Shown: positions 1 through 64,000 of the stretch, piece after piece
How the letters are laid out: each line of letters opens with the position of its first letter
How positions within the stretch are numbered: position 1 is the stretch's first letter
Assembly (NCBI RefSeq): GCF_045037415.1
Contig: NZ_CP173438.1
From: Escherichia coli
GTDB lineage: Bacteria > Pseudomonadota > Gammaproteobacteria > Enterobacterales > Enterobacteriaceae
DNA: 64,000 nucleotides
Strand: one strand, 5' to 3'
Made by a program: the position numbers and the translations under genes
Notes under the pieces: model-generated
The model's database searches: none
The model's input: the letters and a program-made list of their open reading frames with translations, nothing else
What the model was told of the DNA's origin: nothing

Positions 1-2527
<2,527 letters not shown>

Positions 2528-2533
2528 GTGCGG

Positions 2534-2962
2534 TTAACCTCCCGTAAGTGGAACTAACAGCACATCGACCTCACTTGAGGTAATCACTCTTTTCGCCGAG
2601 CAGGATGCTCGCGAAAAGAAACTGTGATTGTGATTACCGCAAATCACCAAATCGAAATGATGTTTGCGACAAACTTCCAGAATATGTTCGCTTAACTCAC
2701 CGTAGGCAATAAACGTCTTGTCAACGGGATACCCCGCATCCTGAATTAACTTATCAAGAAAGCTTTGCGTTTCTTCCTGCATCACGTTGCGTAAATCTTC
2801 AAGCATCGGCGCAGCTAATTGATTGTACATTTCCGGGTCGGAAGCGAGAGTAATTAAACTGATGTGTCCCTTTACTGGCCTGGCGATAGATACCGCTTTT
2901 GCCAGCAGTTGCTGACTTTCCGGTGTAACCGCAACGGCGACAAGAATATTGCTATAGCTCAT
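2534..2962 (-). CDS. uspC: universal stress protein C
   Basis: 142-aa ORF MSYSNILVAVAV... matches UspC (YecG); convergent with otsA with 6 bp between stop codons. Confidence 0.9.
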   Translation of the reverse strand: MSYSNILVAVAVTPESQQLLAKAVSIARPVKGHISLITLASDPEMYNQLAAPMLEDLRNVMQEETQSFLDKLIQDAGYPVDKTFIAYGELSEHILEVCRKHHFDLVICGNHNHSFFSRASCSAKRVITSSEVDVLLVPLTGG

Positions 2963-3741
2963 AACCTGTTCCTTATTCTGTGAACTTCAGGTGACATTAA
3001 AGCTTTACTCCTAATGGAGAAACGACGCAATCCCAACTCAGTTAAACAGGTAAATATTAGTCTGGTCATTAGTAAATACAATTAATCAATTGCTCTTGGT
3101 TATCATATGATTTCAACTGTATTTATAAGAAAATAATGTACTGATTTCCCATATTGAACAAGTGGTTAATATATGTAAAGCATTTTATTAACATTAGGTT
3201 GATTGTTGCCTTTCTTTGTAGTTAATTAGTTTGTTGTGCGGTAAGTGTTTGTTTAAAAATGGCTTACCTGGTATTGCATTAAAGCGATTATTTATAGCAG
3301 ATGATTATTTACGGTGAGTTATTTTAACTGTACGCAACATCCCATTTCGATTATTCCTGTTTCATTTTTGCTTGCCAGTGTAGCGAAAAATTTTTTAACA
3401 GATTGAAATACACCCAAAACAAAAGTATGACTTATACATTTATGTTAAGTAATTGAGCGTTTTGTGTGATCTGCATCACACATTATTGAAAATCGCAGCC
3501 CCCCTCCGTTGTATGTGCGTGTAGTGACGAGTACAGTTGCGTCGATTTAGGAAAAATCTTAGATAAGTGTAAAGACCCCCTTCTATTTGTAAGGACTTAT
3601 TAAACCAAAAAGGTGGGTCTGCTTATTGCAGCTTATCGCAACTATTCTAATGCTAATTATTTTTTACCGGGGCTTCCCGGCGACATCACGGGGTGCGGTG
3701 AGACCGCATAAAAATAAAGTTGGTTATTCTGGGTGGGAATA
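2963..3741 (+). promoter_or_regulatory. flhDC upstream regulatory region and long 5' leader (no IS element present)
   Basis: About 780 bp AT-rich intergenic region between uspC and flhD; position corresponds to the class I flagellar master promoter region; individual binding sites not mapped. Confidence 0.5.
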
Positions 3742-4092
3742 ATGCATACCTCCGAGTTGCTGAAACACATTTATGACATCAACTTGTCATATTTACTACT
3801 TGCACAGCGTCTGATTGTTCAGGACAAAGCGTCCGCTATGTTTCGTCTCGGCATAAATGAAGAAATGGCGACAACGTTAGCGGCACTGACTCTTCCGCAA
3901 ATGGTTAAGCTGGCAGAAACCAATCAACTGGTTTGTCACTTCCGTTTTGACAGCCACCAGACGATTACTCAGTTGACGCAAGATTCCCGCGTTGACGATC
4001 TCCAGCAAATTCATACCGGCATCATGCTCTCAACACGCTTGCTGAATGATGTTAATCAGCCTGAAGAAGCGCTGCGCAAGAAAAGGGCCTGA
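3742..4092 (+). CDS. flhD: flagellar master regulator FlhD
   Basis: ORF 3733..4092; [24 protein letters not shown]... matches FlhD; start placed at MHTSEL. Confidence 0.92.
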
Positions 4093-4094
4093 TC

Positions 4095-4673
4095 ATGAGT
4101 GAAAAAAGCATTGTTCAGGAAGCGCGGGATATTCAGCTGGCAATGGAATTGATCACCCTGGGCGCTCGTTTGCAGATGCTGGAAAGCGAAACACAGTTAA
4201 GTCGCGGACGTCTGATAAAACTCTATAAAGAACTGCGCGGAAGCCCACCGCCGAAAGGCATGCTGCCATTTTCAACCGACTGGTTTATGACCTGGGAACA
4301 AAATGTTCATGCTTCGATGTTCTGTAATGCATGGCAGTTTTTACTGAAAACTGGCTTGTGTAATGGCGTCGATGCGGTGATCAAAGCCTACCGTTTATAC
4401 CTTGAACAGTGCCCGCAAGCAGAAGAAGGACCGCTGCTGGCATTAACCCGTGCCTGGACATTGGTGCGGTTTGTTGAAAGTGGATTACTGCAACTTTCCA
4501 GCTGCAACTGCTGCGGCGGCAATTTTATTACCCATGCTCACCAGCCTGTTGGCAGCTTTGCCTGCAGCTTATGTCAGCCGCCATCCCGGGCAGTAAAAAG
4601 ACGTAAACTTTCCCAGAATCCTGCCGATATTATCCCACAACTGCTGGATGAACAGAGAGTACAGGCTGTTTAA
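4095..4673 (+). CDS. flhC: flagellar master regulator FlhC
   Basis: 192-aa ORF with the zinc-binding cysteine cluster (CNCCGGNF...CSLC) typical of FlhC; immediately follows flhD. Confidence 0.93.
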
Positions 4674-4697
4674 CTGATACGGTGTGGCGAAACATTC

Positions 4698-4731
4698 CAG
4701 CAGCGGTAACGACGTACCGCTGCTTTTTTTT
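4698..4731 (+). terminator. intrinsic terminator after flhDC
   Basis: GC-rich inverted repeat cagcagcggtaacgacgtaccgctg followed by a T8 run. Confidence 0.5.
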
Positions 4732-4799
4732 GCCCCTATCGCGTGTTAACGCCTGACGACTGAACATCCTGTCATGGTCAACAGTGGAAGGATGATGTC

Positions 4800-5683
4800 G
4801 TGCTTATCTTATTAGGTTACCTGGTTGTTCTCGGTACAGTTTTCGGCGGTTATTTGATGACCGGTGGAAGCCTTGGAGCACTCTATCAACCCGCTGAACT
4901 GGTGATTATTGCCGGTGCAGGGATTGGGTCGTTTATCGTCGGCAATAATGGCAAAGCGATTAAAGGCACGCTGAAGGCGCTGCCGTTGCTGTTTCGTCGC
5001 TCCAAATACACCAAAGCAATGTATATGGATCTGCTGGCTCTGCTTTATCGGTTGATGGCGAAATCGCGGCAGATGGGGATGTTTTCGCTGGAACGCGATA
5101 TTGAAAATCCCCGTGAGAGCGAGATCTTCGCCAGCTACCCACGCATCCTTGCGGATAGCGTCATGCTTGAATTTATCGTCGATTATCTGCGCCTGATTAT
5201 CAGCGGTCACATGAACACCTTCGAAATCGAAGCCCTGATGGATGAAGAAATTGAGACGCACGAAAGCGAGGCAGAAGTCCCGGCGAACAGTCTGGCGCTG
5301 GTCGGGGACTCACTTCCGGCTTTTGGTATTGTTGCGGCTGTAATGGGGGTAGTTCACGCGTTAGGTTCAGCCGATCGTCCTGCCGCCGAGCTGGGGGCGC
5401 TTATCGCTCATGCGATGGTGGGGACTTTCCTCGGTATTTTATTGGCTTACGGATTTATTTCCCCATTAGCGAGTGTTTTACGTCAGAAAAGCGCCGAAAC
5501 CAGCAAAATGATGCAGTGCGTCAAAGTCACTCTGCTTTCAAATCTGAACGGTTACGCACCGCCTATCGCCGTTGAGTTTGGTCGCAAAACGCTCTATTCC
5601 AGCGAACGTCCGTCGTTTATTGAGCTGGAAGAGCATGTGCGTGCGGTGAAAAATCCGCAACAACAGACGACAACCGAGGAAGC

Positions 5684-5687
<4 letters not shown>
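4800..5687 (+). CDS. motA: flagellar motor stator protein MotA
   Basis: 295-aa ORF, GTG start, [17 protein letters not shown]... matches MotA. Confidence 0.93.
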
Positions 5688-8579
<2,892 letters not shown>

Positions 8580-8599
8580 ATGAGTAAAAAGGTAACAAT

Positions 8600-9103
8600 A
8601 TGACCGGTATGACGAATGTAACAAAGCTGGCCAGCGAGCCGTCAGGCCAGGAATTTCTGGTATTTACCCTTGGTGATGAAGAGTACGGTATTGATATTCT
8701 GAAAGTGCAGGAGATCCGTGGCTACGATCAGGTGACACGGATTGCGAACACGCCAGCGTTTATCAAAGGCGTCACGAATCTGCGCGGCGTTATTGTGCCG
8801 ATTGTTGACTTACGAATTAAGTTCAGCCAGGTGGATGTGGACTATAACGACAACACGGTAGTTATCGTCCTGAATCTCGGACAGCGGGTGGTCGGCATCG
8901 TGGTTGACGGCGTCTCAGACGTGCTTTCATTGACGGCGGAGCAAATTCGTCCGGCACCGGAATTTGCCGTGACGCTTTCAACCGAATATCTCACAGGACT
9001 GGGCGCACTGGGCGACCGCATGTTGATTCTGGTGAACATCGAAAAACTGCTGAACAGCGAAGAGATGGCGCTGTTAGATAGCGCGGCGTCAGAAGTGGCG
9101 TAA
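8600..9103 (+). CDS. cheW: chemotaxis coupling protein CheW
   Basis: 167-aa [36 protein letters not shown]... matches CheW. Confidence 0.93.
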
Positions 9104-9129
9104 TTCTCCCGATGTCCTCAATTGAAATG

Positions 9130-9158
9130 AACCCGATGATCTGCGCATCGGGTTTTTT
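9130..9158 (+). terminator. intrinsic terminator after the motAB-cheAW operon
   Basis: Hairpin aacccgatgatctgcgcatcgggtt followed by a T6 run. Confidence 0.5.
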
Positions 9159-9247
9159 ATTTCAATTTCGCGGCGGGTGGCATCAGCAATAAAGTTTCCC
9201 CCCTCCTTGCCGATAACGAGATCAACTTGTTTTCAGGAAGGTGCCTT

Positions 9248-10909
9248 ATGATTAACCGTATCCGCGTAGTCACGCTGTTGGTAATGGTGCTGGGGGTATT
9301 CGCACTGTTACAGCTTATTTCCGGCAGTCTGTTTTTTTCTTCCCTTCACCATAGCCAGAAGAGCTTTGTGGTTTCCAATCAATTACGGGAACAGCAGAGC
9401 GAGCTGACGTCAACATGGGATTTAATGCTACAAACGCGCATTAACCTGAGTCGTTCAGCGGTGCGGATGATGATGGATTCATCCAATCAGCAAAGTAATG
9501 CCAAAGTTGAATTGCTCGATAGCGCCAGGAAAACATTGGCCCAGGCCGCGACTCATTATAAAAAATTCAAAAGCATGGCACCGTTACCTGAAATGGTCGC
9601 TACCAGTCGTAATATTGATGAAAAATATAAAAACTATCACACAGCGTTAACTGAACTGATTGATTATCTTGATTATGGCAATACTGGAGCTTATTTCGCT
9701 CAGCCAACCCAGGGAATGCAAAATGCAATGGGAGAAGCGTTTGCTCAGTACGCCCTCAGCAGTGAAAAACTGTATCGCGATATCGTCACTGACAACGCAG
9801 ATGATTACCGATTTGCCCAGTGGCAACTGGCGGTTATCGCGCTGGTGGTGGTATTGATTCTGCTGGCGGCGTGGTACGGCATTCGCCGTATGTTGCTTAC
9901 ACCGCTGGCAAAAATTATTGCGCATATTCGCGAAATTGCCGGTGGTAACCTGGCGAATACCCTGACCATTGACGGGCGCAGTGAAATGGGCGACCTGGCG
10001 CAGAGCGTTTCACATATGCAACGCTCTTTGACTGACACCGTCACTCATGTGCGCGAAGGTTCAGATGCCATCTATGCCGGTACCCGTGAAATTGCGGCGG
10101 GCAACACCGATCTTTCCTCCCGTACTGAACAGCAGGCATCCGCGCTGGAAGAAACTGCCGCCAGCATGGAGCAGCTCGCCGCGACAGTGAAGCAAAACGC
10201 CGATAACGCCCGCCAGGCCTCGCAACTGGCGCAAAGTGCCTCCGACACCGCCCAGCACGGCGGCAAAGTGGTGGATGGCGTAGTGAAAACGATGCATGAG
10301 ATCGCCGATAGTTCGAAGAAAATTGCCGACATTATCAGCGTTATCGATGGTATTGCCTTCCAGACTAATATCCTCGCGCTGAATGCCGCTGTTGAAGCCG
10401 CGCGAGCGGGTGAACAAGGCCGTGGTTTTGCCGTGGTGGCGGGCGAAGTGCGTAATCTTGCCAGTCGCAGCGCCCAGGCGGCAAAAGAGATCAAAGCCCT
10501 CATTGAAGACTCCGTCTCGCGCGTTGATACCGGTTCGGTGCTGGTCGAAAGCGCAGGGGAAACAATGAACAATATCGTCAATGCTGTCACTCGCGTGACT
10601 GACATTATGGGCGAGATTGCATCAGCATCGGATGAACAGAGTCGTGGCATCGATCAAGTCGCATTGGCGGTTTCGGAAATGGATCGCGTCACGCAACAGA
10701 ACGCATCGCTGGTGCAGGAATCAGCTGCCGCCGCAGCTGCGCTGGAAGAACAGGCGAGTCGTTTAACGCAAGCGGTTTCCGCGTTCCGTCTGGCAGCCAG
10801 CCCACTCACCAATAAACCGCAAACACCATCCCGTCCTGCCAGTGAGCAACCACCGGCACAGCCACGACTGCGAATTGCTGAACAAGATCCAAACTGGGAA
10901 ACATTTTGA
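9248..10909 (+). CDS. tar: methyl-accepting chemotaxis protein II (aspartate/maltose receptor)
   Basis: ORF 9227..10909; start placed at [16 protein letters not shown]...; C-terminal NWETF pentapeptide and MCP signalling domain present; position next to cheW. Confidence 0.9.
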
Positions 10910-10954
10910 CGAGTATTTACTAAAGCGGTCATTGCCGCCTGATGGGGAGCGTTG

Positions 10955-11180
10955 ATGTTTAATCGTATTCGAATTTCGACCACGCTGTTTTTAATTTTGA
11001 TTCTCTGCGGGATCTTGCAGATTGGCAGTAACGGCATGTCTTTTGGGCATTTCGCGACGATTTGCAACGACTGAATCAGGCCGACCATCTTTCGTCGCGT
11101 GTGGCGGTATTTACCCTTGAAGAACATGAAGTAGCACGACATGAGTCGGCGCAGTTACAAATTGCGCCAGTGGTATCCTG
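10955..11180 (+). pseudogene. tap: tap (dipeptide chemoreceptor) remnant: N-terminal about 30 codons joined to the C-terminal about 45 codons, with a frame break
   Basis: ATG at 10955 gives MFNRIRISTTLFLILILCGILQIGSNGMSF then a stop at 11072 after a T4 run; the +1 frame continues WAFRDDLQRLNQADHLSSRVAVFTLEEHEVARHESAQLQIAPVVS* ending at 11180; full-length Tap is about 533 aa. Confidence 0.75.
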
Positions 11181-11199
11181 AAGTGATTGAGAAGGCGCT

Positions 11200-12060
11200 A
11201 TGACTTCATCTCTGCCCTGTGGGCAAACGTCTTTATTGTTACAGATGACCGAGCGCCTGGCGCTTTCCGACGCGCATTTTCGGCGGATAAGTCAATTGAT
11301 CTATCAACGCGCCGGGATCGTTCTGGCTGACCATAAACGCGACATGGTTTACAACCGACTGGTTCGTCGTTTGCGTGCGCTGGGACTGGCGGATTTCGGT
11401 CATTACCTGAACTTGCTGGAATCTAATCAGCACAGCGGTGAGTGGCAGGCGTTTATCAATTCGCTGACCACGAATCTGACGGCATTTTTCCGTGAGGCAC
11501 ACCATTTTCCTCTGCTCGCGGATCACGCACGTCGCCGTTCTGGCGAGTATCGCGTATGGAGCGCGGCGGCTTCAACCGGCGAAGAGCCGTACAGCATAGC
11601 GATGACGCTGGCTGATACATTGGGCACCGCGCCCGGACGCTGGAAAGTGTTTGCCAGCGATATCGACACCGAAGTGCTGGAAAAAGCCAGAAGCGGTATT
11701 TATCGCCATGAAGAGTTGAAAAACCTGACGCCGCAGCAACTGCAACGGTATTTCATGCGAGGGACGGGACCGCATGAAGGGCTGGTACGCGTGCGTCAGG
11801 AGCTGGCGAACTATGTTGATTTTGCCCCGCTGAATTTGCTGGCGAAACAGTACACCGTGCCGGGGCCGTTTGATGCGATCTTCTGTCGTAACGTCATGAT
11901 CTACTTCGATCAAACTACCCAGCAGGAGATTTTGCGCCGCTTTGTTTCGCTCCTTAAACCCGACGGATTGCTGTTTGCGGGTCACTCTGAAAACTTTAGC
12001 CACCTTGAGCGCCGCTTCACGCTGCGTGGTCAGACGGTGTATGCGCTAAGTAAGGATTAA
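11200..12060 (+). CDS. cheR: chemotaxis protein methyltransferase CheR
   Basis: 286-aa [32 protein letters not shown]... matches CheR. Confidence 0.93.
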
Positions 12061-12062
12061 CG

Positions 12063-13516
<1,454 letters not shown>

Positions 13517-13526
13517 GGATGCGACT

Positions 13527-14171
13527 ATGATGCAACCATCAATCAAACCTGCTGACGAGCATTCAGCTGGCGATATCATTGCGCGCATCGGCAGCCTGAC
13601 GCGTATGCTGCGCGACAGTTTGCGGGAACTGGGGCTGGATCAGGCCATTGCCGAAGCAGCGGAAGCCATCCCCGATGCGCGCGATCGTTTGTACTATGTT
13701 GTGCAGATGACCGCCCAGGCTGCGGAGCGGGCGCTGAACAGTGTTGAGGCGTCACAACCGCATCAGGATCAAATGGAGAAATCAGCAAAAGCGTTAACCC
13801 AACGTTGGGATGACTGGTTTGCCGATCCGATTGACCTTGCCGACGCCCGTGAACTGGTGATCGATACACGGCAATTTCTGGCAGATGTCCCCGCGCATAC
13901 CAGCTTTACTAACGCGCAACTGCTGGAAATCATGATGGCGCAGGATTTTCAGGATCTCACCGGGCAGGTCATTAAGCGGATGATGGATGTCATTCAGGAG
14001 ATCGAACGTCAGTTGCTGATGGTGTTGTTGGAAAACATCCCGGAACAGGAGTCGCGTCCAAAACGTGAAAACCAGAGTTTGCTTAATGGACCTCAGGTCG
14101 ATACCAGCAAAGCCGGTGTGGTAGCCAGTCAGGGTCAGGTGGACGATTTGTTGGATAGTCTTGGATTTTGA
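13527..14171 (+). CDS. cheZ: CheY-P phosphatase CheZ
   Basis: ORF 13497..14171; start placed at [12 protein letters not shown]... to give the 214-aa product. Confidence 0.9.
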
Positions 14172-14359
14172 TTTGTATTGCCTGATGTGACGTGACCACG
14201 TCATATCAGGCGATGACGCCGCATCCGACAAACGCATACTATGCTTGATGTGTGGCAGTAAAAGCCCTAAATCCCGCCTGTTTTGCCCCTTACTCAAACC
14301 ATTGAACGCTTTGCGCTCTGGCATCATTTACGCTTAATACTCTTTCCAGGATTGGCGAC

Positions 14360-15508
14360 GTGTCTGACGAGAGCGACGACAAAACAGAGGCCCCCACACC
14401 TCACCGACTAGAAAAAGCGCGGGAAGAGGGGCAAATCCCGCGTTCCCGTGAACTGACTTCACTGCTGATTTTGCTGGTGGGCGTTAGTGTTATCTGGTTT
14501 GGCGGTGTGTCGCTGGCCCGTCGATTGTCGGGCATGCTCTCCGCAGGGCTACATTTTGATCACAGTATTATCAATGACCCGAATCTGATCCTCGGGCAGA
14601 TTATTCTGCTGATCAGAGAAGCCATGCTGGCGCTGCTACCGCTGATTAGCGGCGTGGTGCTGGTGGCGATTATTTCTCCGGTTATGCTGGGGGGGCTGGT
14701 ATTTAGCGGAAAATCCTTGCAGCCGAAGTTTTCCAAACTCAACCCGCTACCGGGCATTAAACGGACGTTCTCGGCACAGACTGGCGCGGAGTTGCTTAAG
14801 GCAATTTTGAAAACCATCCTGGTTGGCAGCGTGACGGGGTTTTTTCTCTGGTATCACTGGCCGCAGATGATGCGCTTAATGGCCGAGTCTCCGATTACCG
14901 CCATGGGTAATGCAATGGATCTGGTAGGGCTATGCGCGCTGCTGGTGGTGCTTGGTGTCATTCCAATGGTGGGATTTGACGTCTTTTTCCAAATCTTCAG
15001 CCACCTGAAAAAGCTGCGAATGTCACGGCAGGATATTCGTGATGAGTTCAAACAAAGCGAAGGCGACCCCCATGTTAAAGGGCGGATCCGTCAGATGCAG
15101 CGAGCGGCCGCACGGCGTCGGATGATGGCCGATGTGCCGAAAGCGGATGTCATTGTCAATAACCCGACCCACTATTCGGTAGCGTTGCAGTATGACGAAA
15201 ACAAAATGAGCGCACCGAAAGTGGTCGCTAAAGGTGCAGGGCTGGTCGCGCTGCGCATTCGTGAAATTGGCGCTGAAAATAACGTCCCGACGCTTGAAGC
15301 GCCGCCGCTGGCGCGTGCGCTGTATCGACATGCGGAGATCGGTCAACAAATCCCGGGTCAACTGTACGCCGCGGTGGCGGAAGTGCTGGCCTGGGTCTGG
15401 CAACTGAAACGCTGGCGTCTGGCTGGTGGACAGCGCCCTGTACAACCTACTCATCTTCCGGTGCCGGAAGCCCTGGATTTTATTAACGAGAAACCGACCC
15501 ATGAGTAA
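14360..15508 (+). CDS. flhB: flagellar export apparatus protein FlhB
   Basis: 382-aa ORF, GTG start; the NPTH autocleavage motif (VIVNNPTHYSVAL) is present. Confidence 0.9.
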   Translation: MSDESDDKTEAPTPHRLEKAREEGQIPRSRELTSLLILLVGVSVIWFGGVSLARRLSGMLSAGLHFDHSIINDPNLILGQIILLIREAMLALLPLISGVVLVAIISPVMLGGLVFSGKSLQPKFSKLNPLPGIKRTFSAQTGAELLKAILKTILVGSVTGFFLWYHWPQMMRLMAESPITAMGNAMDLVGLCALLVVLGVIPMVGFDVFFQIFSHLKKLRMSRQDIRDEFKQSEGDPHVKGRIRQMQRAAARRRMMADVPKADVIVNNPTHYSVALQYDENKMSAPKVVAKGAGLVALRIREIGAENNVPTLEAPPLARALYRHAEIGQQIPGQLYAAVAEVLAWVWQLKRWRLAGGQRPVQPTHLPVPEALDFINEKPTHE

Positions 15509-17579
15509 TCTGGCCGCGATGCTGCGCCTGCCCGCAAACCTGAAATCGACACAATGGCAGATCCTTGCCGGACCGATTTTGATCCTGTTGATCTTGTCGA
15601 TGATGGTGCTGCCACTGCCCGCATTCATACTCGACCTGCTGTTTACCTTCAATATTGCCTTGTCGATCATGGTGTTGCTGGTGGCGATGTTTACCCAGCG
15701 CACGCTCGAGTTTGCTGCGTTTCCGACCATTCTGTTGTTTACCACGCTGTTGCGTCTGGCACTTAACGTGGCTTCAACCCGTATCATTTTGATGGAAGGG
15801 CATACCGGCGCGGCGGCGGCTGGAAAGGTGGTCGAAGCGTTCGGTCACTTCCTCGTCGGTGGCAATTTCGCTATCGGTATCGTGGTGTTCGTCATTCTCG
15901 TGATCATCAACTTTATGGTTATCACCAAAGGTGCCGGGCGTATTGCGGAAGTGGGCGCGCGCTTTGTTCTCGATGGTATGCCGGGTAAGCAGATGGCGAT
16001 TGACGCCGACCTTAACGCCGGATTGATTGGTGAAGATGAAGCGAAAAAACGCCGCTCCGAAGTGACTCAGGAAGCCGATTTTTACGGCTCGATGGACGGG
16101 GCAAGTAAGTTTGTTCGCGGCGATGCCATCGCCGGGATCCTCATCATGGTCATTAACGTTGTCGGCGGATTGCTGGTCGGTGTGCTGCAACATGGCATGA
16201 GCATGGGGCACGCGGCGGAAAGTTATACGCTATTGACCATTGGCGACGGTCTGGTGGCACAAATTCCGGCGTTGGTGATTTCTACCGCCGCGGGGGTCAT
16301 CGTTACGCGTGTCAGCACCGATCAGGATGTTGGCGAGCAGATGGTGAATCAGCTTTTCAGTAACCCAAGCGTTATGTTATTAAGCGCCGCCGTGCTCGGT
16401 TTACTCGGCCTGGTGCCTGGAATGCCAAACCTGGTATTTTTGCTGTTCACTGCCGGATTGCTGGGGCTGGCCTGGTGGATCCGCGGACGTGAACAAAAAG
16501 CGCCTGCCGAACCAAAACCGGTAAAAATGGCAGAGAATAATTCGGTAGTCGAAGCAACGTGGAACGATGTACAACTGGAAGATTCTCTGGGAATGGAAGT
16601 GGGGTATCGGTTGATCCCGATGGTTGATTTTCAGCAGGATGGTGAGTTGTTGGGCCGTATACGCAGTATCCGCAAGAAATTTGCCCAGGAGATGGGCTTC
16701 CTACCCCCAGTGGTGCACATCCGCGATAACATGGATTTGCAACCAGCCCGCTATCGTATCTTGATGAAAGGTGTCGAAATGGGGAGTGGTGATGCTTATC
16801 CGGGGCGCTGGCTGGCAATTAATCCAGGCACTGCCGCCGGAACATTACCTGGTGAAGCGACCGTTGATCCGGCATTTGGCCTGAATGCTATCTGGATTGA
16901 AAGTGCGCTTAAAGAACAGGCGCAGATTCAGGGGTACACCGTGGTTGAGGCCAGCACGGTGGTGGCAACGCATCTTAACCACCTCATTAGCCAGCATGCC
17001 GCAGAGCTGTTTGGTCGTCAGGAGGCACAACAGCTGCTGGATCGCGTCGCCCAGGAGATGCCAAAGCTGACGGAAGATCTCGTTCCTGGCGTCGTCACGC
17101 TTACCACACTGCATAAAGTGCTGCAAAATCTGCTCGATGAAAAAGTGCCGATTCGCGATATGCGCACCATTCTCGAAACGCTGGCGGAACATGCGCCCAT
17201 CCAAAGCGATCCGCATGAATTAACCGCTGTCGTGCGCGTAGCGTTGGGACGGGCGATTACCCAGCAGTGGTTTCCTGGCAAAGATGAAGTCCATGTTATT
17301 GGCCTCGATACACCGCTGGAACGTTTGTTGCTACAGGCGTTGCAAGGCGGTGGTGGACTGGAGCCAGGGCTGGCGGATCGTTTACTGGCGCAAACTCAGG
17401 AAGCGCTATCCCGTCAGGAGATGTTGGGTGCGCCGCCGGTATTGTTGGTGAACCACGCGCTACGACCATTATTGTCTCGCTTCCTGCGCCGCAGCTTGCC
17501 GCAGTTAGTGGTGCTGTCGAATCTGGAACTATCAGATAACCGACATATCCGTATGACGGCGACGATTGGCGGCAAATAA
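15501..17579 (+). CDS. flhA: flagellar export apparatus protein FlhA
   Basis: ORF 15426..17579; start placed at MSNLAAMLRLPANLKSTQWQ... (692 aa); overlaps the flhB 3' end by 8 bp. Confidence 0.92.
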   Translation: MSNLAAMLRLPANLKSTQWQILAGPILILLILSMMVLPLPAFILDLLFTFNIALSIMVLLVAMFTQRTLEFAAFPTILLFTTLLRLALNVASTRIILMEGHTGAAAAGKVVEAFGHFLVGGNFAIGIVVFVILVIINFMVITKGAGRIAEVGARFVLDGMPGKQMAIDADLNAGLIGEDEAKKRRSEVTQEADFYGSMDGASKFVRGDAIAGILIMVINVVGGLLVGVLQHGMSMGHAAESYTLLTIGDGLVAQIPALVISTAAGVIVTRVSTDQDVGEQMVNQLFSNPSVMLLSAAVLGLLGLVPGMPNLVFLLFTAGLLGLAWWIRGREQKAPAEPKPVKMAENNSVVEATWNDVQLEDSLGMEVGYRLIPMVDFQQDGELLGRIRSIRKKFAQEMGFLPPVVHIRDNMDLQPARYRILMKGVEMGSGDAYPGRWLAINPGTAAGTLPGEATVDPAFGLNAIWIESALKEQAQIQGYTVVEASTVVATHLNHLISQHAAELFGRQEAQQLLDRVAQEMPKLTEDLVPGVVTLTTLHKVLQNLLDEKVPIRDMRTILETLAEHAPIQSDPHELTAVVRVALGRAITQQWFPGKDEVHVIGLDTPLERLLLQALQGGGGLEPGLADRLLAQTQEALSRQEMLGAPPVLLVNHALRPLLSRFLRRSLPQLVVLSNLELSDNRHIRMTATIGGK

Positions 17580-17971
17580 TGAGAGCCTTATTAGCAATAT
17601 TATTGTTTCCGCTGCTGGTGCAAGCCGCCGGGGAGGGGATGTGGCAGGCGAGTAGCGTGGGCGTTACGCTAAATCATCGCGGTGAATCGATGTCGTCAGC
17701 GCCTCTTTCTACGCGACAACCTGCTTCAGGATTGATGACGCTGGTGGCGTGGCGTTATCAGCTTATCGGTCCGACACCTGCAGGACTGCGGGTTCGCTTG
17801 TGTTCACAATCTCGTTGTGTCGAATTGGAGGGGCAGAGTGGAACCACCATGGCCTTTTCCGGTATACCGGCGGCAGAACCGTTGCGCTTTATCTGGGAAG
17901 TGCCTGGCGGTGGGCGGCTAACTCCGCCGCTAAAGATTCAACGGAATGAAGTGATTGTAAATTATCGTTAA
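17579..17971 (+). CDS. flhE: flagellar protein FlhE
   Basis: 130-aa ORF with signal peptide MRALLAILLFPLLVQAAGEG...; follows flhA. Confidence 0.88.
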   Translation: MRALLAILLFPLLVQAAGEGMWQASSVGVTLNHRGESMSSAPLSTRQPASGLMTLVAWRYQLIGPTPAGLRVRLCSQSRCVELEGQSGTTMAFSGIPAAEPLRFIWEVPGGGRLTPPLKIQRNEVIVNYR

Positions 17972-17975
17972 TGAT

Positions 17976-18010
17976 AAAAAAGCCGATGTCTGCAATGACA
18001 TCGGCTGTTG
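17976..18010. terminator. bidirectional intrinsic terminator between convergent flhE and argS
   Basis: Hairpin agccgatgtctgcaatgacatcggct flanked by an A-run upstream and a T-rich stretch downstream. Confidence 0.5.
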
Positions 18011-18023
18011 CCGTATAACGCGA

Positions 18024-19757
18024 TTACATACGCTCTACTGTCTCAATACCCAGCGTATCCAGACCCAGCTTCAGCGTCTTCGCCGTCAGTTGTGCCAGTT
18101 TCAGACGGCTGTTACGCACTTCTTCGTTTTCTGCGCTGAGGATCGGGCAGTGCTCATAGAAGCCAGAGAACAGACCGGCCAGATCGTACAGGTAAGCACA
18201 CATCACATGCGGCGTGCCTTCACGGGCAACCACAGTGAGGGTTTCTTCAAACTGCAGCAGGCGAGCTGCCAGTTGCGCTTCACGATCTTCACGGATGATT
18301 ACCGGAGCTGCAGCCAGTTGCTCTTCGTTAATTTCTGCTTTACGGAACACGGACAATACACGCGTGTAAGCATACTGCATGTATGGCGCGGTATTACCCT
18401 CAAACGCCAGCATGTTGTCCCAGTCGAAGATGTAGTCCGTGGTGCGGTTTTTGGAGAGATCCGCATATTTCACCGCACCAATACCAACCGCGTTAGCCAG
18501 TTTTTCCAGCTCGTCGGCTGGCATATCCGGGTTCTTTTCTGCCACCAGACGACGTGCACGCTCCAGGGCTTCATCCAGCAGATCGGCCAGTTTCACCGTA
18601 CCGCCAGCGCGGGTTTTGAACGGTTTACCATCTTTGCCCAGCATCATGCCGAACATGTGGTGTTCCAGCGGTACGGATTCCGGTACATAGCCCGCTTTAC
18701 GGACGATCGCCCATGCCTGCATCAGGTGTTGATGCTGACGGGAATCGATGTAATACAGCACGCGATCGGCATGCAGTGTTTCATAACGATATTTCGCGCA
18801 GGCGATATCAGTGGTGGTGTAGAGATAGCCGCCATCTTTCTTCTGAATGATAACGCCCATCGGTTCGCCTTCCTTGTTTTTGAACTCATCAAGGAATACA
18901 ACGGTCGCGCCTTCACTTTCTACTGCCAGACCTTTGGCTTTCAGGTCCGCCACGATACCCGGCAGCATTGGGTTGTAGAGACTTTCACCCATGACGTCAT
19001 CGCGGGTCAACGTCACGTTCAGACGATCGTAGGTGATCTGGTTCTGCGTCATGGTGATGTCGACCAGTTTGCGCCACATCTCGCGGAAATATTCGTCACC
19101 GCTTTGCAGTTTTACCACGTAGTTACGTGCACGCTCGGCAAACTCTTCATCCTCGTCGTAATGCTTTTTCGCATCGCGGTAGAAACCTTCAAGGTCAGCC
19201 AGCTCCATTTCACCGGCGTTTTCCTGCTGCTGCTTTTCCAGCCATGCAATCAGCATACCGAACTGAGTGCCCCAGTCGCCGACGTGGTTTGCGCGAATCA
19301 CTTTGTGACCGAGGAACTCCAGAGTACGAACTGCTGCGTCACCAATAATGGTAGAGCGCAGGTGACCGACATGCATCTCTTTCGCCACGTTTGGCGCAGA
19401 GTAGTCAACCACAATGGTCTGTTTTTCTGGCGTAGCAACACCGAGACGATCGGACGCCAGCGCCTGCTGAACATGTTCAGCCAGGAATGCCGGATCAAGG
19501 AAAATGTTGATAAAGCCTGGACCGGCGATCTCAACTTTGCTGGCGATACCGTTAAGATCCAGATGAGTCAGCACCTGCTCTGCTAATTGTCGCGGTGCCA
19601 TACCCAGTTTTTTAGCAACTGCCATCATGCCGTTAGCCTGATAGTCGCCGAACTGAACTTTTGCTGACTGACGAACCTGCGGTTCGCAATCCGCAGGCGC
19701 GCCTGCCGCAATCATGGCCTGACGGACTTTTTCTGAGAGAAGAGCCTGAATATTCAC
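18024..19757 (-). CDS. argS: arginine--tRNA ligase
   Basis: 577-aa [22 protein letters not shown]... with the class I HVGH signature (EMHVGHLRS). Confidence 0.95.
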
Positions 19758-19972
19758 CGGAATACCTTACATTGATGAAGCGAGCAAAAATTACCCGCAC
19801 CAGTTAAAGAAATTAGGGCGGGAGTATACTGCAAATGGCTGTTTTCGTCAGCAACGTGCGCGTGGCGTATTGCCGTTTTCACTATTGCATCAGAAGCGGC
19901 GTGAAATCAGCGGTTGGTTGGCGCAGGGCAACAGGGTAAATTAACGCTTTTAATGAAAGACGAAGAATGATT

Positions 19973-20539
19973 ATGGCGAACTGGCAATCTATCGACGAGC
20001 TGCAGGATATTGCATCGGATTTACCGCGATTTACCCACGCATTAGATGAACTTTCCCGCCGTCTGGGGTTGGATATCACTCCGCTGACTGCCGATCACAT
20101 TTCTTTGCGTTGCCATCAAAACGTCACCGCTGAACGCTGGCGTCGCGGGTTTGAACAGTGCGGCGAGCTTTTGTCAGAAAATATGATCAATGGCAGACCG
20201 ATTTGTTTGTTTAAATTGCATGAACCGCTACAGGTTGCGCACTGGCAGTTTTCCATTGTGGAGCTACCGTGGCCCGGGGAAAAACGTTACCCGCACGAAG
20301 GTTGGGAACATATTGAAATCGTTCTACCGGGTGATCCAGAAACGCTGAATGCCCGTGCGCTGGCATTGCTTTCTGATGAAGGACTCAGCCTGCCGGGGAT
20401 CTCAGTTAAAACCAGTTCGCCAAAAGGTGAGCATGAACGATTACCGAATCCGACGCTGGCGGTCACCGATGGTAAAACAACCATTAAGTTTCATCCGTGG
20501 TCCATTGAAGAGATCGTTGCCAGCGAGCAGTCGGCGTAA
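19973..20539 (+). CDS. yecM: YecM (VOC-family protein of unknown function)
   Basis: ORF 19967..20539; MANWQSIDELQDIASDLPRF... matches YecM; divergent from argS. Confidence 0.85.
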   Translation: MANWQSIDELQDIASDLPRFTHALDELSRRLGLDITPLTADHISLRCHQNVTAERWRRGFEQCGELLSENMINGRPICLFKLHEPLQVAHWQFSIVELPWPGEKRYPHEGWEHIEIVLPGDPETLNARALALLSDEGLSLPGISVKTSSPKGEHERLPNPTLAVTDGKTTIKFHPWSIEEIVASEQSA

Positions 20540-20543
20540 CTAA

Positions 20544-21299
<756 letters not shown>

Positions 21300-21344
21300 T
21301 TTTTACCGTTGCATCATGTCGCCCAATATGATGCTTGCTCGTAC

Positions 21345-21378
21345 CAGGCCCCTGCAATTTCAACAGGGGCCTTTTTTT
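21345..21378 (+). terminator. intrinsic terminator after cutC
   Basis: Hairpin caggcccctgcaatttcaacaggggcc followed by a T7 run. Confidence 0.45.
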
Positions 21379-21686
21379 ATCCCTGAGTAGTATAAAAAAC
21401 GAACGATTGCCGTGATCTGTTGAGCGGGTGACAGTGCGCATAGCATTGTGCTAGAAATATTCTATATATTCACATTCATTATGTGATTTAAATTGCCAAA
21501 ACTGACAAATATATATTCTAAATAACAACTGGGTTATTCCTTAGCAATTAATGATTACATTGTAATAAATCATATTCTTTATCGATTATTTCAGGCAGTG
21601 TTGTGCCGAATTAAGCAAGTAGTCAATTCGTTGTATATTTATTTATACAATGGTATCGGTGTCCTGGAATTTAATTAGAGGAATCT

Positions 21687-22787
21687 ATGCGAGGGAAAAA
21701 ACGCATTGGGTTATTGTTTTTGCTGATAGCGGTTGTGGTTGGTGGCGGCGGGTTATTGCTGGCGCAAAAAGCCTTACATAAAACGTCGGATACTGCATTT
21801 TGCCTTTCCTGCCACTCGATGAGTAAACCTTTTGAGGAATATCAGGGAACTGTCCACTTTTCGAACCAAAAAGGTATACGCGCGGAATGTGCCGATTGCC
21901 ATATTCCAAAGTCAGGGATGGATTATTTATTTGCTAAATTAAAAGCATCTAAAGATATTTATCATGAATTTGTTAGCGGCAAAATAGACAGTGACGATAA
22001 GTTCGAAGCTCATCGCCAGGAAATGGCCGAAACAGTATGGAAAGAATTAAAAGCAACTGACTCTGCAACCTGCCGTAGTTGCCATTCTTTTGATGCCATG
22101 GATATTTCCTCGCAAAGTGAATCTGCGCAGAAAATGCATAATAAAGCGCAAAAGGACGGCGAAACTTGTATCGATTGCCATAAAGGCATTGCCCATTTCC
22201 CGCCAGAAATAAAAATGGATGACAACGCGGCGCATGAGCTGGAAAGTCAGGCCGCTACTTCAGTTACTAATGGCGCACATATTTATCCTTTCAAAACTTC
22301 TCGCATAGGCGACCTGGCTACCGTGACTCCTGGTACCGATCTCACCGTCGTTGATGTCAGTGGTAAACAGCCAATTGTTCGGTTGCAGGGTTATCAAATG
22401 CAGGGCAGTGAAAACACGCTCTACCTGGCGGCAGGTCAACGGCTGGCGCTCGCCACATTAAGTGAAGAAGGTATCAAGGCGCTAACGGTAAACGGGGAAT
22501 GGCAGGCTGACGAATACGGCAATCAATGGCGTCAGGCGTCTTTACAGGGTGCGCTAACCGATTCCGCATTAGCGGACCGTAAACCACTATGGCAATACGC
22601 TGAAAAACTTGACGATACCTATTGCGCTGGCTGCCATGCCCCTATTGCCGCCGACCATTACACCGTCAATGCATGGCCGTCCATTGCCAAAGGAATGGGT
22701 GCGCGAACCAGCATGAGCGAAAACGAACTGGACATTTTGACGCGGTACTTCCAGTACAACGCCAAAGATATTACCGAGAAACAGTGA
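21687..22787 (+). CDS. torY: pentaheme c-type cytochrome TorY (NapC/NirT family)
   Basis: 366-aa ORF with five CxxCH haem-binding motifs (CLSCH, CADCH, CRSCH, CIDCH, CAGCH) and an N-terminal membrane anchor. Confidence 0.92.
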
Positions 22788-22811
22788 TCCTCGTTGATCA
22801 GGGAGGAAGTT

Positions 22812-25241
22812 ATGACATTAACAAGACGCGAATTTATTAAACATAGCGGTATTGCCGCTGGGGCGCTGGTGGTGACATCGGCTGCACCGTTACCTGCATG
22901 GGCAGAAGAGAAGGGCGGCAAAATTCTCACCGCGGGACGTTGGGGAGCGATGAACGTAGAAGTGAAGGACGGCAAGATTGTTTCTTCGACAGGCGCGCTG
23001 GCGAAGACCATACCGAACTCCTTACAGTCTACGGCGGCGGATCAGGTACACACCACGGCGCGTATTCAGCATCCGATGGTGAGAAAAAGCTATCTCGATA
23101 ATCCACTGCAACCGGCGAAAGGTCGTGGCGAAGATACCTATGTACAGGTGAGCTGGGAACAAGCATTAAAACTGATTCATGAGCAACACGATCATATTCG
23201 TAAAGCTAACGGACCATCGGCCATTTTTGCCGGATCTTACGGCTGGCGTTCTTCTGGCGTGTTGCATAAAGCGCAAACCTTACTGCAACGTTATATGAAC
23301 CTGGCGGGCGGTTATTCCGGGCATAGCGGCGATTATTCAACCGGAGCGGCACAGGTGATCATGCCGCATGTGGTCGGTTCTGTGGAGGTCTATGAACAGC
23401 AGACTTCCTGGCCGCTGATTCTGGAAAACAGTCAGGTGGTGGTGTTGTGGGGCATGAACCCGCTGAATACCTTAAAAATTGCCTGGAGCAGTACCGATGA
23501 ACAAGGGCTGGAATACTTCCATCAGCTGAAAAAATCTGGCAAACCAGTGATTGCCATTGATCCTATCCGCTCCGAAACCATCGAATTCTTTGGCGATAAT
23601 GCCACCTGGATCGCACCGAATATGGGCACCGACGTGGCACTGATGTTAGGGATTGCGCATACCCTGATGACACAAGGCAAACACGATAAAGTGTTCCTTG
23701 AAAAATACACTACCGGGTATCCGCAGTTTGAAGAGTATCTGACAGGCAAGAACGATAATACGCCGAAGAGTGCGGCCTGGGCGGCGGAAATTACTGGCGT
23801 GCCGGAAGCGCAGATTGTGAAACTTGCAGAACTGATGGCGGCAAATCGCACAATGCTGATGGCAGGCTGGGGAATTCAGCGCCAGCAATACGGTGAACAG
23901 AAACACTGGATGCTGGTGACGCTGGCGGCGATGTTAGGGCAAATTGGTACACCGGGCGGCGGGTTTGGTTTCTCTTATCATTACTCCAACGGTGGCAACC
24001 CGACGCGTGTTGGCGGCGTGCTACCAGAAATGTCTGCGGCGATTGCCGGACAGGCCAGCGAGGCCGCTGATGATGGCGGAATGACGGCGATTCCTGTTGC
24101 CCGTATCGTCGATGCGCTGGAAAATCCTGGCGGCAAATATCAGCATAACGGTAAAGAACAAACGTATCCGAATATCAAAATGATCTGGTGGGCGGGTGGC
24201 GGTAACTTTACCCATCACCAGGATACTAATCGTCTGATTAAAGCATGGCAGAAACCGGAGATGATCGTCGTTTCTGAATGCTACTGGACCGCAGCAGCCA
24301 AACACGCAGATATCGTATTACCGATCACCACATCGTTTGAGCGCAATGACCTGACGATGACCGGTGATTACAGCAACCAGCATATTGTGCCGATGAAGCA
24401 GGCTGTCGCTCCGCAATTTGAAGCGCGCAACGATTTTGACGTGTTTGCCGATCTTGCTGAATTACTCAAACCTGGCGGAAAAGAGATCTATACCGAAGGT
24501 AAAGATGAAATGGCGTGGCTGAAATTTTTCTATGATGCCGCTCAGAAAGGTGCCCGTGCGCAACGCGTGACGATGCCGATGTTTAATGCCTTCTGGCAGC
24601 AAAATAAACTGATCGAAATGCGCCGCAGCGAGAAGAACGAACAGTACATTCGTTATGGTGATTTCCGCGCCGATCCGGTGAAAAATGCGCTGGGTACGCC
24701 AAGCGGCAAAATTGAGATTTACTCCAGAACGCTGGAAAAATTTGGCTATAAGGATTGCCCGGCACACCCAACCTGGCTTGCGCCTGATGAGTGGAAGGGT
24801 ACCGCCGACGAGAAGCAGTTGCAGCTTCTGACCGCACATCCGGCACACCGTTTACACAGTCAGCTTAACTATGCGGAACTGCGTAAAAAATATGCGGTTG
24901 CCGATCGTGAACCAATCACTATTCACACCGAAGATGCTGCTCGCTTTGGTATTGCGAATGGCGATCTGGTGCGTGTCTGGAACAAACGTGGTCAGATTCT
25001 GACAGGCGCGGTGGTGACTGACGGGATCAAAAAAGGCGTGGTATGCGTGCATGAAGGTGCATGGCCAGATCTGGAAAATGGCTTGTGTAAAAACGGTAGT
25101 GCGAACGTGTTAACGGCGGATATCCCCAGCTCGCAGCTGGCGAATGCCTGTGCCGGTAACTCTGCGCTGGTGTATATCGAAAAATATACGGGCAATGCGC
25201 TGAAGTTAACGGCGTTTGATCAGCCAGCTATTCAGGCATAA
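22812..25241 (+). CDS. torZ: TMAO/N-oxide reductase TorZ (BisZ), molybdopterin oxidoreductase
   Basis: ORF 22794..25241; start placed at [18 protein letters not shown]... (twin-arginine signal RREFIK); about 809 aa, molybdopterin oxidoreductase family. Confidence 0.92.
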
Positions 25242-25248
25242 GACGTAA

Positions 25249-25275
25249 AAAGCGCCCGGAAACGGGCGCTAAATT
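25249..25275. terminator. bidirectional terminator between convergent torZ and cmoB
   Basis: Hairpin agcgcccggaaacgggcgct with a flanking A-run and T-run. Confidence 0.5.
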
Positions 25276-25276
25276 T

Positions 25277-27424
<2,148 letters not shown>

Positions 27425-27476
27425 ACAAACTCCCTTTAAAATGGCCGATGGCACCTGTCTATGATAGGTGGCAAAT

Positions 27477-28217
27477 TCAGAAAAGAGAAGATTGCTGTGG
27501 AATAGCCGGAACTGCTCCGATCTCTGGAAGCGTTTTACGTAAGTCTTCCCACAGGGTATGTACCAGTTCCGGGGCCTGGGCAATATCTGGCGTATGTAAA
27601 AAAAGATAAGGCGTAGTGGTCTGATGCCACTGCGCTAATTTTTGTAACCAGACCTGAAATAATTCCCGGTTTTGCGTCATATCATCACTACCGATAAAAC
27701 GGATCAGTGGATTTTTCGCCGTCAGTACAGCATGTACCGGAACTTTAGGTTTTTTTCGTTGAGCGTAGCGAATAGCTTCACTGTGTGGACGTGCTGCATG
27801 AACCGGGCGGCTGTCTAAAATCACCCGATTAACGCCGCGCTGATGTAAACCGCGATTAAGCGTTTGTTCCTCTTCCCCTTTGGCGAAAAACTGTGGATGG
27901 CGGACTTCCACACCATAATTAAATTCGCCGGGAAGAGAATCGAGAAAATGCCAAAGCGCAGGCAGCTCCCGTGGGCCGAATGTGGCAGGCAGTTGCAGCC
28001 AGTATTGTCCAATGCGCGGAGCCAACGGTGACATGCGGGTCAAAAATTCAGTCACTAAATCATCGCAATGCCGTAATGCTGCCTGATGCGAAATAGTCGC
28101 CGGAAACTTAAAACAGAAGCGGAAGTCATCTGTGGTCTGCTCACGCCAGCGCAGGACAACCTCGGGTTTCGGCAGGGCATAAAGCGTGGTGTTACCCTCC
28201 ACACAGTTAACATGACG
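27477..28217 (-). pseudogene. yecE: yecE (DUF72 family) lacking about 29 N-terminal codons; disrupted by prophage integration
   Basis: Frame matches YecE from ...RH(V)NCVEGNTTLYALPKPEV to the C-terminus ...AIPQQSSLF; upstream of about 28217 the frame continues into phage sequence with no ATG and an in-frame stop at 28260-28262. Confidence 0.75.
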
Positions 28218-28228
28218 GGTATTAAGGA

Positions 28229-29542
28229 TTAACTTACTGATTTTAATAAGCCTCTGGTGTCACTTTGGTGACTATGGGGCATCATTGGGACATAATCTGT
28301 CAGCTTCTGATTCAGCATTGCGATCTGTTCTGCATTGCTGTCAGTCATCCATGCTCCGTATACATTGAATACCATCTGGGCACTTGCATGGCCCATCTGG
28401 CTGGCAATGAAGCTTGGGTTTGCTCCGGCAGATAATGACCAGCACGCATAAGTGTGTCGTGACTGGTATGCCTTTCGATGCCTGATCCCTGCACGCTTAA
28501 TGGCTGTTTCCCATGAGTCACCTACAGAATCGACTTTGTAGACAAAACCTACCTGTTCGCTTTTTCTAACCACTTGAGGGTTAAACACGAAAGTACATTC
28601 ATGGTTCACTGAACGTCCATATTCACGTAGTTGCACCTTGATGTTGTACTGCTTACCCAGTCTTGTCATTTCAGCCTGATTTTTCAGGACACTGATAGCG
28701 GGCTGGATAAGGTGCACAACCCTGTTTGTGCTTGCTTCAGTTTTCGGTAGAGTGAACTCACCAAGTTTCGTATAATTGCGCCTGATGGTAATTGTTCCTG
28801 CCTTCAGATCGATATCTTCCCAGGCCAGGGAAACCAGTTCACCGTGACGCATTCCTGTGTACACAGCCAATGACCACAGGTTTTTCGTCTGCTGATGTCG
28901 GCAAGCATCTATCAGGCGAATAAATTCGTCACGAGTTAGCGGATCTGGCTCTGCCCTGGCTCTTTTAAGAGGCTTAATTCCCTGGAAGGGATTTGCTTCT
29001 AAGTAACCGTGATCTGCAGCAAACTGAAACATTCCAGCGATTGTCGTCATGTAATAATTTACAGTAACGACGCTCCGTCCTTTTGCTGCTGCTTTGTTTT
29101 TCGTTGAATTCTGATACCCGGTAAGCAAATCTTTCCTGATATACAGCAATTCCTCTTTGGTTACCGATGACACCAGTCTACTGCCTCCAATTTTCGGAAC
29201 CATCGTTCTTGCAACGGATTCATAGCGATTGAATGCATTTGCAGAGATTTCCATTCGTTTCAGATCCAGCCACTTTTCTTCAAGTTCCTTCACCGTAATT
29301 TCTTTTTTACTTACCCCAAAAGCCTGAAGGTTGGGGGAGTCAGGGAACTGTGCAGCATAATCAAAGCTTCCTGTGCGGATGGCAAAACATACTGATGTCC
29401 GCAGTTCCCCGGCGATCTTCCTGTTCTTGGCAGTGTCAGGGACACCAAGATTTTCCCTGACACGTTTACCTTTAAAATTAAACCAGATGCGTAATGTGCC
29501 GCCGTGGTTTTCGACGCCTGTTGGATATTTGACTTTATCCAT
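28229..29542 (-). CDS. int: phage integrase (tyrosine recombinase)
   Basis: 437-aa ORF; C-terminal catalytic region with R...HxxR...Y arrangement (HTYACWS...GHASAQMVFNVYGAWM) typical of lambdoid integrases; abuts the attL junction. Confidence 0.9.
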   Translation of the reverse strand: MDKVKYPTGVENHGGTLRIWFNFKGKRVRENLGVPDTAKNRKIAGELRTSVCFAIRTGSFDYAAQFPDSPNLQAFGVSKKEITVKELEEKWLDLKRMEISANAFNRYESVARTMVPKIGGSRLVSSVTKEELLYIRKDLLTGYQNSTKNKAAAKGRSVVTVNYYMTTIAGMFQFAADHGYLEANPFQGIKPLKRARAEPDPLTRDEFIRLIDACRHQQTKNLWSLAVYTGMRHGELVSLAWEDIDLKAGTITIRRNYTKLGEFTLPKTEASTNRVVHLIQPAISVLKNQAEMTRLGKQYNIKVQLREYGRSVNHECTFVFNPQVVRKSEQVGFVYKVDSVGDSWETAIKRAGIRHRKAYQSRHTYACWSLSAGANPSFIASQMGHASAQMVFNVYGAWMTDSNAEQIAMLNQKLTDYVPMMPHSHQSDTRGLLKSVS

Positions 29543-29597
29543 CGATACCTCCAGACGCCCAAGAGCGATACGAGCTTACATATTTCATGATATTAAA

Positions 29598-29834
29598 TCA
29601 CCTGGGTTGTTTGTTTTTCATTGAGGCGACCCAGGCATCTATTGCTTTTCTGTTATACATACATTCACTGGAAGGCTTTGGATTACCGTCTGGTGATACG
29701 TGAATATACTCTCTTCCAACCATCCAGCATTCTTTCCGGGCCCGAAGAATTGTGCCTGGTTTGAGCCCGGTAATTGCGATAAGAACGCTTTCACAAACCC
29801 ATTCATTGGGAGCCAGTTGAATCACATTGCCCAT
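29598..29834 (-). CDS. excisionase-like DNA-binding protein
   Basis: 78-aa ORF immediately upstream of int on the same strand; weak resemblance to lambda Xis (GREY..H..S region); assignment positional. Confidence 0.55.
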   Translation of the reverse strand: MGNVIQLAPNEWVCESVLIAITGLKPGTILRARKECWMVGREYIHVSPDGNPKPSSECMYNRKAIDAWVASMKNKQPR

Positions 29835-29992
29835 GTATTACCTCACACAACACTCAGCCCACGGCAGTGGCAACACACTTCAAACATTCGCTTCACAACT
29901 TCACGACAGTAGAAGCCGTCAACATCTCGCGTCAGGTCATAGCGATTGCCGTAACGCTGGTGGACCCATCGTTCAAATGCTTTATTCATTCT

Positions 29993-30235
29993 TTACTTCC
30001 TTTTTATGGCTCGTAATTTTTTCAGGTGCTTTTCCTGCTCAGTGTCCGCGAGAATTTTGCGGTACTCCTGGTGGTCAATATGTTCGAACAGGCAGTTTAA
30101 CTCACCAATGCGTACCCGCCCGGATCGTCCGTCCATCCGTCGAAAGAACACTGAGTGCTCAGTGATGCGAGTAATCACCACGGGGTATCCGGCTCTGTCC
30201 GTGTATATCTGACCGCGTTGAATCAAAGCGAACAT
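29993..30235 (-). CDS. hypothetical phage protein
   Basis: ORF 29993..30289; start placed at MFALIQRGQ... with a GGGGA Shine-Dalgarno upstream. Confidence 0.35.
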   Translation of the reverse strand: MFALIQRGQIYTDRAGYPVVITRITEHSVFFRRMDGRSGRVRIGELNCLFEHIDHQEYRKILADTEQEKHLKKLRAIKRK

Positions 30236-30319
30236 GTGGTTATCCCCAGCGGCAAATCGAATACACCACCAGCGCCACCGCCATCGCAATTCCTACCGTT
30301 GTTAATGCTTCAGGCCAGG

Positions 30320-30664
30320 TCATCGTAAAATATCCTCCACGCTTATCAGTCCGTTCCGCTCCAGATAACTCATCGCCTTATCCGGTAATTTGCAGTCTGG
30401 CTTCGCTTTCCTCAGTTGCCAGGTTAACTGCTTTACCAGCATGGTTAACTCATCGACCAGACGCTGATATCCCACTGGTTTGTATTCATGCAATTTACCG
30501 GCTGGCTCTGCTACCAGCGATACCAGTGCGATTTCCAGAACAGCAATATCCATCTTATATGTGCGGATGATGTCATGGTCGATTGTGCCCGGTATGCACA
30601 GTCTCTGTGCTTCAATAGTCTCCTCTGCGTGAGCTATTAACTGCTCTCTGGTAAAAGTCGTCAT
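30320..30664 (-). CDS. hypothetical phage protein (carries an ...[17 protein letters not shown]... motif)
   Basis: 114-aa ORF; its ATG overlaps the stop of the upstream small ORF (ATGA). Confidence 0.45.
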
Positions 30665-30828
30665 GCCGTAGCCCCTTCTTGATATTTTTCAAACCAGAAC
30701 ACAACCGGCTCTGCTTCCAGCGATACCAGCGCAATCCGTGCCAGTTCCATTTGTTCACCACGGGTAAGCCCGTTTTCAAGCGGATTTTTAATGAACAATT
30801 CAATACGTTCTTTGGTAATAGTGGTCAT
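30661..30828 (-). CDS. small hypothetical protein, paralog of the N-terminus of the 31104..31514 product
   Basis: 55-aa ORF below the ORF-track size cutoff, [44 protein letters not shown]...; near-identical to [44 protein letters not shown]... Confidence 0.35.
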
Positions 30829-30838
30829 GTGTTACTCC

Positions 30839-31102
30839 TTAACCCGCAGTGCTTTCAACTGATGAGGGGAACAAAATCTTTTCATCAAACCCTGCATTCA
30901 TATCATGGACAGCAACACACCAATCCATTGACGAACGATTATCAAGAGCCTCCATGATTTCATCCATGCGGCGCAGGTCATACAGGTAAATGCTTTTATC
31001 GCCAATGGTGTAAAAACCAATTTTTTTCGGTGATGGGCAGCGATCAAGAACGTCCTGTAATTCGTTCAACCATGCCCGTTCTTTTTTTGTTAAAGTTGCC
31101 AT
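30839..31102 (-). CDS. hypothetical phage protein
   Basis: ORF 30839..31213; start placed at MATLTKKERAWLNELQ... behind a strong AAGGAGAG Shine-Dalgarno. Confidence 0.4.
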   Translation of the reverse strand: MATLTKKERAWLNELQDVLDRCPSPKKIGFYTIGDKSIYLYDLRRMDEIMEALDNRSSMDWCVAVHDMNAGFDEKILFPSSVESTAG

Positions 31103-31103
31103 A

Positions 31104-31514
31104 TCACTCTCCTTTCCCATGAAGCATAGCGGCGCGGCAGGCGTTCCAGCCTGTAGCGTATGCAGCCGCTTTGCTGCTGCCTTCAACTGGCGCATCCTGC
31201 CAATACATTTCATCCGGCACTACCGGCGCTGGCAAGGCAGCGTGATAGTAGAGTGGCATAGTTTTGTACAGTGGTTCGCCAGGACTTCCGTCAACCTGAT
31301 TCCATTCTTCAACCCAGGCATCAACAACCGCTTTGCTGGTTGATACATGTTCTTCTGAATCTACATTTTGTCCTGATATACAGAACATAACTGCCTCTGC
31401 TTCCAGCGATGCCAGAGCAATTCGTGCCAGTTCCATTTGTTCGCCACGAGTAAGTCCGTTATCAAGCGGATTTTTAATGAATAATTTGATACGTTCTTTG
31501 GTTATAGCGTTCAT
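31104..31514 (-). CDS. hypothetical phage protein (N-terminal paralog motif)
   Basis: ORF 31104..31556; start placed at MNAITKERIKLF... behind an AAGGAGAG Shine-Dalgarno. Confidence 0.45.
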   Translation of the reverse strand: MNAITKERIKLFIKNPLDNGLTRGEQMELARIALASLEAEAVMFCISGQNVDSEEHVSTSKAVVDAWVEEWNQVDGSPGEPLYKTMPLYYHAALPAPVVPDEMYWQDAPVEGSSKAAAYATGWNACRAAMLHGKGE

Positions 31515-31515
31515 C

Positions 31516-32331
31516 TCACTCTCCTTTGATGCGAATGCCAGTAGCGCGGATTGCATCGATGACTTCAGAAACTTTGTATGCCATTACCGTTTGGTAATCA
31601 TCGTGAAAATCTGTTCGATGAAGCATGCTGCTACGTTCCGGGAGCGATATTTCCCGAGCATCCAGTTCCTTAACGCGCTCCTCCAGTTCGTAGACCCTGC
31701 ATTGTTCTCTATCATCAATCAGATATAACCCAAGACATTCGCTTTCTACCCAACCGCCAAAATCATGATCGTAACGCTCACATGAAAACTCACCGTCACC
31801 GTCCTTTGTTGGAATGGTGTAACTATCTAATGGGCCACCATATGTCGGCACATTTCCCAATGTTGGATGCTCAATCCACATGAAAAATGCACGTCCGGTT
31901 ATTGGGCAAATATCTGGCCGCCATTGGTTACGAACAGCCTTGGTTTCGGATAATTCTTCAGCGTGTTGTTTTACTTCCTCAAGCTCAACTCTCAGCTTCC
32001 CAACCGTAAGAGCAATATCCTCGTTCTTCTGGTCGCGGCGTTTGATGTATTGCTGGTTTCTTTCCAGCTCATCCAGCAGCGCCAAGACGGTAGCCGGATT
32101 GGCTGCAGCGATGAATTCAGCATTGGCCTGCTGTTCCATTTGGAAATCTTCATCGAAACCGCTTTCAGGATGCGCTCCTTCAATTCTGCAAATGGGAATA
32201 TATCCAGCAGCCTCGCGATGAATTAGCGCATCATCACCATCAAATCGGCCCTCTCCATATTCGAGCGACCACTCACCACACGTTGCTTTCTCTGCCTTTT
32301 CACGCAGTGCCTGATAGTCAATCTTGCTCAC
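31516..32331 (-). CDS. Ead/Ea22-like early protein
   Basis: 271-aa ORF MSKIDYQALREKAEKATCGEW... resembling the recalled Ead/Ea22-like family common in lambdoid prophages; memory-based. Confidence 0.5.
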   Translation of the reverse strand: MSKIDYQALREKAEKATCGEWSLEYGEGRFDGDDALIHREAAGYIPICRIEGAHPESGFDEDFQMEQQANAEFIAAANPATVLALLDELERNQQYIKRRDQKNEDIALTVGKLRVELEEVKQHAEELSETKAVRNQWRPDICPITGRAFFMWIEHPTLGNVPTYGGPLDSYTIPTKDGDGEFSCERYDHDFGGWVESECLGLYLIDDREQCRVYELEERVKELDAREISLPERSSMLHRTDFHDDYQTVMAYKVSEVIDAIRATGIRIKGE

Positions 32332-32632
32332 TGGTTGCCTCCTTTGCCGGGATTTCTAACTTTTGAGTGGTTGTATCAAATTCAAACAACTTAACCACGT
32401 CATCAAACAGGACATAATCACCATCAGGATCTTCAGTCATATCTGCGCCACAATCCTGACCGCACGAGTCGCAACCATCCATATCAAGCTCGTATCGCTT
32501 CAGGTTTGCGATATTTGATAAATTCAGCGCCAGTACAGCCAGGTCATAAACCTCTTCGGCAGTGACATCGCTGTTCAGTCCCATTTCATGGCGATATATG
32601 ATTTTTTCTACTCGTTGTTTTGTGATCGTCAT
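32318..32632 (-). CDS. hypothetical phage protein
   Basis: ORF 32318..32656; start placed at MTITKQRVEKIIYRHEMG... Confidence 0.35.
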   Translation of the reverse strand: MTITKQRVEKIIYRHEMGLNSDVTAEEVYDLAVLALNLSNIANLKRYELDMDGCDSCGQDCGADMTEDPDGDYVLFDDVVKLFEFDTTTQKLEIPAKEATSEQD

Positions 32633-32892
32633 TTTTCTCTTCACTCCGATATACAAGGATTACCACACCCCCTCTGCTGATTGCGCGAGCTGGATCCCCT
32701 GGTTCCATGCCGTCAATTCCGAAGGCTTCGGAAAACGCATTCATTGCCTTCTGGCGTTCATCCTGCTTACGGCGTTTATTCCATTTTTTCAGGAACAACA
32801 GCGACAGCCACCGTCCGCTGCAGAACACGATGTAAAAATAACCAAGGAGCGCCAGGCCGACATTCAGGGCCGTTTCTATGGTTAGTTGTGAG

Positions 32893-33141
32893 TCAGTTGC
32901 CATTTCTTACCTGTTTAAGTAACTGGTTGAACATAACACTTAGGGGATTGCTGTATCCAAACGGCAGATTGTTTACGCAGTACAGAATCATTTTGTTTTT
33001 TTCTCCAGTTCGTACTATTAACCCATTCCACAATAACCGTGATAATTCATTACTGATAGAAGTTGCGCTTCTTCCAAGTGCGAGGGATATATCTTCTCTA
33101 CTGCAATCTGGATTTTCCTGGATATACTCGATAACGGTCAT
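32893..33141 (-). CDS. putative winged-helix DNA-binding protein
   Basis: ORF 32893..33183; start placed at MTVIEYIQENPDCSREDISLALGRSATSISNELSRLLWNGLIV..., helix-turn-helix-like pattern. Confidence 0.35.
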   Translation of the reverse strand: MTVIEYIQENPDCSREDISLALGRSATSISNELSRLLWNGLIVRTGEKNKMILYCVNNLPFGYSNPLSVMFNQLLKQVRNGN

Positions 33142-33151
33142 GTGGTCCCTT

Positions 33152-33733
33152 TTACTTAATATCTGTTTCGGATTGCATGCCATGAGTATTCATTTCGTTA
33201 ATAATTTCATCCAGAAGGATTTCAAGCCCTTCTCGACCCATATCTGAAAGAATGAAACCTTTATCAGGGGAAGTAGTGAGCATTTTCTGATAAAGAAACA
33301 GCGCTCTTCCCATTCCTTCAGCTTCGCCGTATTTTTGAATTAAATTCCATTCAATATACTGTTGTAAGGCAAATCGAATGGGGCCGGGATATATCGTCAT
33401 AAACCCATACATCCCGTTATATACCACGGCGTGTTCAGTTGTTCCGTGTTCATTCAGGATATCAATTGTGCCGTTCTTGTCTTCTTCTTCGTTGATGAAT
33501 GTCGTCACATACAACCATCGCCACTGAGCAACCTTCATCTCAACCGGAAGTTTACCCAGTAATCCTGCTTCGTCGGCTTGCGCCAGACACTGAAGGATAC
33601 GTAAACCTCGCACATTAGGAGTATCGAATTCTCCGGCATCCAGACGACGTATGGCGTCGTGATAATCAATCGTCATACTGCCAGTTCGTATACCATTGGC
33701 TGTTGCTTCAGCCTGGAATTCATCGTATTGCAT
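33152..33733 (-). CDS. hypothetical phage protein
   Basis: 193-aa ORF with no recognisable motifs. Confidence 0.45.
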   Translation of the reverse strand: MQYDEFQAEATANGIRTGSMTIDYHDAIRRLDAGEFDTPNVRGLRILQCLAQADEAGLLGKLPVEMKVAQWRWLYVTTFINEEEDKNGTIDILNEHGTTEHAVVYNGMYGFMTIYPGPIRFALQQYIEWNLIQKYGEAEGMGRALFLYQKMLTTSPDKGFILSDMGREGLEILLDEIINEMNTHGMQSETDIK

Positions 33734-33738
33734 GATAT

Positions 33739-33921
33739 TTATTCCTCATCTTCATCTGCTGGTGCAATAACGTCATATCCTGCCTTTTCTGCAATAAACA
33801 GGAATGTTGAAAGAGTTCCTACAAGTTCATCGTCATGAACATGGCGAATGAATATTACTTTCCCGTTTTTGATGGTCAGCAATACTCTGGTTTGTTCGTG
33901 TTCTGCTGTTTTCTGATGCAT
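33739..33921 (-). CDS. hypothetical small phage protein
   Basis: 60-aa ORF tightly packed after the upstream gene. Confidence 0.3.
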   Translation of the reverse strand: MHQKTAEHEQTRVLLTIKNGKVIFIRHVHDDELVGTLSTFLFIAEKAGYDVIAPADEDEE

Positions 33922-34115
33922 TATTATCTCCCGTATGCTTTACGCAGAAATAAGCAGGCAATATGCATGTAATTTTCACCGTATTGTGCAATAAGGCAGG
34001 CGGTCTTGTGTGATGCCATATTCTTTATAAAAGTCACAATAAAGCCTCCTGTGGATTAAGGTTGTAACAATCCCCGGCGATAAAACCGCAATAAACGTTC
34101 AGGGCATATTTGTTG

Positions 34116-34481
34116 TTATTGCGCTAATTCTTTTTCGGCAGCAGCTTTTGTATACTCACATGCAAAATTCAGAATTTCGCTGCCGAGTGTTTTCGTTTCG
34201 TGATTACTGGACATATGTAATACCTGTGTTGCATGCAATAAATGATAAACATTTACCGCAAATGAATCAGGCTCCAGGCAAATGCCTTCGTAATTATCTT
34301 GCTGTGAGGTTGTTTCTGTCATTGCTCCTGAAGTGCATACGAGCCTGTTTTTGACAATTCTCTTTTCTCTAATCACTATATCGGCAACATCTATTGCCTT
34401 TACAACCTCCGGGAGAAGTTCCGGGTTTGTATAATCAAAGTCATCAACATGGAGAACAGTTATGTTTTCGAACTTTTTCAT
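34116..34481 (-). CDS. hypothetical protein in the cI-downstream (rex-equivalent) slot
   Basis: 121-aa ORF with no recognisable motifs, preceded by a 128-bp intergenic region. Confidence 0.45.
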   Translation of the reverse strand: MKKFENITVLHVDDFDYTNPELLPEVVKAIDVADIVIREKRIVKNRLVCTSGAMTETTSQQDNYEGICLEPDSFAVNVYHLLHATQVLHMSSNHETKTLGSEILNFACEYTKAAAEKELAQ

Positions 34482-34609
34482 GGTTTCCTCAGCTGACTTA
34501 TATGTTCTGCTATATAGCGAGTCTCAGAAGTGTTTTCATATTAAGACTGTTTCCGCAATGATTGATAAAAATGTTCGCATGTACCTTGAGGGGCGAAGCG
34601 GCGATTATG

Positions 34610-35113
34610 TCACCATTGGTATTGGTTCTTCCGTAGAAGAGCTTCGCGAGATAAGGGGCAAACTTGTTGAGATGCGTCATGGTGTTGCTGCTCCTCACTT
34701 TTTGGTTGCTCCGGAGGAGTAACCTCACCAGTTAACAGCCACATCGCATCGCAGCCAAGAATATTTGCCAGTGGGATAAGCATACTGATAGTTGGTTCAT
34801 ACTCTCCGCTCTCCCACTGGATGATAATTTCTTCATCGAGATCGAGCAGCCTGGCGAGTTCGGCGGTTGTTAAGCCGCAGGCTTCGCGTTGGGTGCGAAG
34901 ACGGTTGTTGATTGCAGAATTTTTGTTCTGTAAAAGCATTGCTGACGATAGCTTTCTGGATATGCTATTTGTCATATCCCATGCCAGTCCTGCGCATGAC
35001 TCTATATCGCTAGAGAGCGTAGCATCAGGTGTTGCTTTTGCTATTAGTGTAATGAGGCTGCCGAGGTTTTTCAGTTCTTCGAGACAGTCAAGAGTTGTAG
35101 CTTTATTGATCAT
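34610..35113 (-). CDS. HTH-XRE family DNA-binding protein with an unusual N-terminal extension
   Basis: 167-aa ORF; classic XRE helix-turn-helix segment NNRLRTQREACGLTTAELARLLDLDEEIIIQWESGEYEPTISMLIPLANILGCDAMWLL located in the C-terminal half; true start uncertain (internal Met candidates). Confidence 0.55.
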   Translation of the reverse strand: MINKATTLDCLEELKNLGSLITLIAKATPDATLSSDIESCAGLAWDMTNSISRKLSSAMLLQNKNSAINNRLRTQREACGLTTAELARLLDLDEEIIIQWESGEYEPTISMLIPLANILGCDAMWLLTGEVTPPEQPKSEEQQHHDASQQVCPLSREALLRKNQYQW

Positions 35114-35216
35114 GAGATGATACCTCAGTTACGAACTTTGTTTTATGGTAACTAAGGTATCAAGGTGTGGCAAGTGATTTTTGATACTTTGGTTTCTTTT
35201 TGTGTTTTGTTTCTGG

Positions 35217-35873
35217 TCAGAAAATATCCCACCTGGCATCAACCACAACACCTACTATTTCGCAATCATTGTCCATTTCTATGATTGGATATTGTGGATT
35301 AAGGGGCTTTAGAAACGCCTTTCCCATGTCAGAAATATATTTTTTGAATGTTGCTTCATTGGTAGATTTTTTTCTGGCGATGACGTAACACCCTGAAAAA
35401 ACTTCTTTATCTGGGTTGACAAGGATCGACATTCCTTCAGGAAATGTTATTCCTACGGGCGAAGTCATTGAGTCTCCGTGCACTTCCAGCCAGAACCCCC
35501 TCTCACCAGCGTATTTTACAGAATGCCTCCAATTATCCTGATCATACATGTTGTAGTCATCACCAGAAGTTGCGAATAATCCTGCCTGAACCCAGTTAAT
35601 TACAGGGTAAGAGTGTGCTGTGTCTCTCTGTGGGCAGCTCTTAACATTATTTTCCCAATGCTTATCTTTTTCATCTCCGTTCTGAAGCCACTGCGGTGAA
35701 CACCGCAGTGCAGCTGCAACTTTAAAAAGGGTGTCACCGTTGAAACTTTTTGTAAGGCCTTGCTCGGCTTTACTGATTGCAACTCTGGTGATCCCAGCTT
35801 TTTTAGCCAACGCATCTTGTGTTAACCCAGCTTTTTGCCGTGCGTTGATGAGACGTTCACCTAAAGACTTCAT
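35217..35873 (-). CDS. CI-like prophage repressor (N-terminal HTH plus C-terminal S24 LexA-like peptidase)
   Basis: ORF 35217..35948; start placed at MKSLGERLINARQKAGLTQDALAKKAGITRVAISKAEQG; C-terminal domain has VHGDSM (Ser) and downstream Lys of the S24 autoprotease. Confidence 0.82.
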   Translation of the reverse strand: MKSLGERLINARQKAGLTQDALAKKAGITRVAISKAEQGLTKSFNGDTLFKVAAALRCSPQWLQNGDEKDKHWENNVKSCPQRDTAHSYPVINWVQAGLFATSGDDYNMYDQDNWRHSVKYAGERGFWLEVHGDSMTSPVGITFPEGMSILVNPDKEVFSGCYVIARKKSTNEATFKKYISDMGKAFLKPLNPQYPIIEMDNDCEIVGVVVDARWDIF

Positions 35874-35984
35874 TTTTCTTCTCCTCTCATGGCTGTTGAT
35901 ACTAAAGTAACAGAATTTCTTGATACTTTGGATTCCTGTGGTTAACATCGTTGAATAACAAAGTATCTGGTGTGAGACTAAAGA

Positions 35985-36212
35985 ATGACCCTTTATGAAA
36001 TATTAAAAATTCAATTTAAAACCAATGCCGCTATTGGTCGCAGGTTCCCAAAGAAAGGAAGGCCTCGTGGCAGTCAAGGTGTTGGAAAGTGGAAAACGCG
36101 AGGTGTTCCGGAGGATGTTGCCATTCTTTGTCATCTGGATCCGAGCATTCCATATACACACCCAAGTCTAGCGAATACAGAAGATGACAAGCCCACAGGA
36201 GACCAACAATGA
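35985..36212 (+). CDS. ORF in the cro position (divergent from the repressor); function unverified
   Basis: 75-aa ORF divergent from the cI-like gene; no clear helix-turn-helix by eye, assignment positional only. Confidence 0.3.
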   Translation: MTLYEILKIQFKTNAAIGRRFPKKGRPRGSQGVGKWKTRGVPEDVAILCHLDPSIPYTHPSLANTEDDKPTGDQQ

Positions 36213-36916
36213 ACACCGCAATTTTTAACGGCAAAGCATCCATGACCAGCGTTGAGATCGCAGAGCTGGTGGGAAGCCGACCAGATAGTGTTAAGAGAAC
36301 TATTGAAACACTGGCTAAAAAGGGAATCATCCAATTTCCACAGACTGTGGAAATTGAGAATAAACAATCACTTGGGCCTCGCCGATTTTCTAGCGCGTAT
36401 GTATTCGAAGGTGAACGAGGTAAGCGCGACAGCATCATTGTCGTCGCACAGCTCTGTCCTGAATTCACAGCTCGCCTGGTAGATCGCTGGCGCGAACTGG
36501 AAGAACAGATCCGTAAGCCAATGAGCGAAATCGAAATGGTTGCCGCGATGGCTCTTGAAGCCGTTCGCCAACAGAAACGGATCACTCAGGTGGAAGAAAA
36601 AGTCAGCCACGTTGCTGAAACAGTCGAGCAAATTAAAAAGGGCACTATTCGTGAGGGCTATGCCGGATATCGCCAACTGAAAGCAAAAACCGGTTTGTCA
36701 GATGATAAATGCCGCAATCTGGTGAACGCCTATCAAATTCCTACAGACACACATGAGTTCATGACGCCGGACGGATTGTTGTCACGTCGCGCAATTGTTG
36801 CTGTGGAACCGTTTATGGCTGCTTTTTATCGGGTTATGGAGGAAGCAGAACCGCGAGGGACTCGCTGGTATCACCCGAAAATGGGGTTATTTCAGGTTAT
36901 TGGTTGGCAGCGGTGA
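36209..36916 (+). CDS. Rha-like / antirepressor-like phage regulatory protein
   Basis: 235-aa ORF; N-terminal segment MTSVEIAELVGSRPDSVKRTIETL resembles the Rha-type DNA-binding motif pattern. Confidence 0.45.
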   Translation: MNTAIFNGKASMTSVEIAELVGSRPDSVKRTIETLAKKGIIQFPQTVEIENKQSLGPRRFSSAYVFEGERGKRDSIIVVAQLCPEFTARLVDRWRELEEQIRKPMSEIEMVAAMALEAVRQQKRITQVEEKVSHVAETVEQIKKGTIREGYAGYRQLKAKTGLSDDKCRNLVNAYQIPTDTHEFMTPDGLLSRRAIVAVEPFMAAFYRVMEEAEPRGTRWYHPKMGLFQVIGWQR

Positions 36917-37024
36917 AAAAAAGCCGGGAGTAACCCGGCTCACTCAACATCAATAACGGGGAGCTGTTTCGCATAAAACGGCTCCGAAACATCCAAGAAC
37001 AGTTCTAAAGATATCAGCAGCTAT

Positions 37025-37325
37025 ATGATCATTTCAAGACCAAATATTGATTCTGCAATTTCGGGACGTTACACTGTCTCCGCACCTTATAAAGCGGGTG
37101 CCGGGATTGGCGTCCTGAAATTGTCAACGGCGATGTATGACGCGCCAGCGTCTTTTTTATCGTCCGCATTTGCTCACATCCAGATTATGGTGGGCTGGGC
37201 GGGGGCACCGAAAGGTGCGCCGGTTCTCCGTTGACGCCGGTTACGCCAACCCCGTCCAGTTCACCACCAGTGAAATTGGCGTTTCCGGTGGTGGAAGTTT
37301 TTCACTGTCAACGGAGGCTGCCATC
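37025..37325 (+). repeat. about 300-bp leader repeat, copy 1 (terminator-like hairpin plus GAAA-tetraloop stem)
   Basis: Direct repeat of 37685-37984; the first about 60 nt are near-identical (atattgattctgcaatt.cgggacgttacactg...accttataaagcgggtgccggg); contains gacgcgccagcgtc followed by T6, and gcaccGAAAggtgc. Confidence 0.5.
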
Positions 37326-37688
37326 ATGGCTACTGTCCTAACTTCCCCATTCCTAAAAATCGAAGTCGTCAACGGCAAGGCCGTTATTTTCTCCCTGCAT
37401 GTTGCCTGCCATTTCAAGCGCATGCACCAGAACATCGTTGACAAAATCGAGTATCTGAACTGCTCACGCGAGTTTTTTACCCGCAATTTCATACCGGGTA
37501 CTTATCACATCTACGGTGACTCCCTGCGTGGTTATTACATCACCCTTGATGGTCTGATGATGCTTCAGCTTGGGTTAAGTCTGCGCACAATGCGGTACTA
37601 CGAGAGCTGTATTGAAGCATTCCATGAGGCTGAAACCGTCCAGGGTCACTCCGCGTTCCGTCGTAATCAACGGGAGGTGCACCTATGA
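37326..37688 (+). CDS. Rha-family regulatory protein (short form)
   Basis: Start placed at MATVLTSPFLKIEVVNGKAVIFSLHVACHFKRMHQNIVDKIEYL... behind a GGAGG Shine-Dalgarno; the Rha N-terminal pattern parallels the next gene. Confidence 0.55.
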   Translation: MATVLTSPFLKIEVVNGKAVIFSLHVACHFKRMHQNIVDKIEYLNCSREFFTRNFIPGTYHIYGDSLRGYYITLDGLMMLQLGLSLRTMRYYESCIEAFHEAETVQGHSAFRRNQREVHL

Positions 37689-37984
37689 TCCGCCACCAGC
37701 ATATTGATTCTGCAATTCCGGGACGTTACACTGCTCAGGCACCTTATAAAGCGGGTGCCGGGCGTGGAAACCCGAAATTCAATATAGAGCACAACCGCGC
37801 TCATGCGGTTTTTTCGTGTCATGAGCATCGTTACACCCAAATTATGGTGGGGCGTGCAGGGCCAACTTCGGTTGGGCCGGGTTCTATGTTGACCGGTATT
37901 TCCACCCCTGTACGTCTCACCACCTATATGGTCGTGGAAAGCCTTGGTGGTGAGTTCATTGAATTCAACATAGGGGCTGTCACC
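37685..37984 (+). repeat. about 300-bp leader repeat, copy 2 (terminator-like hairpin plus UUCG-tetraloop stem)
   Basis: Direct repeat of 37025-37325; contains ccgcgctcatgcgg followed by T6, and ccaacTTCGgttgg; in frame with the downstream Rha ORF, so it could alternatively be coding. Confidence 0.45.
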
Positions 37985-38536
37985 ATGACTACTCTCCCAA
38001 CCCAATCTCACCCTGAAATCACGATTATCAATGGTCGCGTTGTCACCACATCTCTTGCAGTAGCTAATTACTTTACTAAACGGCATGAGCGGGTTTTAGA
38101 TAGAATTAGAAACCTCGAATGTTCCGCTGAATTTACTGAACACAATTTTGTGTTAAGTGAATACACCGACGCATCAGGCCGCAAACTCCCTTGTTACCAA
38201 ATCACCCGCGACGGTTTTGCGTTTCTTGCCATGGGCTTCACTGGTAAACGTGCTGCCCAGTTCAAAGAGGCATACATCAACGCCTTTAACCTGATGGAGA
38301 AGAGTTTATCAGGTGCCGATGCGTCTGATATGTCAGCTGTCGCACGAAACGCCAGAGGCGTATACCTGCATTTGCGTGAAATCCATCAAATCTGGACAAG
38401 CCAGCTTTATCCAATGCTTAAGGCCGTTGAATCTCCGCTGGCTAGCAAACTGTACGACCGTGTTGGTGATGCTGTTTTTGGCGCTGCACTTGTTGATTCC
38501 AGGCTGAATGGTTCTGACAAGGAGGTTCGCCCATGA
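37985..38536 (+). CDS. phage regulatory protein Rha
   Basis: ORF 37685..38536; Rha-like segment EITIINGRVVTTSLAVANYFTKRHERVLDRIRNLECSAEF...YQITRDGFAFLAMGFTGKRAAQFKEAYINAFNLME; start placed at MTTLP behind an AGGGG Shine-Dalgarno. Confidence 0.65.
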   Translation: MTTLPTQSHPEITIINGRVVTTSLAVANYFTKRHERVLDRIRNLECSAEFTEHNFVLSEYTDASGRKLPCYQITRDGFAFLAMGFTGKRAAQFKEAYINAFNLMEKSLSGADASDMSAVARNARGVYLHLREIHQIWTSQLYPMLKAVESPLASKLYDRVGDAVFGAALVDSRLNGSDKEVRP

Positions 38537-38727
38537 TTAGTTACGAAATCATCATCTCCACTACGGAATACAGAAACGATGTATCAGTTCGCACGGATGT
38601 ATCTGTCTGGCACCGTCGCTATAAATCCAGAAAAACAGCGGAACTGAAAGCGGCAGAGATGTGTGAAACCATCTCAATGAAAGGTAGCCCGGTTAAATAC
38701 GTAACTACGGCGGAGGTGCGTCCATGA
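38533..38727 (+). CDS. hypothetical small phage protein
   Basis: 64-aa ORF, ATGA-overlap packing with neighbours. Confidence 0.35.
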   Translation: MISYEIIISTTEYRNDVSVRTDVSVWHRRYKSRKTAELKAAEMCETISMKGSPVKYVTTAEVRP

Positions 38728-38948
38728 TCCGCCACATCGTTAATTCCCTGTATCACCGATACAACCGTTGCCCCCGTGTGGGGCAGTGGTTCGCCACCAG
38801 CAACGGTCACGTTCTGCGGGTTTGCCTAGTCAACGCTGAAAGCCAGAAAGTCGTGTGCGAACTACAGGGGCGTAGCTACACCATCAGTTACCCTCTGGCG
38901 GTATTTCTGTCTGGAAAAATGTTTAAGCGTCTGGGAGGTGTGGCGTGA
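38724..38948 (+). CDS. hypothetical small phage protein
   Basis: 74-aa ORF, overlapping-stop packing. Confidence 0.35.
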   Translation: MIRHIVNSLYHRYNRCPRVGQWFATSNGHVLRVCLVNAESQKVVCELQGRSYTISYPLAVFLSGKMFKRLGGVA

Positions 38949-39244
38949 ACTGTTTTCAGTTTGTGTGCGGATGTGCTTTCGATAACCCGATTCAGCGCCT
39001 AATTATGTTGCGTGTTTTGATGTCGGGTTCTTCAGACGGTGAAGGCGAGAGAGTTATTGATCATCAGGTGCTTGCTGATTTCTGCTGTTGTTCTAAGCAA
39101 GCGATATTCAGGGAAACCCTGGCACTGGAAAGAGCTGGTTATCTTCATATCCGAAAAATTGCAACGCTTACTATTGATGCAAAAGCCAGACTACAACCTG
39201 CGCGTGGCTACACAATTCTCATGCCGCGGAAGGAGGTTGTATGA
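38945..39244 (+). CDS. hypothetical protein, possible DNA-binding
   Basis: 99-aa ORF directly upstream of the replication module. Confidence 0.35.
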   Translation: MNCFQFVCGCAFDNPIQRLIMLRVLMSGSSDGEGERVIDHQVLADFCCCSKQAIFRETLALERAGYLHIRKIATLTIDAKARLQPARGYTILMPRKEVV

Positions 39245-40227
39245 GCCGTTACGCCCCCACACCGGAAGTTATGGCTATTGGTCAAATTAATATTTCCGGC
39301 AATGTTACACCTGCGAACTGGTGGAAATATATTCGACTACCCAGTGGGCGTCCGGATGCGACGGCTATCGCTCTGCTTTCAGAGATCGTTTACTGGTACC
39401 GCCCGACAGAGGTCAGGGATGAGCACACCGGAGCGTTGCTGGGATATCGCAAGCGTTTTCAGGGCGACAAACTGCAAAGAAGCTACCAGGCGTTTGCTGA
39501 GCAGTTTGGTTTCGGGAAAAGGGAAACCGCAGATGCGCTGAAGCGTCTGCGCGATGCAGGGTTTATTACTCTGGATTTACGCACGGTGGAAATGCTCGAT
39601 GGGGTGAAATGCAGCAATATTTTGTTTGTCGGGATCAACCCACAGGCAATTGCGGCCATCACCACACCTTCTTCTGTTTCGCCAGAAAGTAACAGCAATA
39701 ATGCAATCAGCGATACAGCTATTACGTTAAAACGGAACACCCCCCGACGTCATAACGGAACAGGGGATACGCCGAATGTTGATACAAATACAGAGATTAC
39801 TACAGAGATTACAACGGAGACTAAAAACACTATTGATGCATCCGCTGACGCGTCTGCGCGTTCTGCCCGACAGGAATATTCACCGGAATTTGAACAGGCC
39901 TGGCAGGAATATCCCAAACGTGCTGGTGGCAATTCCAAGTCAGCAGCCTTCAAAGCCTGGAAAGCCCGTATCAGGGAGGGAATAAAACCGGAGACCATGC
40001 TTGATGGCGTGAAGCGGTATGCCGCCTGGGTACGTGCTACAGGAAATACCGGCACACAGTTCGTGAAGCAGGCTGCGACGTTCTTTGGACCCGATCGTCA
40101 CTTCGAAGATTACTGGCAACAGCCAGCCGCTCACGGAGGTGGGCGACAGCGACAGGTCGATGTCCTGGCTGGCCTGGGAGCCATGTCTGACAAATTCGGT
40201 AAATCCAGTAACAAATTGACATTCTGA
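39241..40227 (+). CDS. replication initiator (lambda O-like position) with internal iteron-like repeats
   Basis: 328-aa ORF preceding the DnaC-like and DnaB-like genes; linker region TEITTEITTE encoded by the direct repeats cagagattac(ta) and cagagattac(aa). Confidence 0.55.
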   Translation: MSRYAPTPEVMAIGQINISGNVTPANWWKYIRLPSGRPDATAIALLSEIVYWYRPTEVRDEHTGALLGYRKRFQGDKLQRSYQAFAEQFGFGKRETADALKRLRDAGFITLDLRTVEMLDGVKCSNILFVGINPQAIAAITTPSSVSPESNSNNAISDTAITLKRNTPRRHNGTGDTPNVDTNTEITTEITTETKNTIDASADASARSARQEYSPEFEQAWQEYPKRAGGNSKSAAFKAWKARIREGIKPETMLDGVKRYAAWVRATGNTGTQFVKQAATFFGPDRHFEDYWQQPAAHGGGRQRQVDVLAGLGAMSDKFGKSSNKLTF

Positions 40228-40228
40228 G

Positions 40229-41137
40229 GTGACAGCGATGATGACGATTGACCAACGTGAGAAACAAACAAGACTACAGGCGCGAATGGATGAGTTACGG
40301 GCAGAAATGGATGAGTTACGGGCAGAGATTGCATTTGCTCAGAAGGGCGAAAAGCCATGGCCTTATCGTTCCTGCCTGATGCGTGAAGGTCGCGGATATT
40401 GCGAAAAACACGGTAAATATCGTACGCATATACTGGTGTGGATCGATCGTAATGGCGAGGACAGAGAAAAAATTTCATGCTGCCCTGACTGCTTGATCGC
40501 TGAGGCCAGTGATTTGACCATGGAACTGTCGTCCCTCAAGGCGGAAGAACTGACTGATAACGCCGGAATTGCTCTGCGTTTTCGGGACTGCGAGTTTGAT
40601 AATTATCTGGAGGTTAATCCTGACGCAGCCAGAAATCTTGCGGCCTGTCGCCGCTATGCGGAGAACTGGCCAGATATGCTGGAGAACGGTACCAGTCTTG
40701 TTATGACCGGCAGTTGCGGTACCGGGAAAAATCATCTGGCGGTATCAATGGCAAAACACATCATCCGTAACTATCTGGCCAGTGTGGAGATCACCGACGT
40801 GATGCGCCTTACCCGGGCTGTGAAAAACTGCTGGCGGAATGACAGTGAAAAAACAGCGGATGACGTCATTGAGCATTATGCGTCACTGGATTTGCTGATT
40901 GTCGACGAAGTCGGCGTTCAGTTTGGCAGTGCGGCTGAAATGGCCATTTTGCAGGAAATTATCAATGCCCGGTATGAGGGTATTTTGCCAACTATCCTGA
41001 TCAGCAACCTTTCACCGGAAGAATTGTGGGCGTTCATCAGTCCCCGGATTGCCGACAGGATCACCGATGGCGGGCGCAACTGGTTGTCGTTTAACTGGCC
41101 CAGCTACCGTTCTCGTATCGGAGGTGTTGCCGCATGA
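40229..41137 (+). CDS. DnaC-like helicase loader (AAA+ ATPase)
   Basis: 302-aa ORF with Walker A GSCGTGKNHL and Walker B LLIVDEVG. Confidence 0.75.
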   Translation: MTAMMTIDQREKQTRLQARMDELRAEMDELRAEIAFAQKGEKPWPYRSCLMREGRGYCEKHGKYRTHILVWIDRNGEDREKISCCPDCLIAEASDLTMELSSLKAEELTDNAGIALRFRDCEFDNYLEVNPDAARNLAACRRYAENWPDMLENGTSLVMTGSCGTGKNHLAVSMAKHIIRNYLASVEITDVMRLTRAVKNCWRNDSEKTADDVIEHYASLDLLIVDEVGVQFGSAAEMAILQEIINARYEGILPTILISNLSPEELWAFISPRIADRITDGGRNWLSFNWPSYRSRIGGVAA

Positions 41138-42534
41138 CCAGCCAGAACACCCCGGCATGGCGTAACGATGACCTGGAAGGCGCTGTCATCGGTGCGTTTT
41201 TTCTGCGTGGGGCCGATCCGGAAGTGATGGATATTCTGGCCACACTTCCGGCGGATGTATTTTTTGTGCGTCAGTACCGGGATATTTACGCGGGGATTTG
41301 CAGACAGGCTCGCATATCCGGCGTCATTGACCCCGTACTGCTGTGCAATGAGATGCCGGAACTTGCCCCGGTGATTACCGACACCGGACGCAAAACCTGG
41401 GTGAAGTCTTCACTGGAGCACTATGTCGCAGCGTTGCGGCGCAATGCCGCACTGCGTGATGCAGAAAAAACACTGACTGAAGCATTACAGAATTTACGTG
41501 ATGCGTATACCTGTGAAGCAGCCGAGGATGCCCTGAAGGATGCGCAGAACATGATGGCCTCACTGTCGACCGGAAAGGGCGTCATTCAGCCGGTTCACAT
41601 TGATGATGTCCTTCCGGAAGTGGTCGACCGTGTTGAATGCCGCAATCAGGGACTGGAGAAATCCAGGGCGCTGATGACCGGTATTGATGAACTGGACGCA
41701 AAAACGGGCGGTATGGAGCCCGGAGACCTGGTATTCATTGCCGCCCGTCCTTCGATGGGGAAAACCGAACTTGCGCTGGACATCATCGACAAGGTGACTG
41801 AGCAGGGGCATGGCGTGCTTCTGTTCACCATGGAGATGGCGAACATCCAGATTGGTGAACGTATGGTGTCTGCTGCCGGTGGAATGCCGGTATCCCGTCT
41901 TAAGTCTGTTGCCCGTTTTGAAGATGAAGACTGGGCGCGTTTCTCGCAGGGCGTGGGACGAATGACGGGGCGTAATATCTGGATGGTGGACCAGGCAAAC
42001 CTGACCATTGATGAGATATGTGCAACCACGAAGCACCACCGGATGAAGCATCCGGAAACGGCGCTGGTTGTGGTCGATTACCTCGGCCTGATTAAAACCC
42101 GCAGCACGGGGCGTCACGACCTTGCTGTGGGGGAAATCTCAAAGGGACTTAAAAGCCTGGCAAAATCCGGCGGTTTTCCGCTGATTGCTCTGAGCCAGCT
42201 CTCCCGTGGCGTGGAATCCAGACCCAATAAACGCCCAATGAACTCGGACCTGAAAAACTCCGGGGAAATCGAGGCGGATGCCGACATCATTCTGATGCTT
42301 TACAGGGAGGAGGTATACAACCCGGAAACTCAGGCCAGAGGCATAGCAGAAATCAACATCACGAAACAGCGTAATGGCACGCTCGGGACCATTTACCGGC
42401 GTTTTCATAACGGACATTTTCTGCCTGTGGACCAGGAGAGTGCCCGGGTTCTTTCCACACCAATGCAACAGCCCCAGCCGCGCAGATACAGCAACAAACG
42501 AACTGACAGCAGTAAGATGGAGCGTTTCTTTTGA
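41134..42534 (+). CDS. DnaB-family replicative DNA helicase
   Basis: 466-aa ORF with Walker A ARPSMGKTELALD and DnaB-like C-terminal domain motifs (VVVDYLGLI, LSQLSRG). Confidence 0.85.
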   Translation: MTSQNTPAWRNDDLEGAVIGAFFLRGADPEVMDILATLPADVFFVRQYRDIYAGICRQARISGVIDPVLLCNEMPELAPVITDTGRKTWVKSSLEHYVAALRRNAALRDAEKTLTEALQNLRDAYTCEAAEDALKDAQNMMASLSTGKGVIQPVHIDDVLPEVVDRVECRNQGLEKSRALMTGIDELDAKTGGMEPGDLVFIAARPSMGKTELALDIIDKVTEQGHGVLLFTMEMANIQIGERMVSAAGGMPVSRLKSVARFEDEDWARFSQGVGRMTGRNIWMVDQANLTIDEICATTKHHRMKHPETALVVVDYLGLIKTRSTGRHDLAVGEISKGLKSLAKSGGFPLIALSQLSRGVESRPNKRPMNSDLKNSGEIEADADIILMLYREEVYNPETQARGIAEINITKQRNGTLGTIYRRFHNGHFLPVDQESARVLSTPMQQPQPRRYSNKRTDSSKMERFF

Positions 42535-42788
42535 ACAACCAGACAATGACTTTTACCCCTGAGCAATTACGTAAACAGGCACAGGAAATGTTGCGGCAGG
42601 CGGAACAACTGGAAAAAACAGGTGTAACAAAAGATGCCATTCGTCGGGATATGGTGCCAGCGCTCAGGGAACTGATGCAGGCAAAACACCGTGCACAAAA
42701 AGCAGTGGATGAGCTGGTGGATTGTGTGGCAGAGCTGGAAACCAGAGTTGGTAAGTTTGAAAAACTGGTGCAGGAGGTACTGCGCTGA
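42531..42788 (+). CDS. hypothetical coiled-coil protein
   Basis: 85-aa ORF, overlapping-stop packing. Confidence 0.4.
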   Translation: MNNQTMTFTPEQLRKQAQEMLRQAEQLEKTGVTKDAIRRDMVPALRELMQAKHRAQKAVDELVDCVAELETRVGKFEKLVQEVLR

Positions 42789-43156
42789 TGCGTGATATGT
42801 ACGAAGTTTTAGATCGTTGGGGGGCCTGGGCTGCAGCAGATAACAGTGGTGTGGACTGGCAGCCGATAGCAGCAGGCTTCAAGGGGCTTTTACCACACGG
42901 TAAAAAGTCACGTCTCCAGTGTGATGATGACGAAGGTATCATGATAGACGGTTGTGTGGCTCGGTTGCGAAAGTATAAACCCGAAGAGTATGAGTTGATC
43001 ATTGCTCACTTTGTTATTGGTATCTCATTACGCGCTATTGCTAAAAAACGGAAATGTTCAGATGGAACAATACGGAAAGAGATGCAAACAGCAATGGGGT
43101 TTATTGATGGCTGCTTGTCATTTTTCATTTACTACAATGACTTAAGTTCTATGTAA
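42788..43156 (+). CDS. late-gene antiterminator Q-like protein (QuuD-type)
   Basis: 122-aa ORF MRDMYEVLDRWGAWAAADNSGVDWQPIAAGFKGLLP... resembling the recalled short Q/QuuD family of E. coli prophages; sits directly before the late cargo and lysis region. Confidence 0.6.
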   Translation: MRDMYEVLDRWGAWAAADNSGVDWQPIAAGFKGLLPHGKKSRLQCDDDEGIMIDGCVARLRKYKPEEYELIIAHFVIGISLRAIAKKRKCSDGTIRKEMQTAMGFIDGCLSFFIYYNDLSSM

Positions 43157-43219
43157 AATCGTTCTACTTTCCCAACTTTTATGTGTATATAATACCAGGA
43201 TAAAGTAACGGAGAATCTT

Positions 43220-44260
43220 GTGAACATTCAGGCAGTAGACATTTTTTGTGGTGCGGGGGGCTTAACTTTTGGGCTAAAAAAAGCCGGGATTGAGGTTTCT
43301 CATGGTATTGATATTGATGAATCCTGCCGTTTTGCTATTGAGAGCAATAATCCTTTAACGCAGTTCATTAATCAGTCAGTTACAGAACTGCAATCCTGCG
43401 ATGTGTCTGCTATGTTCAAGGAAGGAAATATTAGATTGCTTGCTGGATGTGCTCCTTGCCAACCGTTTTCCAAGTATCGTAATCCAAATAGCCGTAAAGA
43501 CGATACAAAGTGGCGTTTGTTATATGAGTTTCAAAGGCTTGTAAGTGATGTCATGCCAGAGCTTGTGACGATGGAGAATGTTCCTCAACTTAGAAACCAT
43601 AAGGTTTTTGAAGGGTTTGTTAGTGCATTAAAGACTCTTGGATATCATTTGTGGTACGACGTTGTAAGATGTTCTGAGTATGGCTTACCTCAAAATAGAC
43701 GTAGATTAATTCTAATTGGTTCCCAATTGGGGCCGATCAGCCTTGATCAAAAAAAAGTTAGCCGTAAAGTTACTGTTAAGGATGCTATTGGTAGGTTGCC
43801 AAAAGTAGGGGCAGGTGAGAAGCTGGAAAGCGATCCCTTGCATCGTTCGCCTAAATTGATGGATATCAATCTTAAACGAATCATGCATTCTTTACCTGGT
43901 GGTACGTGGGATGACTGGCCTGAAGAAATTAGAGCAGACTGTCATAAAAAGAATTCAGGTGCTACCTATAAAAGCGTTTATGGACGGATGGTTTGGGACG
44001 ATACTAGCCCTACGATAACTACCCAGTGTTATGGATATGGAAATGGACGATTTGGCCATCCTGAGCAAAATCGCGCCATAACTTTGCGTGAAGCTGCGAT
44101 TTTGCAATCCTTTCCAATGGATTATAAATTCCTTGACAAGGAGACGCCTTTTTCATTCCAAAAATTGGGGACAATGATTGGAAATGCTGTTCCCCCTATA
44201 ATTGGTCAGATAATAGGGGAAACATTTATCAGACATGTTGAGGGGATAAATACCCGTTAG
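43220..44260 (+). CDS. DNA (cytosine-5)-methyltransferase, Dcm family
   Basis: 346-aa ORF, GTG start; C5-MTase motifs I FCGAGG, IV PCQPFS, VI ENV, VIII QNRRR and X GNAV are all visible. Confidence 0.85.
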   Translation: MNIQAVDIFCGAGGLTFGLKKAGIEVSHGIDIDESCRFAIESNNPLTQFINQSVTELQSCDVSAMFKEGNIRLLAGCAPCQPFSKYRNPNSRKDDTKWRLLYEFQRLVSDVMPELVTMENVPQLRNHKVFEGFVSALKTLGYHLWYDVVRCSEYGLPQNRRRLILIGSQLGPISLDQKKVSRKVTVKDAIGRLPKVGAGEKLESDPLHRSPKLMDINLKRIMHSLPGGTWDDWPEEIRADCHKKNSGATYKSVYGRMVWDDTSPTITTQCYGYGNGRFGHPEQNRAITLREAAILQSFPMDYKFLDKETPFSFQKLGTMIGNAVPPIIGQIIGETFIRHVEGINTR

Positions 44261-44918
44261 AGGTAATATAATTTTCTGTTGAGTTGATTAATAAACGCAA
44301 ATATAGATCAATTCTTTCTGACCTCGATTTGACTTCTTCTAAAGGGTCTATTTGACCTTTTTTAGAAAAGCTGGTACTTCCATGTGCCAGCTCATTTCTG
44401 ATATCTTTAAGTAAATCTAAGTCAACACCATTTCTACACTCTGGTGAGTTTGCAACAGTTATTCCGTAAGCTTGTGTTATTTTGTGCAATACAGACTTGC
44501 AAACATTACCATTGAATTCTTTACGTATGTTTAATGAGGCTGAAATGATCCTTTTAGATATATCGGAACCAATTTTTTGATAAAGAGATTTTCCCGATTC
44601 ATTATCTGAAATGATACGGTGCAAGATATTTACTTGGAATTTCTCCCTGAGTGATGCGTAATTTACTTCATTATCTTGCAAATGGTCATAAATTGACTCA
44701 ATGCATCCTCTGGCAGTGTTTTCAACCTGATTGTACAGCATCATGTGCACGGATGATTTTAAAATGTTAACCCTAAGGGTATTTGATTCTATTTCATCTT
44801 TATGCGTTTGCTGATCTAACTGCTGAGTCTGAGCCTCTAAAGATGACGCAAGAGAAAGCAATTCCATAATATCTCTTGCTCTTTCTTCGTATTCATCTCT
44901 TAAATCAATCAAACTCAT
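44229..44918 (-). CDS. HEPN-domain protein (predicted RNase/nuclease), partner of the DUF262 protein
   Basis: 229-aa ORF; C-terminal Rx4H HEPN motif (DIRNELAHG); ATG 2 nt after the stop of the upstream DUF262 gene with an AGGA Shine-Dalgarno inside that gene's 3' end. Confidence 0.65.
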   Translation of the reverse strand: MSLIDLRDEYEERARDIMELLSLASSLEAQTQQLDQQTHKDEIESNTLRVNILKSSVHMMLYNQVENTARGCIESIYDHLQDNEVNYASLREKFQVNILHRIISDNESGKSLYQKIGSDISKRIISASLNIRKEFNGNVCKSVLHKITQAYGITVANSPECRNGVDLDLLKDIRNELAHGSTSFSKKGQIDPLEEVKSRSERIDLYLRLLINSTENYITSNGYLSPQHV

Positions 44919-44920
44919 AG

Positions 44921-46078
44921 TTACATTCCTAATAATTTATCTTTGACATAAAATATTCTGTTTTTGAGTTGGCTGGTGTTGTTGGCACTATCAGCAGTAA
45001 CTATGGTTTCAAATTCCTCCCCAAACAGCCAGTCTCCTACAGGAATAACCGGAGCCTGTAGATGTGGATTGGCTTTTAAGGCAAGAGCAGTTCCCACTGC
45101 TATGGCTTCGTATCTAGCACGGGGGGTGGTTTTGCTTGTTGGTGTCTTTTTAAACCCCATAGGGAAATGAGCATCTACAAAAGCAAGCATGCTTTCAAAA
45201 TCATGTTTAAATTTGTCTACATCTTGTTGTGTGACCCTTTCGGCCTGAACATTAAGATAATTGTCAATAAAAGGAGCGACATAACCCTTATAATTTTCTA
45301 AATCATTTAAGTATGCAAAAAATCTCAAAACTAACTCACGATGATCGCCATTCGAACGTTTCCGGTCTGATAATGGAGCTAGACTAGCGAAAAGTGGATT
45401 TGTTGAGCAAGGAGTCACAACATCCCTATAGAAAATTGAAGTGGCCGCATCTGAACCATGTCTAACCTCCATCGCTTCCAGTCTCTTAACACCTGAATTT
45501 ATTCTTTCGAATAAATCTCTTCTATGTTGCTCCTCAACATCACCTTTCAATTCAATAAATCTTAGTGATGCCCTTAAAAATCGCCTCTGGCGGCTAGCCA
45601 AAAGATCTGAAAATTTGAAGCCCTCTAAACTTTTGAGTTCTTTTAAGTCTTTCAATTCAAACTGATTGTTCCAAAAGTAGTAAATTGAGCGAATCCTTTG
45701 TGAACCGTCAATAATTTCTACACGACCATCCAACTCAGGATCTTCATTAAATACGTCGGAGATGTAGAGGTACGGGATTGGAAAATCTAATAATATACTT
45801 TCGATGAATCGAGAGGCTGTTTTGATATCCCATTTGTAATCGCGTTGATAATCAGGAATAAAAAGTTCGTTTTTGTCAGTTTCAAGATTATTGCCATACT
45901 TTTGTACAATTAATTCAACGGTCCATTCACGTACGTTGTATCCAATATTTCTCTGAGCAAGCCTAATCTCGTTGTCGGCAGAAGTGACCAAGGCTGCAAT
46001 TTCAGCTTTTTTTCTATTTTTCGCGTTTTCATCTTGAATCTGAGCAAGCTCTTCTTTGAGTTCTTTGAGTGTGGTCAT
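44921..46078 (-). CDS. DUF262 (ParB/Srx-like, GmrS-N-type) domain protein without an HNH/DUF1524 domain
   Basis: 385-aa ORF; DUF262 hallmarks FIPDYQRDYKW and IIDGSQR near the N-terminus; long helical C-terminal region with no nuclease motif. Confidence 0.75.
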   Translation of the reverse strand: MTTLKELKEELAQIQDENAKNRKKAEIAALVTSADNEIRLAQRNIGYNVREWTVELIVQKYGNNLETDKNELFIPDYQRDYKWDIKTASRFIESILLDFPIPYLYISDVFNEDPELDGRVEIIDGSQRIRSIYYFWNNQFELKDLKELKSLEGFKFSDLLASRQRRFLRASLRFIELKGDVEEQHRRDLFERINSGVKRLEAMEVRHGSDAATSIFYRDVVTPCSTNPLFASLAPLSDRKRSNGDHRELVLRFFAYLNDLENYKGYVAPFIDNYLNVQAERVTQQDVDKFKHDFESMLAFVDAHFPMGFKKTPTSKTTPRARYEAIAVGTALALKANPHLQAPVIPVGDWLFGEEFETIVTADSANNTSQLKNRIFYVKDKLLGM

Positions 46079-46186
46079 ATCACTGTTCCTTTAATTGGAG
46101 TTGGAAATAGATTGTAAGAAAACTATAACGCGTACGCAAAAAATATTATATCGTGTTAAGAGTGGTTACTACGCCACACAGCTTAA

Positions 46187-46212
46187 ACCCGCCGCCAGGC
46201 GGTTTTTTGTGT
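46187..46212 (+). terminator. intrinsic terminator on the + strand (candidate late tR'-type terminator)
   Basis: cccgccgccaggcgg hairpin followed by a T6 run, between the DUF262 gene start and the next + strand ORF. Confidence 0.45.
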
Positions 46213-46331
46213 CCGAAAAACGGCGCAGTACGTTAAACGTGCTGGTGGTTGCGAATACCGGTCTTTCAGCTTGCTGGCTTTTCAGACAAGAGTTATTGGT
46301 ATGTCACGTTAACCAGAAAAGGGAAAAAGAC

Positions 46332-46529
46332 ATGCTAAAACAGCAGGATATGACCGAAACTGCCAGAGTGGTGTTTAATGAATTAAGCGTCACCGAACCG
46401 GCGACCGTCGGGGAAATTGCGCAGAATACTTACCTTTCACGCGAACGCTGCCAGCTAATACTGACCCAGCTTGTTATGGCGGGTCTGGCAGATTATCAGT
46501 TCGGTTGTTACAGACGCCTTCCGCAGTGA
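46332..46529 (+). CDS. hypothetical small protein, possible winged helix
   Basis: ORF 46095..46529; start placed at MLKQQDMTETARVVFNELSV... Confidence 0.35.
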   Translation: MLKQQDMTETARVVFNELSVTEPATVGEIAQNTYLSRERCQLILTQLVMAGLADYQFGCYRRLPQ

Positions 46530-46679
46530 AGGCTTTTTTATTTGTGGTAATGGGCGGCTGGTGGGTGTTAGCGGCACCTGCCAGCCATCTGCTCATGCGT
46601 TGGGGTCACAAGCAAACCTCAGGCCCATCTGCTTTGCGCAAAAGCGGTATGAGCCTATCAGAGAAGTGCTTATTGATCT

Positions 46680-47420
46680 ATGGCTAATACTGTAAAAATA
46701 TCCAGTTGTGAGTTAATCAACGCCGACTGCCTGGAATTTATCCGGTCGTTACCCGAAAATTCTGTTGACCTGATAGTCACGGACCCGCCGTACTTTAAAG
46801 TGAAGCCTGAGGGCTGGGATAACCAGTGGAAGGGCGACGATGATTACCTGAAGTGGCTGGACCAGTGTCTGGCGCAGTTCTGGCGGGTGCTGAAACCTGC
46901 CGGAAGTCTTTACCTGTTCTGTGGTCATCGCCTGGCATCTGATATCGAAATCATGATGCGTGAACGCTTCAGTGTGCTGAACCATATTATCTGGGCGAAG
47001 CCGTCCGGACGCTGGAACGGATGCAACAAGGAAAGCCTGCGGGCGTATTTCCCCGCCACAGAGCGCATTCTGTTCGCGGAACATTATCAGGGGCCGTATC
47101 GTCCGAAAGATGCCGGGTATACGGCGAAGGGCAGTACGGCTGTGTCGGACAGGGCTTACATATTGCCAAAAAACTGCTTCCGTATATCCCTAATAACGCG
47201 GGGATCCTGCTGGTACCATGCTGTCGTGGTGGTTCGGCATTCACCCAGGGCACGGAGGGGACATTCAGCGAGTCCACGGGGGCCAGTCAGGATTCGGCTC
47301 GCTGGGGAGTGGGTAAGCCGTTATATCAGGATCTGCTTTTCCGCACGAAGGCAGCATTGCAGAAAAACCCGAAAAACGTTTTGCTGGCGATATGCTGGAT
47401 GCAGGGGGAATTCGATATGA
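46680..47420 (+). pseudogene. N6-adenine/N4-cytosine-type DNA methyltransferase, N-terminal fragment only (frame lost after about 140 codons)
   Basis: Motif IV TDPPYF and ...LNHIIWAKP... are present, but no motif I follows; the frame degenerates into low-complexity sequence while the overlapping frame becomes NanS-like. Confidence 0.45.
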
Positions 47421-48562
47421 CGAATGCCAGTTACGCCCAGCAGCCAGCAGCATTTCTTGCAATGGTACAGCAGTTCCGTGCTGACCTTGCCGGGCTGGCG
47501 GCGCAGTGTCACGGTGGAAGTCCGGCATCAGTCCCCTGGATTTGTGGCGACACGACATACGTGTGGAAACAAGAACACGGTACGCAATATGAAGTGGTAT
47601 ATGGTGCATATAAAGGTAAAGAATCCCAGCAGATTTATTTTGTTCCCTTTATGACCGATGGTAGCGGAGTTAATACACCGACAAACAACCCGTCAGAAGA
47701 TCCTGATATTGCCGGGTCTGGTTATTACGGTTCGGCATCCCGAACGAACAAAAACTGGGTATCATCAAATCGCCCGACGCATTTCAGCTCATGGGCGCGT
47801 CGTGGCATTATTCCCGATCGTATGGCAACTGCTATTCTGAACGTAGCCGGTCGCACCTTAGCCTTCATTAGTGGTAAGGCACCGGAAATCAAACCCTCGC
47901 CCGGCGGCGACACTCCATCGGGGCCGTCTGATGGTGACACATCCGTTCGTACAGTCTCCCTGCTGCCGACAGCCGGAGAGGCTGCTGCGCAGGGCTGGAC
48001 CATCACCGGCGGCAGTGTTGCGCTGGAAGATGGTGTGTTTAAGGTTACCAAGCAGAGCAATAAAACTTGGTCCCTGATGCATCCGGTGGATGACGCAGTC
48101 TCCCTGCTGACACGGGGTGGCAGACTGAGCTGTAAGTTTCGACTGTCAGGCGCACTGACCAACAACCAGTTCGGTCTGGGAATTTATCTGTGTACCGATG
48201 TAGCGTTACCTGACGTCGTGGCGATGACCGGGACTGGTAACCCGTTCCTGATGTCGTTCTTCACCCAGACCACAGACGGCAAACTGAATCTGATGCATCA
48301 CAGGAAAGCAGGAAACACAAAGTTGGGCGAGTTCGGGAATTACAGTAACGACTGGCAGACGCTGGAGCTGGTGTTCACCGCCGGCAGTGCCACGGTTACT
48401 CCGAAACTGAATGGAGTGGCTGGCCCGGCATTCCAGGTCATAAAAGACAGTCTGACACTGGGGCTGAATGCGCTGACGCTGACGGATATTACCAAAAATG
48501 CAGCGTATGGCGTTGAGATAGAAAGTCTGGTGCTGGAGATAAATGCACCAGCATCATCATAA
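47021..48562 (+). CDS. prophage NanS-like sialate O-acetylesterase (NanS-p type), apparently 5'-truncated
   Basis: Frame matches recalled YjhS/NanS from ...QYGCVGQGLHIAKKLLPYIPNNAGILLVPCCRGGSAFTQGTEGTFSE... onward, plus a C-terminal extension; the N-terminal GQSN-containing region was not seen. Confidence 0.55.
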   Translation: MQQGKPAGVFPRHRAHSVRGTLSGAVSSERCRVYGEGQYGCVGQGLHIAKKLLPYIPNNAGILLVPCCRGGSAFTQGTEGTFSESTGASQDSARWGVGKPLYQDLLFRTKAALQKNPKNVLLAICWMQGEFDMTNASYAQQPAAFLAMVQQFRADLAGLAAQCHGGSPASVPWICGDTTYVWKQEHGTQYEVVYGAYKGKESQQIYFVPFMTDGSGVNTPTNNPSEDPDIAGSGYYGSASRTNKNWVSSNRPTHFSSWARRGIIPDRMATAILNVAGRTLAFISGKAPEIKPSPGGDTPSGPSDGDTSVRTVSLLPTAGEAAAQGWTITGGSVALEDGVFKVTKQSNKTWSLMHPVDDAVSLLTRGGRLSCKFRLSGALTNNQFGLGIYLCTDVALPDVVAMTGTGNPFLMSFFTQTTDGKLNLMHHRKAGNTKLGEFGNYSNDWQTLELVFTAGSATVTPKLNGVAGPAFQVIKDSLTLGLNALTLTDITKNAAYGVEIESLVLEINAPASS

Positions 48563-48712
48563 AAAGTGAGCCAGTCAAATGGAAGGTATCGTTAAACTCA
48601 CCGGTAGTGTCAGTGGGTCGTCTGAGATGCCTGCATGAGTTATCAGAGCCATCAGTACTTAACTGGTGGCTTTTTTTATTGTTGTCAGCTTCCGGATAAC
48701 GGGAGACGGGGT

Positions 48713-48928
48713 ATGTACCAGATGGAAAAAATCACAACAGGTGTGTCATACACCACGTCAGCGGTGGGAACGGGCTACTGGTTCCTGCAGTTGCTGGACA
48801 GGGTTTCCCCGTCTCAGTGGGCGGCAATAGGCGTGCTGGGGAGTCTGCTGTTTGGGCTGCTGACATATCTGACTAACCTGTATTTCAAAATCAGAGAGGA
48901 CCGTCGTAAGGCTGCACGGGGAGAGTAA
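48713..48928 (+). CDS. S: holin, phage 21 S-like pinholin
   Basis: ORF 48635..48928; [71 protein letters not shown] resembles S21; tandem Met starts (MYQM) and a GGGAGACGGGG Shine-Dalgarno. Confidence 0.8.
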
Positions 48929-48932
48929 TTCA

Positions 48933-49283
48933 ATGACTCAAAACTATGAACTGATTGTGAAAGGGATCCGCAATTTTGAGAATAAAGTTACGGTAACTTT
49001 AGCGTTACGGGACAAAAAACGCTTTGACGGTGAAATTTTTGACCTGGACATCTCGCTGGACCGTGTTGAAGGTGCCGCGCTGGAGTTTTATGAGGCAGCA
49101 GCCAGAAGGAGCATCAGACAGGTCTTCCTGGATGTTGCTGCCGGGTTATGTGAAGGGGATGAGCAGTCGCCGGAAAAGCGCCCCGTAATTTTAGAGGCGC
49201 AGAATGTATGGATAACCTACAAAGGAAAGCTACCGGGAAGAATTACTGGTTCTCTGAAGACTCCTCCGGAATCACAACCTTAA
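48933..49283 (+). CDS. hypothetical protein inserted between holin and endolysin
   Basis: 116-aa ORF with no recognisable motifs. Confidence 0.4.
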   Translation: MTQNYELIVKGIRNFENKVTVTLALRDKKRFDGEIFDLDISLDRVEGAALEFYEAAARRSIRQVFLDVAAGLCEGDEQSPEKRPVILEAQNVWITYKGKLPGRITGSLKTPPESQP

Positions 49284-49346
49284 GTCACTGACCGGAACAG
49301 ATAAACCTGTCCGTGGGCAGAAACCGATAAATCCTGATAAATATCC

Positions 49347-49880
49347 ATGAACACCAAAATCAAATACGGCCTGTCGGCTGCCGTTCTGGCGCTGATTGCC
49401 GCTGGTGCGCCTGCGCCTGACATTCTCGACCAGTTTCTGGATGAAAAGGAAGGTAACCACACCACGGCATACCGTGATGGCGCGGGTATCTGGACCATCT
49501 GCCGCGGTGCCATCCTGGTGGATGGCAAACCTGTCGTTCCGGGCATGAAGTTGTCGAAGGAAAAATGCGACCGGGTTAACGCCATTGAGCGTGATAAGGC
49601 GCTGGCATGGGTGGAGAAAAACATCAAAGTGCCATTGACCGAACCCCAGAAAGCGGGGATCGCGTCATTCTGTCCGTACAACATTGGTCCCGGTAAGTGT
49701 TTCCCGTCGACGTTTTACAGACGAATTAATGCTGGCGATCGCAGGGGAGCATGTGAGGCGATTCGCTGGTGGATTAAGGACGGTGGCAGAGACTGCCGTA
49801 TTCGTTCAAATAACTGCTATGGACAGGTCTCACGGCGTGACCAGGAGAGCGCGCTGGCGTGCTGGGGAATTGACAAATAA
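49347..49880 (+). CDS. R: SAR endolysin (lysozyme, GH24-like) R
   Basis: 177-aa ORF; N-terminal weakly hydrophobic Gly/Ala-rich signal-arrest-release segment (YGLSAAVLALIAAGAPAP) followed by a lysozyme-like domain. Confidence 0.8.
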   Translation: MNTKIKYGLSAAVLALIAAGAPAPDILDQFLDEKEGNHTTAYRDGAGIWTICRGAILVDGKPVVPGMKLSKEKCDRVNAIERDKALAWVEKNIKVPLTEPQKAGIASFCPYNIGPGKCFPSTFYRRINAGDRRGACEAIRWWIKDGGRDCRIRSNNCYGQVSRRDQESALACWGIDK

Positions 49881-50039
49881 GCAGAATATTTTGTTGAAAA
49901 ATGACGTTGGCTAATACGGACGGATAACACGAAATCCTGAGAACTGGCAAAACCTAAGTGAATAAAAGTAAAAACCCCGTTTGTTGGCTGCAAGCGGGGT
50001 TTTGTGTTTCCTGACTCTGGAAAAGTCAAAGGAGAAAGT

Positions 50040-50177
50040 GTGTTTGATTTTAGCAAACTGATTCGGGAGATTCGAGTGATGGCTGAAAAATTATCCACCT
50101 GGAAGTTCATTCTTATCTGGCTGGTGTTTGTGATTATGGCCTCCGGTTATTTCATCGGTCAGATACGCTGGTGGTGA
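50040..50177 (+). CDS. possible small membrane protein between R and Rz
   Basis: GTG start after an AAAGGAGAAAG Shine-Dalgarno; product contains the hydrophobic stretch KFILIWLVFVIMASGYFIG; below the ORF-track size cutoff. Confidence 0.25.
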   Translation: MFDFSKLIREIRVMAEKLSTWKFILIWLVFVIMASGYFIGQIRWW

Positions 50178-50178
50178 A

Positions 50179-50646
50179 ATGAACCGCGTACTGTGCGTGG
50201 TCATCATTGCCCTGCTGGTGGCCTGTGGTGCGCTTAGTCTGGGGCTGAATCATTACCGTGATAACGCCATAACCTACAAAGAGCAGCGCGATAAAAAAGT
50301 CAGTGAGCTGGAGCTGGCAAATGCAACCATTACTGATATGCAGCAGCGCCAGCGTGATGTTGCTGCACTTGATGCCAGATACTCGAGGGAATTAGCCGAT
50401 GCGAGAGCTGAAAATGAAACTCTTCGCGCTGACGTTGCCGCTGGTCACCGCAGCCTGCGGATCAACGCCACCTGTCCAGGTCCCGTGCGTGAAGCCACCG
50501 GCACCGCCCGCGTGGATAATGCAACCGGCCCCCAACTGGCAGACACCGTTACACGGGATTATTTCACCCTCAGAGAGCGGCTGATGACGATGCAGAAGCA
50601 ACTGGAAGGGGCACAGGACTATATCCGCACTCAGTGCCTGAAATAA
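50179..50646 (+). CDS. Rz: i-spanin Rz
   Basis: 155-aa ORF MNRVLCVVIIALLVACGALSLGLNHYRDNAITYK... closely resembles lambda Rz. Confidence 0.82.
   Translation: MNRVLCVVIIALLVACGALSLGLNHYRDNAITYKEQRDKKVSELELANATITDMQQRQRDVAALDARYSRELADARAENETLRADVAAGHRSLRINATCPGPVREATGTARVDNATGPQLADTVTRDYFTLRERLMTMQKQLEGAQDYIRTQCLK
50414..50584 (+). CDS. Rz1: o-spanin Rz1 (lipoprotein) embedded in the +1 frame of Rz
   Basis: MKLFALTLPLVTAACGS...CVKPPAPPAWIMQPAPNWQTPLHGIISPSE closely resembles lambda Rz1, including the lipobox cysteine and proline-rich region. Confidence 0.72.
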   Translation: MKLFALTLPLVTAACGSTPPVQVPCVKPPAPPAWIMQPAPNWQTPLHGIISPSESG

Positions 50647-51269
50647 GTTTTGCTGATGCGCGGTATTGTCGCCGTATCCCCGCATTAACAGAGACCGCAG
50701 CCCGACAGGGAGACTCCTCTGCGCGAGTGTGCGGGGATAATCAAAAACGATACACACCGGGGTTTACCGCGTTAACGGAGCGCGGCGTTGTCCCCTCATA
50801 GTCGCCTGTCCGGTGCGATGGTGGAAGAAGCCGGATGTTTATCACTATTAATTGATGACACAGAAATGGATTCATTGAATTTCAGCACGTTTTTGTATTC
50901 GTGTTATTGAACATCTGTTTATTTTACTTTTAACATATTGATAATAAAAAGAGCTGTAAATCTTTAGATGAGTCGATTTTGTCCGGGGAAGTTCAAATGG
51001 ATTTTATGCTGACGGTTTCTGGTGTGGTTATCCTGTCCATTGCTTATACTGCAGATAAATATGGCTGCCATTTGTTATCACGTATTGGCGCTTATTGTTC
51101 GTTGATGCTGATTTTCTCGTCGCTTTTTTTTGAGTAAGTTATATTAATTATAACAAATAATTTTCTGTGTTATTTTTTCAGGCTATCCCGTCAGAGGGGA
51201 AGCCTGTACTGCCAGGGAGCGAATGGAAAACTGATGTGTCCGGTAACTGCGTGTTCTGTGAACACCATG

Positions 51270-51455
51270 TTACTTAATTATGTAATTCATACCCGAACTC
51301 TCTGTTGACAGCCTTCTTCTGCAGGCTTCAATAACCCACGCTGAAAAGTTTCCTGAACCTTTCAGATCAAGAGCGATGTTAATTTGTTCAATCATCTGGT
51401 TTGGAAATCGGATGTTGCGGGTTGTTGTTCTGCGCGTTCTGTTCTTTGATGACAT
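51270..51455 (-). CDS. small Arc/ribbon-helix-helix-like DNA-binding protein
   Basis: 61-aa ORF; ...NIRFPNQMIEQINIALDLKG..NFSAWVIEACRRRL resembles the RHH pattern; lies in the lambda-like right-end region. Confidence 0.4.
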   Translation of the reverse strand: MSSKNRTRRTTTRNIRFPNQMIEQINIALDLKGSGNFSAWVIEACRRRLSTESSGMNYIIK

Positions 51456-51661
51456 AATGTTTCCCCATATTCAGTGTTGCTGATTTGTATTATCAGAAGT
51501 TGCTTTTACGTTAATTTGACGCAGATCAATTAATACGATACCTGCGTCATAATTGATTATTTCTCGTGGTTTGATGGCGTACACACATGTTGTGATAAAC
51601 CTTATATAGATGATAATCATTATCATTTCGTGGGTCCTTTCCGGCGATCCGACCGGTTACG

Positions 51662-51673
51662 GGGCGGCGACCT
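51662..51673 (+). other. cosN cohesive-end site (lambda-type 12-nt gggcggcgacct)
   Basis: Exact lambda cosN 12-mer, flanked upstream by ...gggtcctttccggcgatccgaccggttacg and downstream by cgcgggttttcgctatttatgaaaattt, both recalled lambda right-end and left-end sequences. Confidence 0.75.
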
Positions 51674-51842
51674 CGCGGGTTTTCGCTATTTATGAAAATT
51701 TTTAGGGAAAAATCAGATCCGTTCTTCTTCTTTTTAACTGATTGATTATCAATAGAATTTTAAAAATATAAAAGGATCTGACAAAGGCTGTTTTTGTTAG
51801 AAAACGCCATTTTCAGATCCTTTCTGGTTCCCGGGGGAGTGT

Positions 51843-52391
51843 ATGAACGTCAATAAGAAAAAACTGGCCGATATTTTTGGCGTTGATGTCAGGACCATCA
51901 CCGCCTGGCAGAGTCAGGGGTTACCACTAGTTTCTGGTGGAGGGAAAGGGACTGAATCAGTTTTTGATACAACTGCTGCCATTCAGTGGTATGCGCAGAG
52001 GGAAGCTGATATTGAAAACGAAAAACTCCGTAAAGAGATCGAGGATTTGAGGGCTGCCAGCGAATCAGACCTTCAGCCCGGCACCATTGATTACGAACGT
52101 TACCGACTGACGAAGGCACAGGCCGATGCACAGGAGCTGAAAAATGCTCGTGAGGAAGGCCTTGTCCTCGAGACGGAGTTATTTACCTACATCTTTCAGC
52201 GAGTGGCACAGAATATATCAGGGATCCTTGTCCGTGTCCCTCAGACACTGCAGCGTAAATACCCTGATATATCACCCGTACATCTTGATGCTGTGAAAAC
52301 TGAAATCGCGAAAGCATCCGATGTGGCTTCTGAAGCCGGTGAGAATGTGCGCAGGTGGATTGATGATTTCAGACGAACTGAGGGCGGCTAA
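51843..52391 (+). CDS. nu1: terminase small subunit Nu1
   Basis: 182-aa [39 protein letters not shown]... closely resembles lambda Nu1. Confidence 0.88.
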
Positions 52392-54291
52392 TTCTGCAGG
52401 AGCGATAGCAACCGGCCTCCTTGCGCTAAAAATTCCTGTCCCTCTGACGACAGTTCAGTGGGCAGATCGACATTATTACCTTCCGAAAGAGTCATCTTAC
52501 ACCCCGGGGCGGTGGGAAACACTGCCGTTTCAGGTTGCCATCATGAACAGCATGGGGAATGACCGGATCCGCACTGTTAATCTGATTAAATCTGCCCGTG
52601 TTGGTTATACAAAGATGTTGCTGGGAGTGGAGGCTTATTTTATTGAGCATAAATCACGCAACAGCCTTCTTTTCCAGCCCACGGATTCTGCTGCTGAAGA
52701 TTTTATGAAATCTCATGTGGAACCCACGATCAGGGATGTGCCGGTTTTACTCGATCTTGCACCGTGGTTTGGGCGTAAACATCGTGATAATACCCTCACG
52801 CTGAAACGTTTTTCATCGGGCGTGGGCTTCTGGTGCCTGGGCGGGGCTGCCGCTAAAAACTACCGTGAAAAATCCGTGGACGTGGTCTGCTATGACGAAC
52901 TTTCCTCGTTCGAACCGGATGTCGAAAAAGAGGGTTCGCCAACCCTGCTTGGGGATAAACGTATTGAGGGCTCTGTATGGCCCAAATCCATTCGCGGCTC
53001 GACGCCTAAAATCAAAGGCACCTGCCAGATCGAAAAAGCGGCCAACGAGTCGGCGCATTTCATGCGTTTTTATGTGCCCTGCCCACACTGTGGGGAGGAG
53101 CAGTATCTGAAATTTGGCGATGAATCCACGCCTTTTGGCCTTAAATGGGAGAAGGACAGCCCCGAAAGCGTTTTCTACCTCTGTGAACATCATGGCTGCG
53201 TGATCCATCAGTCTGAGCTTGACCAGAGCAACGGGCGGTGGATCTGTGAAAACACGGGGATGTGGACCCGTGACGGTCTGACGTTTTTCAGCGCCGCGGA
53301 TAATGAAATTCCGCCGCCGCGCTCCATCACGTTCCATATCTGGACGGCGTACAGTCCGTTCACCACCTGGGTACAGATAGTCTATGACTGGCTGGATGCA
53401 CTGAAAGATCCCAACGGCCTGAAAACCTTTGTGAACACCACGCTGGGCGAGACCTGGGAAGAGGCCGTGGGCGAAAAACTCGATCACCAGGTACTGATGG
53501 ATAAGGTCGTGCATTACACGGCGGCGGTGCCAGCCCGGGTGGTTTATCTGACGGCGGGCATTGACTCGCAGCGAAACCGTTTTGAGATGTATGTCTGGGG
53601 ATGGGCACCGGGAGAGGAAGCTTTTCTGGTGGATAAAATCATCATTATGGGCCGTCCCGATGAGGAAGAGACGCTGTTACGTGTGGATGCGGCGATCAAC
53701 AAAAAATACTGCCATGCAGACGGAACCGAAATGACCATTTCCCGTGTCTGCTGGGACACCGGGGGGATCGATGGTGAAATTGTCTATCAGAGGTCAAAAA
53801 AACACGGTGTTTTCCGGGTGCTGCCGGTAAAAGGCGCATCTGTCTATGGCAAGCCGGTGATCACCATGCCGAAAACCCGCAATCAGCGGGGCGTGTATCT
53901 GTGTGAAGTGGGGACGGACACCGCAAAAGAAATTCTCTATGCCCGTATGAAAGCCGATCCCACGCCTGCGGATGAAGCCACGTCGTATGCCATCCGTTTT
54001 CCTGATGATCCGGAGATTTTTTCGCAGACAGAGGCGCAGCAACTGGTCGCGGAAGAGCTTGTGGAGAAGTGGGAAAAAGGAAAGATGCGTCTGCTGTGGG
54101 ATAACAAAAAGCGGCGTAACGAAGCGCTGGACTGCCTGGTGTATGCCTATGCGGCATTACGTGTGTCCGTGCAACGCTGGCAGCTTGATCTGGCTGTACT
54201 GGCAAAATCCCGGGAAGAAGAGACGACCCGGCCAACCCTTAAAGAACTGGCAGCGAAGCTGTCCGGAGGAGTGAATGGTTACAGTCGCTGA
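52363..54291 (+). CDS. A: terminase large subunit A
   Basis: ORF 52321..54291 resembles lambda gpA throughout ([12 protein letters not shown]..., [14 protein letters not shown]..., [11 protein letters not shown]...); start placed at MISDEL, overlapping the Nu1 3' end. Confidence 0.9.
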
Positions 54292-54481
54292 ACTACAGGC
54301 GCTGCGTCAGGCGCGCCTTGATTTATTAACCGGTAAACGGGTGGTGTCTGTCCAGAAAGATGGTCGCAGAATTGAATATACGGCGGCTTCTCTGGATGAG
54401 CTTAACCGGGCGATCAATGATGCGGAGTCGGTACTGGGGACAACCCGACGTCGCCGTCGTCCGCTGGGAGTGAGGTTATGA
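54275..54481 (+). CDS. W: head-tail joining protein W
   Basis: 68-aa ORF ...LLTGKRVVSVQKDGRRIEYTAASL... resembles lambda gpW. Confidence 0.8.
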   Translation: MVTVAELQALRQARLDLLTGKRVVSVQKDGRRIEYTAASLDELNRAINDAESVLGTTRRRRRPLGVRL

Positions 54482-56070
54482 AACGAACGCCTGTCCTGAT
54501 TGATGTGAACGGCGTTCCGCTTCGTGAGAGTCTCAGCTACAACGGGAGCGGCGCAGGATTTGGCGGGCAAATGGCGGAGTGGTTGCCACCGGCGCAGAGT
54601 GCCGATGCGGCCCTGCTACCCGCGTTGCGTCTGGGGAATGCCCGGGCAGATGATCTGGTGCGCAATAACGGAATAGCGGCTAATGCGGTGGCTCTGCATA
54701 AGGATCACATTGTCGGGCATATGTTTCTGATCAGCTACCGTCCGAACTGGCGCTGGCTGGGGATGCGGGAGACCGCAGCAAAAAGCTTTGTCGATGAGGT
54801 GGAGGCGGCCTGGTCGGAATACGCCGAAGGGATGTTTGGTGAGATCGACGTGGAAGGAAAACGCACGTTCACGGAATTTATCCGTGAAGGTGTGGGCGTT
54901 CATGCGTTTAACGGCGAAATCTTTGTGCAGCCGGTCTGGGATACGGAAACCACGCAGTTATTCCGTACGCGTTTTAAAGCCGTGAGTCCGAAACGGGTGG
55001 ACACGCCTGGACACGGTATGGGGAACCGTTTTCTGCGGGCCGGTGTGGAGGTCGATCGATATGGCCGTGCCGTCGCGTACCATATTTGTGAGGACGATTT
55101 TCCGTTCTCTGGTAGTGGACGATGGGAACGGATCCCGCGTGAACTTCCCACCGGGCGTCCGGCCATGCTGCATATTTTCGAGCCGGTGGAGGACGGGCAG
55201 ACCCGTGGGGCTAATCAGTTTTACAGCGTCATGGAACGGCTGAAGATGCTCGATTCCCTGCAGGCAACACAGCTTCAGTCGGCCATAGTGAAGGCGATGT
55301 ATGCAGCGACGATTGAAAGTGAACTTGATACCGAAAAGGCCTTTGAATATATCGCCGGTGCGCCGCAGGGGCAGAAGGATAATCCGCTTATTAATATTCT
55401 GGATAAGTTCTCCACCTGGTATGACACGAATCACGTGACGCTGGGCGGTGTCAAAATTCCGCACCTTTTCCCCGGTGATGATCTGAAACTTCAGACCGCG
55501 CAGGATTCAGACAATGGATTTTCAGCGCTTGAACAGGCGCTGCTGCGGTATATCGCCGCCGGTCTTGGCGTTTCCTACGAACAGTTGTCCCGTGATTACT
55601 CGAAGGTCAGTTATTCAAGTGCCCGCGCCTCCGCCAATGAGTCGTGGCGCTATTTTATGGGGCGGCGAAAATTTATTGCGTCCCGGCTGGCCACGCAGAT
55701 GTTTTCCTGCTGGCTGGAAGAGGCACTTCTTCGGGGGATTATTCGTCCGCCACGGGCACGTTTTGATTTTTATCAGGCGCGATCAGCCTGGTCACGGGCT
55801 GAGTGGATTGGAGCCGGAAGAATGGCCATTGACGGGCTCAAGGAGGTTCAGGAATCAGTGATGCGCATTGAGGCCGGACTGAGCACGTATGAGAAAGAGC
55901 TGGCGCTGATGGGCGAGGATTATCAGGACATTTTCCGCCAGCAGGTCAGGGAATCTGCAGAGCGGGAAAAAGCCGGACTCTCACGTCCGGTGTGGATAGC
56001 GCAGGCGTATCAGCAGCAGATAGCGGAGAGTCGCAGGCCGGAAGAGGAGACAACACCACGTGAGACGTAA
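54478..56070 (+). CDS. B: portal protein B
   Basis: 530-aa ORF resembling lambda gpB (ADDLVRNNG..., FEPVEDGQTRGAN.FYSVME, AIVKAMYAATIESELDT...). Confidence 0.9.
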   Translation: MKRTPVLIDVNGVPLRESLSYNGSGAGFGGQMAEWLPPAQSADAALLPALRLGNARADDLVRNNGIAANAVALHKDHIVGHMFLISYRPNWRWLGMRETAAKSFVDEVEAAWSEYAEGMFGEIDVEGKRTFTEFIREGVGVHAFNGEIFVQPVWDTETTQLFRTRFKAVSPKRVDTPGHGMGNRFLRAGVEVDRYGRAVAYHICEDDFPFSGSGRWERIPRELPTGRPAMLHIFEPVEDGQTRGANQFYSVMERLKMLDSLQATQLQSAIVKAMYAATIESELDTEKAFEYIAGAPQGQKDNPLINILDKFSTWYDTNHVTLGGVKIPHLFPGDDLKLQTAQDSDNGFSALEQALLRYIAAGLGVSYEQLSRDYSKVSYSSARASANESWRYFMGRRKFIASRLATQMFSCWLEEALLRGIIRPPRARFDFYQARSAWSRAEWIGAGRMAIDGLKEVQESVMRIEAGLSTYEKELALMGEDYQDIFRQQVRESAEREKAGLSRPVWIAQAYQQQIAESRRPEEETTPRET

Positions 56071-57565
56071 TCTTTCACACATTATTGCCGCAGCATTCAA
56101 TGAACCGCTGCTTCTGGAGCCCGCCTATGCGCGGGTTTTCTTTTGCGCGCTCGGGCGCGAGATGGGGGCAGCAAGTCTTTCGGTACCACAACAGCAGGTA
56201 CAGCTTGATGCTCCCGGAATGCTGGCTGAAACGGACGAGTACATGGCCGGAGGTAAACGACCGGCCCGTGTTTACCGGGTGGTGAACGGTATTGCGGTAC
56301 TGCCGGTGAGCGGCACGCTGGTGCACCGGCTGGGGGGGATGCGGCCATTTTCCGGAATGACTGGCTATGACGGCATTGTCGCCTGTCTTCAGCAGGCAAT
56401 GGCAGATAGCCAGGTGCGGGGCATACTGCTGGACATTGACAGTCCGGGCGGGCAGGCCGCCGGCGCGTTTGACTGCGCTGACATGATTTACCGCCTCCGT
56501 CAGCAGAAGCCGGTCTGGGCACTGTGCAATGACACGGCCTGTTCTGCAGCCATGCTGCTGGCGTCGGCCTGCTCCCGACGGCTGGTTACCCAGACATCCC
56601 GTATCGGCTCCATTGGCGTGATGATGAGCCATGTCAGCTATGCCGGTCATCTGGCGCAGGCCGGTGTGGATATCACGCTGATTTATGCCGGGGCGCACAA
56701 GGTGGATGGCAATCAGTTTGAAGCGTTGCCGGCAGAGGTTCGCCAGGATATGCAGCAGCGGATTGATGCGGCGCACCGGATGTTTGCCGAAAAAGTGGCG
56801 ATGTATACCGGGTTGTCTGTGGATGCGGTCACGGGAACAGAGGCCGCCGTTTTTGAAGGTCAGTCCGGCATTGAGGCCGGGCTGGCGGATGAATTAATCA
56901 ATGCGTCGGATGCCATCAGTGTGATGGCCACGGCGCTGAACAGTAATGTCAGAGGAGGCACTATGCCGCAATTAACTGCAACGGAAGCCGCCGTGCAGGA
57001 GAACCAGCGAGTGATGGGGATCCTGACATGCCAGGAAGCGAAAGGACGTGAACAGCTTGCCACGATGCTGGCAGGGCAACAGGGCATGAGCGTTGAACAG
57101 GCCCGGGCGATTCTGGCCGCGGCGGCACCGCAGCAGCCGGTGGCATCCGCGCAGAGTGAAGCCGATCGCATTATGGCGTGTGAAGAAGCGAACGGTCGTG
57201 AACAACTGGCAGTAACGCTGGCGGCGATGCCGGAGATGACGGTGGAAAAAGCCCGCCCGATCCTGGCTGCTTCACCGCAGGCGAATGCCGGACCATCACT
57301 CCGTGATCAGATCATGGCCCTGGATGAGGCAAAAGGGGCTGAGGCGCAGGCTGAACAGCTGGCTGCCTGCCCGGGAATGACCGTGGAGAGCGCCCGGGCT
57401 GTGCTGGCTGCGGGATCAGGTAAGGCAGAACCGGTCTCTGCATCCACAACCGCCCTGTTTGAACATTTCATGGCGAACCATTCACCGGCTGCGGTCCAGG
57501 GGGGCGTGTCACAGGCGTCAGAAGACGGTGATGCGGACGTGAAAATGCTCATGGCCATGCCATGA
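56060..57565 (+). CDS. C: head maturation protease C (S49 family) with nested scaffold (Nu3-like) C-terminal region containing tandem repeats
   Basis: 501-aa ORF; N-terminal S49/ClpP-like protease region; C-terminal three roughly 38-aa tandem repeats (I[ML]xxEEAxGREQLAxxLAxxxxMTVExARxILAA). Confidence 0.82.
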   Translation: MRRNLSHIIAAAFNEPLLLEPAYARVFFCALGREMGAASLSVPQQQVQLDAPGMLAETDEYMAGGKRPARVYRVVNGIAVLPVSGTLVHRLGGMRPFSGMTGYDGIVACLQQAMADSQVRGILLDIDSPGGQAAGAFDCADMIYRLRQQKPVWALCNDTACSAAMLLASACSRRLVTQTSRIGSIGVMMSHVSYAGHLAQAGVDITLIYAGAHKVDGNQFEALPAEVRQDMQQRIDAAHRMFAEKVAMYTGLSVDAVTGTEAAVFEGQSGIEAGLADELINASDAISVMATALNSNVRGGTMPQLTATEAAVQENQRVMGILTCQEAKGREQLATMLAGQQGMSVEQARAILAAAAPQQPVASAQSEADRIMACEEANGREQLAVTLAAMPEMTVEKARPILAASPQANAGPSLRDQIMALDEAKGAEAQAEQLAACPGMTVESARAVLAAGSGKAEPVSASTTALFEHFMANHSPAAVQGGVSQASEDGDADVKMLMAMP

Positions 57566-57601
57566 AGTCAGTGCTGAACATCAATACGAGGTTTTAACAA
57601 T

Positions 57602-57949
57602 ATGGTGACGAAAACCATCACTGAACAGCGTGCGGAAGTACGTATTTTTGCCGGTAATGATCCGGCTCACACCGCCACAGGCAGCAGCGGGATTTCCTCG
57701 GCAACACCGGCACTGACACCCCTGATGCTGGATGGGGCCACCGGGAAACTGGTGGTCTGGGACGGACAGAAAGCCGGTAGTGCGGTTGGCATACTGGTAC
57801 TGCCGCTTGAAGGCACAGAGGCGGTGCTGACCTATTACAAGTCGGGGACCTTTGCGACGGAGGCAATCCGCTGGCCTGAAAGTGTGGATGAACACAAAAA
57901 GGCCAACGCCTTTACCGGCAGTGCCCTGAGTCACGCGGCGCTGCCGTAA
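57602..57949 (+). CDS. D: head decoration protein D
   Basis: 115-aa ORF ...NDPAHTATGSSG...TPLMLD...KLVVWDG...AVGIL...YKSGTF... resembles lambda gpD. Confidence 0.85.
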   Translation: MVTKTITEQRAEVRIFAGNDPAHTATGSSGISSATPALTPLMLDGATGKLVVWDGQKAGSAVGILVLPLEGTEAVLTYYKSGTFATEAIRWPESVDEHKKANAFTGSALSHAALP

Positions 57950-58006
57950 CACGTTATCAGGCCACCGCGTTGGCCTGACTGATTTCTTAATGAAAGGAAC
58001 TGATTT

Positions 58007-59035
58007 ATGGGATTGTTTACGACCCGCCAGTTACTCGGTTATACCGAACAAAAAGTTAAATTCCGTGCGCTGTTTCTGGAGCTGTTTTTCCGCCGTACGG
58101 TGAATTTCCACACCGAAGAGGTGATGCTGGACAAAATTACCGGAAAAACGCCGGTGGCGGCCTATGTCTCCCCGATCGTTGAAGGAAAAGTGCTTCGCCA
58201 TCGCGGTGGTGAAACCCGCGTGTTACGTCCGGGCTACGTCAAGCCCAAACACGAATTTAATTACCAGCAGGCGGTTGAGCGCCTTCCTGGTGAAGATCCG
58301 GCTCAGCTGAACGACCCGGCCTACCGTCGTCTGCGTATCATTACCGATAACCTCAAACAGGAAGAGCACGCCATTGTCCAGGTGGAAGAAATGCAGGCGG
58401 TGAATGCCGTGCTGTATGGCAAATACACCATGGAAGGGGAACAGTTTGACACGGTCGAGGTGGATTTCGGACGCTCTGAAGGAAATAACATTGAGCAGGC
58501 CGACGGTAAAAAATGGTCTGAGCAGGACCGTGATACGTTTGATCCGACGCATGATATTGACCTTTACTGCGATCAGGCCAGCGGTCTTGTAAATATTGCC
58601 ATTATGGACGGTACGGTCTGGCGTCTGCTGAATGGCTTTAAGCTGTTCCGCGAAAAACTGGATACCCGTCGCGGCTCAAATTCACAACTCGAAACGGCAG
58701 TGAAAGACCTGGGAGCGGTGGTGTCTTTCAAAGGGTATTACGGTGATCTGGCCATTGTGGTGGCGAAAACGTCTTATGTGGCAGACGACGGTACCGAAAA
58801 ACGTTATCTGCCGGTGGGCACACTGGTCCTGGGGAATACGGCAGCAGAGGGCATTCGTTGCTATGGTGCCATTCAGGATGCGCAGGCGTTGTCCGAAGGT
58901 GTGGTGGCCTCTTCCCGTTATCCGAAACACTGGCTGACTGTGGGCGATCCGGCCCGTGAATTCACCATGACGCAGTCCGCACCGCTGATGGTGCTGCCGG
59001 ATCCGGATGAGTTTGTGGTGGTGCAGGTGAAATAA
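58007..59035 (+). CDS. E: major capsid protein E
   Basis: 342-aa ORF resembling lambda gpE (YVSPIV.G.V.R.RGG, PGYVKPKHE, TRRGSNS.LETAVKDLG, TTGDPAREFTM.QSAPLM). Confidence 0.9.
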   Translation: MGLFTTRQLLGYTEQKVKFRALFLELFFRRTVNFHTEEVMLDKITGKTPVAAYVSPIVEGKVLRHRGGETRVLRPGYVKPKHEFNYQQAVERLPGEDPAQLNDPAYRRLRIITDNLKQEEHAIVQVEEMQAVNAVLYGKYTMEGEQFDTVEVDFGRSEGNNIEQADGKKWSEQDRDTFDPTHDIDLYCDQASGLVNIAIMDGTVWRLLNGFKLFREKLDTRRGSNSQLETAVKDLGAVVSFKGYYGDLAIVVAKTSYVADDGTEKRYLPVGTLVLGNTAAEGIRCYGAIQDAQALSEGVVASSRYPKHWLTVGDPAREFTMTQSAPLMVLPDPDEFVVVQVK

Positions 59036-59086
59036 TCCGTGAGCGGGGGCGAAATGCCCCCGTGTCTTTTTTCACAGGAGGCTGAG

Positions 59087-59470
59087 ATGGCAACAAAAGA
59101 AGAAAATCTGAATCGTCTTCGTCAACTGGCTGGCCTGCTGGGGCGCGAGGCGGATATGTCGGGGAGTGCTGCGGATATTGCGCAACGTGTGTCTGAGTGG
59201 GAAGAGGAGCTTGCTGTTTCCCCGGAGGGCATTATGCACTCTGATGAGAGCGGGGCTGATCAAAATCACACAGACGATGGTGAGCAGTTGAACAACACGG
59301 ATGCTCCGGATGATGTTAAAGCCGTCCGGGTACGGAAGTGCCTGCAAGTAATGGGGTATTGCCCGGAGACAGGTCGTCCCGTTGAGCTGGCGTTACGGGG
59401 TATGCGTGTTCTGGTGCCATCATCACTGGCAACGGCCATGATACAGCACGGAACGGCTGAATATGCGTGA
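59087..59470 (+). CDS. DNA-packaging protein FI-like
   Basis: ORF 59039..59470; start placed at MATKEENLNRL... behind an AGGAGG Shine-Dalgarno; positional equivalent of lambda FI with weak similarity. Confidence 0.5.
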   Translation: MATKEENLNRLRQLAGLLGREADMSGSAADIAQRVSEWEEELAVSPEGIMHSDESGADQNHTDDGEQLNNTDAPDDVKAVRVRKCLQVMGYCPETGRPVELALRGMRVLVPSSLATAMIQHGTAEYA

Positions 59471-59816
59471 TTTTCAGAATGCCTTTGATGCTGCCCTCGC
59501 CGGGGTAGACAGTACGATCGTTGAAGTGATGGGACTCTGTGCGCAGTTCACCTCGGGGGCACAGTGTGGCAGCGAAGTTCAGGGGGTTTTTGACGATCCG
59601 GAGTCGCTGGGGGTTGCCGGTGGCGGGGTCCGTATTGAAGGAAGCTGCCCGTCATTATTTGTGCGGACGGATACGGTTCGTGCCGTGCGGCGTGGTGACA
59701 CGCTGACCATTAATGGTGAGACATTCTGGGTGGATCGTGTTTCTCCGGATGACGGGGGCAGCTGTTATCTCTGGCTCAACCGTGGGCAACCACCCGCAGT
59801 TAACCGGCGACGATAA
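59463..59816 (+). CDS. head-tail connector protein FII
   Basis: 117-aa ORF whose C-terminal half (GVFDDPE...VRIEGS.PSLFVRTD.VR..RRGDTLTI....FWVDRVSPDDGGSC.LWL.RG.PPAVNRRR) matches recalled lambda FII. Confidence 0.85.
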   Translation: MRDFQNAFDAALAGVDSTIVEVMGLCAQFTSGAQCGSEVQGVFDDPESLGVAGGGVRIEGSCPSLFVRTDTVRAVRRGDTLTINGETFWVDRVSPDDGGSCYLWLNRGQPPAVNRRR

Positions 59817-59830
59817 ACGCAGGGTGAATT

Positions 59831-60406
59831 ATGGCGATAAAAGGGCTTGATCAGGCGATTGACAATCTGAGCCGGGTTCGTAAAAACGCCATTCCGGCTG
59901 CTTCTGCAATGACCATTAACCGCGTGGCCATAACGGCGATTAATCAGTCTTCGTCACAGGTTGCCCGGGAAACCAGGGTGAGACGGAAACTGGTAAAGGA
60001 ACGGTCCAGACTGAAACGGGCGACGGTCAGAAATCCGAATGCCAGAATTATCGTTAACCGCGGTGATCTCCCTGTGATTAAGCTGGGGATCAGAATGCTG
60101 GGGCGTCGTCCGAACAGCATACTCAAAGCCGGTCAGCATCGTTATCAGCGGGCATTTATCCAGCGATTAAATAATGGGCGCTGGCATGTTATGCAACGTC
60201 TTCCCCAGGCCAGATATGAGGAGGGCAATGACGACAAGGGAAGGAAAAAGCGTAATCGCCTTCCCATTCAGGTGGTGAAAATCCCGATGGCGGCCCCACT
60301 GAAACAGGCATTTGATGAGAATGTTGACCGTATCCGGCGTGAACGCCTGCCTAAAGAACTGGCATACGCGCTGAAACAACAACTGAGGATTGCGATAAAA
60401 CGATGA
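59831..60406 (+). CDS. Z: tail completion protein Z
   Basis: 191-aa ORF in the lambda gpZ position and of matching length. Confidence 0.75.
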   Translation: MAIKGLDQAIDNLSRVRKNAIPAASAMTINRVAITAINQSSSQVARETRVRRKLVKERSRLKRATVRNPNARIIVNRGDLPVIKLGIRMLGRRPNSILKAGQHRYQRAFIQRLNNGRWHVMQRLPQARYEEGNDDKGRKKRNRLPIQVVKIPMAAPLKQAFDENVDRIRRERLPKELAYALKQQLRIAIKR

Positions 60407-60798
60407 AACACACTGACATTCGTGCCGCAGTGCTGGATGCACTCGAGCAGCATGAACACGGGGCGACGCTGTTTGATGGTCGCCCCGTTGTTTTTGACGA
60501 AGAGGATTTTCCTGCGATCGCGGTTTATCTGACGGATGCAGAGTATACCGGTGAAGAGCTGGATGCAGATACCTGGCGGGCCACGCTGCATATTGAGGTG
60601 TTTTTACCGGCACAGGTACCGGATTCAGAGCTTGATCAGTGGATGGAAAGCCGGATTTACCCGGCGATGACCGCGATCCCGGCACTGGCAGGACTGATTA
60701 CCACGATGGTTACGCAGGGCTATGAGTATCGTCGTGATGACGATATGGCGTTATGGAGTTCTGCAGATCTGACTTATTCCATTACATACGAGATGTGA
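60403..60798 (+). CDS. U: tail terminator protein U
   Basis: 131-aa ORF in the lambda gpU position and of matching length. Confidence 0.8.
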
Positions 60799-60805
60799 GG
60801 ACGAT

Positions 60806-61558
60806 ATGGCAACACCAAATCCCCTTGAGCCGGTAAAAGGTGCCGGTACCACTCTGTGGGTTTACAACGGCAAGGGTGATGCTTATGCAAACCCGTTGTC
60901 AGACGATGACTGGCAGCGACTGGCTAAGGTGAAGGATCTGACGCCGGGCGAGATGACGGCAGAATCCTACGATGATAACTACCTGGATGATGAAGACGCG
61001 GACTGGACCGCGACCGGGCAGGGGCAGAAATCTGCAGGTGATACCAGTTTTACGCTGGCCTGGAAACCGGGAGAGGAAGGCCAGAAAGGGCTTATAGGCT
61101 GGTTTGAAAGCGGCGATGTCCGGGCCTATAAAATCCGTTTTCCGAATGGCACGGTGGATGTGTTTCGTGGCTGGGTCAGCAGTATCGGTAAGGCCGTGAC
61201 GGCGAAAGAAGTGATCACCCGCACGGTGAAAGTCACTAACGTGGGTAAACCTTCTGTAGCGGAAGAACGCAGCAAAATTACGCCGGTCAGTGCGATTAAG
61301 GTGACGCCGACATCCGGTACGGTGGCAAAAGGGAAAACAACCACCCTGACGGTTTCTTTTGAGCCGGAAAGTGCAACCGACAAGACGTTCAGAGCGGTTT
61401 CCGCCGATCCGTCGAAAGCCACCATTAGTGTGAAAGATATGACAATTACGGTAAACGGCGTGGCGACAGGTAAGGTGCAGATCCCTGTGGTGAGCGGAAA
61501 TGGTCAGTTCGCCGCAGTGGCTGAAGTCACCGTTACTGAAGCGGGCGCTGCAGGGTAA
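60806..61558 (+). CDS. V: major tail tube protein V
   Basis: 250-aa ORF closely resembling lambda gpV ([71 protein letters not shown]...). Confidence 0.9.
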
Positions 61559-61571
61559 ACGGAGGTAATAC

Positions 61572-62003
61572 ATGTTTCTGAAAACAGAACAATTTGAATA
61601 TAACGGTGTGTCTGTCACGCTTTCCGAATTGTCTGCGCTGCAGCGTATCGAGCATCTTGCCCTCCTGAAACGGCGTGCAGAACAGGCAGAATCCTGCGGC
61701 AACCTGCAGGTAAGCGTGGAAGATCTCGTCAGAACCGGCGCGTTTCTGGTGGCGATGTCCCTGTGGCATAACCATCCACAGAAAACGCAGTCACCGTCAA
61801 TGAATGAGGCCGTGATGAAGATAGAGCAGGAAGTGCTCACCACCTGGCCTGCCGATGCCATTGCCCGGGCGGAAGACGTGGTGTTGTGCCTGTCCGGGAT
61901 GATCGAAGCTGTTCGTCCGGATACTGATATTACTGAAGTGGCGAAAAATAACACGCTGACTGATGATGATTTTTCTGCGGGAAAGTCTTCGACGGCGAGC
62001 TGA
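61572..62003 (+). CDS. G: tail assembly chaperone G
   Basis: 143-aa ORF MFLKTEQFEYNGVSVTLSELSALQRIEHLAL... resembles lambda gpG. Confidence 0.85.
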   Translation: MFLKTEQFEYNGVSVTLSELSALQRIEHLALLKRRAEQAESCGNLQVSVEDLVRTGAFLVAMSLWHNHPQKTQSPSMNEAVMKIEQEVLTTWPADAIARAEDVVLCLSGMIEAVRPDTDITEVAKNNTLTDDDFSAGKSSTAS

Positions 62004-62443
62004 ACTTTGCCCTCAGACTGGCGCGTGAGATGGGGAGACCCGACTGGCGCGCCATGCTTGCCGGGATGACATCCACCGAATATGCCGACTGGCACCGTTT
62101 TTACCGCACGCATTATTTTCAGGATACCCAGCTGGATATGCATTTTTCCGGGCTGACGTACGCTGTACTCAGCCTGTTTTTTTGCGATCCGGATATGCAT
62201 CCCTCTGATTTCAGTCTGCTTGTCCCCCGGCATGAGGAAGAGCAGGTGGAGAGGCCGGATGAGGACAAAATGCTGATGCAGAAAGCGGCAGGACTTGCCG
62301 GAGGCGTCCGGTTCGGTGGGGACGGAGGGCGCGATATTTTATCGTCTGCGGATGTGGCGGATGTCATGGTGGATGATGCCGCATTAATGATGGCTTCAGC
62401 GGGGATTCCGGGAGGTGTGAGATATGTCCCAGCCGGTTGGTGA
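61572..62443 (+). CDS. tail assembly chaperone G-T fusion made by programmed -1 ribosomal frameshift
   Basis: Slippery heptamer G GGA AAG at 61979-61985 in the G frame; the -1 frame ORF 62030..62443 encodes a gpT-like sequence ending just inside the start of H. Confidence 0.7.
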
Positions 62444-64000
62444 TCTTGTTATTGACCTGAGTCTGGATGCTGTCCGTTTCGATGAGCAGATGAGCCGGGT
62501 AAGGCGTCATTTTTCAGGTCTGGATACCGACGCCAGAAAAACCGCCAGTGCTGTTGAACAGGGCCTGAGCCGCCAGGCGCTGGCTGCACAAAAAGCCGGG
62601 ATTTCCGTCGGGCAGTATAAAGCGGCCATGCGAACCCTGCCCGCACAGTTTACGGATATCGCCACGCAGCTTGCAGGTGGTCAGAATCCCTGGCTGATCC
62701 TGCTGCAACAGGGCGGTCAGGTGAAGGACTCCTTCGGCGGGATGATCCCCATGTTCAGGGGGCTTGCCGGTGCGATCACCCTGCCGATGGTCGGGGTCAC
62801 CTCGCTGGCGGTGGCGACAGGTGCGCTGGTGTACGCCTGGTACCAGGGAGATTCCACGCTTTCAGCGTTTAATAAAACCCTGGTTCTTTCCGGTAATCAG
62901 TCCGGACTGACTGCCGATCGTATGCTGACTCTCTCAAGAGCCGGGCAGGCAGCAGGGCTGACGTTTAACCAGGCGAGAGAGTCACTGGCAGCCCTGGTGA
63001 ATGCCGGTGTGCGTGGTGGTGAACAGTTTGATGCCATCAACCAGAGTGTCGCGCGTTTTGCGTCTGCATCCGGTGTGGAGGTGGATAAAGTCGCTGAAGC
63101 CTTCGGGAAGCTGACCACTGACCCGACGTCGGGACTGATGGCGATGGCGCGCCAGTTCCGTAACGTGACGGCAGAGCAGATTGCGTATGTTGCACAGCTG
63201 CAGCGTTCCGGAGACGAGGCCGGGGCATTGCAGGCGGCGAACGATATCGCCACGAAAGGCTTTGATGAGCAGACCCGTCGCCTGAAAGAAAACATGGGAA
63301 CACTGGAGACCTGGGCGGATAAAACAGGGAAGGCATTCAAATCGATGTGGGATGCCATTCTGGATATCGGTCGTCCGGAATCCTCAGCGGATATGCTCGC
63401 CAGTGCGCAGAAGGCATTTGATGAGGCGGATAAAAAATGGCAGTGGTACCAGAGCCGGAGCCAGCGCCGCGGTAAAACCTCCTCTTTCCGGGCCAACCTT
63501 CAGGGCGCATGGGATGACCGGGAAAATGCCCGTCTGGGTCTGGCAGCGGCAACGCTGCAGTCGGATATGGAAAAAGCCGGTGAACTGGCGGCAAGGGACA
63601 GGGCTGAGCGTGAGTCGTCACAGCTGAAGTATACCGGAGAGGCGCAGAAGGCGTATGAGCGCCTGCTGACGCCACTGGAGAAATATACCGCCCGGCAGGA
63701 AGAGCTGAATAAGGCCCTGAAAGACGGGAAAATCCTGCAGGCGGATTACAACACGCTGATGGCGTCGGCAAAAAAGGATTATGAGTCGACGCAGAAAAAG
63801 CCGTCCGGTGTGAAGGTGTCTGCCGGTGAGCGCCAGGAAGACCAGGCGCATGCAGCCCTGCTGGCGCTTGAAACCGAGCTCAGGACGCTGGAAAAACACA
63901 GCGGTGTGAATGAGAAAATCAGCCAGCAGCGCCGGGATTTATGGGAAGCGGAAAATCAGTATGTGGTCCTGAAAGAGGCCGCCACGAAACGGCAGTTATC
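62424..64000 (+). CDS. H: tail tape measure protein H (5' portion; continues beyond the window)
   Basis: ATG at 62424 opens a frame reading MSQPVGDLVIDLSLDAVRFDEQMSRVRRHF...AGISVGQYKAAMRTLPAQFTD... that resembles lambda gpH and stays open to the window end. Confidence 0.88.
   Translation, partial: MSQPVGDLVIDLSLDAVRFDEQMSRVRRHFSGLDTDARKTASAVEQGLSRQALAAQKAGISVGQYKAAMRTLPAQFTDIATQLAGGQNPWLILLQQGGQVKDSFGGMIPMFRGLAGAITLPMVGVTSLAVATGALVYAWYQGDSTLSAFNKTLVLSGNQSGLTADRMLTLSRAGQAAGLTFNQARESLAALVNAGVRGGEQFDAINQSVARFASASGVEVDKVAEAFGKLTTDPTSGLMAMARQFRNVTAEQIAYVAQLQRSGDEAGALQAANDIATKGFDEQTRRLKENMGTLETWADKTGKAFKSMWDAILDIGRPESSADMLASAQKAFDEADKKWQWYQSRSQRRGKTSSFRANLQGAWDDRENARLGLAAATLQSDMEKAGELAARDRAERESSQLKYTGEAQKAYERLLTPLEKYTARQEELNKALKDGKILQADYNTLMASAKKDYESTQKKPSGVKVSAGERQEDQAHAALLALETELRTLEKHSGVNEKISQQRRDLWEAENQYVVLKEAATKRQL

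Follow-up and report, generated by a model that had tools for sequence, protein, structure and literature searches.

The Prophage at yecE

The window, the 64,000-nucleotide stretch of Escherichia coli DNA analyzed here, contains a yecE gene separated from its own 5' end. The host-derived 3' part of the gene occupies 27477–28210 on the minus strand, starting with the second base of codon 29, ending with the stop codon at 27477–27479, and covering most of the DUF72 domain. Beyond 28210, away from yecE, the sequence is phage. A gene for a 437-aa tyrosine integrase (28229–29542, minus strand, stop codon at 28229–28231) comes first, followed by one for a 78-aa excisionase (29598–29834, minus strand). 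They open the in-window part of a lambdoid prophage (28211–64000), which includes int and xis, early, replication, Q, lysis, and head genes, and some of the tail genes; attR and the rest of the prophage lie past the window end.

The locus is readily understood by comparison with complete E. coli genomes. In K-12 and in WP3-W18-ESBL-07 it is uninterrupted and reads aspS / yecD-yecE-yecN-cmoA-cmoB / torZ, with a yecE of 819 nt that encodes 272 aa and whose start overlaps the yecD stop. A megablast search with window positions 27400–28700 identified strain Ecol_AZ146 (NZ_CP018991.1) as 100% identical, the window being the reverse complement of its sequence, and the distance between the two prophage junctions in that record gives a length of 51,058 bp. 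The yecE part of this query was matched in 5425 of 5426 complete genomes. Most match only to query base 811 or 823, corresponding to window positions 28210 and 28222, while 489 of the 5426 (approximately 9%) have the same junction and are matched through it into the integrase gene. Window positions 27400–28210 are 100% identical to strains in which yecE is uninterrupted. In strains PM22 and EL361 the yecE match ends at query base 424 or 165; because a few genomes end there, other elements must interrupt yecE elsewhere.

These comparisons, together with those described below, leave little doubt that a 51,058-bp lambda-like prophage lies inside the 5' end of yecE and that its int-xis-attP module is of the P27 type. 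No evidence contradicting the insertion itself was found.

Attachment Cores and Strand Exchange

The junctions were defined by a three-way alignment of attL, attB, and attR. The attL core, CACACAGTTAA, occupies 28200–28210, inside the interval 28190–28220 where the first-pass annotation had expected it, and its last 7 bp, CAGTTAA, occupy 28204–28210. The attR core, CACGCAGTTAA, lies beyond the window, at 524359–524369 of the Ecol_AZ146 record, beside yecD and the 85-nt 5' piece of yecE; it is the matching repeat that had been predicted for the other prophage end, and it is present in the same genome. From the phage side to the host side, the attR sequence reads CCGTATCACGCAGTTAA and then, across the boundary, AGTGGCGGGCAT, and a further search, using the attR region as query, places the onset of host homology precisely at the first core base.

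At attL, host yecE homology ends at 28210 if the match must be exact and at 28222 if imperfect similarity is allowed. The difference is due to the phage-side flank of the core, CATGACGGGTAT (28211–28222), which matches the replaced host sequence AGTGGCGGGCAT at 8 of 12 bases, with no similarity beyond. This flank is a putative core-type half-site for integrase binding.

Alignment to the uninterrupted yecE-yecD locus, the check that had been proposed, defines the attB core. When window positions 27000–28210 are joined to the host flank of attR, 2411 of 2411 bases agree with the empty WP3-W18-ESBL-07 locus. The rejoined flanks regenerate the full 272-aa YecE, and no bases are lost or gained at attB. 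The reconstructed attP, in turn, is contiguous in CharmingMan phage (PP925830) and also across the junction of the circularized genome of P27, whose GenBank record (AJ298298) starts and ends with annotated attL and attR sequences, both of them the 11-bp CACGCAGTTAA. In the free CharmingMan phage the order is distal arm, core, int-proximal arm. Chance is far from sufficient to account for a junction that falls exactly at an annotated phage att core and whose host flanks together restore an empty site without a mismatch. Taken with the core repeats, the faultless attB reconstruction, the identity of the integrase, and an attP that is contiguous in the genomes of free phages, the junctions establish that the insertion is the product of site-specific recombination by a tyrosine integrase.

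Alternatively, phage DNA might have come to lie beside a truncated yecE by rearrangement, by deletion, or through an artefact of assembly. Nothing was found in favor of such an event apart from a single-base difference between the two cores, A at attL and G at attR. This difference is that between a host attB allele and a phage attP allele: at core position 4, A is present at attL and in WP3-W18-ESBL-07, and G at attR and in P27, with K-12 attB also having G. In addition, the perfect rejoining of the host flanks, the recurrence of the same junction in 489 complete genomes, and its coincidence with the annotated P27 core all argue for site-specific integration. The occupancy, allele, and rejoining results refute the artefact or rearrangement for practical purposes, and its probability is vanishingly small.

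The same allelic difference helps to place the exchange. The host A is kept at attL and the phage G at attR, whereas the sequence on the right-hand side of the core is of phage origin at attL and of host origin at attR; the exchange therefore falls within CAGTTAA (28204–28210), the only block identical across attL, attR, attB, and attP. Strand exchange would thus be confined to these 7 bp, with the exact cut positions deduced from sequence. Their surroundings are consistent with such a role. In attB, CAGTTAA is the best center of a dyad, CCCTCCAC-n-CAGTTAA-n-GTGGCGGG, with 7 of 9 symmetric pairs. Dyad symmetry around the same block in attP amounts to 6 of 9 pairs both in P27 and in CharmingMan; in the attP rebuilt from the window it amounts to 5 of 9, tied with a center 2 bp away. 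These features suggest a core layout of the lambda type, in which a 7-bp overlap would lie between inverted core-type sites. As in lambda, exchange would then occur in CAGTTAA between imperfect inverted core-type sites in attB and attP.

The arms of attP also carry repeats. Two TGGG(G/A)CA sequences on the plus strand (28275–28281 and 28286–28292) lie 75 and 86 bp away from the start of the 11-bp core, and four further copies are located in the distal arm beside attR. All six share one orientation and have nearly equal distances from the core in three phages, P27 and CharmingMan among them; across the window the motif has a density of 0.19 per kb. The repeats are probably arm-type integrase binding sites, a prediction that rests on their sequence and placement.

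Integrase, Excisionase, and Phage Relatives

The integrase is identical to that of the Stx2e phage P27 at 417 of 436 residues (96%). In an NCBIfam search it showed similarity to tyrosine recombinases that fell below all curated cut-offs, and the excisionase, whose P27 counterpart occupies the same place, gave no match. Because that search returned no match above cut-off, the identity of the two proteins rests on P27 similarity and on the names assigned by PGAP. Comparison of the int-xis region with a phage collection gave DNA identities of 99.8% with PhiR49_2, 94.9% with P27, and approximately 80% with CharmingMan.

The resemblance to P27 (phiP27) is close within this module and ends there. 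Both phages have the same type of integrase, the same position of xis, the same 11-bp att core, the same layout of arm repeats, and the same target, yecE. The host attB, however, has A rather than G at core position 4 in the present case, the prophage measures 51 kb as against 42.6 kb for P27, and the rest of its genome is unlike P27, the int-xis region being the sole match to it in the phage collection. The earlier statement that yecE serves Stx-converting and other lambdoid phages is borne out by this integrase and by the reviews cited below, with the qualification that the present prophage carries no stx genes.

Comparison with lambda is also instructive. Both systems have a tyrosine integrase gene beside attP, an excisionase gene upstream of it, a 7-bp identity block with imperfect inverted repeats, and clustered arm repeats on both sides of the core, the sites here being predicted from sequence. 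They differ in the sequences themselves, in spacing, and in target, which is within a gene here and the intergenic gal-bio region for lambda; moreover, the integrase stop codon of the present prophage lies only 18 nt from the core. In outline, a lambdoid prophage with a P27 int-xis-attP module recombined, through its tyrosine integrase, into attB inside yecE.

What Remains of yecE

Insertion displaced 85 nt of yecE, comprising codons 1–28 and the first base of codon 29, and left codons 29–272 at attL. The first-pass annotation was right that N-terminal codons had been removed, though its figure of about 29 was slightly too high. As it had recognized, the minus-strand frame now reads ...RHVNCVEGNTT..., in place of the RHFNCVEGNTT of intact YecE: codon 29 has become GTT, replacing F with V, while R27 and H28 are re-encoded by the bases of the phage flank. 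At attR, the 5' part of yecE beside yecD forms a 105-nt ORF of 35 codons that ends in phage DNA and that PGAP flags as incomplete. The stop-start overlap between yecD and yecE is severed, and no intact yecE start is contiguous with the copy in the window.

Upstream of the host-derived part, the minus-strand frame is open through phage DNA as HQRLIKISKLILNT, a stretch that lacks ATG, GTG, and TTG, until an in-frame TGA closes it at 28260–28262; translation of 28268–28191 on this strand gives PK*HQRLIKISKLILNTRHVNCVEGN. The absence of an upstream ATG and the positions reported for this stop codon and for that of the integrase are all correct. The earlier description of the gene as start-less holds in that no ATG is left in frame; it does not hold strictly, as a GTG is present and PGAP uses an ATT. 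That GTG (28200–28202, minus strand; ORF 27477–28202), which corresponds to Val32 of YecE and had been put forward as an internal start, is the only canonical start left in the frame, and it has no Shine-Dalgarno pairing upstream (+1.2 kcal/mol).

The PGAP annotation raises a second alternative, namely that the insertion leaves yecE working. According to it, the phage end would provide a new start (ATT 28245–28247 or GTG 28200–28202) and a short N-terminus, and a hybrid DUF72 protein would be made by read-through from int. PGAP annotates just such a hybrid phage-host ORF (27477–28247, minus strand, overlapping the 3' end of the integrase gene), which starts at ATT and encodes the 256-aa protein WP_042040108.1. 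It carries no pseudogene mark, because the Pfam DUF72 match is largely retained: the domain spans residues 21–249 of intact YecE and scores 158.5 bits in the hybrid as against 171.2 in the intact protein. A GAGG just upstream of the ATT has an anti-Shine-Dalgarno pairing energy of −5.8 kcal/mol, the phage flank preserves R27 and H28, and on the minus strand between int and the truncated gene, yecE', there is no terminator-like site in a scan that performed no better than on shuffled sequence.

These points are outweighed by others. Translation in E. coli starts at ATT extremely rarely. The GAGG is very close to this codon, ending 3 nt upstream, and P27 has GAGACC at this position. Both ATT and GAGG lie inside the integrase coding sequence, which explains their conservation, and the GTG is no better placed, as described above. 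The comparison of two integrase lineages bears most directly on the question. PGAP uses ATT here and in SY033, while in LZHX12, whose integrase belongs to a different lineage, it selects ATA, which gives an N-terminal extension, ISFSIIELDYYS, unrelated to KISKLILNT. The extension upstream of yecE' thus differs between phage lineages, and there is therefore no conserved phage-supplied N-terminus. Finally, the lost residues 1–28 align with residues 13–41 of the solved homologue EF0366 (PDB 1vpy) and are therefore a conserved part of the family, even in so distant a relative. The idea that the phage restores yecE with its own 5' end was rejected after these lineages had been compared and the ribosome-binding sites scored, and a working hybrid must be considered improbable. 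The 256-aa protein is unlikely to be real, and the proteins annotated as intact are most likely the outcome of start-codon fitting, an annotation choice.

Gene-restoring integration, of the kind known at icd and at tRNA genes, was likewise considered and rejected. The icd phages e14 and 21 and the tRNA-gene phages resemble the present one in having att inside a gene, and here too the core flank resembles the replaced host sequence (8 of 12 bases, encoding R27 and H28). Those phages, however, bring along their own version of the gene end that they displace, and the gene stays intact. The present prophage displaces the 5' end of yecE and supplies neither codons 1–26, nor an ATG, nor a conserved substitute; only 8 of the 12 bases past the core are host-like, and the extension is unrelated to YecE residues 1–26.

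The preferred reading, then, is loss of function: judged from its sequence, yecE is most likely inactive for as long as it harbors the prophage. The downstream piece has lost its ATG, its link to yecD, and a conserved N-terminal segment, and precise excision would restore the gene. Speaking against a loss of function are the missing pseudogene flag, the almost full-length DUF72 match, and the lack of mutations. With 100% identity to intact alleles, what remains of yecE shows no onset of decay, which fits a recent or reversible insertion.

The annotation of severed yecE genes as intact DUF72 proteins through ATT or ATA starts was observed in the window (27477–28247) and at two loci in other genomes (L009, 278–1048, and L010, 278–1057). 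By accepting such starts, PGAP hides the disruption of yecE in RefSeq gene tables and in gene-content comparisons.

Transcription across the Junction

The int gene and the downstream genes yecE'-yecN-cmoA-cmoB are on the same strand. A promoter and terminator scan of 26900–30000 gave sites no more numerous than in shuffled sequence, and the lack of a terminator-like site between int and yecE' on their strand is accordingly a weak result. Read-through from int into yecE'-yecN-cmoA-cmoB is possible. By extension, the insertion could rewire the locus, with cmoA and cmoB, which serve in tRNA modification, and perhaps a non-canonically started hybrid YecE coming under the control of phage promoters. 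We regard this as very improbable; if true, it would couple host tRNA wobble modification to prophage state in the approximately 9% of E. coli that have the junction.

yecE as a Phage Insertion Site

Reviews and genomic surveys include yecE, whose function is unknown, among the places where Stx phages insert, citing the P27 paper (Recktenwald and Schmidt 2002). It is a well-known site, and the present case is an ordinary one that will not surprise specialists: a further, non-toxigenic member of a known group. It confirms yecE as an attachment site in wide use among phages, and its significance goes little beyond bookkeeping. That the site is also used by phages without stx bears on PCR assays that take yecE occupancy as a sign of an Stx phage.

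Prophage Gene Content

The prophage has a lambdoid layout, with int, xis, a LexA-family repressor, replication genes, Q, lysis genes, terminase, and head and tail genes. In Shiga-toxin-converting phages stxA and stxB follow Q; both are absent from the annotation of the whole prophage, including the region downstream of Q, and the phage does not belong to that class. In their place, downstream of the Q antiterminator and in contrast to P27, is a cargo block (43220–46078) of three genes. They encode a cytosine-5 DNA methyltransferase (43220–44260, plus strand), a HEPN-like nuclease (44229–44918, minus strand), and a DUF262 protein (44921–46078, minus strand) that matches the PADLOC models NsnA (5.6e-46) and PD-T4-2_A (4e-27). 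Probably the prophage carries an anti-phage or restriction module here. Beside it, at 46679–48561, PGAP marks a truncated DNA methyltransferase lacking its C-terminus and a DUF6645 protein lacking its N-terminus, which suggests a past rearrangement of the cargo region.

More genes of this kind are found beyond the window end, toward attR, where the segment L004 of Ecol_AZ146 (25097–28604) contains a gene pair for a SLATT-domain protein and a reverse transcriptase, as well as a gene for a macro-domain protein between the tail-fibre and tail-fibre-assembly genes. All three resemble additional cargo for defence or counter-defence.

In sequence, int, xis, and the att sites appear undamaged. Frameshifts affect the tail-tip gene gpJ (32446–35918 of the same segment) and a dinI-like gene (24633–24852), and the prophage may consequently be defective for the production of infective particles. 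A few kb past the prophage in Ecol_AZ146, a copy of the IS3-family element IS1397 is located between znuB and ruvB (15893–17241 of L004).

Follow-up and report, generated by a model that had tools for sequence, protein, structure and literature searches.

The early-left region (29598–34481) of an Escherichia coli lambdoid prophage is very probably a leftward delayed-early operon of the phiP27/PhiR49_2 type, in which a Rec module, N and nut sites, cIII and Kil are all lacking. All positions refer to the window, the whole 64-kb stretch of DNA that was analysed. What was observed directly is that homologues of these genes are missing, that nut and put sites are likewise missing and that the ORFs are conserved, together with the Chi statistics and the mosaic boundaries. 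The observation is an ordinary one, and the phage falls into a previously reported class of lambda-like phages, which appear to depend on host RecBCD and numerous Chi sites. The difference from lambda exceeds the accessory genes, as the entire early regulatory circuit is of phiP27 type with no N, cII or cIII.

Upon inactivation of the cI-type repressor, transcription would probably start at a pL promoter within 35114–35216 and cross an XRE-family HTH gene, an L08-like gene and approximately a dozen accessory genes before reaching xis and int. The accessory genes crossed would encode Ea22-like, DUF4222, DUF4752 and MarR-like proteins, EaA-like N-terminal segments and a 193-aa orphan protein. 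For the recombination needed in replication and packaging, the phage would depend on RecBCD and RecA of the host, working at phage Chi.

Integration site and mosaic organization

The prophage sits at the 3′ end of yecE, a DUF72 gene (27477–28202) that serves as its insertion site. The tyrosine integrase (28229–29542, minus strand) is assigned to the PHROG 1 integrases (E 2e-86) and is named a tyrosine-type recombinase by PGAP, with an overlap with the DUF72 gene. It is followed by an excisionase of the DUF1233 type (29598–29834, minus strand; Pfam PF06806, E 9.5e-33; PHROG 539, E 5e-40). The gene order is int, xis, ea-type genes, cI, cro, replication, Q, lysis and cos. Nucleotide identity to related prophages, a comparison proposed in the first-pass annotation, showed that the int-to-Q half is pieced together from PhiR49_2-like segments and an immunity block resembling that of phiP27. 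The late half is of lambda type (Nu1, A, W, B, C, D, E, FI through J, lom, stf and tfa), and an exact lambda cos 12-mer, GGGCGGCGACCT (51662–51673, plus strand), shows where the virion map ends on the right. The earlier description of a mosaic phage with a lambda-like late region and an accessory gene set unlike that of lambda is therefore upheld. In strain THO-003, which carries an identical prophage, gpJ is frameshifted and the methyltransferase and DUF6645 genes are partial.

The early-right operon encodes only a replication initiator, a DnaC-like loader, a DnaB-type helicase and Q, with neither NinB nor Rap among its genes. Two tandem P1-type C4 antisense RNA modules and isrK are also found in the early-right region beside ash-family and Rha-family genes, and in the window a 1-nt insertion at 37225 splits an ash-family gene. 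These P1-type modules, together with Smith et al., count in favour of an early half that is non-lambdoid, derived from an unrelated temperate lineage joined to lambda late genes, which would make the comparison with lambda N, Red and cIII irrelevant. This is an unlikely reading, as the gene order from int to cos is canonically lambdoid, the cI is similar to P22 C2 (E 1e-56), the prophage has Ea22, EaA and EaD segments in common with lambda and P22, Q belongs to the lambdoid Q-family of antiterminators and Zheng et al. class such phages as lambdoid (PMC12315714). It is also a matter of classification that is compatible with the proposed phiP27/PhiR49_2-type operon.

The small-ORF array

Between xis and the immunity region are 13 minus-strand ORFs (29843–34481) that are closely spaced or overlapping, with an optional additional ORF of 37 aa. 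This agrees with the approximately 12 tightly packed, overlapping small ORFs noted from the sequence beforehand. In order, the ORFs are 48, 80, 114, 55, 87, 136, 271, 104, 105, 82–96, 193, 60 and 121 aa in length; five junctions overlap (by 4, 14, 47, 11 and 32 nt), and at a further six the ORFs are separated by at most 10 nt. Leaving out the 37-aa ORF, all 13 match a PHROG family with E 2.4e-18 or better, and the early-left region is 100% identical across 89 complete E. coli genomes; the ORFs are thus not chance reading frames.

The first two ORFs (29843–30235, minus strand), a 48-aa ORF (PHROG 3871) and an 80-aa DUF4222 ORF (PHROG 285), have identical coordinates in PGAP. The next four (30320–31514, minus strand) encode products of 114 aa (PHROG 660), 55 aa, 87 aa (PHROG 1714) and 136 aa (PHROG 5117). 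The 55-aa and 136-aa ORFs have in common an N-terminal segment similar to P22 EaA (tblastn identity of 84% and 60%, respectively), which is encoded by a 146-nt direct repeat (30695–30840 and 31381–31526, 86% identical). The 136-aa ORF is represented in PGAP by two partial pseudogenes, yet aligns over its full length to PHROG 5117. The following gene (31516–32331, minus strand) encodes the expected Ead/Ea22-like protein, a 271-aa product with a Pfam PF13935 domain at residues 2–130 (E 2.2e-32); its likeness to Ea22 is confined to the N-terminal ~130 aa (tblastn of lambda Ea22, E 1.7e-20). Ea22 favours lysogeny and is the sole early-left ea gene studied experimentally (PMC7093339, PMC10834534).

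A 104-aa ORF (PHROG 3126) and a 105-aa DUF4752 protein, which from its sequence starts with a hydrophobic stretch, occupy 32318–32903 (minus strand). The adjacent MarR-like winged-helix ORF of 82–96 aa (32893–33183, minus strand; PHROG 1687, E 1.3e-24) carries no PGAP annotation. It also matches the Ren-like PHROG 142 weakly and Pfam MarR_2 and HTH_24 below their cut-offs, and its 84-aa homologue in the Stx1a phage Stx1_14040 is annotated as MarR family. The 193-aa protein (33152–33733, minus strand; PHROG 1515) occupies the position of phiP27 L06. A 60-aa ORF (PHROG 340) and the 37-aa ORF (33739–34037, minus strand) are both annotated in PhiR49_2 and Stx1_14040. The last ORF (34116–34481, minus strand) encodes a 121-aa protein like phiP27 L08, which matches PHROG 5451 over its full length (E 4e-83). 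Its N-terminal half varies little or not at all among the 18 sequences of a family alignment, and the 68-aa PGAP call for this gene is too short. The small ORFs are exchangeable accessory genes and are probably dispensable.

Search for Red, N, cIII and Kil

The first-pass annotation recognised no Red, N, cIII or kil genes here and named profile-HMM searches of the ORFs as the test that could refute this. With PHROGs, Pfam and NCBIfam, no match to Exo, Bet, Gam, Kil, cIII, N, Erf or Abc was obtained among the 13 ORFs, and a Pfam scan of the 62 leftover minus-strand reading-frame segments gave no match at E up to 1. When 50 early proteins of lambda and P22 were compared with the 64-kb window by tblastn, the only matches were cI/C2, Ea22, the N-terminal part of EaA (twice) and EaD, with none for Red, Erf, Abc, N, cIII or Kil. 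The claim holds in each of these searches, where absence means absence of homologues. Judged from sequence, the phage most probably encodes no recombination module, that is, no strand-annealing protein, exonuclease or RecBCD inhibitor.

It is quite improbable that some of the small ORFs perform the function of Bet, Exo, Gam, N, cIII or Kil as unrecognised analogues, either diverged or non-homologous. Pointing in this direction, the 13 ORFs have no assigned function in PHROGs, Pfam or NCBIfam, the structure model of the L08-like protein is of low confidence (pLDDT 59) and Zheng et al. describe true absence of a Rec module in such phages as not unequivocally known. The 193-aa ORF product is of a size found among strand-annealing proteins, and its fold, predicted with confidence, resembles no known structure; its model contains no recombinase, nuclease or Gam-like fold.

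Immunity block and antitermination

The first gene after the candidate pL, in the position held by N in lambda, encodes a 167-aa XRE-family HTH protein like phiP27 L10 (34610–35113, minus strand; Pfam HTH_3, E 1.3e-10). Its PDB sequence matches are the DNA-binding domains of P22 C2 and the 434 repressor; it also matches PHROG 4739, PHROG 4836 (labelled 'CII-like regulator') and, below the cut-off, the NCBIfam DicA subfamily (E 1.5e-12). A mosaic junction falls within this gene. Next is the cI-type repressor of the phiP27 immunity type (35217–35873, minus strand), with HTH_3 and Peptidase_S24 (E 4e-22) domains in Pfam and a tblastn match to P22 C2. A 75-aa gene (35985–36212, plus strand; PHROG 4749) lies in the cro position.

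The candidate pL and OL are located at 35114–35216 (minus strand), with a -35 of TTGCCA (35173–35168) and a -10 of TACCAT (35150–35145), and the candidate OR and pR, together with the cro-position gene, at 35874–36212 (plus strand), with a -35 of TTGATA (35920–35925) and a -10 of TAACAT (35943–35948). The placement of this candidate pL is based on a 9/12 consensus match and on shared operator-like repeats, which flank it; the same promoter scan also finds lambda pL and pR. Within the 64-kb window, the exact 12-mer TTGATACTTTGG occurs only at 35181–35192 and 35920–35931, and a 15-nt inverted repeat is present at 35118–35132/35148–35162.

Searches for an N-like arginine-rich motif and nut sites, also suggested beforehand, found neither: the region contains no promoter-proximal arginine-rich ORF and no boxA/boxB nut site, and the same scan recovers lambda nutL and nutR. 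A model of two HK022-type put RNA sequences that recovers putL and putR gave nothing beyond E 0.84; all positive controls were recovered. In a scan limited to intrinsic hairpins, 29598–35113 contains no leftward hairpin with a stem longer than 6 bp, and the leftward strand of lambda contains at least seven with stems of at least 8 bp. Because strong intrinsic terminators are lacking and the genes are tightly packed, the left arm probably has no need of N and would probably be read through without antitermination.

Chi sites and the proposed use of host recombination

The early half (28229–51800) contains 12 Chi sites (GCTGGTGG) with 0.67 expected, an 18-fold enrichment. Nine are on the top strand, the active orientation (29956, 36265, 39922, 42713, 46241, 46557, 49765, 50167 and 50214), and three on the bottom strand (30266, 37693 and 38794). 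Seven of the nine fall between the replication genes and cos (39922–50214, with cos at 51662), and past cos the rest of the window has none. The orientation bias within the prophage (9/12 top) is not significant (binomial p = 0.15), and nine of ten Chi in the host flank are on the plus strand, co-oriented with the top-strand sites, so host-like composition could contribute to the latter. The case for Chi rests on density, clustering and agreement with relatives (phiP27, 12 top and 5 bottom; PhiR49_2, 11 and 3).

A missing Red combined with strong oriented Chi enrichment has been described as an alternative strategy (PMC3784561, PMC12315714). Phages of the 'no Rec module' class have at least eight actively oriented Chi and no more than six inactive ones, concentrated toward the right end (PMC12315714; PMC3784561), and the prophage matches this "no Rec module, high Chi" lambdoid class of Bobay 2013 and Zheng et al. 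2025. The phage most likely obtains its recombination from host RecBCD and RecA at its own Chi. That the prophage is a decayed remnant from which Red, N and cIII were deleted is very doubtful: the THO-003 lesions, the insertion at 37225 and the two partial genes flagged by PGAP at 31122–31514 suggest decay, but there is no deletion scar, the tightly packed genes being intact and covering their PHROG profiles in full, the Red-less and N-less architecture is also found in the complete-genome records of phiP27, PhiR49_2 and yecE Stx1a phages, and the 18-fold Chi enrichment is common to relatives, which points to long-term adaptation and not recent loss.

Comparison with related phages

PhiR49_2 (PV340570, from ECOR13) exhibits 98–99% identity over 28200–31106 and 32300–34900. 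In PhiR49_2 and yecE-integrated Stx1a/Stx2a phages such as Stx1_14040 (LC567819), the small ORFs, Ea22, the 193-aa ORF, L08 and L10 follow in the same order. PhiR49_2 differs in its Ea22 segment, an unrelated cI and another N-terminal part of L10, and hence in immunity.

The Stx2e phage phiP27 (NC_003356/AJ298298) uses the same yecE site, with 91.7% nucleotide identity in int–xis. Its immunity type is common to the prophage, the block of L08, L10, cI (L11) and L12 being 79–95.5% identical (95.5% over 34727–36184, L10–L12), and it has been reported to lack N and cIII as well as any cII orthologue (PMC3430580). It does not share the early-left middle (30236–33174), and by annotation it carries stx2e and a contractile-tail, HK97-like late region, whereas in the prophage heads, tails and cos are of lambda type and stx is absent.

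In lambda, the ea region between exo and xis (ea8.5, ea22, orf61, orf63 and orf60a) adjoins Red, of which the prophage has nothing. This region and the P22 ea genes hold the same early-left position beside xis, and they have the N-terminal domain of Ea22 in common with the prophage, as well as segments of EaA and EaD; orf60a, orf61, orf63 and ea8.5 have no homologues in the prophage and the Ea22 C-terminal domain is different.

Phages LLS, ST64B and phiNP of the 'no Rec module' class share the lambdoid order and likewise have no annealing protein, exonuclease or anti-RecBCD gene, and LLS is also noted without an N homologue. Their early-left regions carry yfbR, yfdQ and yfdP-type genes, whereas the prophage carries homologues of phiP27-type L06, L08 and L10 with Ea22/EaA-type genes. 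Total Chi is 12–13 in the prophage, with its lambda-type late half Chi-free, compared with 23 in LLS, and in the class and the prophage alike Chi is concentrated between the replication genes and cos.

Gene organization of the early-left region

The host part of the window runs from cheA to cmoA and yecN, and the prophage follows at the 3' end of yecE, a DUF72 gene. Its gene order is lambdoid: int, xis, ea-type genes, cI, cro, replication genes, Q, lysis genes, cos and Nu1 to J. The integrase gene (28229-29542, minus strand) is followed by a DUF1233-type excisionase gene (29598-29834, minus strand) and then by 13 closely spaced or overlapping minus-strand ORFs that extend up to 34481; related phages annotate a further ORF of 37 aa. 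Next are an XRE-family HTH gene (34610-35113, minus strand), which is similar to L10 of phiP27, and a gene for a cI-type repressor with an S24 peptidase domain (35217-35873, minus strand). The cro-position gene and Rha/Roi-type regulators lie to the right of cI on the plus strand. A strong hairpin with a T-run (GAGCCGGGTTACTCCCGGCTTTTTTT, 36921-36941) is found just past the Rha/Roi gene, oriented to terminate minus-strand transcription and without a U-tract on the plus strand. No minus-strand gene is present to the right of this hairpin here, while phiP27 has the minus-strand gene L13 between L12, its cro-position gene, and L14.

The 13 ORFs overlap at five junctions and are separated by at most 10 nt at six more. 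Each matches a PHROG family (E 2.4e-18 to 3e-90), so they are real genes, and the first-pass annotation is right to count about 12 tightly packed small ORFs in addition to an Ead/Ea22-like gene. In 89 complete E. coli genomes the 10 kb from 27000 to 37000 is found at 100% identity, and because the prophage is unchanged in at least that many, these uncharacterised ORFs are common in sequenced isolates. The Ead/Ea22 N-terminal domain (PF13935) occupies residues 2-130 of a 271-aa ORF with an E value of 2.2e-32, above the gathering score. Ea22 has been shown by experiment to favour lysogeny (PMC7093339, PMC10834534), and it represents the sole small-ORF family with experimental data; the N-terminal domain alone is common to lambda Ea22 and the 271-aa ORF. 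The operon also carries a 146-nt direct repeat (30695-30840 and 31381-31526, 86% identical) that codes for an EaA-like N-terminal segment in two different ORFs, with a third and weaker copy of the motif at the start of a 104-aa ORF at 32632. These EaA-segment repeats could mediate deletions or module swaps in the operon.

Two of the 13 ORFs are missing or truncated in the PGAP annotation. The MarR-like winged-helix ORF (32893-33183, minus strand) is absent from it and is annotated in Stx1a phages, and the L08-like gene (34116-34481, minus strand) is given as 68 aa, missing the N-terminal half of the 121 aa conserved in the family alignment. The structure model of the L08-like protein (pLDDT 59) is too poor for a fold search or interpretation. 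A relationship between its C-terminus and the N-terminus of the L10-like protein, raised by a common match to PHROG 4836, was dropped at a BLASTP E value of 0.74. The 193-aa protein encoded in the phiP27 L06 position (33152-33733, minus strand) has a confident predicted fold with no structural neighbour. PDB sequence searches with this protein and with the Ea22-like protein gave no matches, and PADLOC analysis of seven early-left ORFs gave no defence-protein match, the only hits being to the generic HTH domain of the L10-like protein. An 86-aa ORF on the plus strand (34462-34722; PHROG 6104, E 5e-48) occupies the 128-nt gap between the HTH gene and the L08-like gene and reaches into the 3' end of the HTH gene, a position that approximates the sieB site of lambda and P22. 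It is doubtful as a gene, being not conserved in phiP27, unannotated by PGAP or in PhiR49_2, and not hydrophobic.

Search for Red, Kil and cIII homologues

In PHROGs, Pfam and NCBIfam the 13 ORFs have no match to Exo, Bet, Gam, Kil, cIII, N, Erf, Abc1/2, Arf, Ral or SieB, and a Pfam scan of the 62 leftover minus-strand frame segments of at least 20 aa gave no families at E values up to 1. When 50 early proteins of lambda and P22 were compared with the whole window by tblastn, the matches were confined to cI/C2, Ea22, EaD and, at two places, the N-terminal part of P22 EaA. The earlier statement that no exo/bet/gam, kil, cIII or N gene is recognisable thus holds in PHROGs, Pfam, NCBIfam, the leftover-frame Pfam scan and tblastn, and the profile-HMM searches of the ORFs, which could have refuted it, found no Red, N or cIII homologue.

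Each component of a recombination module was also considered separately. Single-strand annealing proteins of the Bet/RecT, Erf, Sak/Rad52 and Sak4 types have no PHROG, Pfam or NCBIfam match, the tblastn values of lambda Bet and P22 Erf in the whole window are 0.047 or worse, and the structure predicted for the 193-aa protein is not a strand-annealing fold. An exonuclease of the lambda Exo or YqaJ type was not found by profile searches, tblastn or the leftover-frame Pfam scan. Nor was a RecBCD inhibitor (Gam, Abc2), for which tblastn gave its best hits outside the prophage, with E values of 0.05 or worse. The early-right operon encodes a replication initiator, a DnaC-like loader, a DnaB-type helicase and a Q-family antiterminator, with neither NinB nor Rap among its genes. 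Homologues of lambda and P22 cIII and Kil were likewise not found in the profile searches and leftover-frame scan. The only tblastn signal for these two, a match to lambda cIII at 29500-29571 (E 0.009), lies across the start of int and the gap between int and xis. It was rejected because it is on the plus (wrong) strand, is 24 aa long and has an E value expected by chance with 50 queries.

Antitermination and the candidate pL promoter

A candidate pL (TTGCCA, 17 nt, TACCAT; 35173-35145, minus strand) was identified by a promoter scan. Operator-like repeats flank it, and the 12-mer TTGATACTTTGG has exactly two copies in the 64-kb window, one at the candidate pL and one over the -35 of the candidate pR. 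The first gene after this promoter, in the position held by N in lambda, encodes the XRE-family HTH protein. Its DNA-binding domain resembles those of P22 C2 and 434 repressor, and the protein belongs to a widespread E. coli prophage family with variable ends and no functional name. With only about 30 nt between the candidate -10 and the HTH-gene ATG, there is no space for a leader element.

A promoter-proximal arginine-rich RNA-binding protein was not found, as an arginine-rich-motif scan that recovers its controls N, P22 gp24 and Nun gives only out-of-frame segments without start codons. One such segment (RLNNRRTRQAARSR, 34836-34964), in another frame of the L10-like gene, has no start for an ORF of at least 30 aa. 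Lambda N and P22 gp24 have tblastn values of 0.11 or worse in the window. No nut site (boxA plus boxB) and no exact boxA is present in 29500-35220 on the minus strand or 35900-44000 on the plus strand, and the same scan recovers both nutL and nutR of lambda. The searches for an N-like motif and nut sites proposed with the first-pass annotation agree with it. For put-like RNA, the best covariance-model match in the window has an E value of 0.84 and lies within the Q gene; the model is based on HK022 putL and putR, which it finds again at E 1e-20 to 1e-22, and with two sequences its sensitivity is limited. When lambda and the prophage were compared in one terminator scan, the leftward strand of lambda has at least seven hairpins whose stems measure 8 bp or more, whereas 29598-35113 has none with a stem above 6 bp. 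As far as intrinsic terminators go, the left arm would, in the simplest reading, be independent of processive antitermination.

A broader and rather unlikely reading is that a phiP27-type early region would conduct lysis-lysogeny and early transcription without N, cII and cIII, with the XRE-family protein as a replacement regulator and some orphan ORFs, such as that for the 193-aa protein, as new host-takeover or anti-defence factors. The early-left ORFs are candidates for screens of regulatory or anti-defence functions.

Early-right region and defence inserts

The early-right region contains two tandem P1/P7-type regulatory units (37069-37271 and 37726-37927, plus strand) at the adjacent ORFs 37025-37688 and 37685-38536. 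Each unit is composed of c4-a1b1 target sites, an isrK Hfq-binding RNA and a C4 antisense RNA. The C4 (82 and 78 bits) and isrK (62 bits) scores are above gathering, and those of c4-a1b1 are below it. In the near-identical prophage of E. coli THO-003, copy 1 is located inside an ash-family gene and copy 2 inside a Rha-family gene with a Phage_ASH-like N-terminal part (Pfam). This duplication suggests an RNA-controlled, antirepressor-like module in two copies. The window and the THO-003 prophage, otherwise 99.99% identical, differ by a 1-nt insertion at 37225 (GGTTCTCC versus GGTCTCC). It breaks the first ash-family gene, whose THO-003 counterpart encodes 220 aa, into ORFs of 69 and 183 aa, and is either a genuine frameshift or an error of sequencing.

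A Dcm-type cytosine methyltransferase gene (43220-44260, plus strand) is located between Q and the lysis genes. Convergent to it are the gene for a HEPN-like nuclease, as named by PGAP (44229-44918, minus strand), and the DUF262 gene with which it pairs (44921-46078, minus strand), whose product matches NsnA (E 6e-46) and also PD-T4-2_A in PADLOC. The 43220-46078 segment is probably an anti-phage defence insert. Past the window end, the THO-003 prophage carries reverse-transcriptase and SLATT-domain genes downstream of the tail fibres (27371-29270 of the THO-003 sequence L008), which probably form a defence system. A frameshifted dinI-like gene follows the SLATT-domain gene in THO-003, and gpJ is also frameshifted there.

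Chi sites and RecBCD

The early half of the prophage (28229-51800) contains 12 Chi sites (GCTGGTGG) in 23.6 kb at 47% G+C, against 0.67 expected by composition (Poisson p ~1e-11). The late half (51800-64000 and onward in L008 of THO-003) contains none in ~25 kb at 55% G+C. Top-strand Chi sites have the active orientation for RecBCD that enters at the right cos end. In the window's part of the prophage the top strand has nine sites and the bottom strand three, a bias that is not significant alone in a single prophage (p = 0.15); over the full THO-003 prophage span that was examined, the top strand has 10. Seven of the nine lie between the replication genes and cos, within 11.7 kb left of cos. 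The pattern is alike in the relatives phiP27 (12 top, 5 bottom) and PhiR49_2 (11 top, 3 bottom). The host flank (1-27000) has 10 Chi sites, nine of them on the plus strand, and the main Chi orientation of the prophage coincides with this.

Zheng, Casjens, Davidson, Amundsen and Smith (2025) found no Rec module in 68 of 314 lambdoid phages, of which 62 have at least 8 active and at most 6 inactive Chi sites, mostly towards the right end (PMC12315714). The type phage of this class, LLS, grows better with RecBCD and is also missing N (PMC12315714), and a Rec-less, Chi-rich class is likewise described by Bobay et al. 2013 (PMC3784561). The prophage shares with this class a lambdoid organisation, early-left and nin regions free of Rec genes, and at least 8 active and at most 6 inactive Chi sites concentrated near the right end. 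By analogy, it most likely copes without Red as a member of the Rec-less, Chi-rich class.

Mosaic composition and comparison with related phages

Among phage records the closest are PhiR49_2 from ECOR13, covering 74% of the region at 99%, and phiP27, a Stx2e phage. The segments 28200-31106 and 32300-34900 are PhiR49_2-like at 98-99%, and 34727-36184, encoding the N-terminal half of the HTH gene product, cI and the cro-position gene, is phiP27-like at 95.5%. A mosaic junction falls within the HTH gene: its products in the two immunity types have the HTH and C-terminal tail in common but not the first ~55 residues, and the cI proteins (here and in phiP27 versus PhiR49_2) are unrelated. The late half is fully lambda-type, from Nu1 to J and then lom, stf and tfa, with the exact lambda cos 12-mer at 51662-51673. 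The suggestion of a mosaic phage was right, since the comparison with related prophages shows phiP27-type and PhiR49_2-type early segments joined to a fully lambda-type late half. The observation as a whole is confirmed and its interpretation supported.

The phenomenon itself, a phiP27-type early region in the Rec-less, Chi-rich lambdoid class, is already known. Red-type genes are missing from about a fifth to a half of lambdoid phages (PMC12315714, PMC3784561), and phiP27 is reported to have no N, no cIII and no cII orthologue, with many key lambdoid regulators unidentifiable in it (Smith et al. 2012, PMC3430580). Because Red-less lambdoid phages are common and the phiP27-type absence of N, cII and cIII has been reported, the present case has little weight as a discovery and its value is as a clean, well-delimited example. 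It resembles phiP27 in the yecE integration module (91.7% nucleotide identity) and the L08-L10-cI-L12 immunity block (79-95.5%), and differs from it in having lambda-type rather than phiP27-type late genes and no stx gene. Its layout is the same as that of Stx1a phages at yecE. The Chi contrast within a single prophage suggests that modules from a Chi-avoiding and a Chi-accumulating lineage were joined fairly recently, and the combination of a Chi-rich, Rec-less early half with a Chi-free, lambda-type late half fits the recent shuffling of strategies by module exchange predicted in the model of Zheng et al.

Follow-up and report, generated by a model that had tools for sequence, protein, structure and literature searches.

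The leftward accessory region of a lambdoid prophage in Escherichia coli (a prophage that in strain THO-003 adjoins yecN-cmoA-cmoB) carries a run of small genes whose products resemble each other in their N-terminal parts, and raises the question of whether such likeness between neighbouring genes records a duplication within the phage or the arrival of related pieces from elsewhere. The first-pass annotation of this DNA (a 64,000-nt stretch of contig NZ_CP173438.1, hereafter the window) had read three open reading frames (genes A, B and D; Table 1) as a small paralogous family produced by intra-phage duplication and divergence of one module. All three frames are indeed present on the - strand, and belong to a set of four separate small genes (A, B, D and F) situated between immunity and xis-int. 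The left arm of the prophage is transcribed on the - strand, and its order (from the integrase end) is integrase, excisionase, a 48-aa open reading frame, a DUF4222 gene, genes A to F and a DUF4752 gene, with a LexA-like repressor farther right. This region is the counterpart of the P22 ea region and of the lambda exo-xis region. The stop codon of B overlaps the start codon of A (ATGA), the Shine-Dalgarno (SD) sequence AAGGAG lies upstream of B, and the E/D and D/C junctions share one 15-mer (AAGGAGAGTGANATG), which is a reusable 'KGE-stop-SD-ATG' gene boundary. The 2.5-kb block holding these genes is covered to at least 80% in 75 of 5426 complete E. coli genomes, and is 100% identical in the 20 matches listed.

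Table 1. Genes, recombination joints and boundary motifs of the accessory region (positions are those of the window).
Feature	Position (nt)	Strand	Description
Integrase	28229-29542	-	
Excisionase	29598-29834	-	
DUF4222 gene	29993-30289	-	
Gene A	30320-30664	-	114 aa: longer diverged module allele (residues 1-54), flexible linker, ~55-aa helical body
Gene B	30661-30828	-	55 aa: canonical module (residues 1-42) and 13-residue tail
Gene C	30839-31102	-	87 aa, phrog_1714; without module; between D and B
Gene D	31104-31514	-	136 aa from the ATG at 31514
Gene E	31516-32331	-	Ead/Ea22-like, PF13935 (E 2.2e-32); directly upstream of D; context
Gene F	32318-32632	-	104 aa: diverged module allele (MTITKQRVEKII..DLAVLAL) and Cys-rich body
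23-nt joint CTGGTATCGCTGGAAGCAGAGCC	30707-30729	-	3' end of the B module; codes LVSLEAEP
23-nt joint CTGGTATCGCTGGTAGCAGAGCC	30504-30526	-	3' end of the A module; recombination partner of the B joint
23-nt joint CTGGCATCGCTGGAAGCAGAGGC	31393-31415	-	Same joint in D
203-bp segment missing in L086	30513-30715	-	End points ambiguous within the shared AGCAGAGCC
Boundary motif AAGGAGAGTGAGATG	31512-31526	-	E/D junction: ..KGE stop, SD, ATG
Boundary motif AAGGAGAGTGATATG	31100-31114	-	D/C junction; 2 matches vs 0.01 expected

The N-termini of B and D had been described as nearly identical over some 44 residues, and both protein and DNA alignment bore this out: 37 of the 44 residues are the same (BLASTP E 2e-25), DNA identity reaches 88% over 126 nt, and the first 44 codons are separated by 8 synonymous and 7 non-synonymous codon differences; B and D differ at ~29% of synonymous sites. 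The likeness breaks off sharply at codon 44 on one side and immediately before the ATG on the other, and the flanks beyond are unrelated. Both proteins start with what we term the EaA-type N-terminal module (~42 residues from the initiator Met, beginning M[TSN][TA]; the profile, whose seed alignment included both, scores B at 99 bits and D at 88 bits). Annotated EaA N-termini match B at 84-98% identity, and identical or near-identical 55-aa B reading frames occur in many E. coli (P0002, P0003); the D allele of the module (MNAITKERIK..) recurs unchanged in P0180, P0159 and P0065.

The claim that a related segment is also found in A was borne out, but not by alignment alone. A and B share 19 of 54 residues (35%, two gaps, E 4e-6), and the match is confined to the ends of the module (MTTxT[KR]E.. 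and ..IAL[VA]SLxAEP), the middle being unalignable; on alignment alone A thus comes close to the outcome that the first-pass annotation had named as counting against a family, namely similarity restricted to one short stretch. Three independent lines counter this, and because of them we count A as a member carrying a homologous module: its matches to phrog_5117, phrog_60 and phrog_3323 fall on the profile positions that B and D also match; the only occurrences of a 23-nt block (CTGGYATCGCTGGWAGCAGAGSC) in the 64 kb are those in A, B and D (3 matches against 0 expected); and bodies and alleles are swapped in other genomes, where a canonical module can precede the A body and a DUF551 protein (P0312) begins with the module of A. 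Gene F, which the first-pass annotation did not mention, is a fourth diverged copy (40% identity to B over 35 aa, E 8e-4), and its body sits behind a canonical module in P0238. Although a profile built without them scored A and F only weakly (7.7 and 15.5 bits, respectively), both have the features of a diverged allele (an M[TA][TE][ILF]T[KR]E start, an [IK]AL[AV]SL[EAV]AE[PS] end, a helix-loop-helix between the two, and interchangeability with the canonical allele). A six-frame HMM scan of the window yielded exactly four copies (A, B, D and F), all on the - strand and within 2.3 kb; as the seed alignment held these same four, their matches arise by construction and only the lack of further copies is informative.

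The search for the motif in other prophages, which had been proposed as a check, revealed a module that is widespread well beyond this locus. By tblastn and protein searches we found it as the N-terminus of P22 EaA, of HK620 HkaE and of many proteins annotated as Eaa, 'DUF550-containing' or 'DUF551-containing', in phages and prophages of Escherichia, Salmonella, Shigella, Enterobacter and Yersinia. A profile search of 1.84 billion cluster representatives returned 1252 clusters (at 50% identity) that match the module, 344 of them at E<=1e-10, and in 148 of the best 150 clusters the match occupies residues 1-39 to 1-44 of proteins that are 53-457 aa long. Representatives chosen at 50% identity that begin with a near-identical 43-residue stretch must therefore differ elsewhere; among 168 proteins, the 40 aa following the module fall into 56 unrelated classes. 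Pfam domains assigned to 124 members comprised DUF551 (37 proteins), dATP-dGTP_PPHyd (10), Caudo_TAP (1) and Glyco_hydro_19 (1), with none in the rest. At the DNA level the canonical module is present in at least 1062 of the 5426 complete E. coli genomes. The module itself matched no Pfam, NCBIfam or PADLOC model, and the proteins that it leads are scattered over several PHROGs.

The architecture of D links the small genes to much longer proteins. D consists of the canonical module, a variable segment, PLYYHAALPAPVVPDE, a second variable segment and a terminal GWNACRAAMLHGKGE followed by the stop codon, and its residues 1-132 can be aligned with 24 diverse members (alignment A4). The pattern common to such N-regions is one of near-invariant islands (module, LYxAPPAPVVP and GWNACRAAMLQG) split by unalignable segments of varying length; D carries the full succession (module, variable segment, LYxAPPAPVVP, variable segment, GWNACRAAMLQG), and B and A are without this region. 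D is, in other words, an EaA-type 'N-region' that lacks a C-terminal domain, and P0180 represents D extended into a DUF551 domain. Its end (..AAMLHGKGE and stop) is shared by several other family members, and D-sized proteins ending in ..AAMLQGKGE and stop recur with several different variable segments (alignment A4). The C-terminal ~50-55 residues of A likewise constitute the C-terminal module of longer EaA-type proteins, and phrog_660 looks like a D body followed by an A body behind one module. In the PGAP annotation D is split into two partial pseudogenes, and the label 'DUF551 domain-containing protein' that it gives to a D fragment comes from likeness to the N-terminus of such proteins and not from the domain. 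Pfam searches of A, B, D and F gave no match to DUF551 (PF04448) at E<=1, none to the MazG-like dATP/dGTP pyrophosphohydrolase (PF04447, formerly DUF550) and none to Ead/Ea22-like (PF13935), the last being matched by gene E only.

These relations also bear on a reading that takes B and D for decaying pieces of once longer EaA/DUF551 genes and the whole family for deletion debris. The pseudogene calls on D, the existence of P0180 as D plus a DUF551 domain, the composition of B (merely the module and 13 residues) and the occurrence of deletions between modules are all in keeping with it. We nonetheless regard it as unlikely, given that none of the open reading frames is broken (SD sequences being in place and stop and start codons coupled), that the 2.5-kb block is unchanged in the 20 genomes listed of the 75 that cover it, that proteins of the size of D keep recurring with the same end and different variable segments, and that the module in these copies displays no relaxed constraint. 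The B tail, moreover, stays in frame behind three module alleles (B, P0108 and P0117), although in-frame recombination would give the same result anyway.

Constraint on the module was assessed in 87 canonical copies from 80 IMG/VR loci (32 distinct DNA versions), a sample obtained with the 55-aa B as query and biased towards its relatives. The variable sites at codon positions 1, 2 and 3 number 8, 3 and 22, respectively, with a mean pN/pS of 0.096; synonymous changes occur throughout the module (the 23-nt joint at its 3' end included), and many codons do not vary at any of their three positions. Purifying selection on the module is strong and acts at the protein level, and the view that A, B and D are coding genes sharing a homologous small module is upheld by these values. 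The invariant codons of the sample, together with the use of the 23-nt joint in recombination (see below) and the second conserved DNA joint at the gene boundaries, could also be expected if the segment were kept for a nucleic-acid role only (as a recombination linker, a translation-initiation region or an RNA element) and its peptide were functionless. This is decidedly unlikely, because the excess of third-position variation and the low pN/pS are the signature of protein selection, synonymous changes fall inside the joint itself, alleles with quite different DNA keep the helix-loop-helix prediction, and tests at the RNA level were null (no Rfam match; folding no better than that of shuffled sequences, z +0.24). 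An RNA element in particular was rejected on the last two results.

The manner in which the copies came together can be read from their surroundings in other genomes. At least seven module alleles, B's own among them, precede an A body that is at least 90% conserved (alignment A5). These alleles all start with M[TA][TE][ILF]TKE.. and end with ..AL[AV]SL[EA]AE[PS], their middles differing in sequence and length. The most direct case is locus L086 (E. coli GCA_021528075.1), which holds the same prophage in the order F, E, D, C, a 101-aa gene, DUF4222, xis and int, and whose DNA departs from the window only by an exact 203-bp deletion (Table 1). The deletion ends inside the 23-nt repeats of B and A, and leaves an in-frame gene that joins the B module to the A body (P0277, 101 aa). 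The conserved 3' end of the module is thus a working recombination joint. Also seen are a protein in which B and A are fused in frame (P0247) and proteins that carry two alleles in tandem (P0121 and P0122). The flanks of the module are likewise shuffled, with 13 upstream and 16 downstream classes occurring in 25 combinations and one upstream class being joined to 8 different downstream classes. Furthermore, the B+A pair behaves as a travelling unit in many loci without D or F, and in other loci the pair, D and F turn up separately from each other.

The origin of the likeness between B and D follows from comparison with copies elsewhere. The nearest module DNA in other genomes, fused to other genes, is 98-99% identical to that of B and 95% identical to that of D, and because each is closer to these copies than to the other (88%) we conclude that the two did not arise by local duplication. 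The 'intra-phage duplication and divergence' of the first-pass annotation does not survive this result, the flanks being unalignable and reassorted and the module being pan-lambdoid. Most probably the four copies were brought together through recombination between phages, and each came in with an allele of its own. Local tandem duplication followed by divergence outside the N-terminus, to which the presence of four copies in one operon (same strand, within 2.3 kb) and the uncommonness of two canonical copies per phage (94 places in 92 records) would lend themselves, is largely refuted and in our judgement highly improbable, for there is no alignable sequence beyond the module on either side, B and D differ at ~29% of their synonymous sites, closer relatives of each are fused to other bodies, the B+A pair, D and F lead independent lives, and the bodies of A, B and F are also paired with other alleles.

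Structure prediction, another of the checks that had been suggested, gave a two-helix hairpin for the module in both D and A (AF2). In the model of D (25-sequence alignment; mean pLDDT 70, pTM 0.38) the canonical module is predicted with moderate confidence as helices at residues 6-14 and 23-38 (pLDDT 60-77), and a C-terminal helix (residues 113-132, pLDDT >90) covers the WNACRAAML island. In that of A (20-sequence alignment; mean pLDDT 71, pTM 0.41) the hairpin helices span residues 6-23 and 30-51 (pLDDT 79-88), the linker (residues 56-61) falls below 50, and the body is a three-helix one. The module is accordingly predicted to be an antiparallel two-helix hairpin ending in ..SLEAEP, after which a flexible linker would follow, and the pTM values of 0.38-0.41 indicate that in these models the hairpin would have no fixed packing on the body. 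PDB sequence and profile searches with the module proteins produced no match; Foldseek searches with the D model against BFVD and with the A model against the PDB returned nothing at E<=0.001, the best local matches being generic 45-residue antiparallel alpha-hairpins.

From the predicted isolated amphipathic hairpin and the architecture of the proteins we infer that the module may serve in docking or self-association. The hairpin would act at the protein level as a common handle, tethered by the linker to variable effector bodies, and could do so by forming a four-helix bundle with a second hairpin or by binding a single conserved partner. The product of B would then be a handle without cargo, which may be a leftover of joint-mediated exchange or a small competitor of the other module proteins. 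The conserved ends of the module (chiefly the 23-nt block that encodes L(A/V)SLEAEP) also function as in-frame homologous recombination joints, by which alleles and bodies are exchanged or deleted. Among the phage genes accompanying the module none co-occurs consistently as an encoded partner: a C-like gene, ending 13 nt ahead of the canonical module, is found in 57 of 82 copies of the sample (which is biased), and in P22 the unrelated EaI takes the slot in which a C-like gene precedes the module. PADLOC models for anti-phage defence gave no match. The account as a whole (old polymorphic N-terminal alleles united by joint-mediated exchange, a helical module under selection and a role as a handle) is in our view likely to be correct. 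A stronger version we consider rather unlikely. In it the module, LYAAPPAPVVP and GWNACRAAMLQG would provide a combinatorial cassette system with its fixed scaffold and its in-frame joints, and temperate enterobacterial phages would keep reassorting short variable segments and effector domains behind a shared docking hairpin; the tandem F, D, B and A would be a local reservoir, comparable to the orphan modules of polymorphic toxin loci, and the diversity itself would be selected (e.g. through an arms race with targets in the host or in rival phages) and not a passive by-product of mosaicism. A strict-anchor four-gamete test of the var1 x var2 cassettes recovered 23 combinations of 17 x 17 classes and no complete quartet, and is no more than suggestive.

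Several known proteins help to place the module genes. P22 EaA (gp27, NP_059588), whose first 44 residues are 84% identical to B, is likewise encoded in the ea region upstream of xis-int and has the ..PLYAAPP.. island seen in D; it is a protein of 317 aa with a MazG-like PF04447 domain and a C-terminal DUF551, both of which A, B, D and F are without. YfdT of the K-12 prophage CPS-53 (101 aa) starts with a module allele (MTTFTNKELI..AYEIALVSLEVEP) that is 41% identical to the N-terminus of A, and is 58% identical over 90 aa (module slot included) to P0233, a protein with a canonical module. YfdT-type alleles head the A body in P0294 and P0300, whereas the body of YfdT itself is unlike that of any of the four genes. 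Functional data on a relative exist for YfdT alone: multicopy yfdQ and yfdR plus yfdS or yfdT inhibits replication initiation, and DnaA is bound by YfdR and not by YfdT (PMC4776307); nothing links this effect to the module. The possibility that the redundancy of YfdS and YfdT (PMC4776307) reflects a shared module was rejected, since YfdS is without one.

A parallel in principle is offered by the Ea22 proteins of lambda and Stx phages, in which a shared N-terminal part (a short segment and a coiled coil) is joined to unrelated portable C-terminal domains, DUF551 included (PMC10834534). The mosaic Ea22 proteins occupy the same genome region and follow the same principle as the module genes, and the Ead/Ea22-like gene E stands directly upstream of D; their N-terminal region (PF13935), however, belongs to a sequence family different from the module of A, B, D and F. 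A placement of the module inside Ea22-like proteins, as hinted by phrog_60, was dropped after none of the open reading frames in 84 loci was found to hold both. The mosaicism of this genome region and of Ea22 proteins has already been published (PMC10834534, PMC2629481), and our literature search, which found this work on Ea22, returned no description of this particular module.

The arrangement may further be likened, in logic only, to systems that combine a constant anchor with variable cargo. In the CdiA/Rhs polymorphic toxins (with VENN or PxxxxDPxGL demarcation) and in tail fibres with N-terminal anchors, recombination at a motif swaps the cargo and tandem orphans supply the material. In such an analogy ..SLEAEP would take the place of the short motif that closes the conserved N-terminal part and behind which the sequences are unrelated. 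Unlike CdiA, Rhs and tail fibres, the module proteins are cytoplasmic early-gene products with neither sequence or fold kinship to those systems nor a toxin/immunity pair, a secretion signal or a role in the virion.

Taken together, the four genes represent real but ordinary lambdoid mosaicism, and not a duplication special to this phage, and they illustrate that likeness between neighbouring phage genes need not imply that one was copied from the other in place. The recombinant with the 203-bp deletion shows in a concrete case, at the level of sequence, how an in-gene mosaic joint is used. Moreover, a very common N-terminal module, hitherto uncurated and without a Pfam or NCBIfam model, is now defined; its lack of curation has led to misleading labels ('DUF551-containing, partial', 'Eaa', 'Ea22') and to pseudogene calls such as that of D by PGAP, and a curated model of the module would clean up protein annotation in about a fifth of complete E. 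coli genomes.

The gene D reading frame (136 codons) is intact in the window, and RefSeq/PGAP splits it into two partial pseudogenes that overlap each other, one named 'DUF551 domain-containing protein' and the other 'hypothetical protein', each recorded as 'missing C-terminus'; we consider that these pseudogene calls are probably an artefact of mosaic similarity. Both borders of D carry one and the same 15-mer, AAGGAGAGTGANATG (2 matches vs 0.01 expected), which encodes '..KGE', a stop codon, an embedded Shine-Dalgarno sequence and the ATG of the next gene, and which looks like a reusable gene-boundary joint.

Coordinates of the features discussed
Feature	Record	Position	Remark
Gene C	window	30839-31102	phrog_1714
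Gene D	window	31104-31514	L001 6923-7315
Gene F	window	32318-32632	
15-mer, E|D junction	window	31512-31526	- strand
15-mer, D|C junction	window	31100-31114	- strand
Segment deleted in L086	window	30513-30715	203 bp
B-module::A-body gene	L086	3001-3306	101 aa
yfdT, E. coli K-12	L085	9874-10179	CPS-53

The sister prophage L086 (E. coli GCA_021528075.1) differs from that of the window solely by an exact deletion running between the 23-nt repeats of B and A, the product of which is a gene joining the N-terminal module of B to the body of A (the part that follows the module). Among the related proteins, P0247 is a natural in-frame B-A fusion (a single protein of 167 aa), while P0121 and P0122 each bear two different module alleles in tandem. 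Separately, an ISEc52 (IS3-family) element interrupts the otherwise identical 2.5-kb block in one strain (H26, NZ_CP115324.1).

Of the 82 copies of the canonical (B/D-type) module that were sampled, 57 have the end of a C-like gene 13 nt upstream, regardless of the sequence that comes after the module. This adjacency could reflect linkage by descent within what is a biased sample, or a functional pairing. The body of F, which contains a Cys-rich motif (DMDGCDSCGQDCGADM) and gives a weak match to zf-FCS (E 0.1), occurs behind the canonical module in P0238; F as annotated starts inside the DUF4752 gene, whose 3' end it overlaps by 47 nt.

Module-led genes were also found beyond lambdoid early-left operons: in P7-like and SSU5-like plasmid prophages (phage records H14/H15, P7; H61, SJ46; H102, SSU5) and in the Uetakevirus vB_EcoP_PAS61 (L083), where the gene (annotated as 'Ea22 protein') sits between the replication genes and the terminase. 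One further module-led protein (P0063, on a contig of 586 nt) bears the label Leptospira interrogans, which probably denotes contamination by enterobacterial DNA. In E. coli K-12, an allele of the module opens YfdT (MTTFTNKELI..AYEIALVSLEVEP), the remainder of which matches the body of the related protein P0233. The adjoining YfdS, which is devoid of the module, is a functional alternative to YfdT (PMC4776307).

What the first reader, a model, noticed from the sequence alone, without database searches (positions are those of the whole stretch)
36209..38536. Three consecutive Rha/antirepressor-like regulatory genes directly after the cI/cro region
The products of 36209..36916, 37326..37688 and 37985..38536 all share an Rha-like N-terminal DNA-binding pattern (for example ...VVTTSLAVANYFTKRHERVLDRIRNL...). 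The middle copy is short, suggesting duplication and decay. A triple array of Rha modules in the early-right operon is unusual and may reflect an anti-repressor or host-sensing regulatory layer.
Basis: partly seen in the sequence, partly recalled or inferred. Interest (0 to 1): 0.3.

Follow-up and report, generated by a model that had tools for sequence, protein, structure and literature searches.

The report
Tandem antisense-RNA-locked Rha gene cassettes

Summary
The three ORFs exist at the stated coordinates. They are not three decaying copies of one gene.

**Copy 1 (36209-36916).** It is a homologue of HK022 Roi. It is only remotely Rha-like: Pfam gives 25.6 bits, below the cut-off, and BLASTP finds no similarity to copies 2 or 3.

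**Copies 2 and 3.** They are paralogues (35% identity). Each is the payload of a complete regulatory cassette that fills the supposed intergenic gap. A cassette has a conserved promoter, an IsrK/c4-a1b1 decoy RNA with its terminator, a C4 antisense RNA, and a leader whose a2/b2 sites cover the Shine-Dalgarno sequence. Rfam finds both RNA pairs above gathering score. The layout matches P1 immI, P4 and Gifsy-1 isrK-anrP to within a few bases.

**Specificity.** The two cassettes carry different C4 loops, with matching changes in their own decoy and leader. Across 86 related cassettes, cognate loop-leader helices have a median of 11 bp, against 6 bp for non-cognate pairs.

**The short middle gene.** Its 120-aa form keeps its length in other phages, so shortness is not decay. 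What is damaged is its leader ORF, broken by one extra T found in 1 of 117 E. coli genomes.

**The "Ash domain".** This annotation on these proteins is the translated RNA region.

**Verdict.** This is a known kind of system in a tandem arrangement with Rha payloads. Antirepressor function of the payloads is inferred, not shown.

The parts
35217..35948 (-). cI-type repressor (HTH_3 plus Peptidase_S24; PGAP start gives 35217-35873). Context: the presumed target of any antirepressor.
   Evidence: Pfam S24 4.2e-22 and HTH_3 2.1e-14. PGAP calls it 'LexA family protein'.
35985..36212 (+). Small ORF in the cro position (75 aa, no family match). Its stop overlaps the copy-1 start (ATGA).
   Evidence: It hits phrog_4749, of unknown function. 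'Cro' is assigned by position only.
36209..36916 (+). Copy 1: Roi-like protein (235 aa) with a remote Rha/winged-helix N-terminus and an unassigned C-terminal domain. No RNA cassette lies upstream.
   Evidence: Pfam Rha 25.6 bits, below the gathering score. phrog_63 'Ant' 3e-46. 49.7% identity to the HK022 roi-position ORF, E = 4.6e-30. No BLASTP similarity to copies 2 or 3.
36332..36356 (.). Perfect 12+1+12 dyad CAATTTCCACAG-A-CTGTGGAAATTG inside copy 1, within the hypervariable segment (aa 23-65) that encodes the recognition helix and wing.
   Evidence: Found (I4) and unique in the window. The other five alleles found each carry their own, imperfect dyad at the same spot.
36923..36939 (.). 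GC-rich hairpin just after copy 1. It scores as a terminator only on the minus strand (T-run); on the plus strand it lacks a U-run.
37047..37075 (+). Cassette 1 promoter: TTGATT-N17-TACACT, 7 nt before the isrK +1.
   Evidence: Both hexamers are nearly invariant across related cassettes (entropy track). It is colinear with the P1 P1c4 and Gifsy-1 PisrK regions. The simple consensus scan did not flag it (8 of 12 matches).
37082..37158 (+). IsrK-1 / c4-a1b1 decoy RNA. a1 is TTGGCGT at 37107-37113, in a hairpin loop. b1 is TGTCAACGG at 37122-37130. The intrinsic terminator is at 37139-37158.
   Evidence: Rfam RF01394 62.2 bits (gathering score 50) and RF03163 23.9 bits. Terminator scan. Coordinates.
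37183..37271 (+). C4-1 antisense RNA. b' is the hairpin-2 loop (U)UCUCCGUUGACG at 37224-37236. a' is ACGCCAA at 37243-37249. The AUG at 37187 opens the orf45/leader frame.
   Evidence: Rfam RF01695 77.7 bits (gathering score 45). The structure has 14 of 27 pairs with compensatory changes. The a'/b' assignment matches the curated P1 annotation.
37224..37225 (+). TT where 113 near-identical E. coli genomes have a gapped 98.6% match, as from a 1-nt indel (a single T confirmed only in Ecol_AZ146). The extra T lies in the C4-1 loop and shifts the leader ORF into a TGA at 37232-37234.
   Evidence: 1-nt indel against Ecol_AZ146. (1 of 117 genomes is identical). (PGAP: 'ash family protein, frameshifted').
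37272..37325 (+). Leader 1. a2 is TTGGCGT at 37276-37282. GGTGGTG at 37287-37293 is complementary to the C4 3' strand. b2 is TGTCAACGGAGG at 37306-37317 and includes the SD GGAGG.
   Evidence: There is a 12-bp contiguous helix between b' and b2 and a 7-bp helix between a' and a2.
37326..37688 (+). Copy 2: Rha-domain-only protein of 120 aa, the payload of cassette 1.
   Evidence: Pfam Rha 30.0 bits. phrog_995 1.6e-55. The 120/121-aa length is conserved in other contigs.
37704..37732 (+). Cassette 2 promoter: TTGATT-N17-TACACT.
   Evidence: D1: a 79-nt direct repeat, 85% identical, spacing 657.
37739..37815 (+). IsrK-2 / c4-a1b1 decoy RNA. a1 is GTGGAAA at 37764-37770. b1 is TCAATATAGAG at 37779-37789. 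The terminator is at 37793-37814.
   Evidence: Rfam RF01394 61.6 bits and RF03163 23.6 bits. Terminator.
37840..37927 (+). C4-2 antisense RNA. b' is UUCUAUGUUGA at 37882-37892. a' is UUUCCAC at 37899-37905. The AUG is at 37844.
   Evidence: Rfam RF01695 82.4 bits..
37928..37984 (+). Leader 2. a2 is GTGGAAA at 37934-37940. GGTGGTG is at 37946-37952. b2 is TCAACATAGGG at 37965-37975 and overlaps the SD.
   Evidence: There is an 11-bp helix between b' and b2 and a 7-bp helix between a' and a2.
37985..38536 (+). Copy 3: Rha protein of 183 aa (Rha domain plus a helical C-terminal domain), the payload of cassette 2.
   Evidence: Pfam Rha 106.3 bits. phrog_821 2e-105. AF2 model with mean pLDDT 69; the N-terminal domain is above 85.
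37685..38536 (+). The long 283-aa ORF that PGAP annotates as 'Rha family phage regulatory protein'. Its first 100 codons are the translation of promoter 2, isrK-2, C4-2 and leader 2. It starts at GGAGG-N7-ATGA, overlapping the copy-2 stop.
   Evidence: (Phage_ASH 38.4 bits on residues 15-111).

Best explanation
The locus holds three units in the early-right operon of a lambdoid (Eru7-like) E. coli prophage.

**Unit 1: copy 1.** It is a Roi-type winged-helix protein made from the early-right (PR-type) transcript. Its start overlaps the stop of the cro-position ORF. Its DNA-binding segment is allelic, and the segment's own coding DNA carries a 25-bp dyad. I infer that this dyad is the protein's binding site.

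**Units 2 and 3: two tandem immI-type cassettes.** Each has its own weak sigma-70 promoter. Most transcripts stop at the IsrK terminator and give a short RNA that displays the sequences a1 and b1. Read-through transcripts contain the C4 RNA. In P1, C4 is cut out of the precursor by RNase P (stated from my own knowledge, not checked here).

**How each cassette works.**
- C4 pairs through its hairpin-2 loop (b') and the following single strand (a') with b2 and a2 in the leader of the same operon.
- b2 contains the Shine-Dalgarno sequence of the Rha gene, so C4 keeps the Rha protein untranslated in the lysogen.
- IsrK carries copies of the same targets and can titrate C4 or remodel the leader. 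This switches translation on, as shown experimentally for Gifsy-1 IsrK and AnrP.
- The two cassettes have different a' and b' sequences, with matching a1/b1 and a2/b2. Each Rha gene is therefore locked mainly by its own C4.

**Payloads and current state.** The payloads are most likely antirepressor-type regulators that act on the cI-type repressor or on another prophage's repressor. In this particular strain, cassette 1 has a 1-nt insertion that truncates the orf45-like leader ORF to 15 codons. By analogy with Gifsy-1, this should blunt activation of copy 2.

**Shown and inferred.**
- Shown here: the identity and structure of the RNAs, the target complementarity and its covariation, and the colinearity with P1, P4 and Gifsy-1.
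- Inferred: expression in the lysogen, translational repression, decoy action, and antirepressor activity of the Rha proteins.
For: **RNA identity.** Rfam finds isrK and C4 twice, all four above gathering score. The c4-a1b1 model overlaps both isrK hits.

**RNA structure.** In a 26-sequence C4 alignment, 14 of 27 pairs are kept through changes on both sides. Both window copies fit the consensus.

**Target pairing in the window.**

| Cassette | b':b2 | b':b1 | a':a2 | a':a1 |
|---|---|---|---|---|
| 1 | 12 bp | 9 bp | 7 bp | 7 bp |
| 2 | 11 bp | 11 bp | 7 bp | 7 bp |

**Covariation across 86 cassettes.**
- There are 33 distinct b' loops.
- The cognate b'-leader helix has a median of 11 bp, against 6 bp for non-cognate pairs.
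- Only 1.2% of non-cognate pairs reach 11 bp.

**Geometry compared with the curated P1 immI.**

| Spacing | P1 | Here |
|---|---|---|
| a1 start to b1 start | 14 nt | 15 nt |
| C4 3' end to a2 | 4 nt | 5 nt |
| a2 start to b2 start | 29 nt | 30 nt |
| b2 end to start codon | 11 nt | 9 nt |

- b' lies in the hairpin-2 loop and a' in the single strand that follows, as in P1.

**Colinearity.** A five-way alignment of both cassettes with Gifsy-1, P4 and P1 is colinear from the -35 hexamer to the payload ATG. Gifsy-1 and P4 give the same isrK-C4 pair in Rfam.

**Experimental precedent.**
- Gifsy-1: IsrK in trans raises anrP translation 139-fold, and a stop early in orf45 cuts activation from 114-fold to 8-fold (PMC4825925).
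- P1: C4 blocks expression of icd and ant (PMC8198154).

**Signals.** Terminators sit at both isrK 3' ends. The promoter hexamers are conserved.

**Leader lesion.**

**Synteny.** Every copy-1 homologue with enough flanking sequence is followed by at least one cassette about 265 nt downstream.
Against: - There are no expression data for this prophage.
- The payloads are not homologous to the characterised antirepressors. P1 Ant1 is ANT/KilAC and Gifsy-1 AnrP is ORF6N, and BLASTP finds no similarity to them. No Rha-family protein was shown here to bind a repressor.
- Orthogonality is not clean. The C4-2 a' can form 9 bp with GGUGGAAGU in leader 1, and the two b' loops share GUUGA.
- The promoters match consensus in only 8 of 12 positions and the simple scan did not report them.
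- One reading frame is kept free of stops through the whole cassette. A purely non-coding model does not explain this.
Confidence: 0.75

Rival explanations
1. First reader's model. The three genes are paralogous Rha regulators made by serial gene duplication. The middle one is decaying, and control is purely at the protein level.
For: All three give some Phage_pRha signal. Copies 2 and 3 are clear paralogues. The two cassettes are direct repeats 657 nt apart.
Against: - Copy 1 has no pairwise similarity to copies 2 or 3. It is a Roi homologue with another domain layout.
- The duplicated unit is the whole RNA cassette plus gene, not the gene alone.
- The 120-aa form keeps its length across contigs.
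- The cassette RNAs show covariation that only an RNA-level function explains.
Confidence: 0.05
2. The long ORFs are the real genes. The proteins are Ash-Rha fusions: 283 aa for copy 3, and 220 aa for copy 2 in strains without the extra T. 'Ash' is a genuine protein domain and the Rfam hits are a side effect of its conserved coding sequence.
For: - PGAP, Pfam (Phage_ASH, up to 67.9 bits) and PHROGs 821/995 all model the long form.
- The Ash frame has 29 stops in 7,119 codons, against 170 and 311 in the other two frames. Even the hypervariable sub-regions avoid stops.
- The long ORF of cassette 2 has a GGAGG-N7-ATGA start.
Against: - Variation shows no excess at the third codon position (entropy 0.63/0.66/0.68; permutation p = 0.34).
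- The conserved columns are the RNA stems, and they change in a compensatory way.
- A promoter and an intrinsic terminator lie inside the supposed ORF.
- The same sequences are experimentally established RNAs in P1, P4 and Gifsy-1.
- The Pfam Ash model matches P4's obsolete 'cI 137 aa' ORF exactly where the CI RNA lies. P4's real derepression protein epsilon belongs to a different family.
- More divergent cassettes do have stops in this frame.
Confidence: 0.1
3. The RNA cassettes are as described, but the Rha payloads are not antirepressors. They could be transcription or replication-licensing regulators (the 'Eru' replication-unit idea), or host-interfering proteins like P22 Rha and HK022 Roi, which block lytic growth in IHF-deficient hosts.
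For: - The Rha domain is a winged-helix DNA-binding fold. The weak fold matches are to PadR- and GntR-type regulators only.
- PMC8951638 places Rha and Rha/Ash genes in the putative replication unit of Eru6/7/9 Stx phages.
- Other cassettes of this family carry quite different payloads: 57-81-aa proteins and ~220-aa proteins.
Against: - In the characterised relatives (P1 and Gifsy-1 here; N15 from my own knowledge), the C4-type lock guards an antirepressor or anti-immunity function.
- A separate replication module lies downstream: a 328-aa protein, a DnaC-like ATPase and a DnaB helicase.
Confidence: 0.3
4. The cassettes are inert remnants, for example picked up from a P4-like satellite or another phage, and no longer regulate anything in this prophage.
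For: Cassette 1 carries a frameshifting insertion in this strain. Cassettes are mosaic and mobile among phages.
Against: - Both cassettes are complete: promoter, terminator, folded C4, matched targets, and an intact payload ORF with an SD.
- About 100 E. coli genomes keep the pair, and 113 of 117 have a gapped 98.6% match at the lesion site, consistent with lacking the extra T (confirmed only for Ecol_AZ146).
- Cognate pairing is preserved despite loop divergence.
Confidence: 0.07

Closest known systems
Phage P1/P7 immI operon (c4 - icd - ant1/ant2)
   Same: - Promoter, a1/b1, C4 RNA, a2/b2 and start codon follow in the same order with spacing within 1-2 nt.
- b' lies in the hairpin-2 loop and a' in the single strand that follows.
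- b2 abuts or covers the ribosome-binding site.
- Specificity is set by a few loop bases with matched targets, as in P1/P7 heteroimmunity (that comparison is from my own knowledge).
   Different: - The gene at b2 is the Rha payload itself. There is no separate 73-codon icd followed by ant.
- The payload is Rha (PF09669), not ANT/KilAC.
- The a1/b1 region ends in an intrinsic terminator, giving a discrete IsrK RNA.
- There are two cassettes in tandem.
- The host is a lambdoid prophage with a LexA-like S24 repressor, not the P1 C1 system. No C1-type operator was looked for or found.
Salmonella Gifsy-1 isrK - orf45 (STnc1160) - anrP locus (Hershko-Shalev et al. 2016, PMC4825925)
   Same: - The same Rfam pair isrK + C4 occurs in the same order.
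- The payload ATG sits at the same aligned position, directly after the b2/SD GGAGG.
- A leader ORF starts at the AUG at the 5' end of C4.
- This is the only relative with direct evidence that the short RNA activates translation of the payload.
   Different: - AnrP is an ORF6N protein with no similarity to copies 2 or 3.
- In Gifsy-1, orf45 is annotated as a separate 45-codon ORF upstream of anrP. In cassette 2 here the leader frame is fused in frame to the payload.
- The Gifsy-1 locus lies after the Q gene, not after cro. It is a single cassette and has isrJ downstream.
Satellite phage P4 immunity region (seqA - CI RNA/seqB - seqC - kil/eta)
   Same: The region gives the same isrK + C4 + c4-a1b1 hits and is colinear in the alignment. 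P4's old 'cI 137 aa' ORF is the source of the Pfam Ash signal.
   Different: - P4 CI acts mainly by causing premature, Rho-dependent transcription termination of the replication operon (discussion of PMC4825925; details from my own knowledge).
- The payloads are kil/eta, epsilon and alpha, not Rha.
- P4 has an ~80-nt insertion in the C4 outer stem.
HK022 Roi / P22 Rha (for copy 1)
   Same: - The N-terminal 140 aa of copy 1 are 49.7% identical to the HK022 ORF between P and Q, the roi position.
- A dyad lies at the same codon position (CTGCA-T-TGCAG in HK022).
- From memory of Clerget and Boccard 1996 (paper not held): Roi binds a site inside its own gene, next to an IHF site.
   Different: - HK022 Roi has an ANT/KilAC-like C-terminus, similar to that of P1 Ant. 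Copy 1 has an unrelated, unassigned C-terminal domain.
- Copy 1 sits in the cII position after cro, not between P and Q.
Phage N15 anti-immunity locus (CA RNA - icd - antA/B/C)
   Same: From my own knowledge (Ravin et al. 1999): a small processed RNA of the P4 CI / P1 C4 type controls an antirepressor operon in a temperate phage with a lambda-like primary repressor.
   Different: Not examined here. N15 has a single cassette with multi-gene payloads.

Membership tests
C4 antisense RNA (Rfam RF01695; P1 c4 / P4 CI type) | Covariance-model match above the gathering score (45 bits). | tested here: met
   82.4 bits at 37840-37927 and 77.7 bits at 37183-37271, both matching the full model.
C4 antisense RNA (Rfam RF01695; P1 c4 / P4 CI type) | A long outer stem enclosing two hairpins, supported by compensatory changes. 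| tested here: met
   The RNAalifold consensus over 26 sequences has 27 pairs, 14 of them with changes on both sides. Both window copies conform.
C4 antisense RNA (Rfam RF01695; P1 c4 / P4 CI type) | The unpaired b' (hairpin-2 loop) and a' (3' single strand) are complementary to b2/a2 in the downstream leader and to b1/a1 upstream. | tested here: met
   Helices of 12/9/7/7 bp in cassette 1 and 11/11/7/7 bp in cassette 2. Cognate versus non-cognate median is 11 versus 6 bp across 86 cassettes. The positions match curated P1.
C4 antisense RNA (Rfam RF01695; P1 c4 / P4 CI type) | The RNA is excised from a longer precursor (RNase P in P1) and accumulates in the lysogen. | not testable with these tools
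   No transcript data are available. The feature itself is cited from my own knowledge of P1.
IsrK / c4-a1b1 (Rfam RF01394 / RF03163) | Covariance-model match above the gathering score (50 bits for isrK). | tested here: met
   isrK scores 62.2 and 61.6 bits. c4-a1b1 scores only 23.9 and 23.6 bits, below its gathering score of 46.7.
IsrK / c4-a1b1 (Rfam RF01394 / RF03163) | Own promoter and an intrinsic terminator, so that a discrete short RNA is made. | tested here: inconclusive
   Terminators are found at 37139-37158 and 37793-37814. A conserved TTGATT-N17-TACACT lies 7 nt upstream of +1, but it matches consensus in only 8 of 12 positions and there is no transcript evidence.
P1 immI-type antirepressor operon | The a2/b2 targets overlap the translation-initiation region of the first gene after C4. 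| tested here: met
   b2 contains the SD GGAGG (37313-37317), 9 nt before the ATG at 37326. In cassette 2, b2 (37965-37975) ends 9 nt before the ATG at 37985.
P1 immI-type antirepressor operon | A short leader gene (icd / orf45 / kil) is translationally coupled to the antirepressor gene. | tested here: inconclusive
   A frame opening at the C4 AUG runs to the payload in 77 of 86 cassettes. In cassette 2 it is fused in frame. In cassette 1 of this window it is cut to 15 codons by the extra T. There is no separate icd gene, and Icd has no Pfam family to test against.
P1 immI-type antirepressor operon | The payload is a protein that binds and inactivates the primary repressor. | not testable with these tools
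   The payloads are Rha-domain proteins, unrelated in sequence to P1 Ant (ANT/KilAC) and AnrP (ORF6N). The fold search was uninformative.
Phage_pRha (Pfam PF09669) | Score at or above the gathering score of 29.9 bits. | tested here: met
   Copy 3 scores 106.3 and copy 2 scores 30.0, which is borderline. This row applies to copies 2 and 3 only.
Phage_pRha (Pfam PF09669) | Score at or above the gathering score, for copy 1. | tested here: not met
   25.6 bits, E = 1.9e-5, full-length alignment to the model. No NCBIfam hit. PGAP nevertheless names it 'Rha family transcriptional regulator'.
HK022 Roi family (copy 1) | Sequence homology to Roi. | tested here: met
   49.7% identity over residues 1-140, E = 4.6e-30. 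The PhiR49_2 record labels a gene under the match (query 297-2701) 'Roi'.
HK022 Roi family (copy 1) | The protein binds a site within its own gene. | not testable with these tools
   A 25-bp perfect dyad lies inside the gene and is unique in the window. Allele-specific dyads lie at the same spot in homologues. Binding was not tested, and the Roi precedent is recalled from memory (paper not held).
Pfam Phage_ASH (PF10554) as a protein domain | Conservation pattern of a translated protein domain (excess variation at third codon positions). | tested here: not met
   Mean entropy by codon position is 0.633/0.659/0.675, permutation p = 0.34. The Ash match coincides with the isrK and C4 RNA genes here and in P4.

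The most novel reading that the evidence does not exclude
The "Ash domain" annotated on many phage Rha proteins, including those of the widespread Eru6/7/9 Stx phages, is not a protein domain. It is the footprint of the IsrK/C4 RNA switch.

Even so, the phage keeps the region free of stop codons in one frame, so that ribosomes arriving from the upstream early-right (PR-type) operon can read straight through the promoter, decoy, terminator and antisense RNA.

The Rha payloads would then have two modes of expression:
- **Lysogen.** Transcription starts at the cassette's own promoter and the payload is locked by C4.
- **Lytic growth or infection.** The payload is translated as a long fusion from PR read-through. 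The translating ribosome melts the terminator and the C4 fold and bypasses the lock.

Tandem cassettes would chain this bypass through ATGA-coupled restarts.
Probability: 0.25. Interest if true: 0.55.

Novelty: new variant of a known kind. Interest (0 to 1): 0.4.

Why it matters
**Annotation.** Genome annotation currently labels these genes "ash family protein" and "Rha family phage regulatory protein". Recent work on Shiga-toxin phages lists "Rha/Ash domain" proteins of unknown function as candidate replication-unit genes of the common Eru7 type (PMC8951638). If the Ash part is recognised as an IsrK/C4 antisense switch, these genes become RNA-locked regulators of the lysis-lysogeny decision.

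**Relevance to Shiga-toxin phages.** In Gifsy-1 the same switch drives RecA-independent prophage induction in stationary phase (PMC4825925). If that holds here, it points to a testable route for spontaneous induction, and hence toxin release, in Stx phages.

**Diversity of the switch.** The tandem, differently keyed pair and the 33 loop specificities found in one small sample suggest a combinatorial immunity code comparable to P1/P7 heteroimmunity.

**Limits.** Nothing here overturns known mechanisms. The main value is correct annotation and a set of concrete experiments.

Tried and rejected
- **Full-length RNA duplex energies.** They were uninformative: every pairing gave -43 to -55 kcal/mol with implausible structures. 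I used segment-level helices instead.
- **Simple promoter scan.** It did not report the cassette promoters. They rest on conservation and on colinearity with P1 and Gifsy-1.
- **Sequence comparison with characterised antirepressors.** AnrP against copies 2 and 3, and P1 Ant1 against copies 1 and 3, gave no similarity.
- **PDB sequence search for copies 1 and 3.** No hits at E ≤ 1.
- **AF2 model of copy 3 and Foldseek against PDB.**
  - Mean pLDDT was 69, and the C-terminal half was 50-65.
  - The best Foldseek hit had E = 0.087, and only weak winged-helix regulators appeared.
  - No functional assignment was possible.
- **Test of "Ash" as a real protein domain.** Codon-position periodicity was absent, so I rejected it as a conventional domain.
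- **Pfam Ash = P4 epsilon, as used in PMC8628076.** Rejected. Epsilon is PF25738, and Ash matches the obsolete P4 cI ORF over the CI RNA.
- **Further copies of the copy-1 dyad or its half-site in the window.** None beyond chance.
- **Repeats shared between the cI-cro region and the cassette promoters (operator sharing).** Nothing convincing.
- **"b' always differs within tandem pairs" (6 of 6).** I do not count this as evidence of selection. With 33 loop types it is expected by chance.
- **Clerget and Boccard 1996 (PMC178163).** The paper could not be read.

Full report
**1. Setting**

The window is E. coli chromosome plus a prophage. It carries MicL (in cutC) and C0465.
- The segment is 100% identical, apart from one base, to strain Ecol_AZ146.
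- It matches strain A1.S1.126 exactly at the diagnostic site.
- The prophage lies next to a DUF72 (yecE-type) gene.
- Its order is integrase, an early-left region, a cI-type HTH+S24 repressor (35217-35873/35948, minus strand), a 75-aa ORF in the cro position (35985-36212), and then the three genes of the finding.
- Small ORFs follow, then a 328-aa protein, a DnaC-like ATPase, a DnaB helicase and Q.
- The region resembles the Eru7 representative Stx2_14040 (LC567818): 83.5% identity over copy 1 and the first cassette (type assignment from PMC8951638).

**2. The observation**

The three ORFs are real and at the stated coordinates.

| Copy | Pfam Phage_pRha bits (gathering score 29.9) |
|---|---|
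| 3 | 106.3 |
| 2 | 30.0 |
| 1 | 25.6 |

- Copies 2 and 3 are 35% identical (E = 4e-20).
- Copy 1 has no BLASTP similarity to either. It belongs to phrog_63, while copies 2 and 3 belong to phrog_995/821.
- "Three Rha-like N-termini" therefore holds only at the remote level, and "three copies of one module" does not hold.

**3.

The gaps between the genes are two copies of one element, 657 nt apart. Rfam identifies four RNA genes, all above gathering score:

| RNA | Cassette 1 | Cassette 2 |
|---|---|---|
| isrK | 37082-37158 | 37739-37815 |
| C4 | 37183-37271 | 37840-37927 |

With relaxed thresholds, the c4-a1b1 model ("a1, b1 targets of C4 antisense RNA") overlaps both isrK hits. Each cassette contains, in order:
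- a conserved TTGATT-N17-TACACT promoter, 7 nt before the isrK +1;
- two small hairpins, the second presenting a1 in its loop;
- b1;
- an intrinsic terminator;
- a ~25-nt spacer;
- C4;
- a leader with a2 and b2;
- the Rha gene, 9 nt after b2.

**4. Evidence that the RNAs are functional and specific**

- *C4 fold.* It is supported by 14 of 27 pairs with changes on both sides in 26 diverse sequences. Both window copies fit, and they differ from each other by compensatory changes in the outer stem.
- *Assignment of a' and b'.* In the curated P1 annotation, b' is the hairpin-2 loop and a' is the single strand after it. I used the same assignment.
- *Cassette 1.* b' UCUCCGUUGACG pairs over 12 bp with b2 UGUCAACGGAGG, which contains the SD, and over 9 bp with b1. 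a' ACGCCAA pairs with UUGGCGU in both a2 and a1.
- *Cassette 2.* b' UUCUAUGUUGA pairs over 11 bp with b2 UCAACAUAGGG and over 11 bp with b1 (one G-U pair). a' UUUCCAC pairs with GUGGAAA in a2 and a1.
- *Wider sample.* A pattern scan of IMG/VR returned 120 loci, which I parsed into 86 distinct cassettes.
  - They hold 33 different b' loops and 16 a' segments.
  - The cognate b'-leader helix has a median of 11 bp, against 6 bp for non-cognate pairs.
  - Only 1.2% of non-cognate pairs reach 11 bp.
  - This covariation between separate segments is what an antisense lock predicts.

**5. Relation to characterised systems**

- The spacing of a1, b1, C4, a2, b2 and the start codon agrees with P1 immI to within 1-2 nt.
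- Gifsy-1 has isrK and C4 (the STnc1160/orf45 region) immediately upstream of anrP. P4 has the same pair over seqA and CI.
- A five-way alignment is colinear from the -35 hexamer to the payload ATG.
- In Gifsy-1, IsrK supplied in trans raises anrP translation 139-fold. This needs translation of orf45, and the isrK promoter is required for stationary-phase prophage induction (PMC4825925).
- In P1, C4 is needed to keep icd and ant silent (PMC8198154).
- The payloads differ between systems: P1 Ant1 is ANT/KilAC, AnrP is ORF6N, and here they are Rha.
- Other cassettes in the sample carry 57-81-aa and ~220-aa proteins. The lock is therefore a portable module placed in front of varied regulators.

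**6. The middle gene is not decayed, but its leader is broken**

- The 120/121-aa Rha-only form recurs at that length behind differently keyed cassettes in several contigs, including L003, which matches the length of phiP27.
- What is unusual in this window is one extra T in the C4-1 loop (TT at 37224-37225).
  - Only 1 of 117 E. coli genomes with this sequence matches the window exactly; 113 match at 98.6%, consistent with a 1-nt indel.
  - C4:b2 pairing is unaffected.
  - The frame that opens at the C4 AUG (37187) now ends at a TGA after 15 codons, instead of running into the Rha gene.
  - PGAP marks the gene as frameshifted.
- In Gifsy-1, an early stop in orf45 reduced activation from 114-fold to 8-fold. 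By analogy, copy 2 is probably poorly activatable in this strain. It could also be a sequencing error in a homopolymer.

**7. How common the tandem form is**

- About 100 of 5,426 complete E. coli genomes hold at least 80% of the 2.7-kb arrangement.
- Copy-1 homologues in IMG/VR are always followed, about 265 nt downstream, by at least one cassette. There is one cassette in 55 and two in 8 of 63 distinct downstream regions.
- Among loci chosen by the isrK pattern, 5 of 120 have two cassettes.
- Tandem pairs combine payloads freely: 120+183, 183+120, 120+121, 181+185 and 397+181 aa.
- Their b' loops always differ. Their a' is the same in 2 of the 6 pairs. Given 33 loop types, the b' difference is expected by chance and is not evidence of selection.
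- Orthogonality is not perfect. The C4-2 a' can pair over 9 nt with GGUGGAAGU in leader 1.

**8. The "Ash" problem**

- PGAP calls the long ORFs "ash family protein" and a 283-aa "Rha family phage regulatory protein". Pfam Phage_ASH matches their N-terminal ~100 residues.
- These residues are the translation of the promoter, isrK, C4 and the leader.
- In P4, the Ash model matches the obsolete "cI gene product (137 aa)" ORF exactly over the CI RNA. The real derepression protein epsilon belongs to PF25738.
- Variation in the Ash frame shows no third-position excess (p = 0.34), so it is not a conventional protein domain.
- The frame is nevertheless strikingly free of stops.
  - It has 29 stops in 7,119 codons, against 170 and 311 in the other two frames.
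  - This includes the hypervariable spacer (0 of 50 distinct sequences, against 6 and 14) and the b1 region (2 of 41, against 18 and 7).
- The second cassettes of tandem arrays begin this frame with GGAGG-N7-ATGA, overlapping the stop of the upstream rha gene.
- Translation from the C4 AUG is expected from orf45, icd and kil/eta. Openness upstream, through isrK, is not explained by the known model. I record it as unexplained and as the basis of the novel reading.

**9. Copy 1**

- It is 49.7% identical over 140 aa to the HK022 ORF in the roi position. HK022 Roi continues with an ANT/KilAC-like C-terminus, whereas copy 1 has a different, unassigned one.
- Alleles of copy 1 are about 96-100% identical in DNA except for codons ~23-65, the recognition helix and wing, where at least six unrelated versions occur.
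- Exactly there the window allele has a perfect 12+1+12 dyad (36332-36356), unique in the window.
- Each other allele has its own dyad at the same position, with 8-10 of 11-12 arm positions symmetric by eye (alleles listed). HK022 roi has CTGCA-T-TGCAG.
- This looks like a DNA-binding specificity cassette carrying its own site. From memory of Clerget and Boccard 1996, which I could not retrieve, Roi binds a site within its own gene. Function here remains inferred.

**10. Verdict**

- The finding is real as a set of ORFs, but it was misread.
- It is a Roi-like gene followed by two tandem, differently keyed IsrK/C4 antisense cassettes guarding Rha-type payloads.
- The unit is a known kind (P1 immI, P4, N15, Gifsy-1). 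The tandem Rha-payload arrangement with an in-frame leader is a variant I did not find described in the searched literature.
- Antirepressor activity of the payloads is the weakest link.

Noticed in passing
window 36332-36356 (inside copy 1, 36209-36916); also L156, L180, L200, L172, L191, and L206 4776-4810: A perfect 25-bp dyad lies inside the copy-1 coding sequence, in a hypervariable patch (codons ~23-65) flanked by ~100% conserved DNA. At least six alleles exist, each with a different dyad at the same spot. It may be the protein's own binding site, by analogy with Roi.
   Followed up: partly
window 37025-37325 and 37685-37984; 86 cassettes from L002-L121: One reading frame through promoter, isrK, terminator, C4 and leader avoids stop codons: 29 in 7,119 codons, against 170 and 311 in the other frames. 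It shows no codon-position periodicity. The region is kept translatable without being a conserved protein, which the published RNA models do not explain.
   Followed up: partly
L122 (phage P4) 8168-8584 (-) versus 7888-8175 (-): Pfam Phage_ASH (PF10554) matches P4's obsolete 'cI 137 aa' ORF over the CI RNA gene, not epsilon (which is PF25738). A P4-satellite survey used PF10554 as the marker for epsilon (PMC8628076), so it was probably detecting the RNA immunity region instead.
   Followed up: yes
window 37224-37225: A single extra T in the C4-1 loop is shared with only one of 117 E. coli genomes (strain A1.S1.126, urine isolate). It truncates the orf45-like leader ORF. It may be a real mutation or a homopolymer sequencing error.
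   Followed up: yes
window 37290-37298 versus 37897-37905: The C4-2 a' segment (AUUUCCACC) is complementary over 9 nt (one G-U pair) to GGUGGAAGU in the leader of cassette 1. This is possible cross-talk between the two cassettes, or coincidence with the conserved GGUGGUG anti-stem motif.
   Followed up: no
window 43219-46077: A low-GC patch (0.375) between Q and the lysis genes holds a DNA cytosine methyltransferase, a MAE_28990-family HEPN-like nuclease and a DUF262 protein. It looks like a defence-type insertion in the prophage.
   Followed up: no
window 36921-36941: The GC hairpin right after copy 1 scores as an intrinsic terminator only on the minus strand (T-run), although no minus-strand gene ends there. 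On the plus strand it lacks a U-run, so PR read-through into cassette 1 is likely.
   Followed up: no
window 21071-21378 and 9123-9200: MicL sRNA (371 bits) and C0465 RNA (112 bits) lie in the chromosomal part of the window. They are ordinary E. coli features and served only to identify the host.
   Followed up: no
L029 4087-4252; loci with C4 offsets (262, 625): Some tandem arrays have a second cassette whose isrK is truncated or divergent (34.7 bits), or two C4 genes only ~363 nt apart. These suggest cassettes without a full payload, or cassettes in the course of rearrangement.
   Followed up: no

What the first reader, a model, noticed from the sequence alone, without database searches (positions are those of the whole stretch)
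37025..37984. Two about 300-bp direct leader repeats upstream of Rha genes with terminator-like hairpins and covarying tetraloop stems
Copy 1 (37025-37325) and copy 2 (37685-37984) share a near-identical roughly 60-nt core. Each then has a GC hairpin followed by T6 (37139-37158 and 37795-37814) and a short stem capped by a stable tetraloop, gcaccGAAAggtgc at 37205-37218 versus ccaacTTCGgttgg at 37862-37875. The stems differ in sequence but keep their pairing, a covariation pattern suggesting a conserved RNA structure rather than coding constraint. Each Rha ORF downstream has its own Shine-Dalgarno and ATG. Together with the absence of an obvious N-like protein, these could be cis-acting RNA elements (nut-like or HK022 put-like antitermination or attenuation signals) controlling read-through to the replication genes and Q.
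Basis: seen in the sequence. Interest (0 to 1): 0.55.

Follow-up and report, generated by a model that had tools for sequence, protein, structure and literature searches.

The report
Tandem phage antisense-RNA immunity cassettes
The two repeats are two copies of a well-known phage control cassette, a short terminated RNA plus the C4/CI antisense RNA known from phages P1, P4 and Gifsy-1, each guarding an anti-repressor-type gene; the feature is real and RNA-based but is an ordinary member of a known kind.

Summary
Two about 300-nt direct repeats are 67% identical overall, with a 63-nt core of 56/63 identities. They carry the hairpins and T-runs at the stated coordinates.

Rfam identifies each repeat, above its curated thresholds, as an isrK-type sRNA (37082-37158; 37739-37815) followed by a C4 antisense RNA (37183-37271; 37840-37927). 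The "covarying tetraloop stems" are the first inner hairpin of C4.

The near-identical core is a promoter plus the 5' hairpin of IsrK. This promoter aligns with P1 P51b and P4 PLE.

Each C4 has two single-stranded boxes, a' and b'. They are complementary to one site pair inside its own IsrK (a1, b1) and to another downstream (a2, b2). Box b2 covers the Shine-Dalgarno of the Rha gene. The boxes differ between the two copies and covary three ways across about 100 related modules.

This is the P1 c4-icd-ant, P4 seqA-CI-seqC and Gifsy-1 isrK-orf45-anrP mechanism, not nut/put antitermination.

The overlapping "Ash" reading frame shows no codon-like substitution pattern, yet it is kept open in 96% of modules, as with P4 eta. 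RefSeq annotates only proteins here.

Verdict: new member of a known kind; low interest.

The parts
37025..37234 (+). Module 1: remnant of the long 'Ash-frame' ORF. It starts at ATG 37025, 22 nt upstream of the -35, and stops at TGA 37232-37234 because of one extra T at 37224/37225 in the C4 b' loop.
   Evidence: partial Pfam Phage_ASH, E 7e-4. RefSeq calls 37025-37688 a frameshifted 'ash family protein' pseudogene. In-frame relatives have a 12-nt loop, TCTCCGTTGACG.
37047..37075 (+). Module 1 internal promoter: -35 TTGATT 37047-37052, 17-nt spacer, -10 TACACT 37070-37075. It is the equivalent of P4 PLE and P1 P51b.
   Evidence: Coordinates. The hexamers align with the annotated P1c4 (P51b) -35/-10 of P1 and with the P4 sequence. 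They vary little among 74 relatives. The match is 8/12, below the generic scan threshold. Promoter function is inferred.
37082..37158 (+). Module 1 IsrK/seqA-type sRNA. It contains a1 TTGGCGT 37107-37113 (loop of the second hairpin), b1 TGTCAACGG 37122-37130, and the intrinsic terminator 37139-37152 plus T6 to 37158.
   Evidence: Rfam RF01394, 62.2 bits (gathering 50), full model. Terminator scan. Box coordinates.
37183..37271 (+). Module 1 C4/CI-type antisense RNA. It has an outer 17-bp stem and inner hairpin 1 at 37205-37218 (GAAA loop). The loop of inner hairpin 2 carries b' TCTCCGTTGACG 37225-37236. The junction carries a' ACGCCAA 37243-37249. The 3' CACCACC is at 37262-37268.
   Evidence: Rfam RF01695, 77.7 bits (gathering 45), full model. 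Structure with covariation. Coordinates.
37276..37317 (+). Module 1 downstream target region (seqC equivalent): a2 TTGGCGT 37276-37282 and b2 TGTCAACGGAGG 37306-37317. Box b2 contains the Shine-Dalgarno GGAGG of Rha1.
   Evidence: Duplex energy is -19.2 kcal/mol for b'1:b2_1, against -7.9 kcal/mol with the copy-2 site.
37326..37688 (+). Rha1, a 120-aa short Rha-family (Bro-network, anti-repressor-type) gene controlled by module 1. Its stop TGA 37686-37688 overlaps ATG 37685 of the next long ORF (ATGA).
   Evidence: PHROG phrog_995, E 1.6e-55. Sequence. The 120-122-aa form recurs in 15 related modules.
37685..38536 (+). Module 2 long ORF, eta-like (283 aa). About 100 codons of the Ash frame read through the promoter, IsrK-2, the terminator and C4-2, then continue in frame into Rha2. 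The Shine-Dalgarno GGGAGG lies at 37672-37677.
   Evidence: Phage_ASH E 3.4e-9 plus Phage_pRha E 4.7e-30. RefSeq CDS WP_029700955.1. Open-frame statistics.
37704..37732 (+). Module 2 internal promoter: -35 TTGATT 37704-37709, 17-nt spacer, -10 TACACT 37727-37732.
   Evidence: Function is inferred by homology to the annotated P1 promoter.
37739..37815 (+). Module 2 IsrK/seqA-type sRNA. It contains a1 GTGGAAA 37764-37770, b1 TCAATATAGAG 37779-37789, and the terminator 37793-37810 plus T-run to 37815.
   Evidence: Rfam RF01394, 61.6 bits. Terminator scan. Coordinates.
37840..37927 (+). Module 2 C4/CI-type antisense RNA. Inner hairpin 1 is at 37862-37875 (UUCG loop), b' TTCTATGTTGA at 37882-37892, a' TTTCCAC at 37899-37905, and the 3' CACCACC at 37918-37924.
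   Evidence: Rfam RF01695, 82.4 bits..
37934..37975 (+). Module 2 downstream target region: a2 GTGGAAA 37934-37940 and b2 TCAACATAGGG 37965-37975. Box b2 overlaps the purine-rich Shine-Dalgarno of Rha2.
   Evidence: Duplex energy is -12.6 kcal/mol for b'2:b2_2. The reciprocal non-cognate pairings are -7.9 kcal/mol (b'1 with b2_2) and -9.0 kcal/mol (b'2 with b2_1).
37985..38536 (+). Rha2, a 183-aa Rha-family (anti-repressor-type) protein when started at its own ATG. It is the equivalent of P4 kil, P1 icd-ant and Gifsy-1 anrP as the gene under C4 control.
   Evidence: PHROG phrog_821, E 2e-105, and TIGR02681 at 100 bits.

Best explanation
Each repeat is a complete phage 'immunity' cassette of the P4/P1/Gifsy-1 type, embedded in the early-right operon of a lambdoid prophage between cro/ant and the replication genes.

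1. An internal promoter (-35 TTGATT, -10 TACACT) starts transcription at the G of GCACC.
2. Most transcripts stop at the intrinsic terminator. This gives a roughly 77-nt IsrK/seqA-type RNA carrying boxes a1 and b1.
3. Read-through transcripts contain the C4/CI-type RNA, which in the characterised relatives is cut out as a stable RNA of about 80 nt.
4. Two single-stranded boxes of C4, a' (junction) and b' (loop of hairpin 2), pair with a2 and b2 just downstream.
5. Box b2 covers the Shine-Dalgarno of the Rha (anti-repressor-type) gene. Translation is therefore blocked and, by polarity, transcription dies before the replication genes.
6. The a1/b1 copy in IsrK binds the same C4 boxes. In cis this locks the leader. 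In trans free IsrK titrates C4 and activates, as shown for Gifsy-1.
7. The two cassettes carry different a and b boxes, so each C4 should control only its own Rha gene.
8. On transcripts that start further upstream (pR), a start codon lying upstream of the internal promoter opens a long frame. Ribosomes translating it run through the terminator and C4 and override the RNA control, as shown for P4 eta.

Shown here: the RNA family membership, the structures, the box complementarities with their covariation, and the maintenance of the open frame.

Inferred: promoter activity, RNA processing, repression, specificity in vivo, and anti-repressor activity of the Rha proteins.
For: RNA family membership:
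- Rfam matches are full-length and above gathering scores for isrK and C4 in both copies. The same two models hit seqA and CI of P4. C4 plus c4-a1b1 hit P1.
- The C4 fold on 34 distinct copies, including P1 and P4, has 98.5% of cells paired and 16/27 pairs with compensatory changes. Slid controls give 35-47%.

Anatomy shared with P1:
- The curated P1 record lists promoter P51b, then a1, b1, C4, a2, b2 and icd in the same order.
- P1 a1 lies 25 nt after the position that aligns with the IsrK 5' end (3231). This is the same offset as in the window (37107 versus 37082).
- The alignment puts the window hexamers on the P1 -35/-10.

Box complementarity in the window:
- Copy 1 pairs ACGCCAA with TTGGCGT (two sites) and UCUCCGUUGACG with TGTCAACGG and TGTCAACGGAGG.
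- Copy 2 pairs UUUCCAC with GTGGAAA (two sites) and UUCUAUGUUGA with TCAATATAGAG and TCAACATAGGG.
- Cognate b duplexes are -12.6 to -19.2 kcal/mol, against -5.5 to -9.0 for cross pairs.

Covariation across relatives:
- IMG/VR relatives include 11 a' classes and 25 b' classes.
- Cognate complementarity is 6.9 and 6.9 nt for a, and 9.2 and 11.1 nt for b. Non-cognate values are 4.7-6.5 nt.
- Only 1.4-2.2% of non-cognate b pairs, and 6.6-17.9% of non-cognate a pairs, reach the cognate median.

Experimental support from Gifsy-1:
- Compensatory mutations G28A/C162U and G31A/C159U define a helix between the middle of IsrK and orf45, which I equate with a1:a'.
- IsrK supplied in trans activates anrP translation more than 100-fold.
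- A roughly 80-nt processed RNA (STnc1160) arises downstream of IsrK (PMC4825925).

Open frame:
- 96/100 distinct modules keep one frame open over -21..+235.
- Distinct stop-containing contexts are 12/95/95 in frames 0/1/2.
- IsrK-to-C4 spacings are 102, 105, 111 or 114 nt in 95/98 modules.
- There is no codon periodicity.
- P1, which lacks an eta-like gene, has stops in all three frames.
- The P4 eta mechanism is summarised in PMC10111431, and the P4 eta ORF is verified.

Folding: both leaders fold far better than shuffles (z -4.1 and -4.7).
Against: - There are no expression data for this strain or prophage.
- The promoter is only an 8/12 consensus match and was not listed by the generic scan.
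- Module 1 has lost the long frame (+1 T). RefSeq treats it as a pseudogene, so it may be decaying although its RNA parts are intact.
- The b'2:b2 duplex of copy 2 is weaker (-12.6 kcal/mol) than b'2:b1 (-15.6).
- The Gifsy-1 study attributes activation to translation of a short upstream ORF (orf45) coupled to anrP. In copy 1 the equivalent ORF (ATG 37190) ends after 14 codons inside C4, so that detail cannot apply unchanged.
- Whether Rha1 and Rha2 act as anti-repressors is inferred from family names only.
- The nearly identical prophage in RefSeq carries several frameshifted genes, so it may be defective.
Confidence: 0.85

Rival explanations
1. The repeats are simply protein-coding. They encode an N-terminal 'Ash' domain (Pfam PF10554) of Rha-family proteins, and the RNA-like features are incidental. 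This is the view taken by the RefSeq annotation.
For: - Pfam Phage_ASH matches residues 15-111 of the 283-aa ORF (E 3.4e-9) and matches the 69-aa ORF (E 7e-4).
- PGAP annotates an 'ash family protein' and one long Rha CDS.
- The frame is open in 96% of relatives, and indels are mostly in threes.
- PHROG profiles 821 and 995 include the N-terminal extension.
Against: - Substitution rates are flat across codon positions in the leader (0.285/0.291/0.299), while the adjacent Rha coding region is strongly periodic (0.392/0.285/0.544) (entropies).
- Variation is instead organised as compensatory base pairs and three-way box covariation.
- Both Rfam models score above their curated thresholds.
- The same Pfam family matches the old P4 'cI protein' ORF across the CI RNA. 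From my own recall of the P4 literature, that immunity factor is an RNA.
- Copy 1 is frameshifted yet keeps every RNA feature.
Confidence: 0.07
2. The repeats are nut-like or HK022 put-like cis-acting antitermination sites. They would modify RNA polymerase so that it reads through terminators to the replication genes and Q.
For: - The repeats lie in the early-right operon, upstream of the replication genes and Q.
- No N-like gene is annotated in the near-identical RefSeq prophage.
- Terminators are present inside the repeats.
Against: - No boxA consensus occurs in the whole window.
- No antitermination RNA family is matched, and the region is fully accounted for by isrK and C4.
- The hypervariable boxes pair with each other rather than forming a conserved protein- or polymerase-binding surface.
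- The characterised homologues promote termination and translational block rather than antitermination (annotations; PMC4825925; PMC10111431).
Confidence: 0.02
3. The cassettes are inert relics of a duplication in a decaying prophage. They are recognisable by homology but no longer regulate anything.
For: - Module 1 is frameshifted, and Rha1 is a short form.
- The near-identical RefSeq prophage has frameshifted lysozyme and protease genes and a helicase flagged with an internal stop.
Against: - All pairing boxes are perfectly matched within each module, and both RNAs score as full-length family members.
- The 120-aa Rha form recurs in related modules.
- Tandem pairs recur in 6 of 121 loci, always with at least one differing box. 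This pattern does not look like drift after a recent duplication.
Confidence: 0.06

Closest known systems
Satellite phage P4 immunity region (PLE, seqA, CI RNA, seqC, nested genes eta/kil)
   Same: - The same two Rfam families occur in the same order: isrK on seqA and C4 on CI.
- A terminator follows seqA.
- P4 has a'/b' boxes UUCUCAC and CCUGUGAA matched by GTGAGAA and TTCACAGG on both sides.
- The sequence GGAGGCTGCCATCATGGCTAC at the target gene start is identical to copy 1.
- A long ORF starts upstream of the internal promoter and ends in frame with the controlled gene: eta, 214 aa, 8812->8168. Window copy 2 is built the same way.
- The mechanism is summarised in PMC10111431.
   Different: - The host element is a lambdoid prophage rather than a satellite.
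- The controlled gene is a Rha-family protein instead of the Icd-like Kil.
- There are two cassettes in tandem with different boxes.
- P4 has an extra ~85-nt insertion between seqA and CI.
- In copy 1 the eta-like frame is broken.
Phage P1/P7 immI operon (c4-icd-ant)
   Same: - The C4 RNA belongs to the same Rfam family.
- The curated record gives the same layout: promoter, a1, b1, C4, a2, b2 (at the ribosome-binding site), gene.
- The final output is an anti-repressor.
- From my own knowledge of Citron and Schuster 1990, different a/b boxes give heteroimmunity between P1 and P7.
   Different: - In P1 the upstream element matches the c4-a1b1 model rather than isrK.
- P1 has no open frame through the leader.
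- The direct target in P1 is the icd ribosome-binding site, with ant coupled behind it. Here b2 sits on the Shine-Dalgarno of the Rha gene itself.
Salmonella Gifsy-1 isrK-orf45(STnc1160)-anrP locus
   Same: - An IsrK sRNA carries a leaky terminator.
- The read-through mRNA is translationally silent.
- A helix between the middle of IsrK and the downstream RNA is proven by compensatory mutations (G28/C162, G31/C159). By position, this helix corresponds to a1:a'.
- The downstream gene is anti-repressor-like, and a processed ~80-nt RNA is produced (PMC4825925).
   Different: - The published model works through translation of orf45 coupled to anrP. Here the equivalent ORF is 14 codons in copy 1 and is fused in frame to Rha2 in copy 2.
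- The Gifsy-1 cassette lies downstream of a Q-like gene. These cassettes lie upstream of the replication genes and Q.
Lambda nut sites / HK022 put RNAs
   Same: They are cis-encoded RNA elements in early phage operons that decide whether transcription passes terminators.
   Different: - nut and put elements cause antitermination, by loading N-Nus factors or by acting directly on RNA polymerase.
- The elements here have no boxA.
- They belong to antisense families and repress.

Membership tests
Rfam RF01695 C4 antisense RNA (P1 c4 / P4 CI) | Full-length covariance-model match at or above the gathering score (45 bits) | tested here: met
   77.7 bits (37183-37271) and 82.4 bits (37840-37927), model positions 1-87/87. 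The P1 and P4 references score 68.8 and 74.9 bits.
Rfam RF01695 C4 antisense RNA (P1 c4 / P4 CI) | A long outer stem enclosing two hairpins, supported by compensatory changes | tested here: met
   In 34 distinct copies, 98.5% of cells are paired and 16/27 pairs have both-side changes. Of 500 shuffles, 0 reach the observed values. Slid controls give 35-47%.
Rfam RF01695 C4 antisense RNA (P1 c4 / P4 CI) | Two single-stranded boxes (a', b') complementary to a2/b2 downstream, with b2 at the ribosome-binding site of the controlled gene | tested here: met
   There are 7-nt a and 11-12-nt b complementarities in both copies, and b2 includes GGAGG or GGG(G) 9-13 nt before the ATG. Covariation holds across 11 a and 25 b classes. 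The layout is the same as in the curated P1 record.
Rfam RF01695 C4 antisense RNA (P1 c4 / P4 CI) | Excision from the primary transcript into a stable small RNA (RNase P and other nucleases) | not testable with these tools
   Only the tRNA-like 3' motif CACCACC is seen, at 37262 and 37918. Processing itself needs Northern blots or RNA-seq.
Rfam RF01394 isrK (P4 seqA-type upstream element) | Full-length match at or above the gathering score (50 bits), ending in an intrinsic terminator | tested here: met
   62.2 and 61.6 bits, model positions 1-77/77. Terminators are found at 37139-37158 and 37793-37815. P4 seqA scores 60.8 bits.
Rfam RF01394 isrK (P4 seqA-type upstream element) | Carries a1/b1 boxes complementary to the a'/b' of the C4 RNA that follows it | tested here: met
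   TTGGCGT and TGTCAACGG in copy 1; GTGGAAA and TCAATATAGAG in copy 2. A sub-threshold c4-a1b1 match lies at the same places (23.9 and 23.6 bits).
Rfam RF01394 isrK (P4 seqA-type upstream element) | Hfq binding and trans-activation of the downstream gene | not testable with these tools
   This is known only for Gifsy-1 IsrK (PMC4825925).
P4 eta/kil-type nested gene (translation-dependent bypass) | A long ORF starts upstream of the internal promoter, reads through seqA/CI, and ends in frame with the controlled gene | tested here: met
   Met for copy 2: 37685-38536, with the ATG 19 nt upstream of the -35, an SD of GGGAGG, and an ATGA overlap with Rha1. Not met for copy 1, which has a +1 frameshift and a stop at 37232-37234. 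The frame is open in 96/100 related modules.
P4 eta/kil-type nested gene (translation-dependent bypass) | Translation of the long ORF prevents termination on transcripts from the upstream promoter | not testable with these tools
   This needs nonsense mutants and read-through assays, as was done for P4 (summarised in PMC10111431).
Lambda nut / HK022 put antitermination sites | A boxA consensus (CGCTCTTA-like) followed by a boxB hairpin, or a put-type two-stem RNA | tested here: not met
   Pattern YGCTCTTWA has 0 matches in 64 kb. No such family appears in the permissive Rfam scan of 35900-39300. The put fold was tested only through the absence of any Rfam match.
Pfam PF10554 Phage_ASH as a protein domain | HMM match | tested here: met
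   E 3.4e-9 (residues 15-111 of the 283-aa ORF) and E 7e-4 (69-aa ORF).
Pfam PF10554 Phage_ASH as a protein domain | Purifying selection on the amino-acid sequence (codon-periodic substitution) | tested here: not met
   Per-site differences at codon positions 1/2/3 are 0.285/0.291/0.299 in the leader, against 0.392/0.285/0.544 in the Rha CDS. Entropies are 0.688/0.703/0.709 against 0.94/0.70/1.32.

The most novel reading that the evidence does not exclude
The tandem pair may work as a hierarchical two-lock switch in a lambdoid prophage. The 'Ash' frame would be kept open only so that ribosomes can erase the RNA control.

- Transcripts from the internal promoters would make the two heterospecific IsrK/C4 pairs. 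These keep Rha1, Rha2 and the downstream replication genes silent, and may confer two separate immunities against incoming phages or satellites that carry matching boxes.
- Any ribosome arriving from upstream would translate straight through terminator 2 and C4-2 and override lock 2. Such a ribosome could come from a pR transcript. It could also come from Rha1 once lock 1 is released, via the ATGA stop-start overlap at 37685.
- If so, the Pfam Phage_ASH 'domain' is not a protein domain. It is a reading frame selected for being translated, not for what it encodes.
Probability: 0.3. Interest if true: 0.45.

Novelty: new member of a known kind. Interest (0 to 1): 0.25.

Why it matters
The biological mechanism is already established in P1/P7, P4 and Gifsy-1, so little is new at that level.

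Practical value:
- RefSeq annotates this region, and by extension the matching region in a large share of E. coli genomes, as an 'ash family' pseudogene plus a long Rha CDS. It records no RNA genes here.
- 1724 of 5426 complete E. coli genomes have at least a partial match to this region.
- Recognising the cassettes gives the real regulatory logic of these anti-repressor genes. It also gives a simple sequence read-out, the a and b boxes, of which prophages should cross-regulate or exclude each other.

Analysis of about 100 related modules adds two modest generalisations:
- The three-way box covariation, with free reassortment of a and b classes, extends to lambdoid prophages.
- The P4 eta-type open frame is maintained nearly everywhere without amino-acid constraint.

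Tried and rejected
- nut/put antitermination was rejected. There is no boxA and no antitermination RNA family match.
- A pure protein domain was rejected because the leader shows no codon periodicity.
- Whole-probe RNAduplex between C4 and its targets was uninformative, because the conserved CCGG stems pair promiscuously. It was replaced by box-only duplexes. A first attempt used wrong box coordinates, which were corrected.
- The long N-terminal extensions of the open frame seen in some relatives (start codons at -360, -870 and so on) were translated. They look like non-genic or antisense 'shadow' sequence rather than an extra domain. They are therefore not used as evidence for a fusion protein.
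- Forti et al. 1999 (PMID 10464191, PMC94026) could not be retrieved. The eta mechanism is cited through the summary in PMC10111431 and from my own recall.
- The third GTCAACGG at 37368 was considered as an extra C4 target. It lies in the conserved VVNGK codons of Rha1 and was not pursued.
- The generic promoter scan did not list the proposed promoters. They rest on alignment to the annotated P1 promoter, not on the scan.
Full report
**Observation**

The region 36600-38800 was read directly. The two repeats exist as described.
- A global alignment of 37025-37325 with 37685-37984 gives 67.4% identity. The maximum for copy 1 against 200 random 300-nt windows of the same sequence is 52.6%.
- The best-conserved block is 56/63 identical (37044-37106 versus 37701-37763). 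The repeat finder reports 79-nt (85%) and 48-nt (71%) blocks at a constant 657-nt offset.
- The two GC hairpins followed by T-runs are picked up by the terminator scan, at 37139-37152 plus T6 and at 37793-37810 plus T-run.
- The two tetraloop hairpins are at exactly the stated coordinates.
- Small corrections: the Rha start codons are ATG 37326 and ATG 37985. The upstream frame of copy 1 (ATG 37025) ends at TGA 37232-37234. The upstream frame of copy 2 (ATG 37685) continues without a stop into Rha2.

**What it is**

A scan of the whole window against Rfam at curated thresholds gives six matches, four of them in the finding.
- isrK (RF01394) matches 37082-37158 (62.2 bits) and 37739-37815 (61.6 bits).
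- C4 antisense RNA (RF01695) matches 37183-37271 (77.7 bits) and 37840-37927 (82.4 bits).
- All four are full-length and on the + strand.

- The 'terminator-like hairpins' are the intrinsic terminators that end IsrK.
- The 'covarying tetraloop stems' are the first inner hairpin of C4.
- The near-identical core is the 5' hairpin of IsrK preceded by a promoter-like TTGATT-17-TACACT. Its -10 ends 6 nt before the first nucleotide of the IsrK model.

A permissive Rfam scan of 35900-39300 adds only sub-threshold matches to c4-a1b1 (RF03163), at 37069-37121 and 37726-37778.

**Anchoring to the characterised systems**

P1. The curated P1 record lists the elements in order: promoter P1c4 (former P51b), target sites a1 and b1, C4 RNA, target sites a2 and b2 ('repression of icd ant translation'), then icd and ant1/ant2.

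P4. Rfam puts C4 on P1 c4 and on the P4 CI region, isrK on P4 seqA, and c4-a1b1 on the P1 a1/b1 region.

A four-way alignment of the two window copies with P1 and P4 places the window hexamers on the annotated P1 -35/-10 and on the corresponding P4 sequence. It keeps all elements in register. Copy 1 even shares the string GGAGGCTGCCATCATGGCTAC at the start of the controlled gene with P4.

**Recognition boxes**

Each C4 has two exposed segments: the loop of its second hairpin (b') and the junction that follows it (a').

Copy 1:
- a' ACGCCAA (37243-37249) matches TTGGCGT in the loop of IsrK hairpin 2 (37107-37113) and again downstream (37276-37282).
- b' UCUCCGUUGACG (37225-37236) matches TGTCAACGG in IsrK (37122-37130).
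- The same b' also matches TGTCAACGGAGG (37306-37317), which contains the Rha1 Shine-Dalgarno.

Copy 2:
- The boxes differ from copy 1 but keep the same relationships.
- a' UUUCCAC matches GTGGAAA at 37764 and at 37934.
- b' UUCUAUGUUGA matches TCAATATAGAG at 37779 and TCAACATAGGG at 37965.

Box-only duplex energies:
- Cognate b pairs are -12.6 to -19.2 kcal/mol, against -5.5 to -9.0 for cross pairs.
- Cognate a pairs are -9.1 to -11.9 kcal/mol, against -2.0 to -3.6 for cross pairs.
- One cross a pair reaches -10.7 kcal/mol, but it uses nucleotides that lie in the stem of the IsrK-2 hairpin.

**Relatives and covariation**

From these, 99 distinct 400-nt modules were extracted.
- Among the 84 modules that a strict parser could dissect there are 11 a' classes, 25 b' classes and 33 combinations.
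- In essentially every module both boxes are matched by a site in IsrK and a site downstream.
- Mean cognate complementarity is 6.9 (a1), 6.9 (a2), 9.2 (b1) and 11.1 (b2) nt. For pairs from different classes it is 4.7-6.5 nt.
- Only 1.4-2.2% of non-cognate b pairs reach the cognate median.
- The a and b classes reassort freely between modules.

The C4 fold itself is strongly supported. On 34 distinct copies including P1 and P4, 98.5% of cells pair and 16 of 27 pairs show changes on both sides. None of 500 shuffles reaches the observed values, and slid controls pair at 35-47%.

Both full leaders fold much better than shuffles (z -4.1 and -4.7). Their minimum-energy structures contain the IsrK hairpins, the terminator and the C4 fold.

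**Mechanism**

By homology, an internal promoter makes mostly the terminated IsrK/seqA-type RNA. Read-through transcripts carry C4, which pairs through a' and b' with a2/b2. This occludes the Rha ribosome-binding site, so translation stops and, through polarity, transcription into the downstream genes also stops.

The Gifsy-1 study supplies experimental support for the homologous locus (PMC4825925).
- The isrK promoter drives the downstream anti-repressor-like gene anrP, but that mRNA is translationally silent.
- A helix between the middle of IsrK and the downstream RNA is proven by compensatory mutations G28A/C162U and G31A/C159U. These positions fall in what I call a1 and a'.
- IsrK in trans activates anrP translation more than 100-fold.
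- A processed RNA of about 80 nt (STnc1160) arises downstream.
- The authors themselves compare the locus with P4 seqA/CI.

The different boxes in the two window cassettes predict that each C4 controls only its own gene. This is the same logic as P1/P7 heteroimmunity, which I cite from my own knowledge.

The controlled genes are Rha-family, Bro-network proteins: phrog_995 for the 120-aa Rha1, and phrog_821 plus TIGR02681 for the 183-aa Rha2. Anti-repressor activity is inferred from these family names and from the analogy with ant and anrP.

**The coding question**

RefSeq annotates 37025-37688 as a frameshifted 'ash family protein' pseudogene and 37685-38536 as one 283-aa Rha CDS. It records no RNA genes. 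Pfam Phage_ASH matches the translated leader. It also matches the old 'cI gene product' ORF of P4, across the CI RNA.

- Variability is flat over codon positions in the leader. Entropy is 0.688/0.703/0.709 and pairwise differences are 0.285/0.291/0.299.
- The first 50 Rha codons show the usual periodicity: 0.94/0.70/1.32 and 0.392/0.285/0.544.
- So there is no selection on an amino-acid sequence.

Nevertheless the frame is clearly kept open.
- 96 of 100 distinct modules have an open frame over -21..+235 relative to the IsrK start.
- Mean stops per leader are 0, 3.1 and 4.9 in frames 0, 1 and 2.
- Distinct stop-containing contexts are 12, 95 and 95. Distinct stop positions are 11, 33 and 37. 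These counts are not phylogenetically independent.
- IsrK-to-C4 spacings are 102, 105, 111 or 114 nt in 95 of 98 modules.
- P1 serves as a control. Its c4 leader has stops in all three frames, so the RNA family does not by itself impose an ORF.

This is the P4 eta situation.
- The 214-aa ORF 8812->8168 starts upstream of PLE, reads through seqA and CI, and ends as kil. Its C-terminus is Icd-like.
- As summarised in PMC10111431, full-length Eta is translated only from an upstream promoter, and its translation prevents termination.
- Window copy 2 is built the same way. ATG 37685 lies 19 nt upstream of the -35, has a GGGAGG Shine-Dalgarno, and overlaps the Rha1 stop as ATGA.
- Copy 1 has lost the frame through one extra T in the b' loop, but it keeps all RNA features.

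**Context**

The near-identical RefSeq locus shows a lambdoid prophage next to yecN and a DUF72-protein gene. Its gene order is integrase, a LexA-family repressor, a small cro-position gene, an Ant-like gene (36209-36916; phrog_63), the two cassettes, replication genes and Q. No N-like gene is annotated.

The cassettes therefore sit where they can block leaky or internally initiated transcription into the replication genes.

Parts of the region are widespread. 1724 of 5426 complete E. coli genomes have some match, and 91 carry at least 80% of the tandem. Stx-converting and Salmonella phages carry single modules. Tandem pairs occur in 6 of 121 loci, with spacings of 656-657 or 848-863 nt. The two members always differ in at least one box.

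**Verdict**

The finding is real and correctly recognised as RNA. However, it is a textbook-type phage immunity cassette, detected by two existing Rfam models and mechanistically described in P1/P7, P4 and Gifsy-1.

The modest additions are:
- the tandem, heterospecific arrangement;
- the demonstration that box covariation and the eta-type open frame generalise across about 100 lambdoid-type modules;
- the observation that current protein annotations (Phage_ASH, 'ash family protein') describe a frame without amino-acid constraint.

Noticed in passing
window 37025-37984; also L122 8168-8584 (-): Pfam PF10554 (Phage_ASH) and the RefSeq name 'ash family protein' correspond to the translation of the IsrK/seqA plus C4/CI RNA region. 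The family also matches the historical P4 'cI gene product' ORF. The frame shows no codon-periodic substitution, so the 'domain' is probably not a protein domain under amino-acid selection.
   Followed up: yes
window 36921-36941: A strong hairpin, GAGCCGGGTTACTCCCGGCTT followed by T5, lies on the minus strand just after the Ant-like gene (36209-36916). On the + strand it has no T-run. There is no obvious minus-strand gene for it to terminate. A weak minus-strand promoter-like site lies at 37037-37008.
   Followed up: no
window 37362-37376: A third copy of GTCAACGG (GAAGTCGTCAACGGC, 87% identical to the b1 region 37117-37131) lies 42 nt into Rha1. It encodes the conserved VVNGK motif, so it is probably a coincidence rather than an extra C4-1 target.
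   Followed up: partly
window 37672-37697 and 38707-38735: The junction GGAGGTGC(N4-5)ATGATCCGCCAC recurs at the start of the module-2 long ORF and at the start of the small ORF 38724-38948 (both begin MIRH). The same junction precedes second modules in other tandem loci (L020, L101). It looks like a conserved gene-boundary linker used in mosaic recombination.
   Followed up: partly
window 21071-21378 (+) and 9123-9200 (-): Full-length Rfam matches to the E. coli sRNAs MicL (371 bits) and C0465 (112 bits). These identify the left part of the window as E. coli chromosome around cutC. In the matching RefSeq genome the prophage integrase abuts a DUF72-protein gene next to yecN.
   Followed up: partly
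L124 26271-29129 (RefSeq locus matching the window downstream of Q; about window 43200-46100 by offset): Directly after the Q antiterminator gene the prophage carries three annotated genes: a DNA cytosine methyltransferase and, on the opposite strand, a HEPN-like nuclease (MAE_28990/MAE_18760 family) and a DUF262 protein. This could be a defence or restriction-type cargo island.
   Followed up: no
L124 24185-25585, 32398-32932, 39113-40617: In the near-identical RefSeq prophage the replicative helicase is flagged 'internal stop', and the lysozyme and the S49 protease are flagged frameshifted. In the window itself, the ORF listing shows the helicase ORF 41134-42534 intact. The prophage lineage may be partly defective.
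   Followed up: no
IMG/VR modules with a 254-nt IsrK-to-ATG distance (e.g. L081, L082): In this class the gene under C4 control begins MANRKQ... and lies in a different frame. I did not test whether it is Icd-like, as in P1 and P4. The Ash frame still stays open and overlaps the gene start for at least 75 nt. The controlled gene is therefore exchangeable (this type or Rha types) while the RNA cassette is constant.
   Followed up: partly
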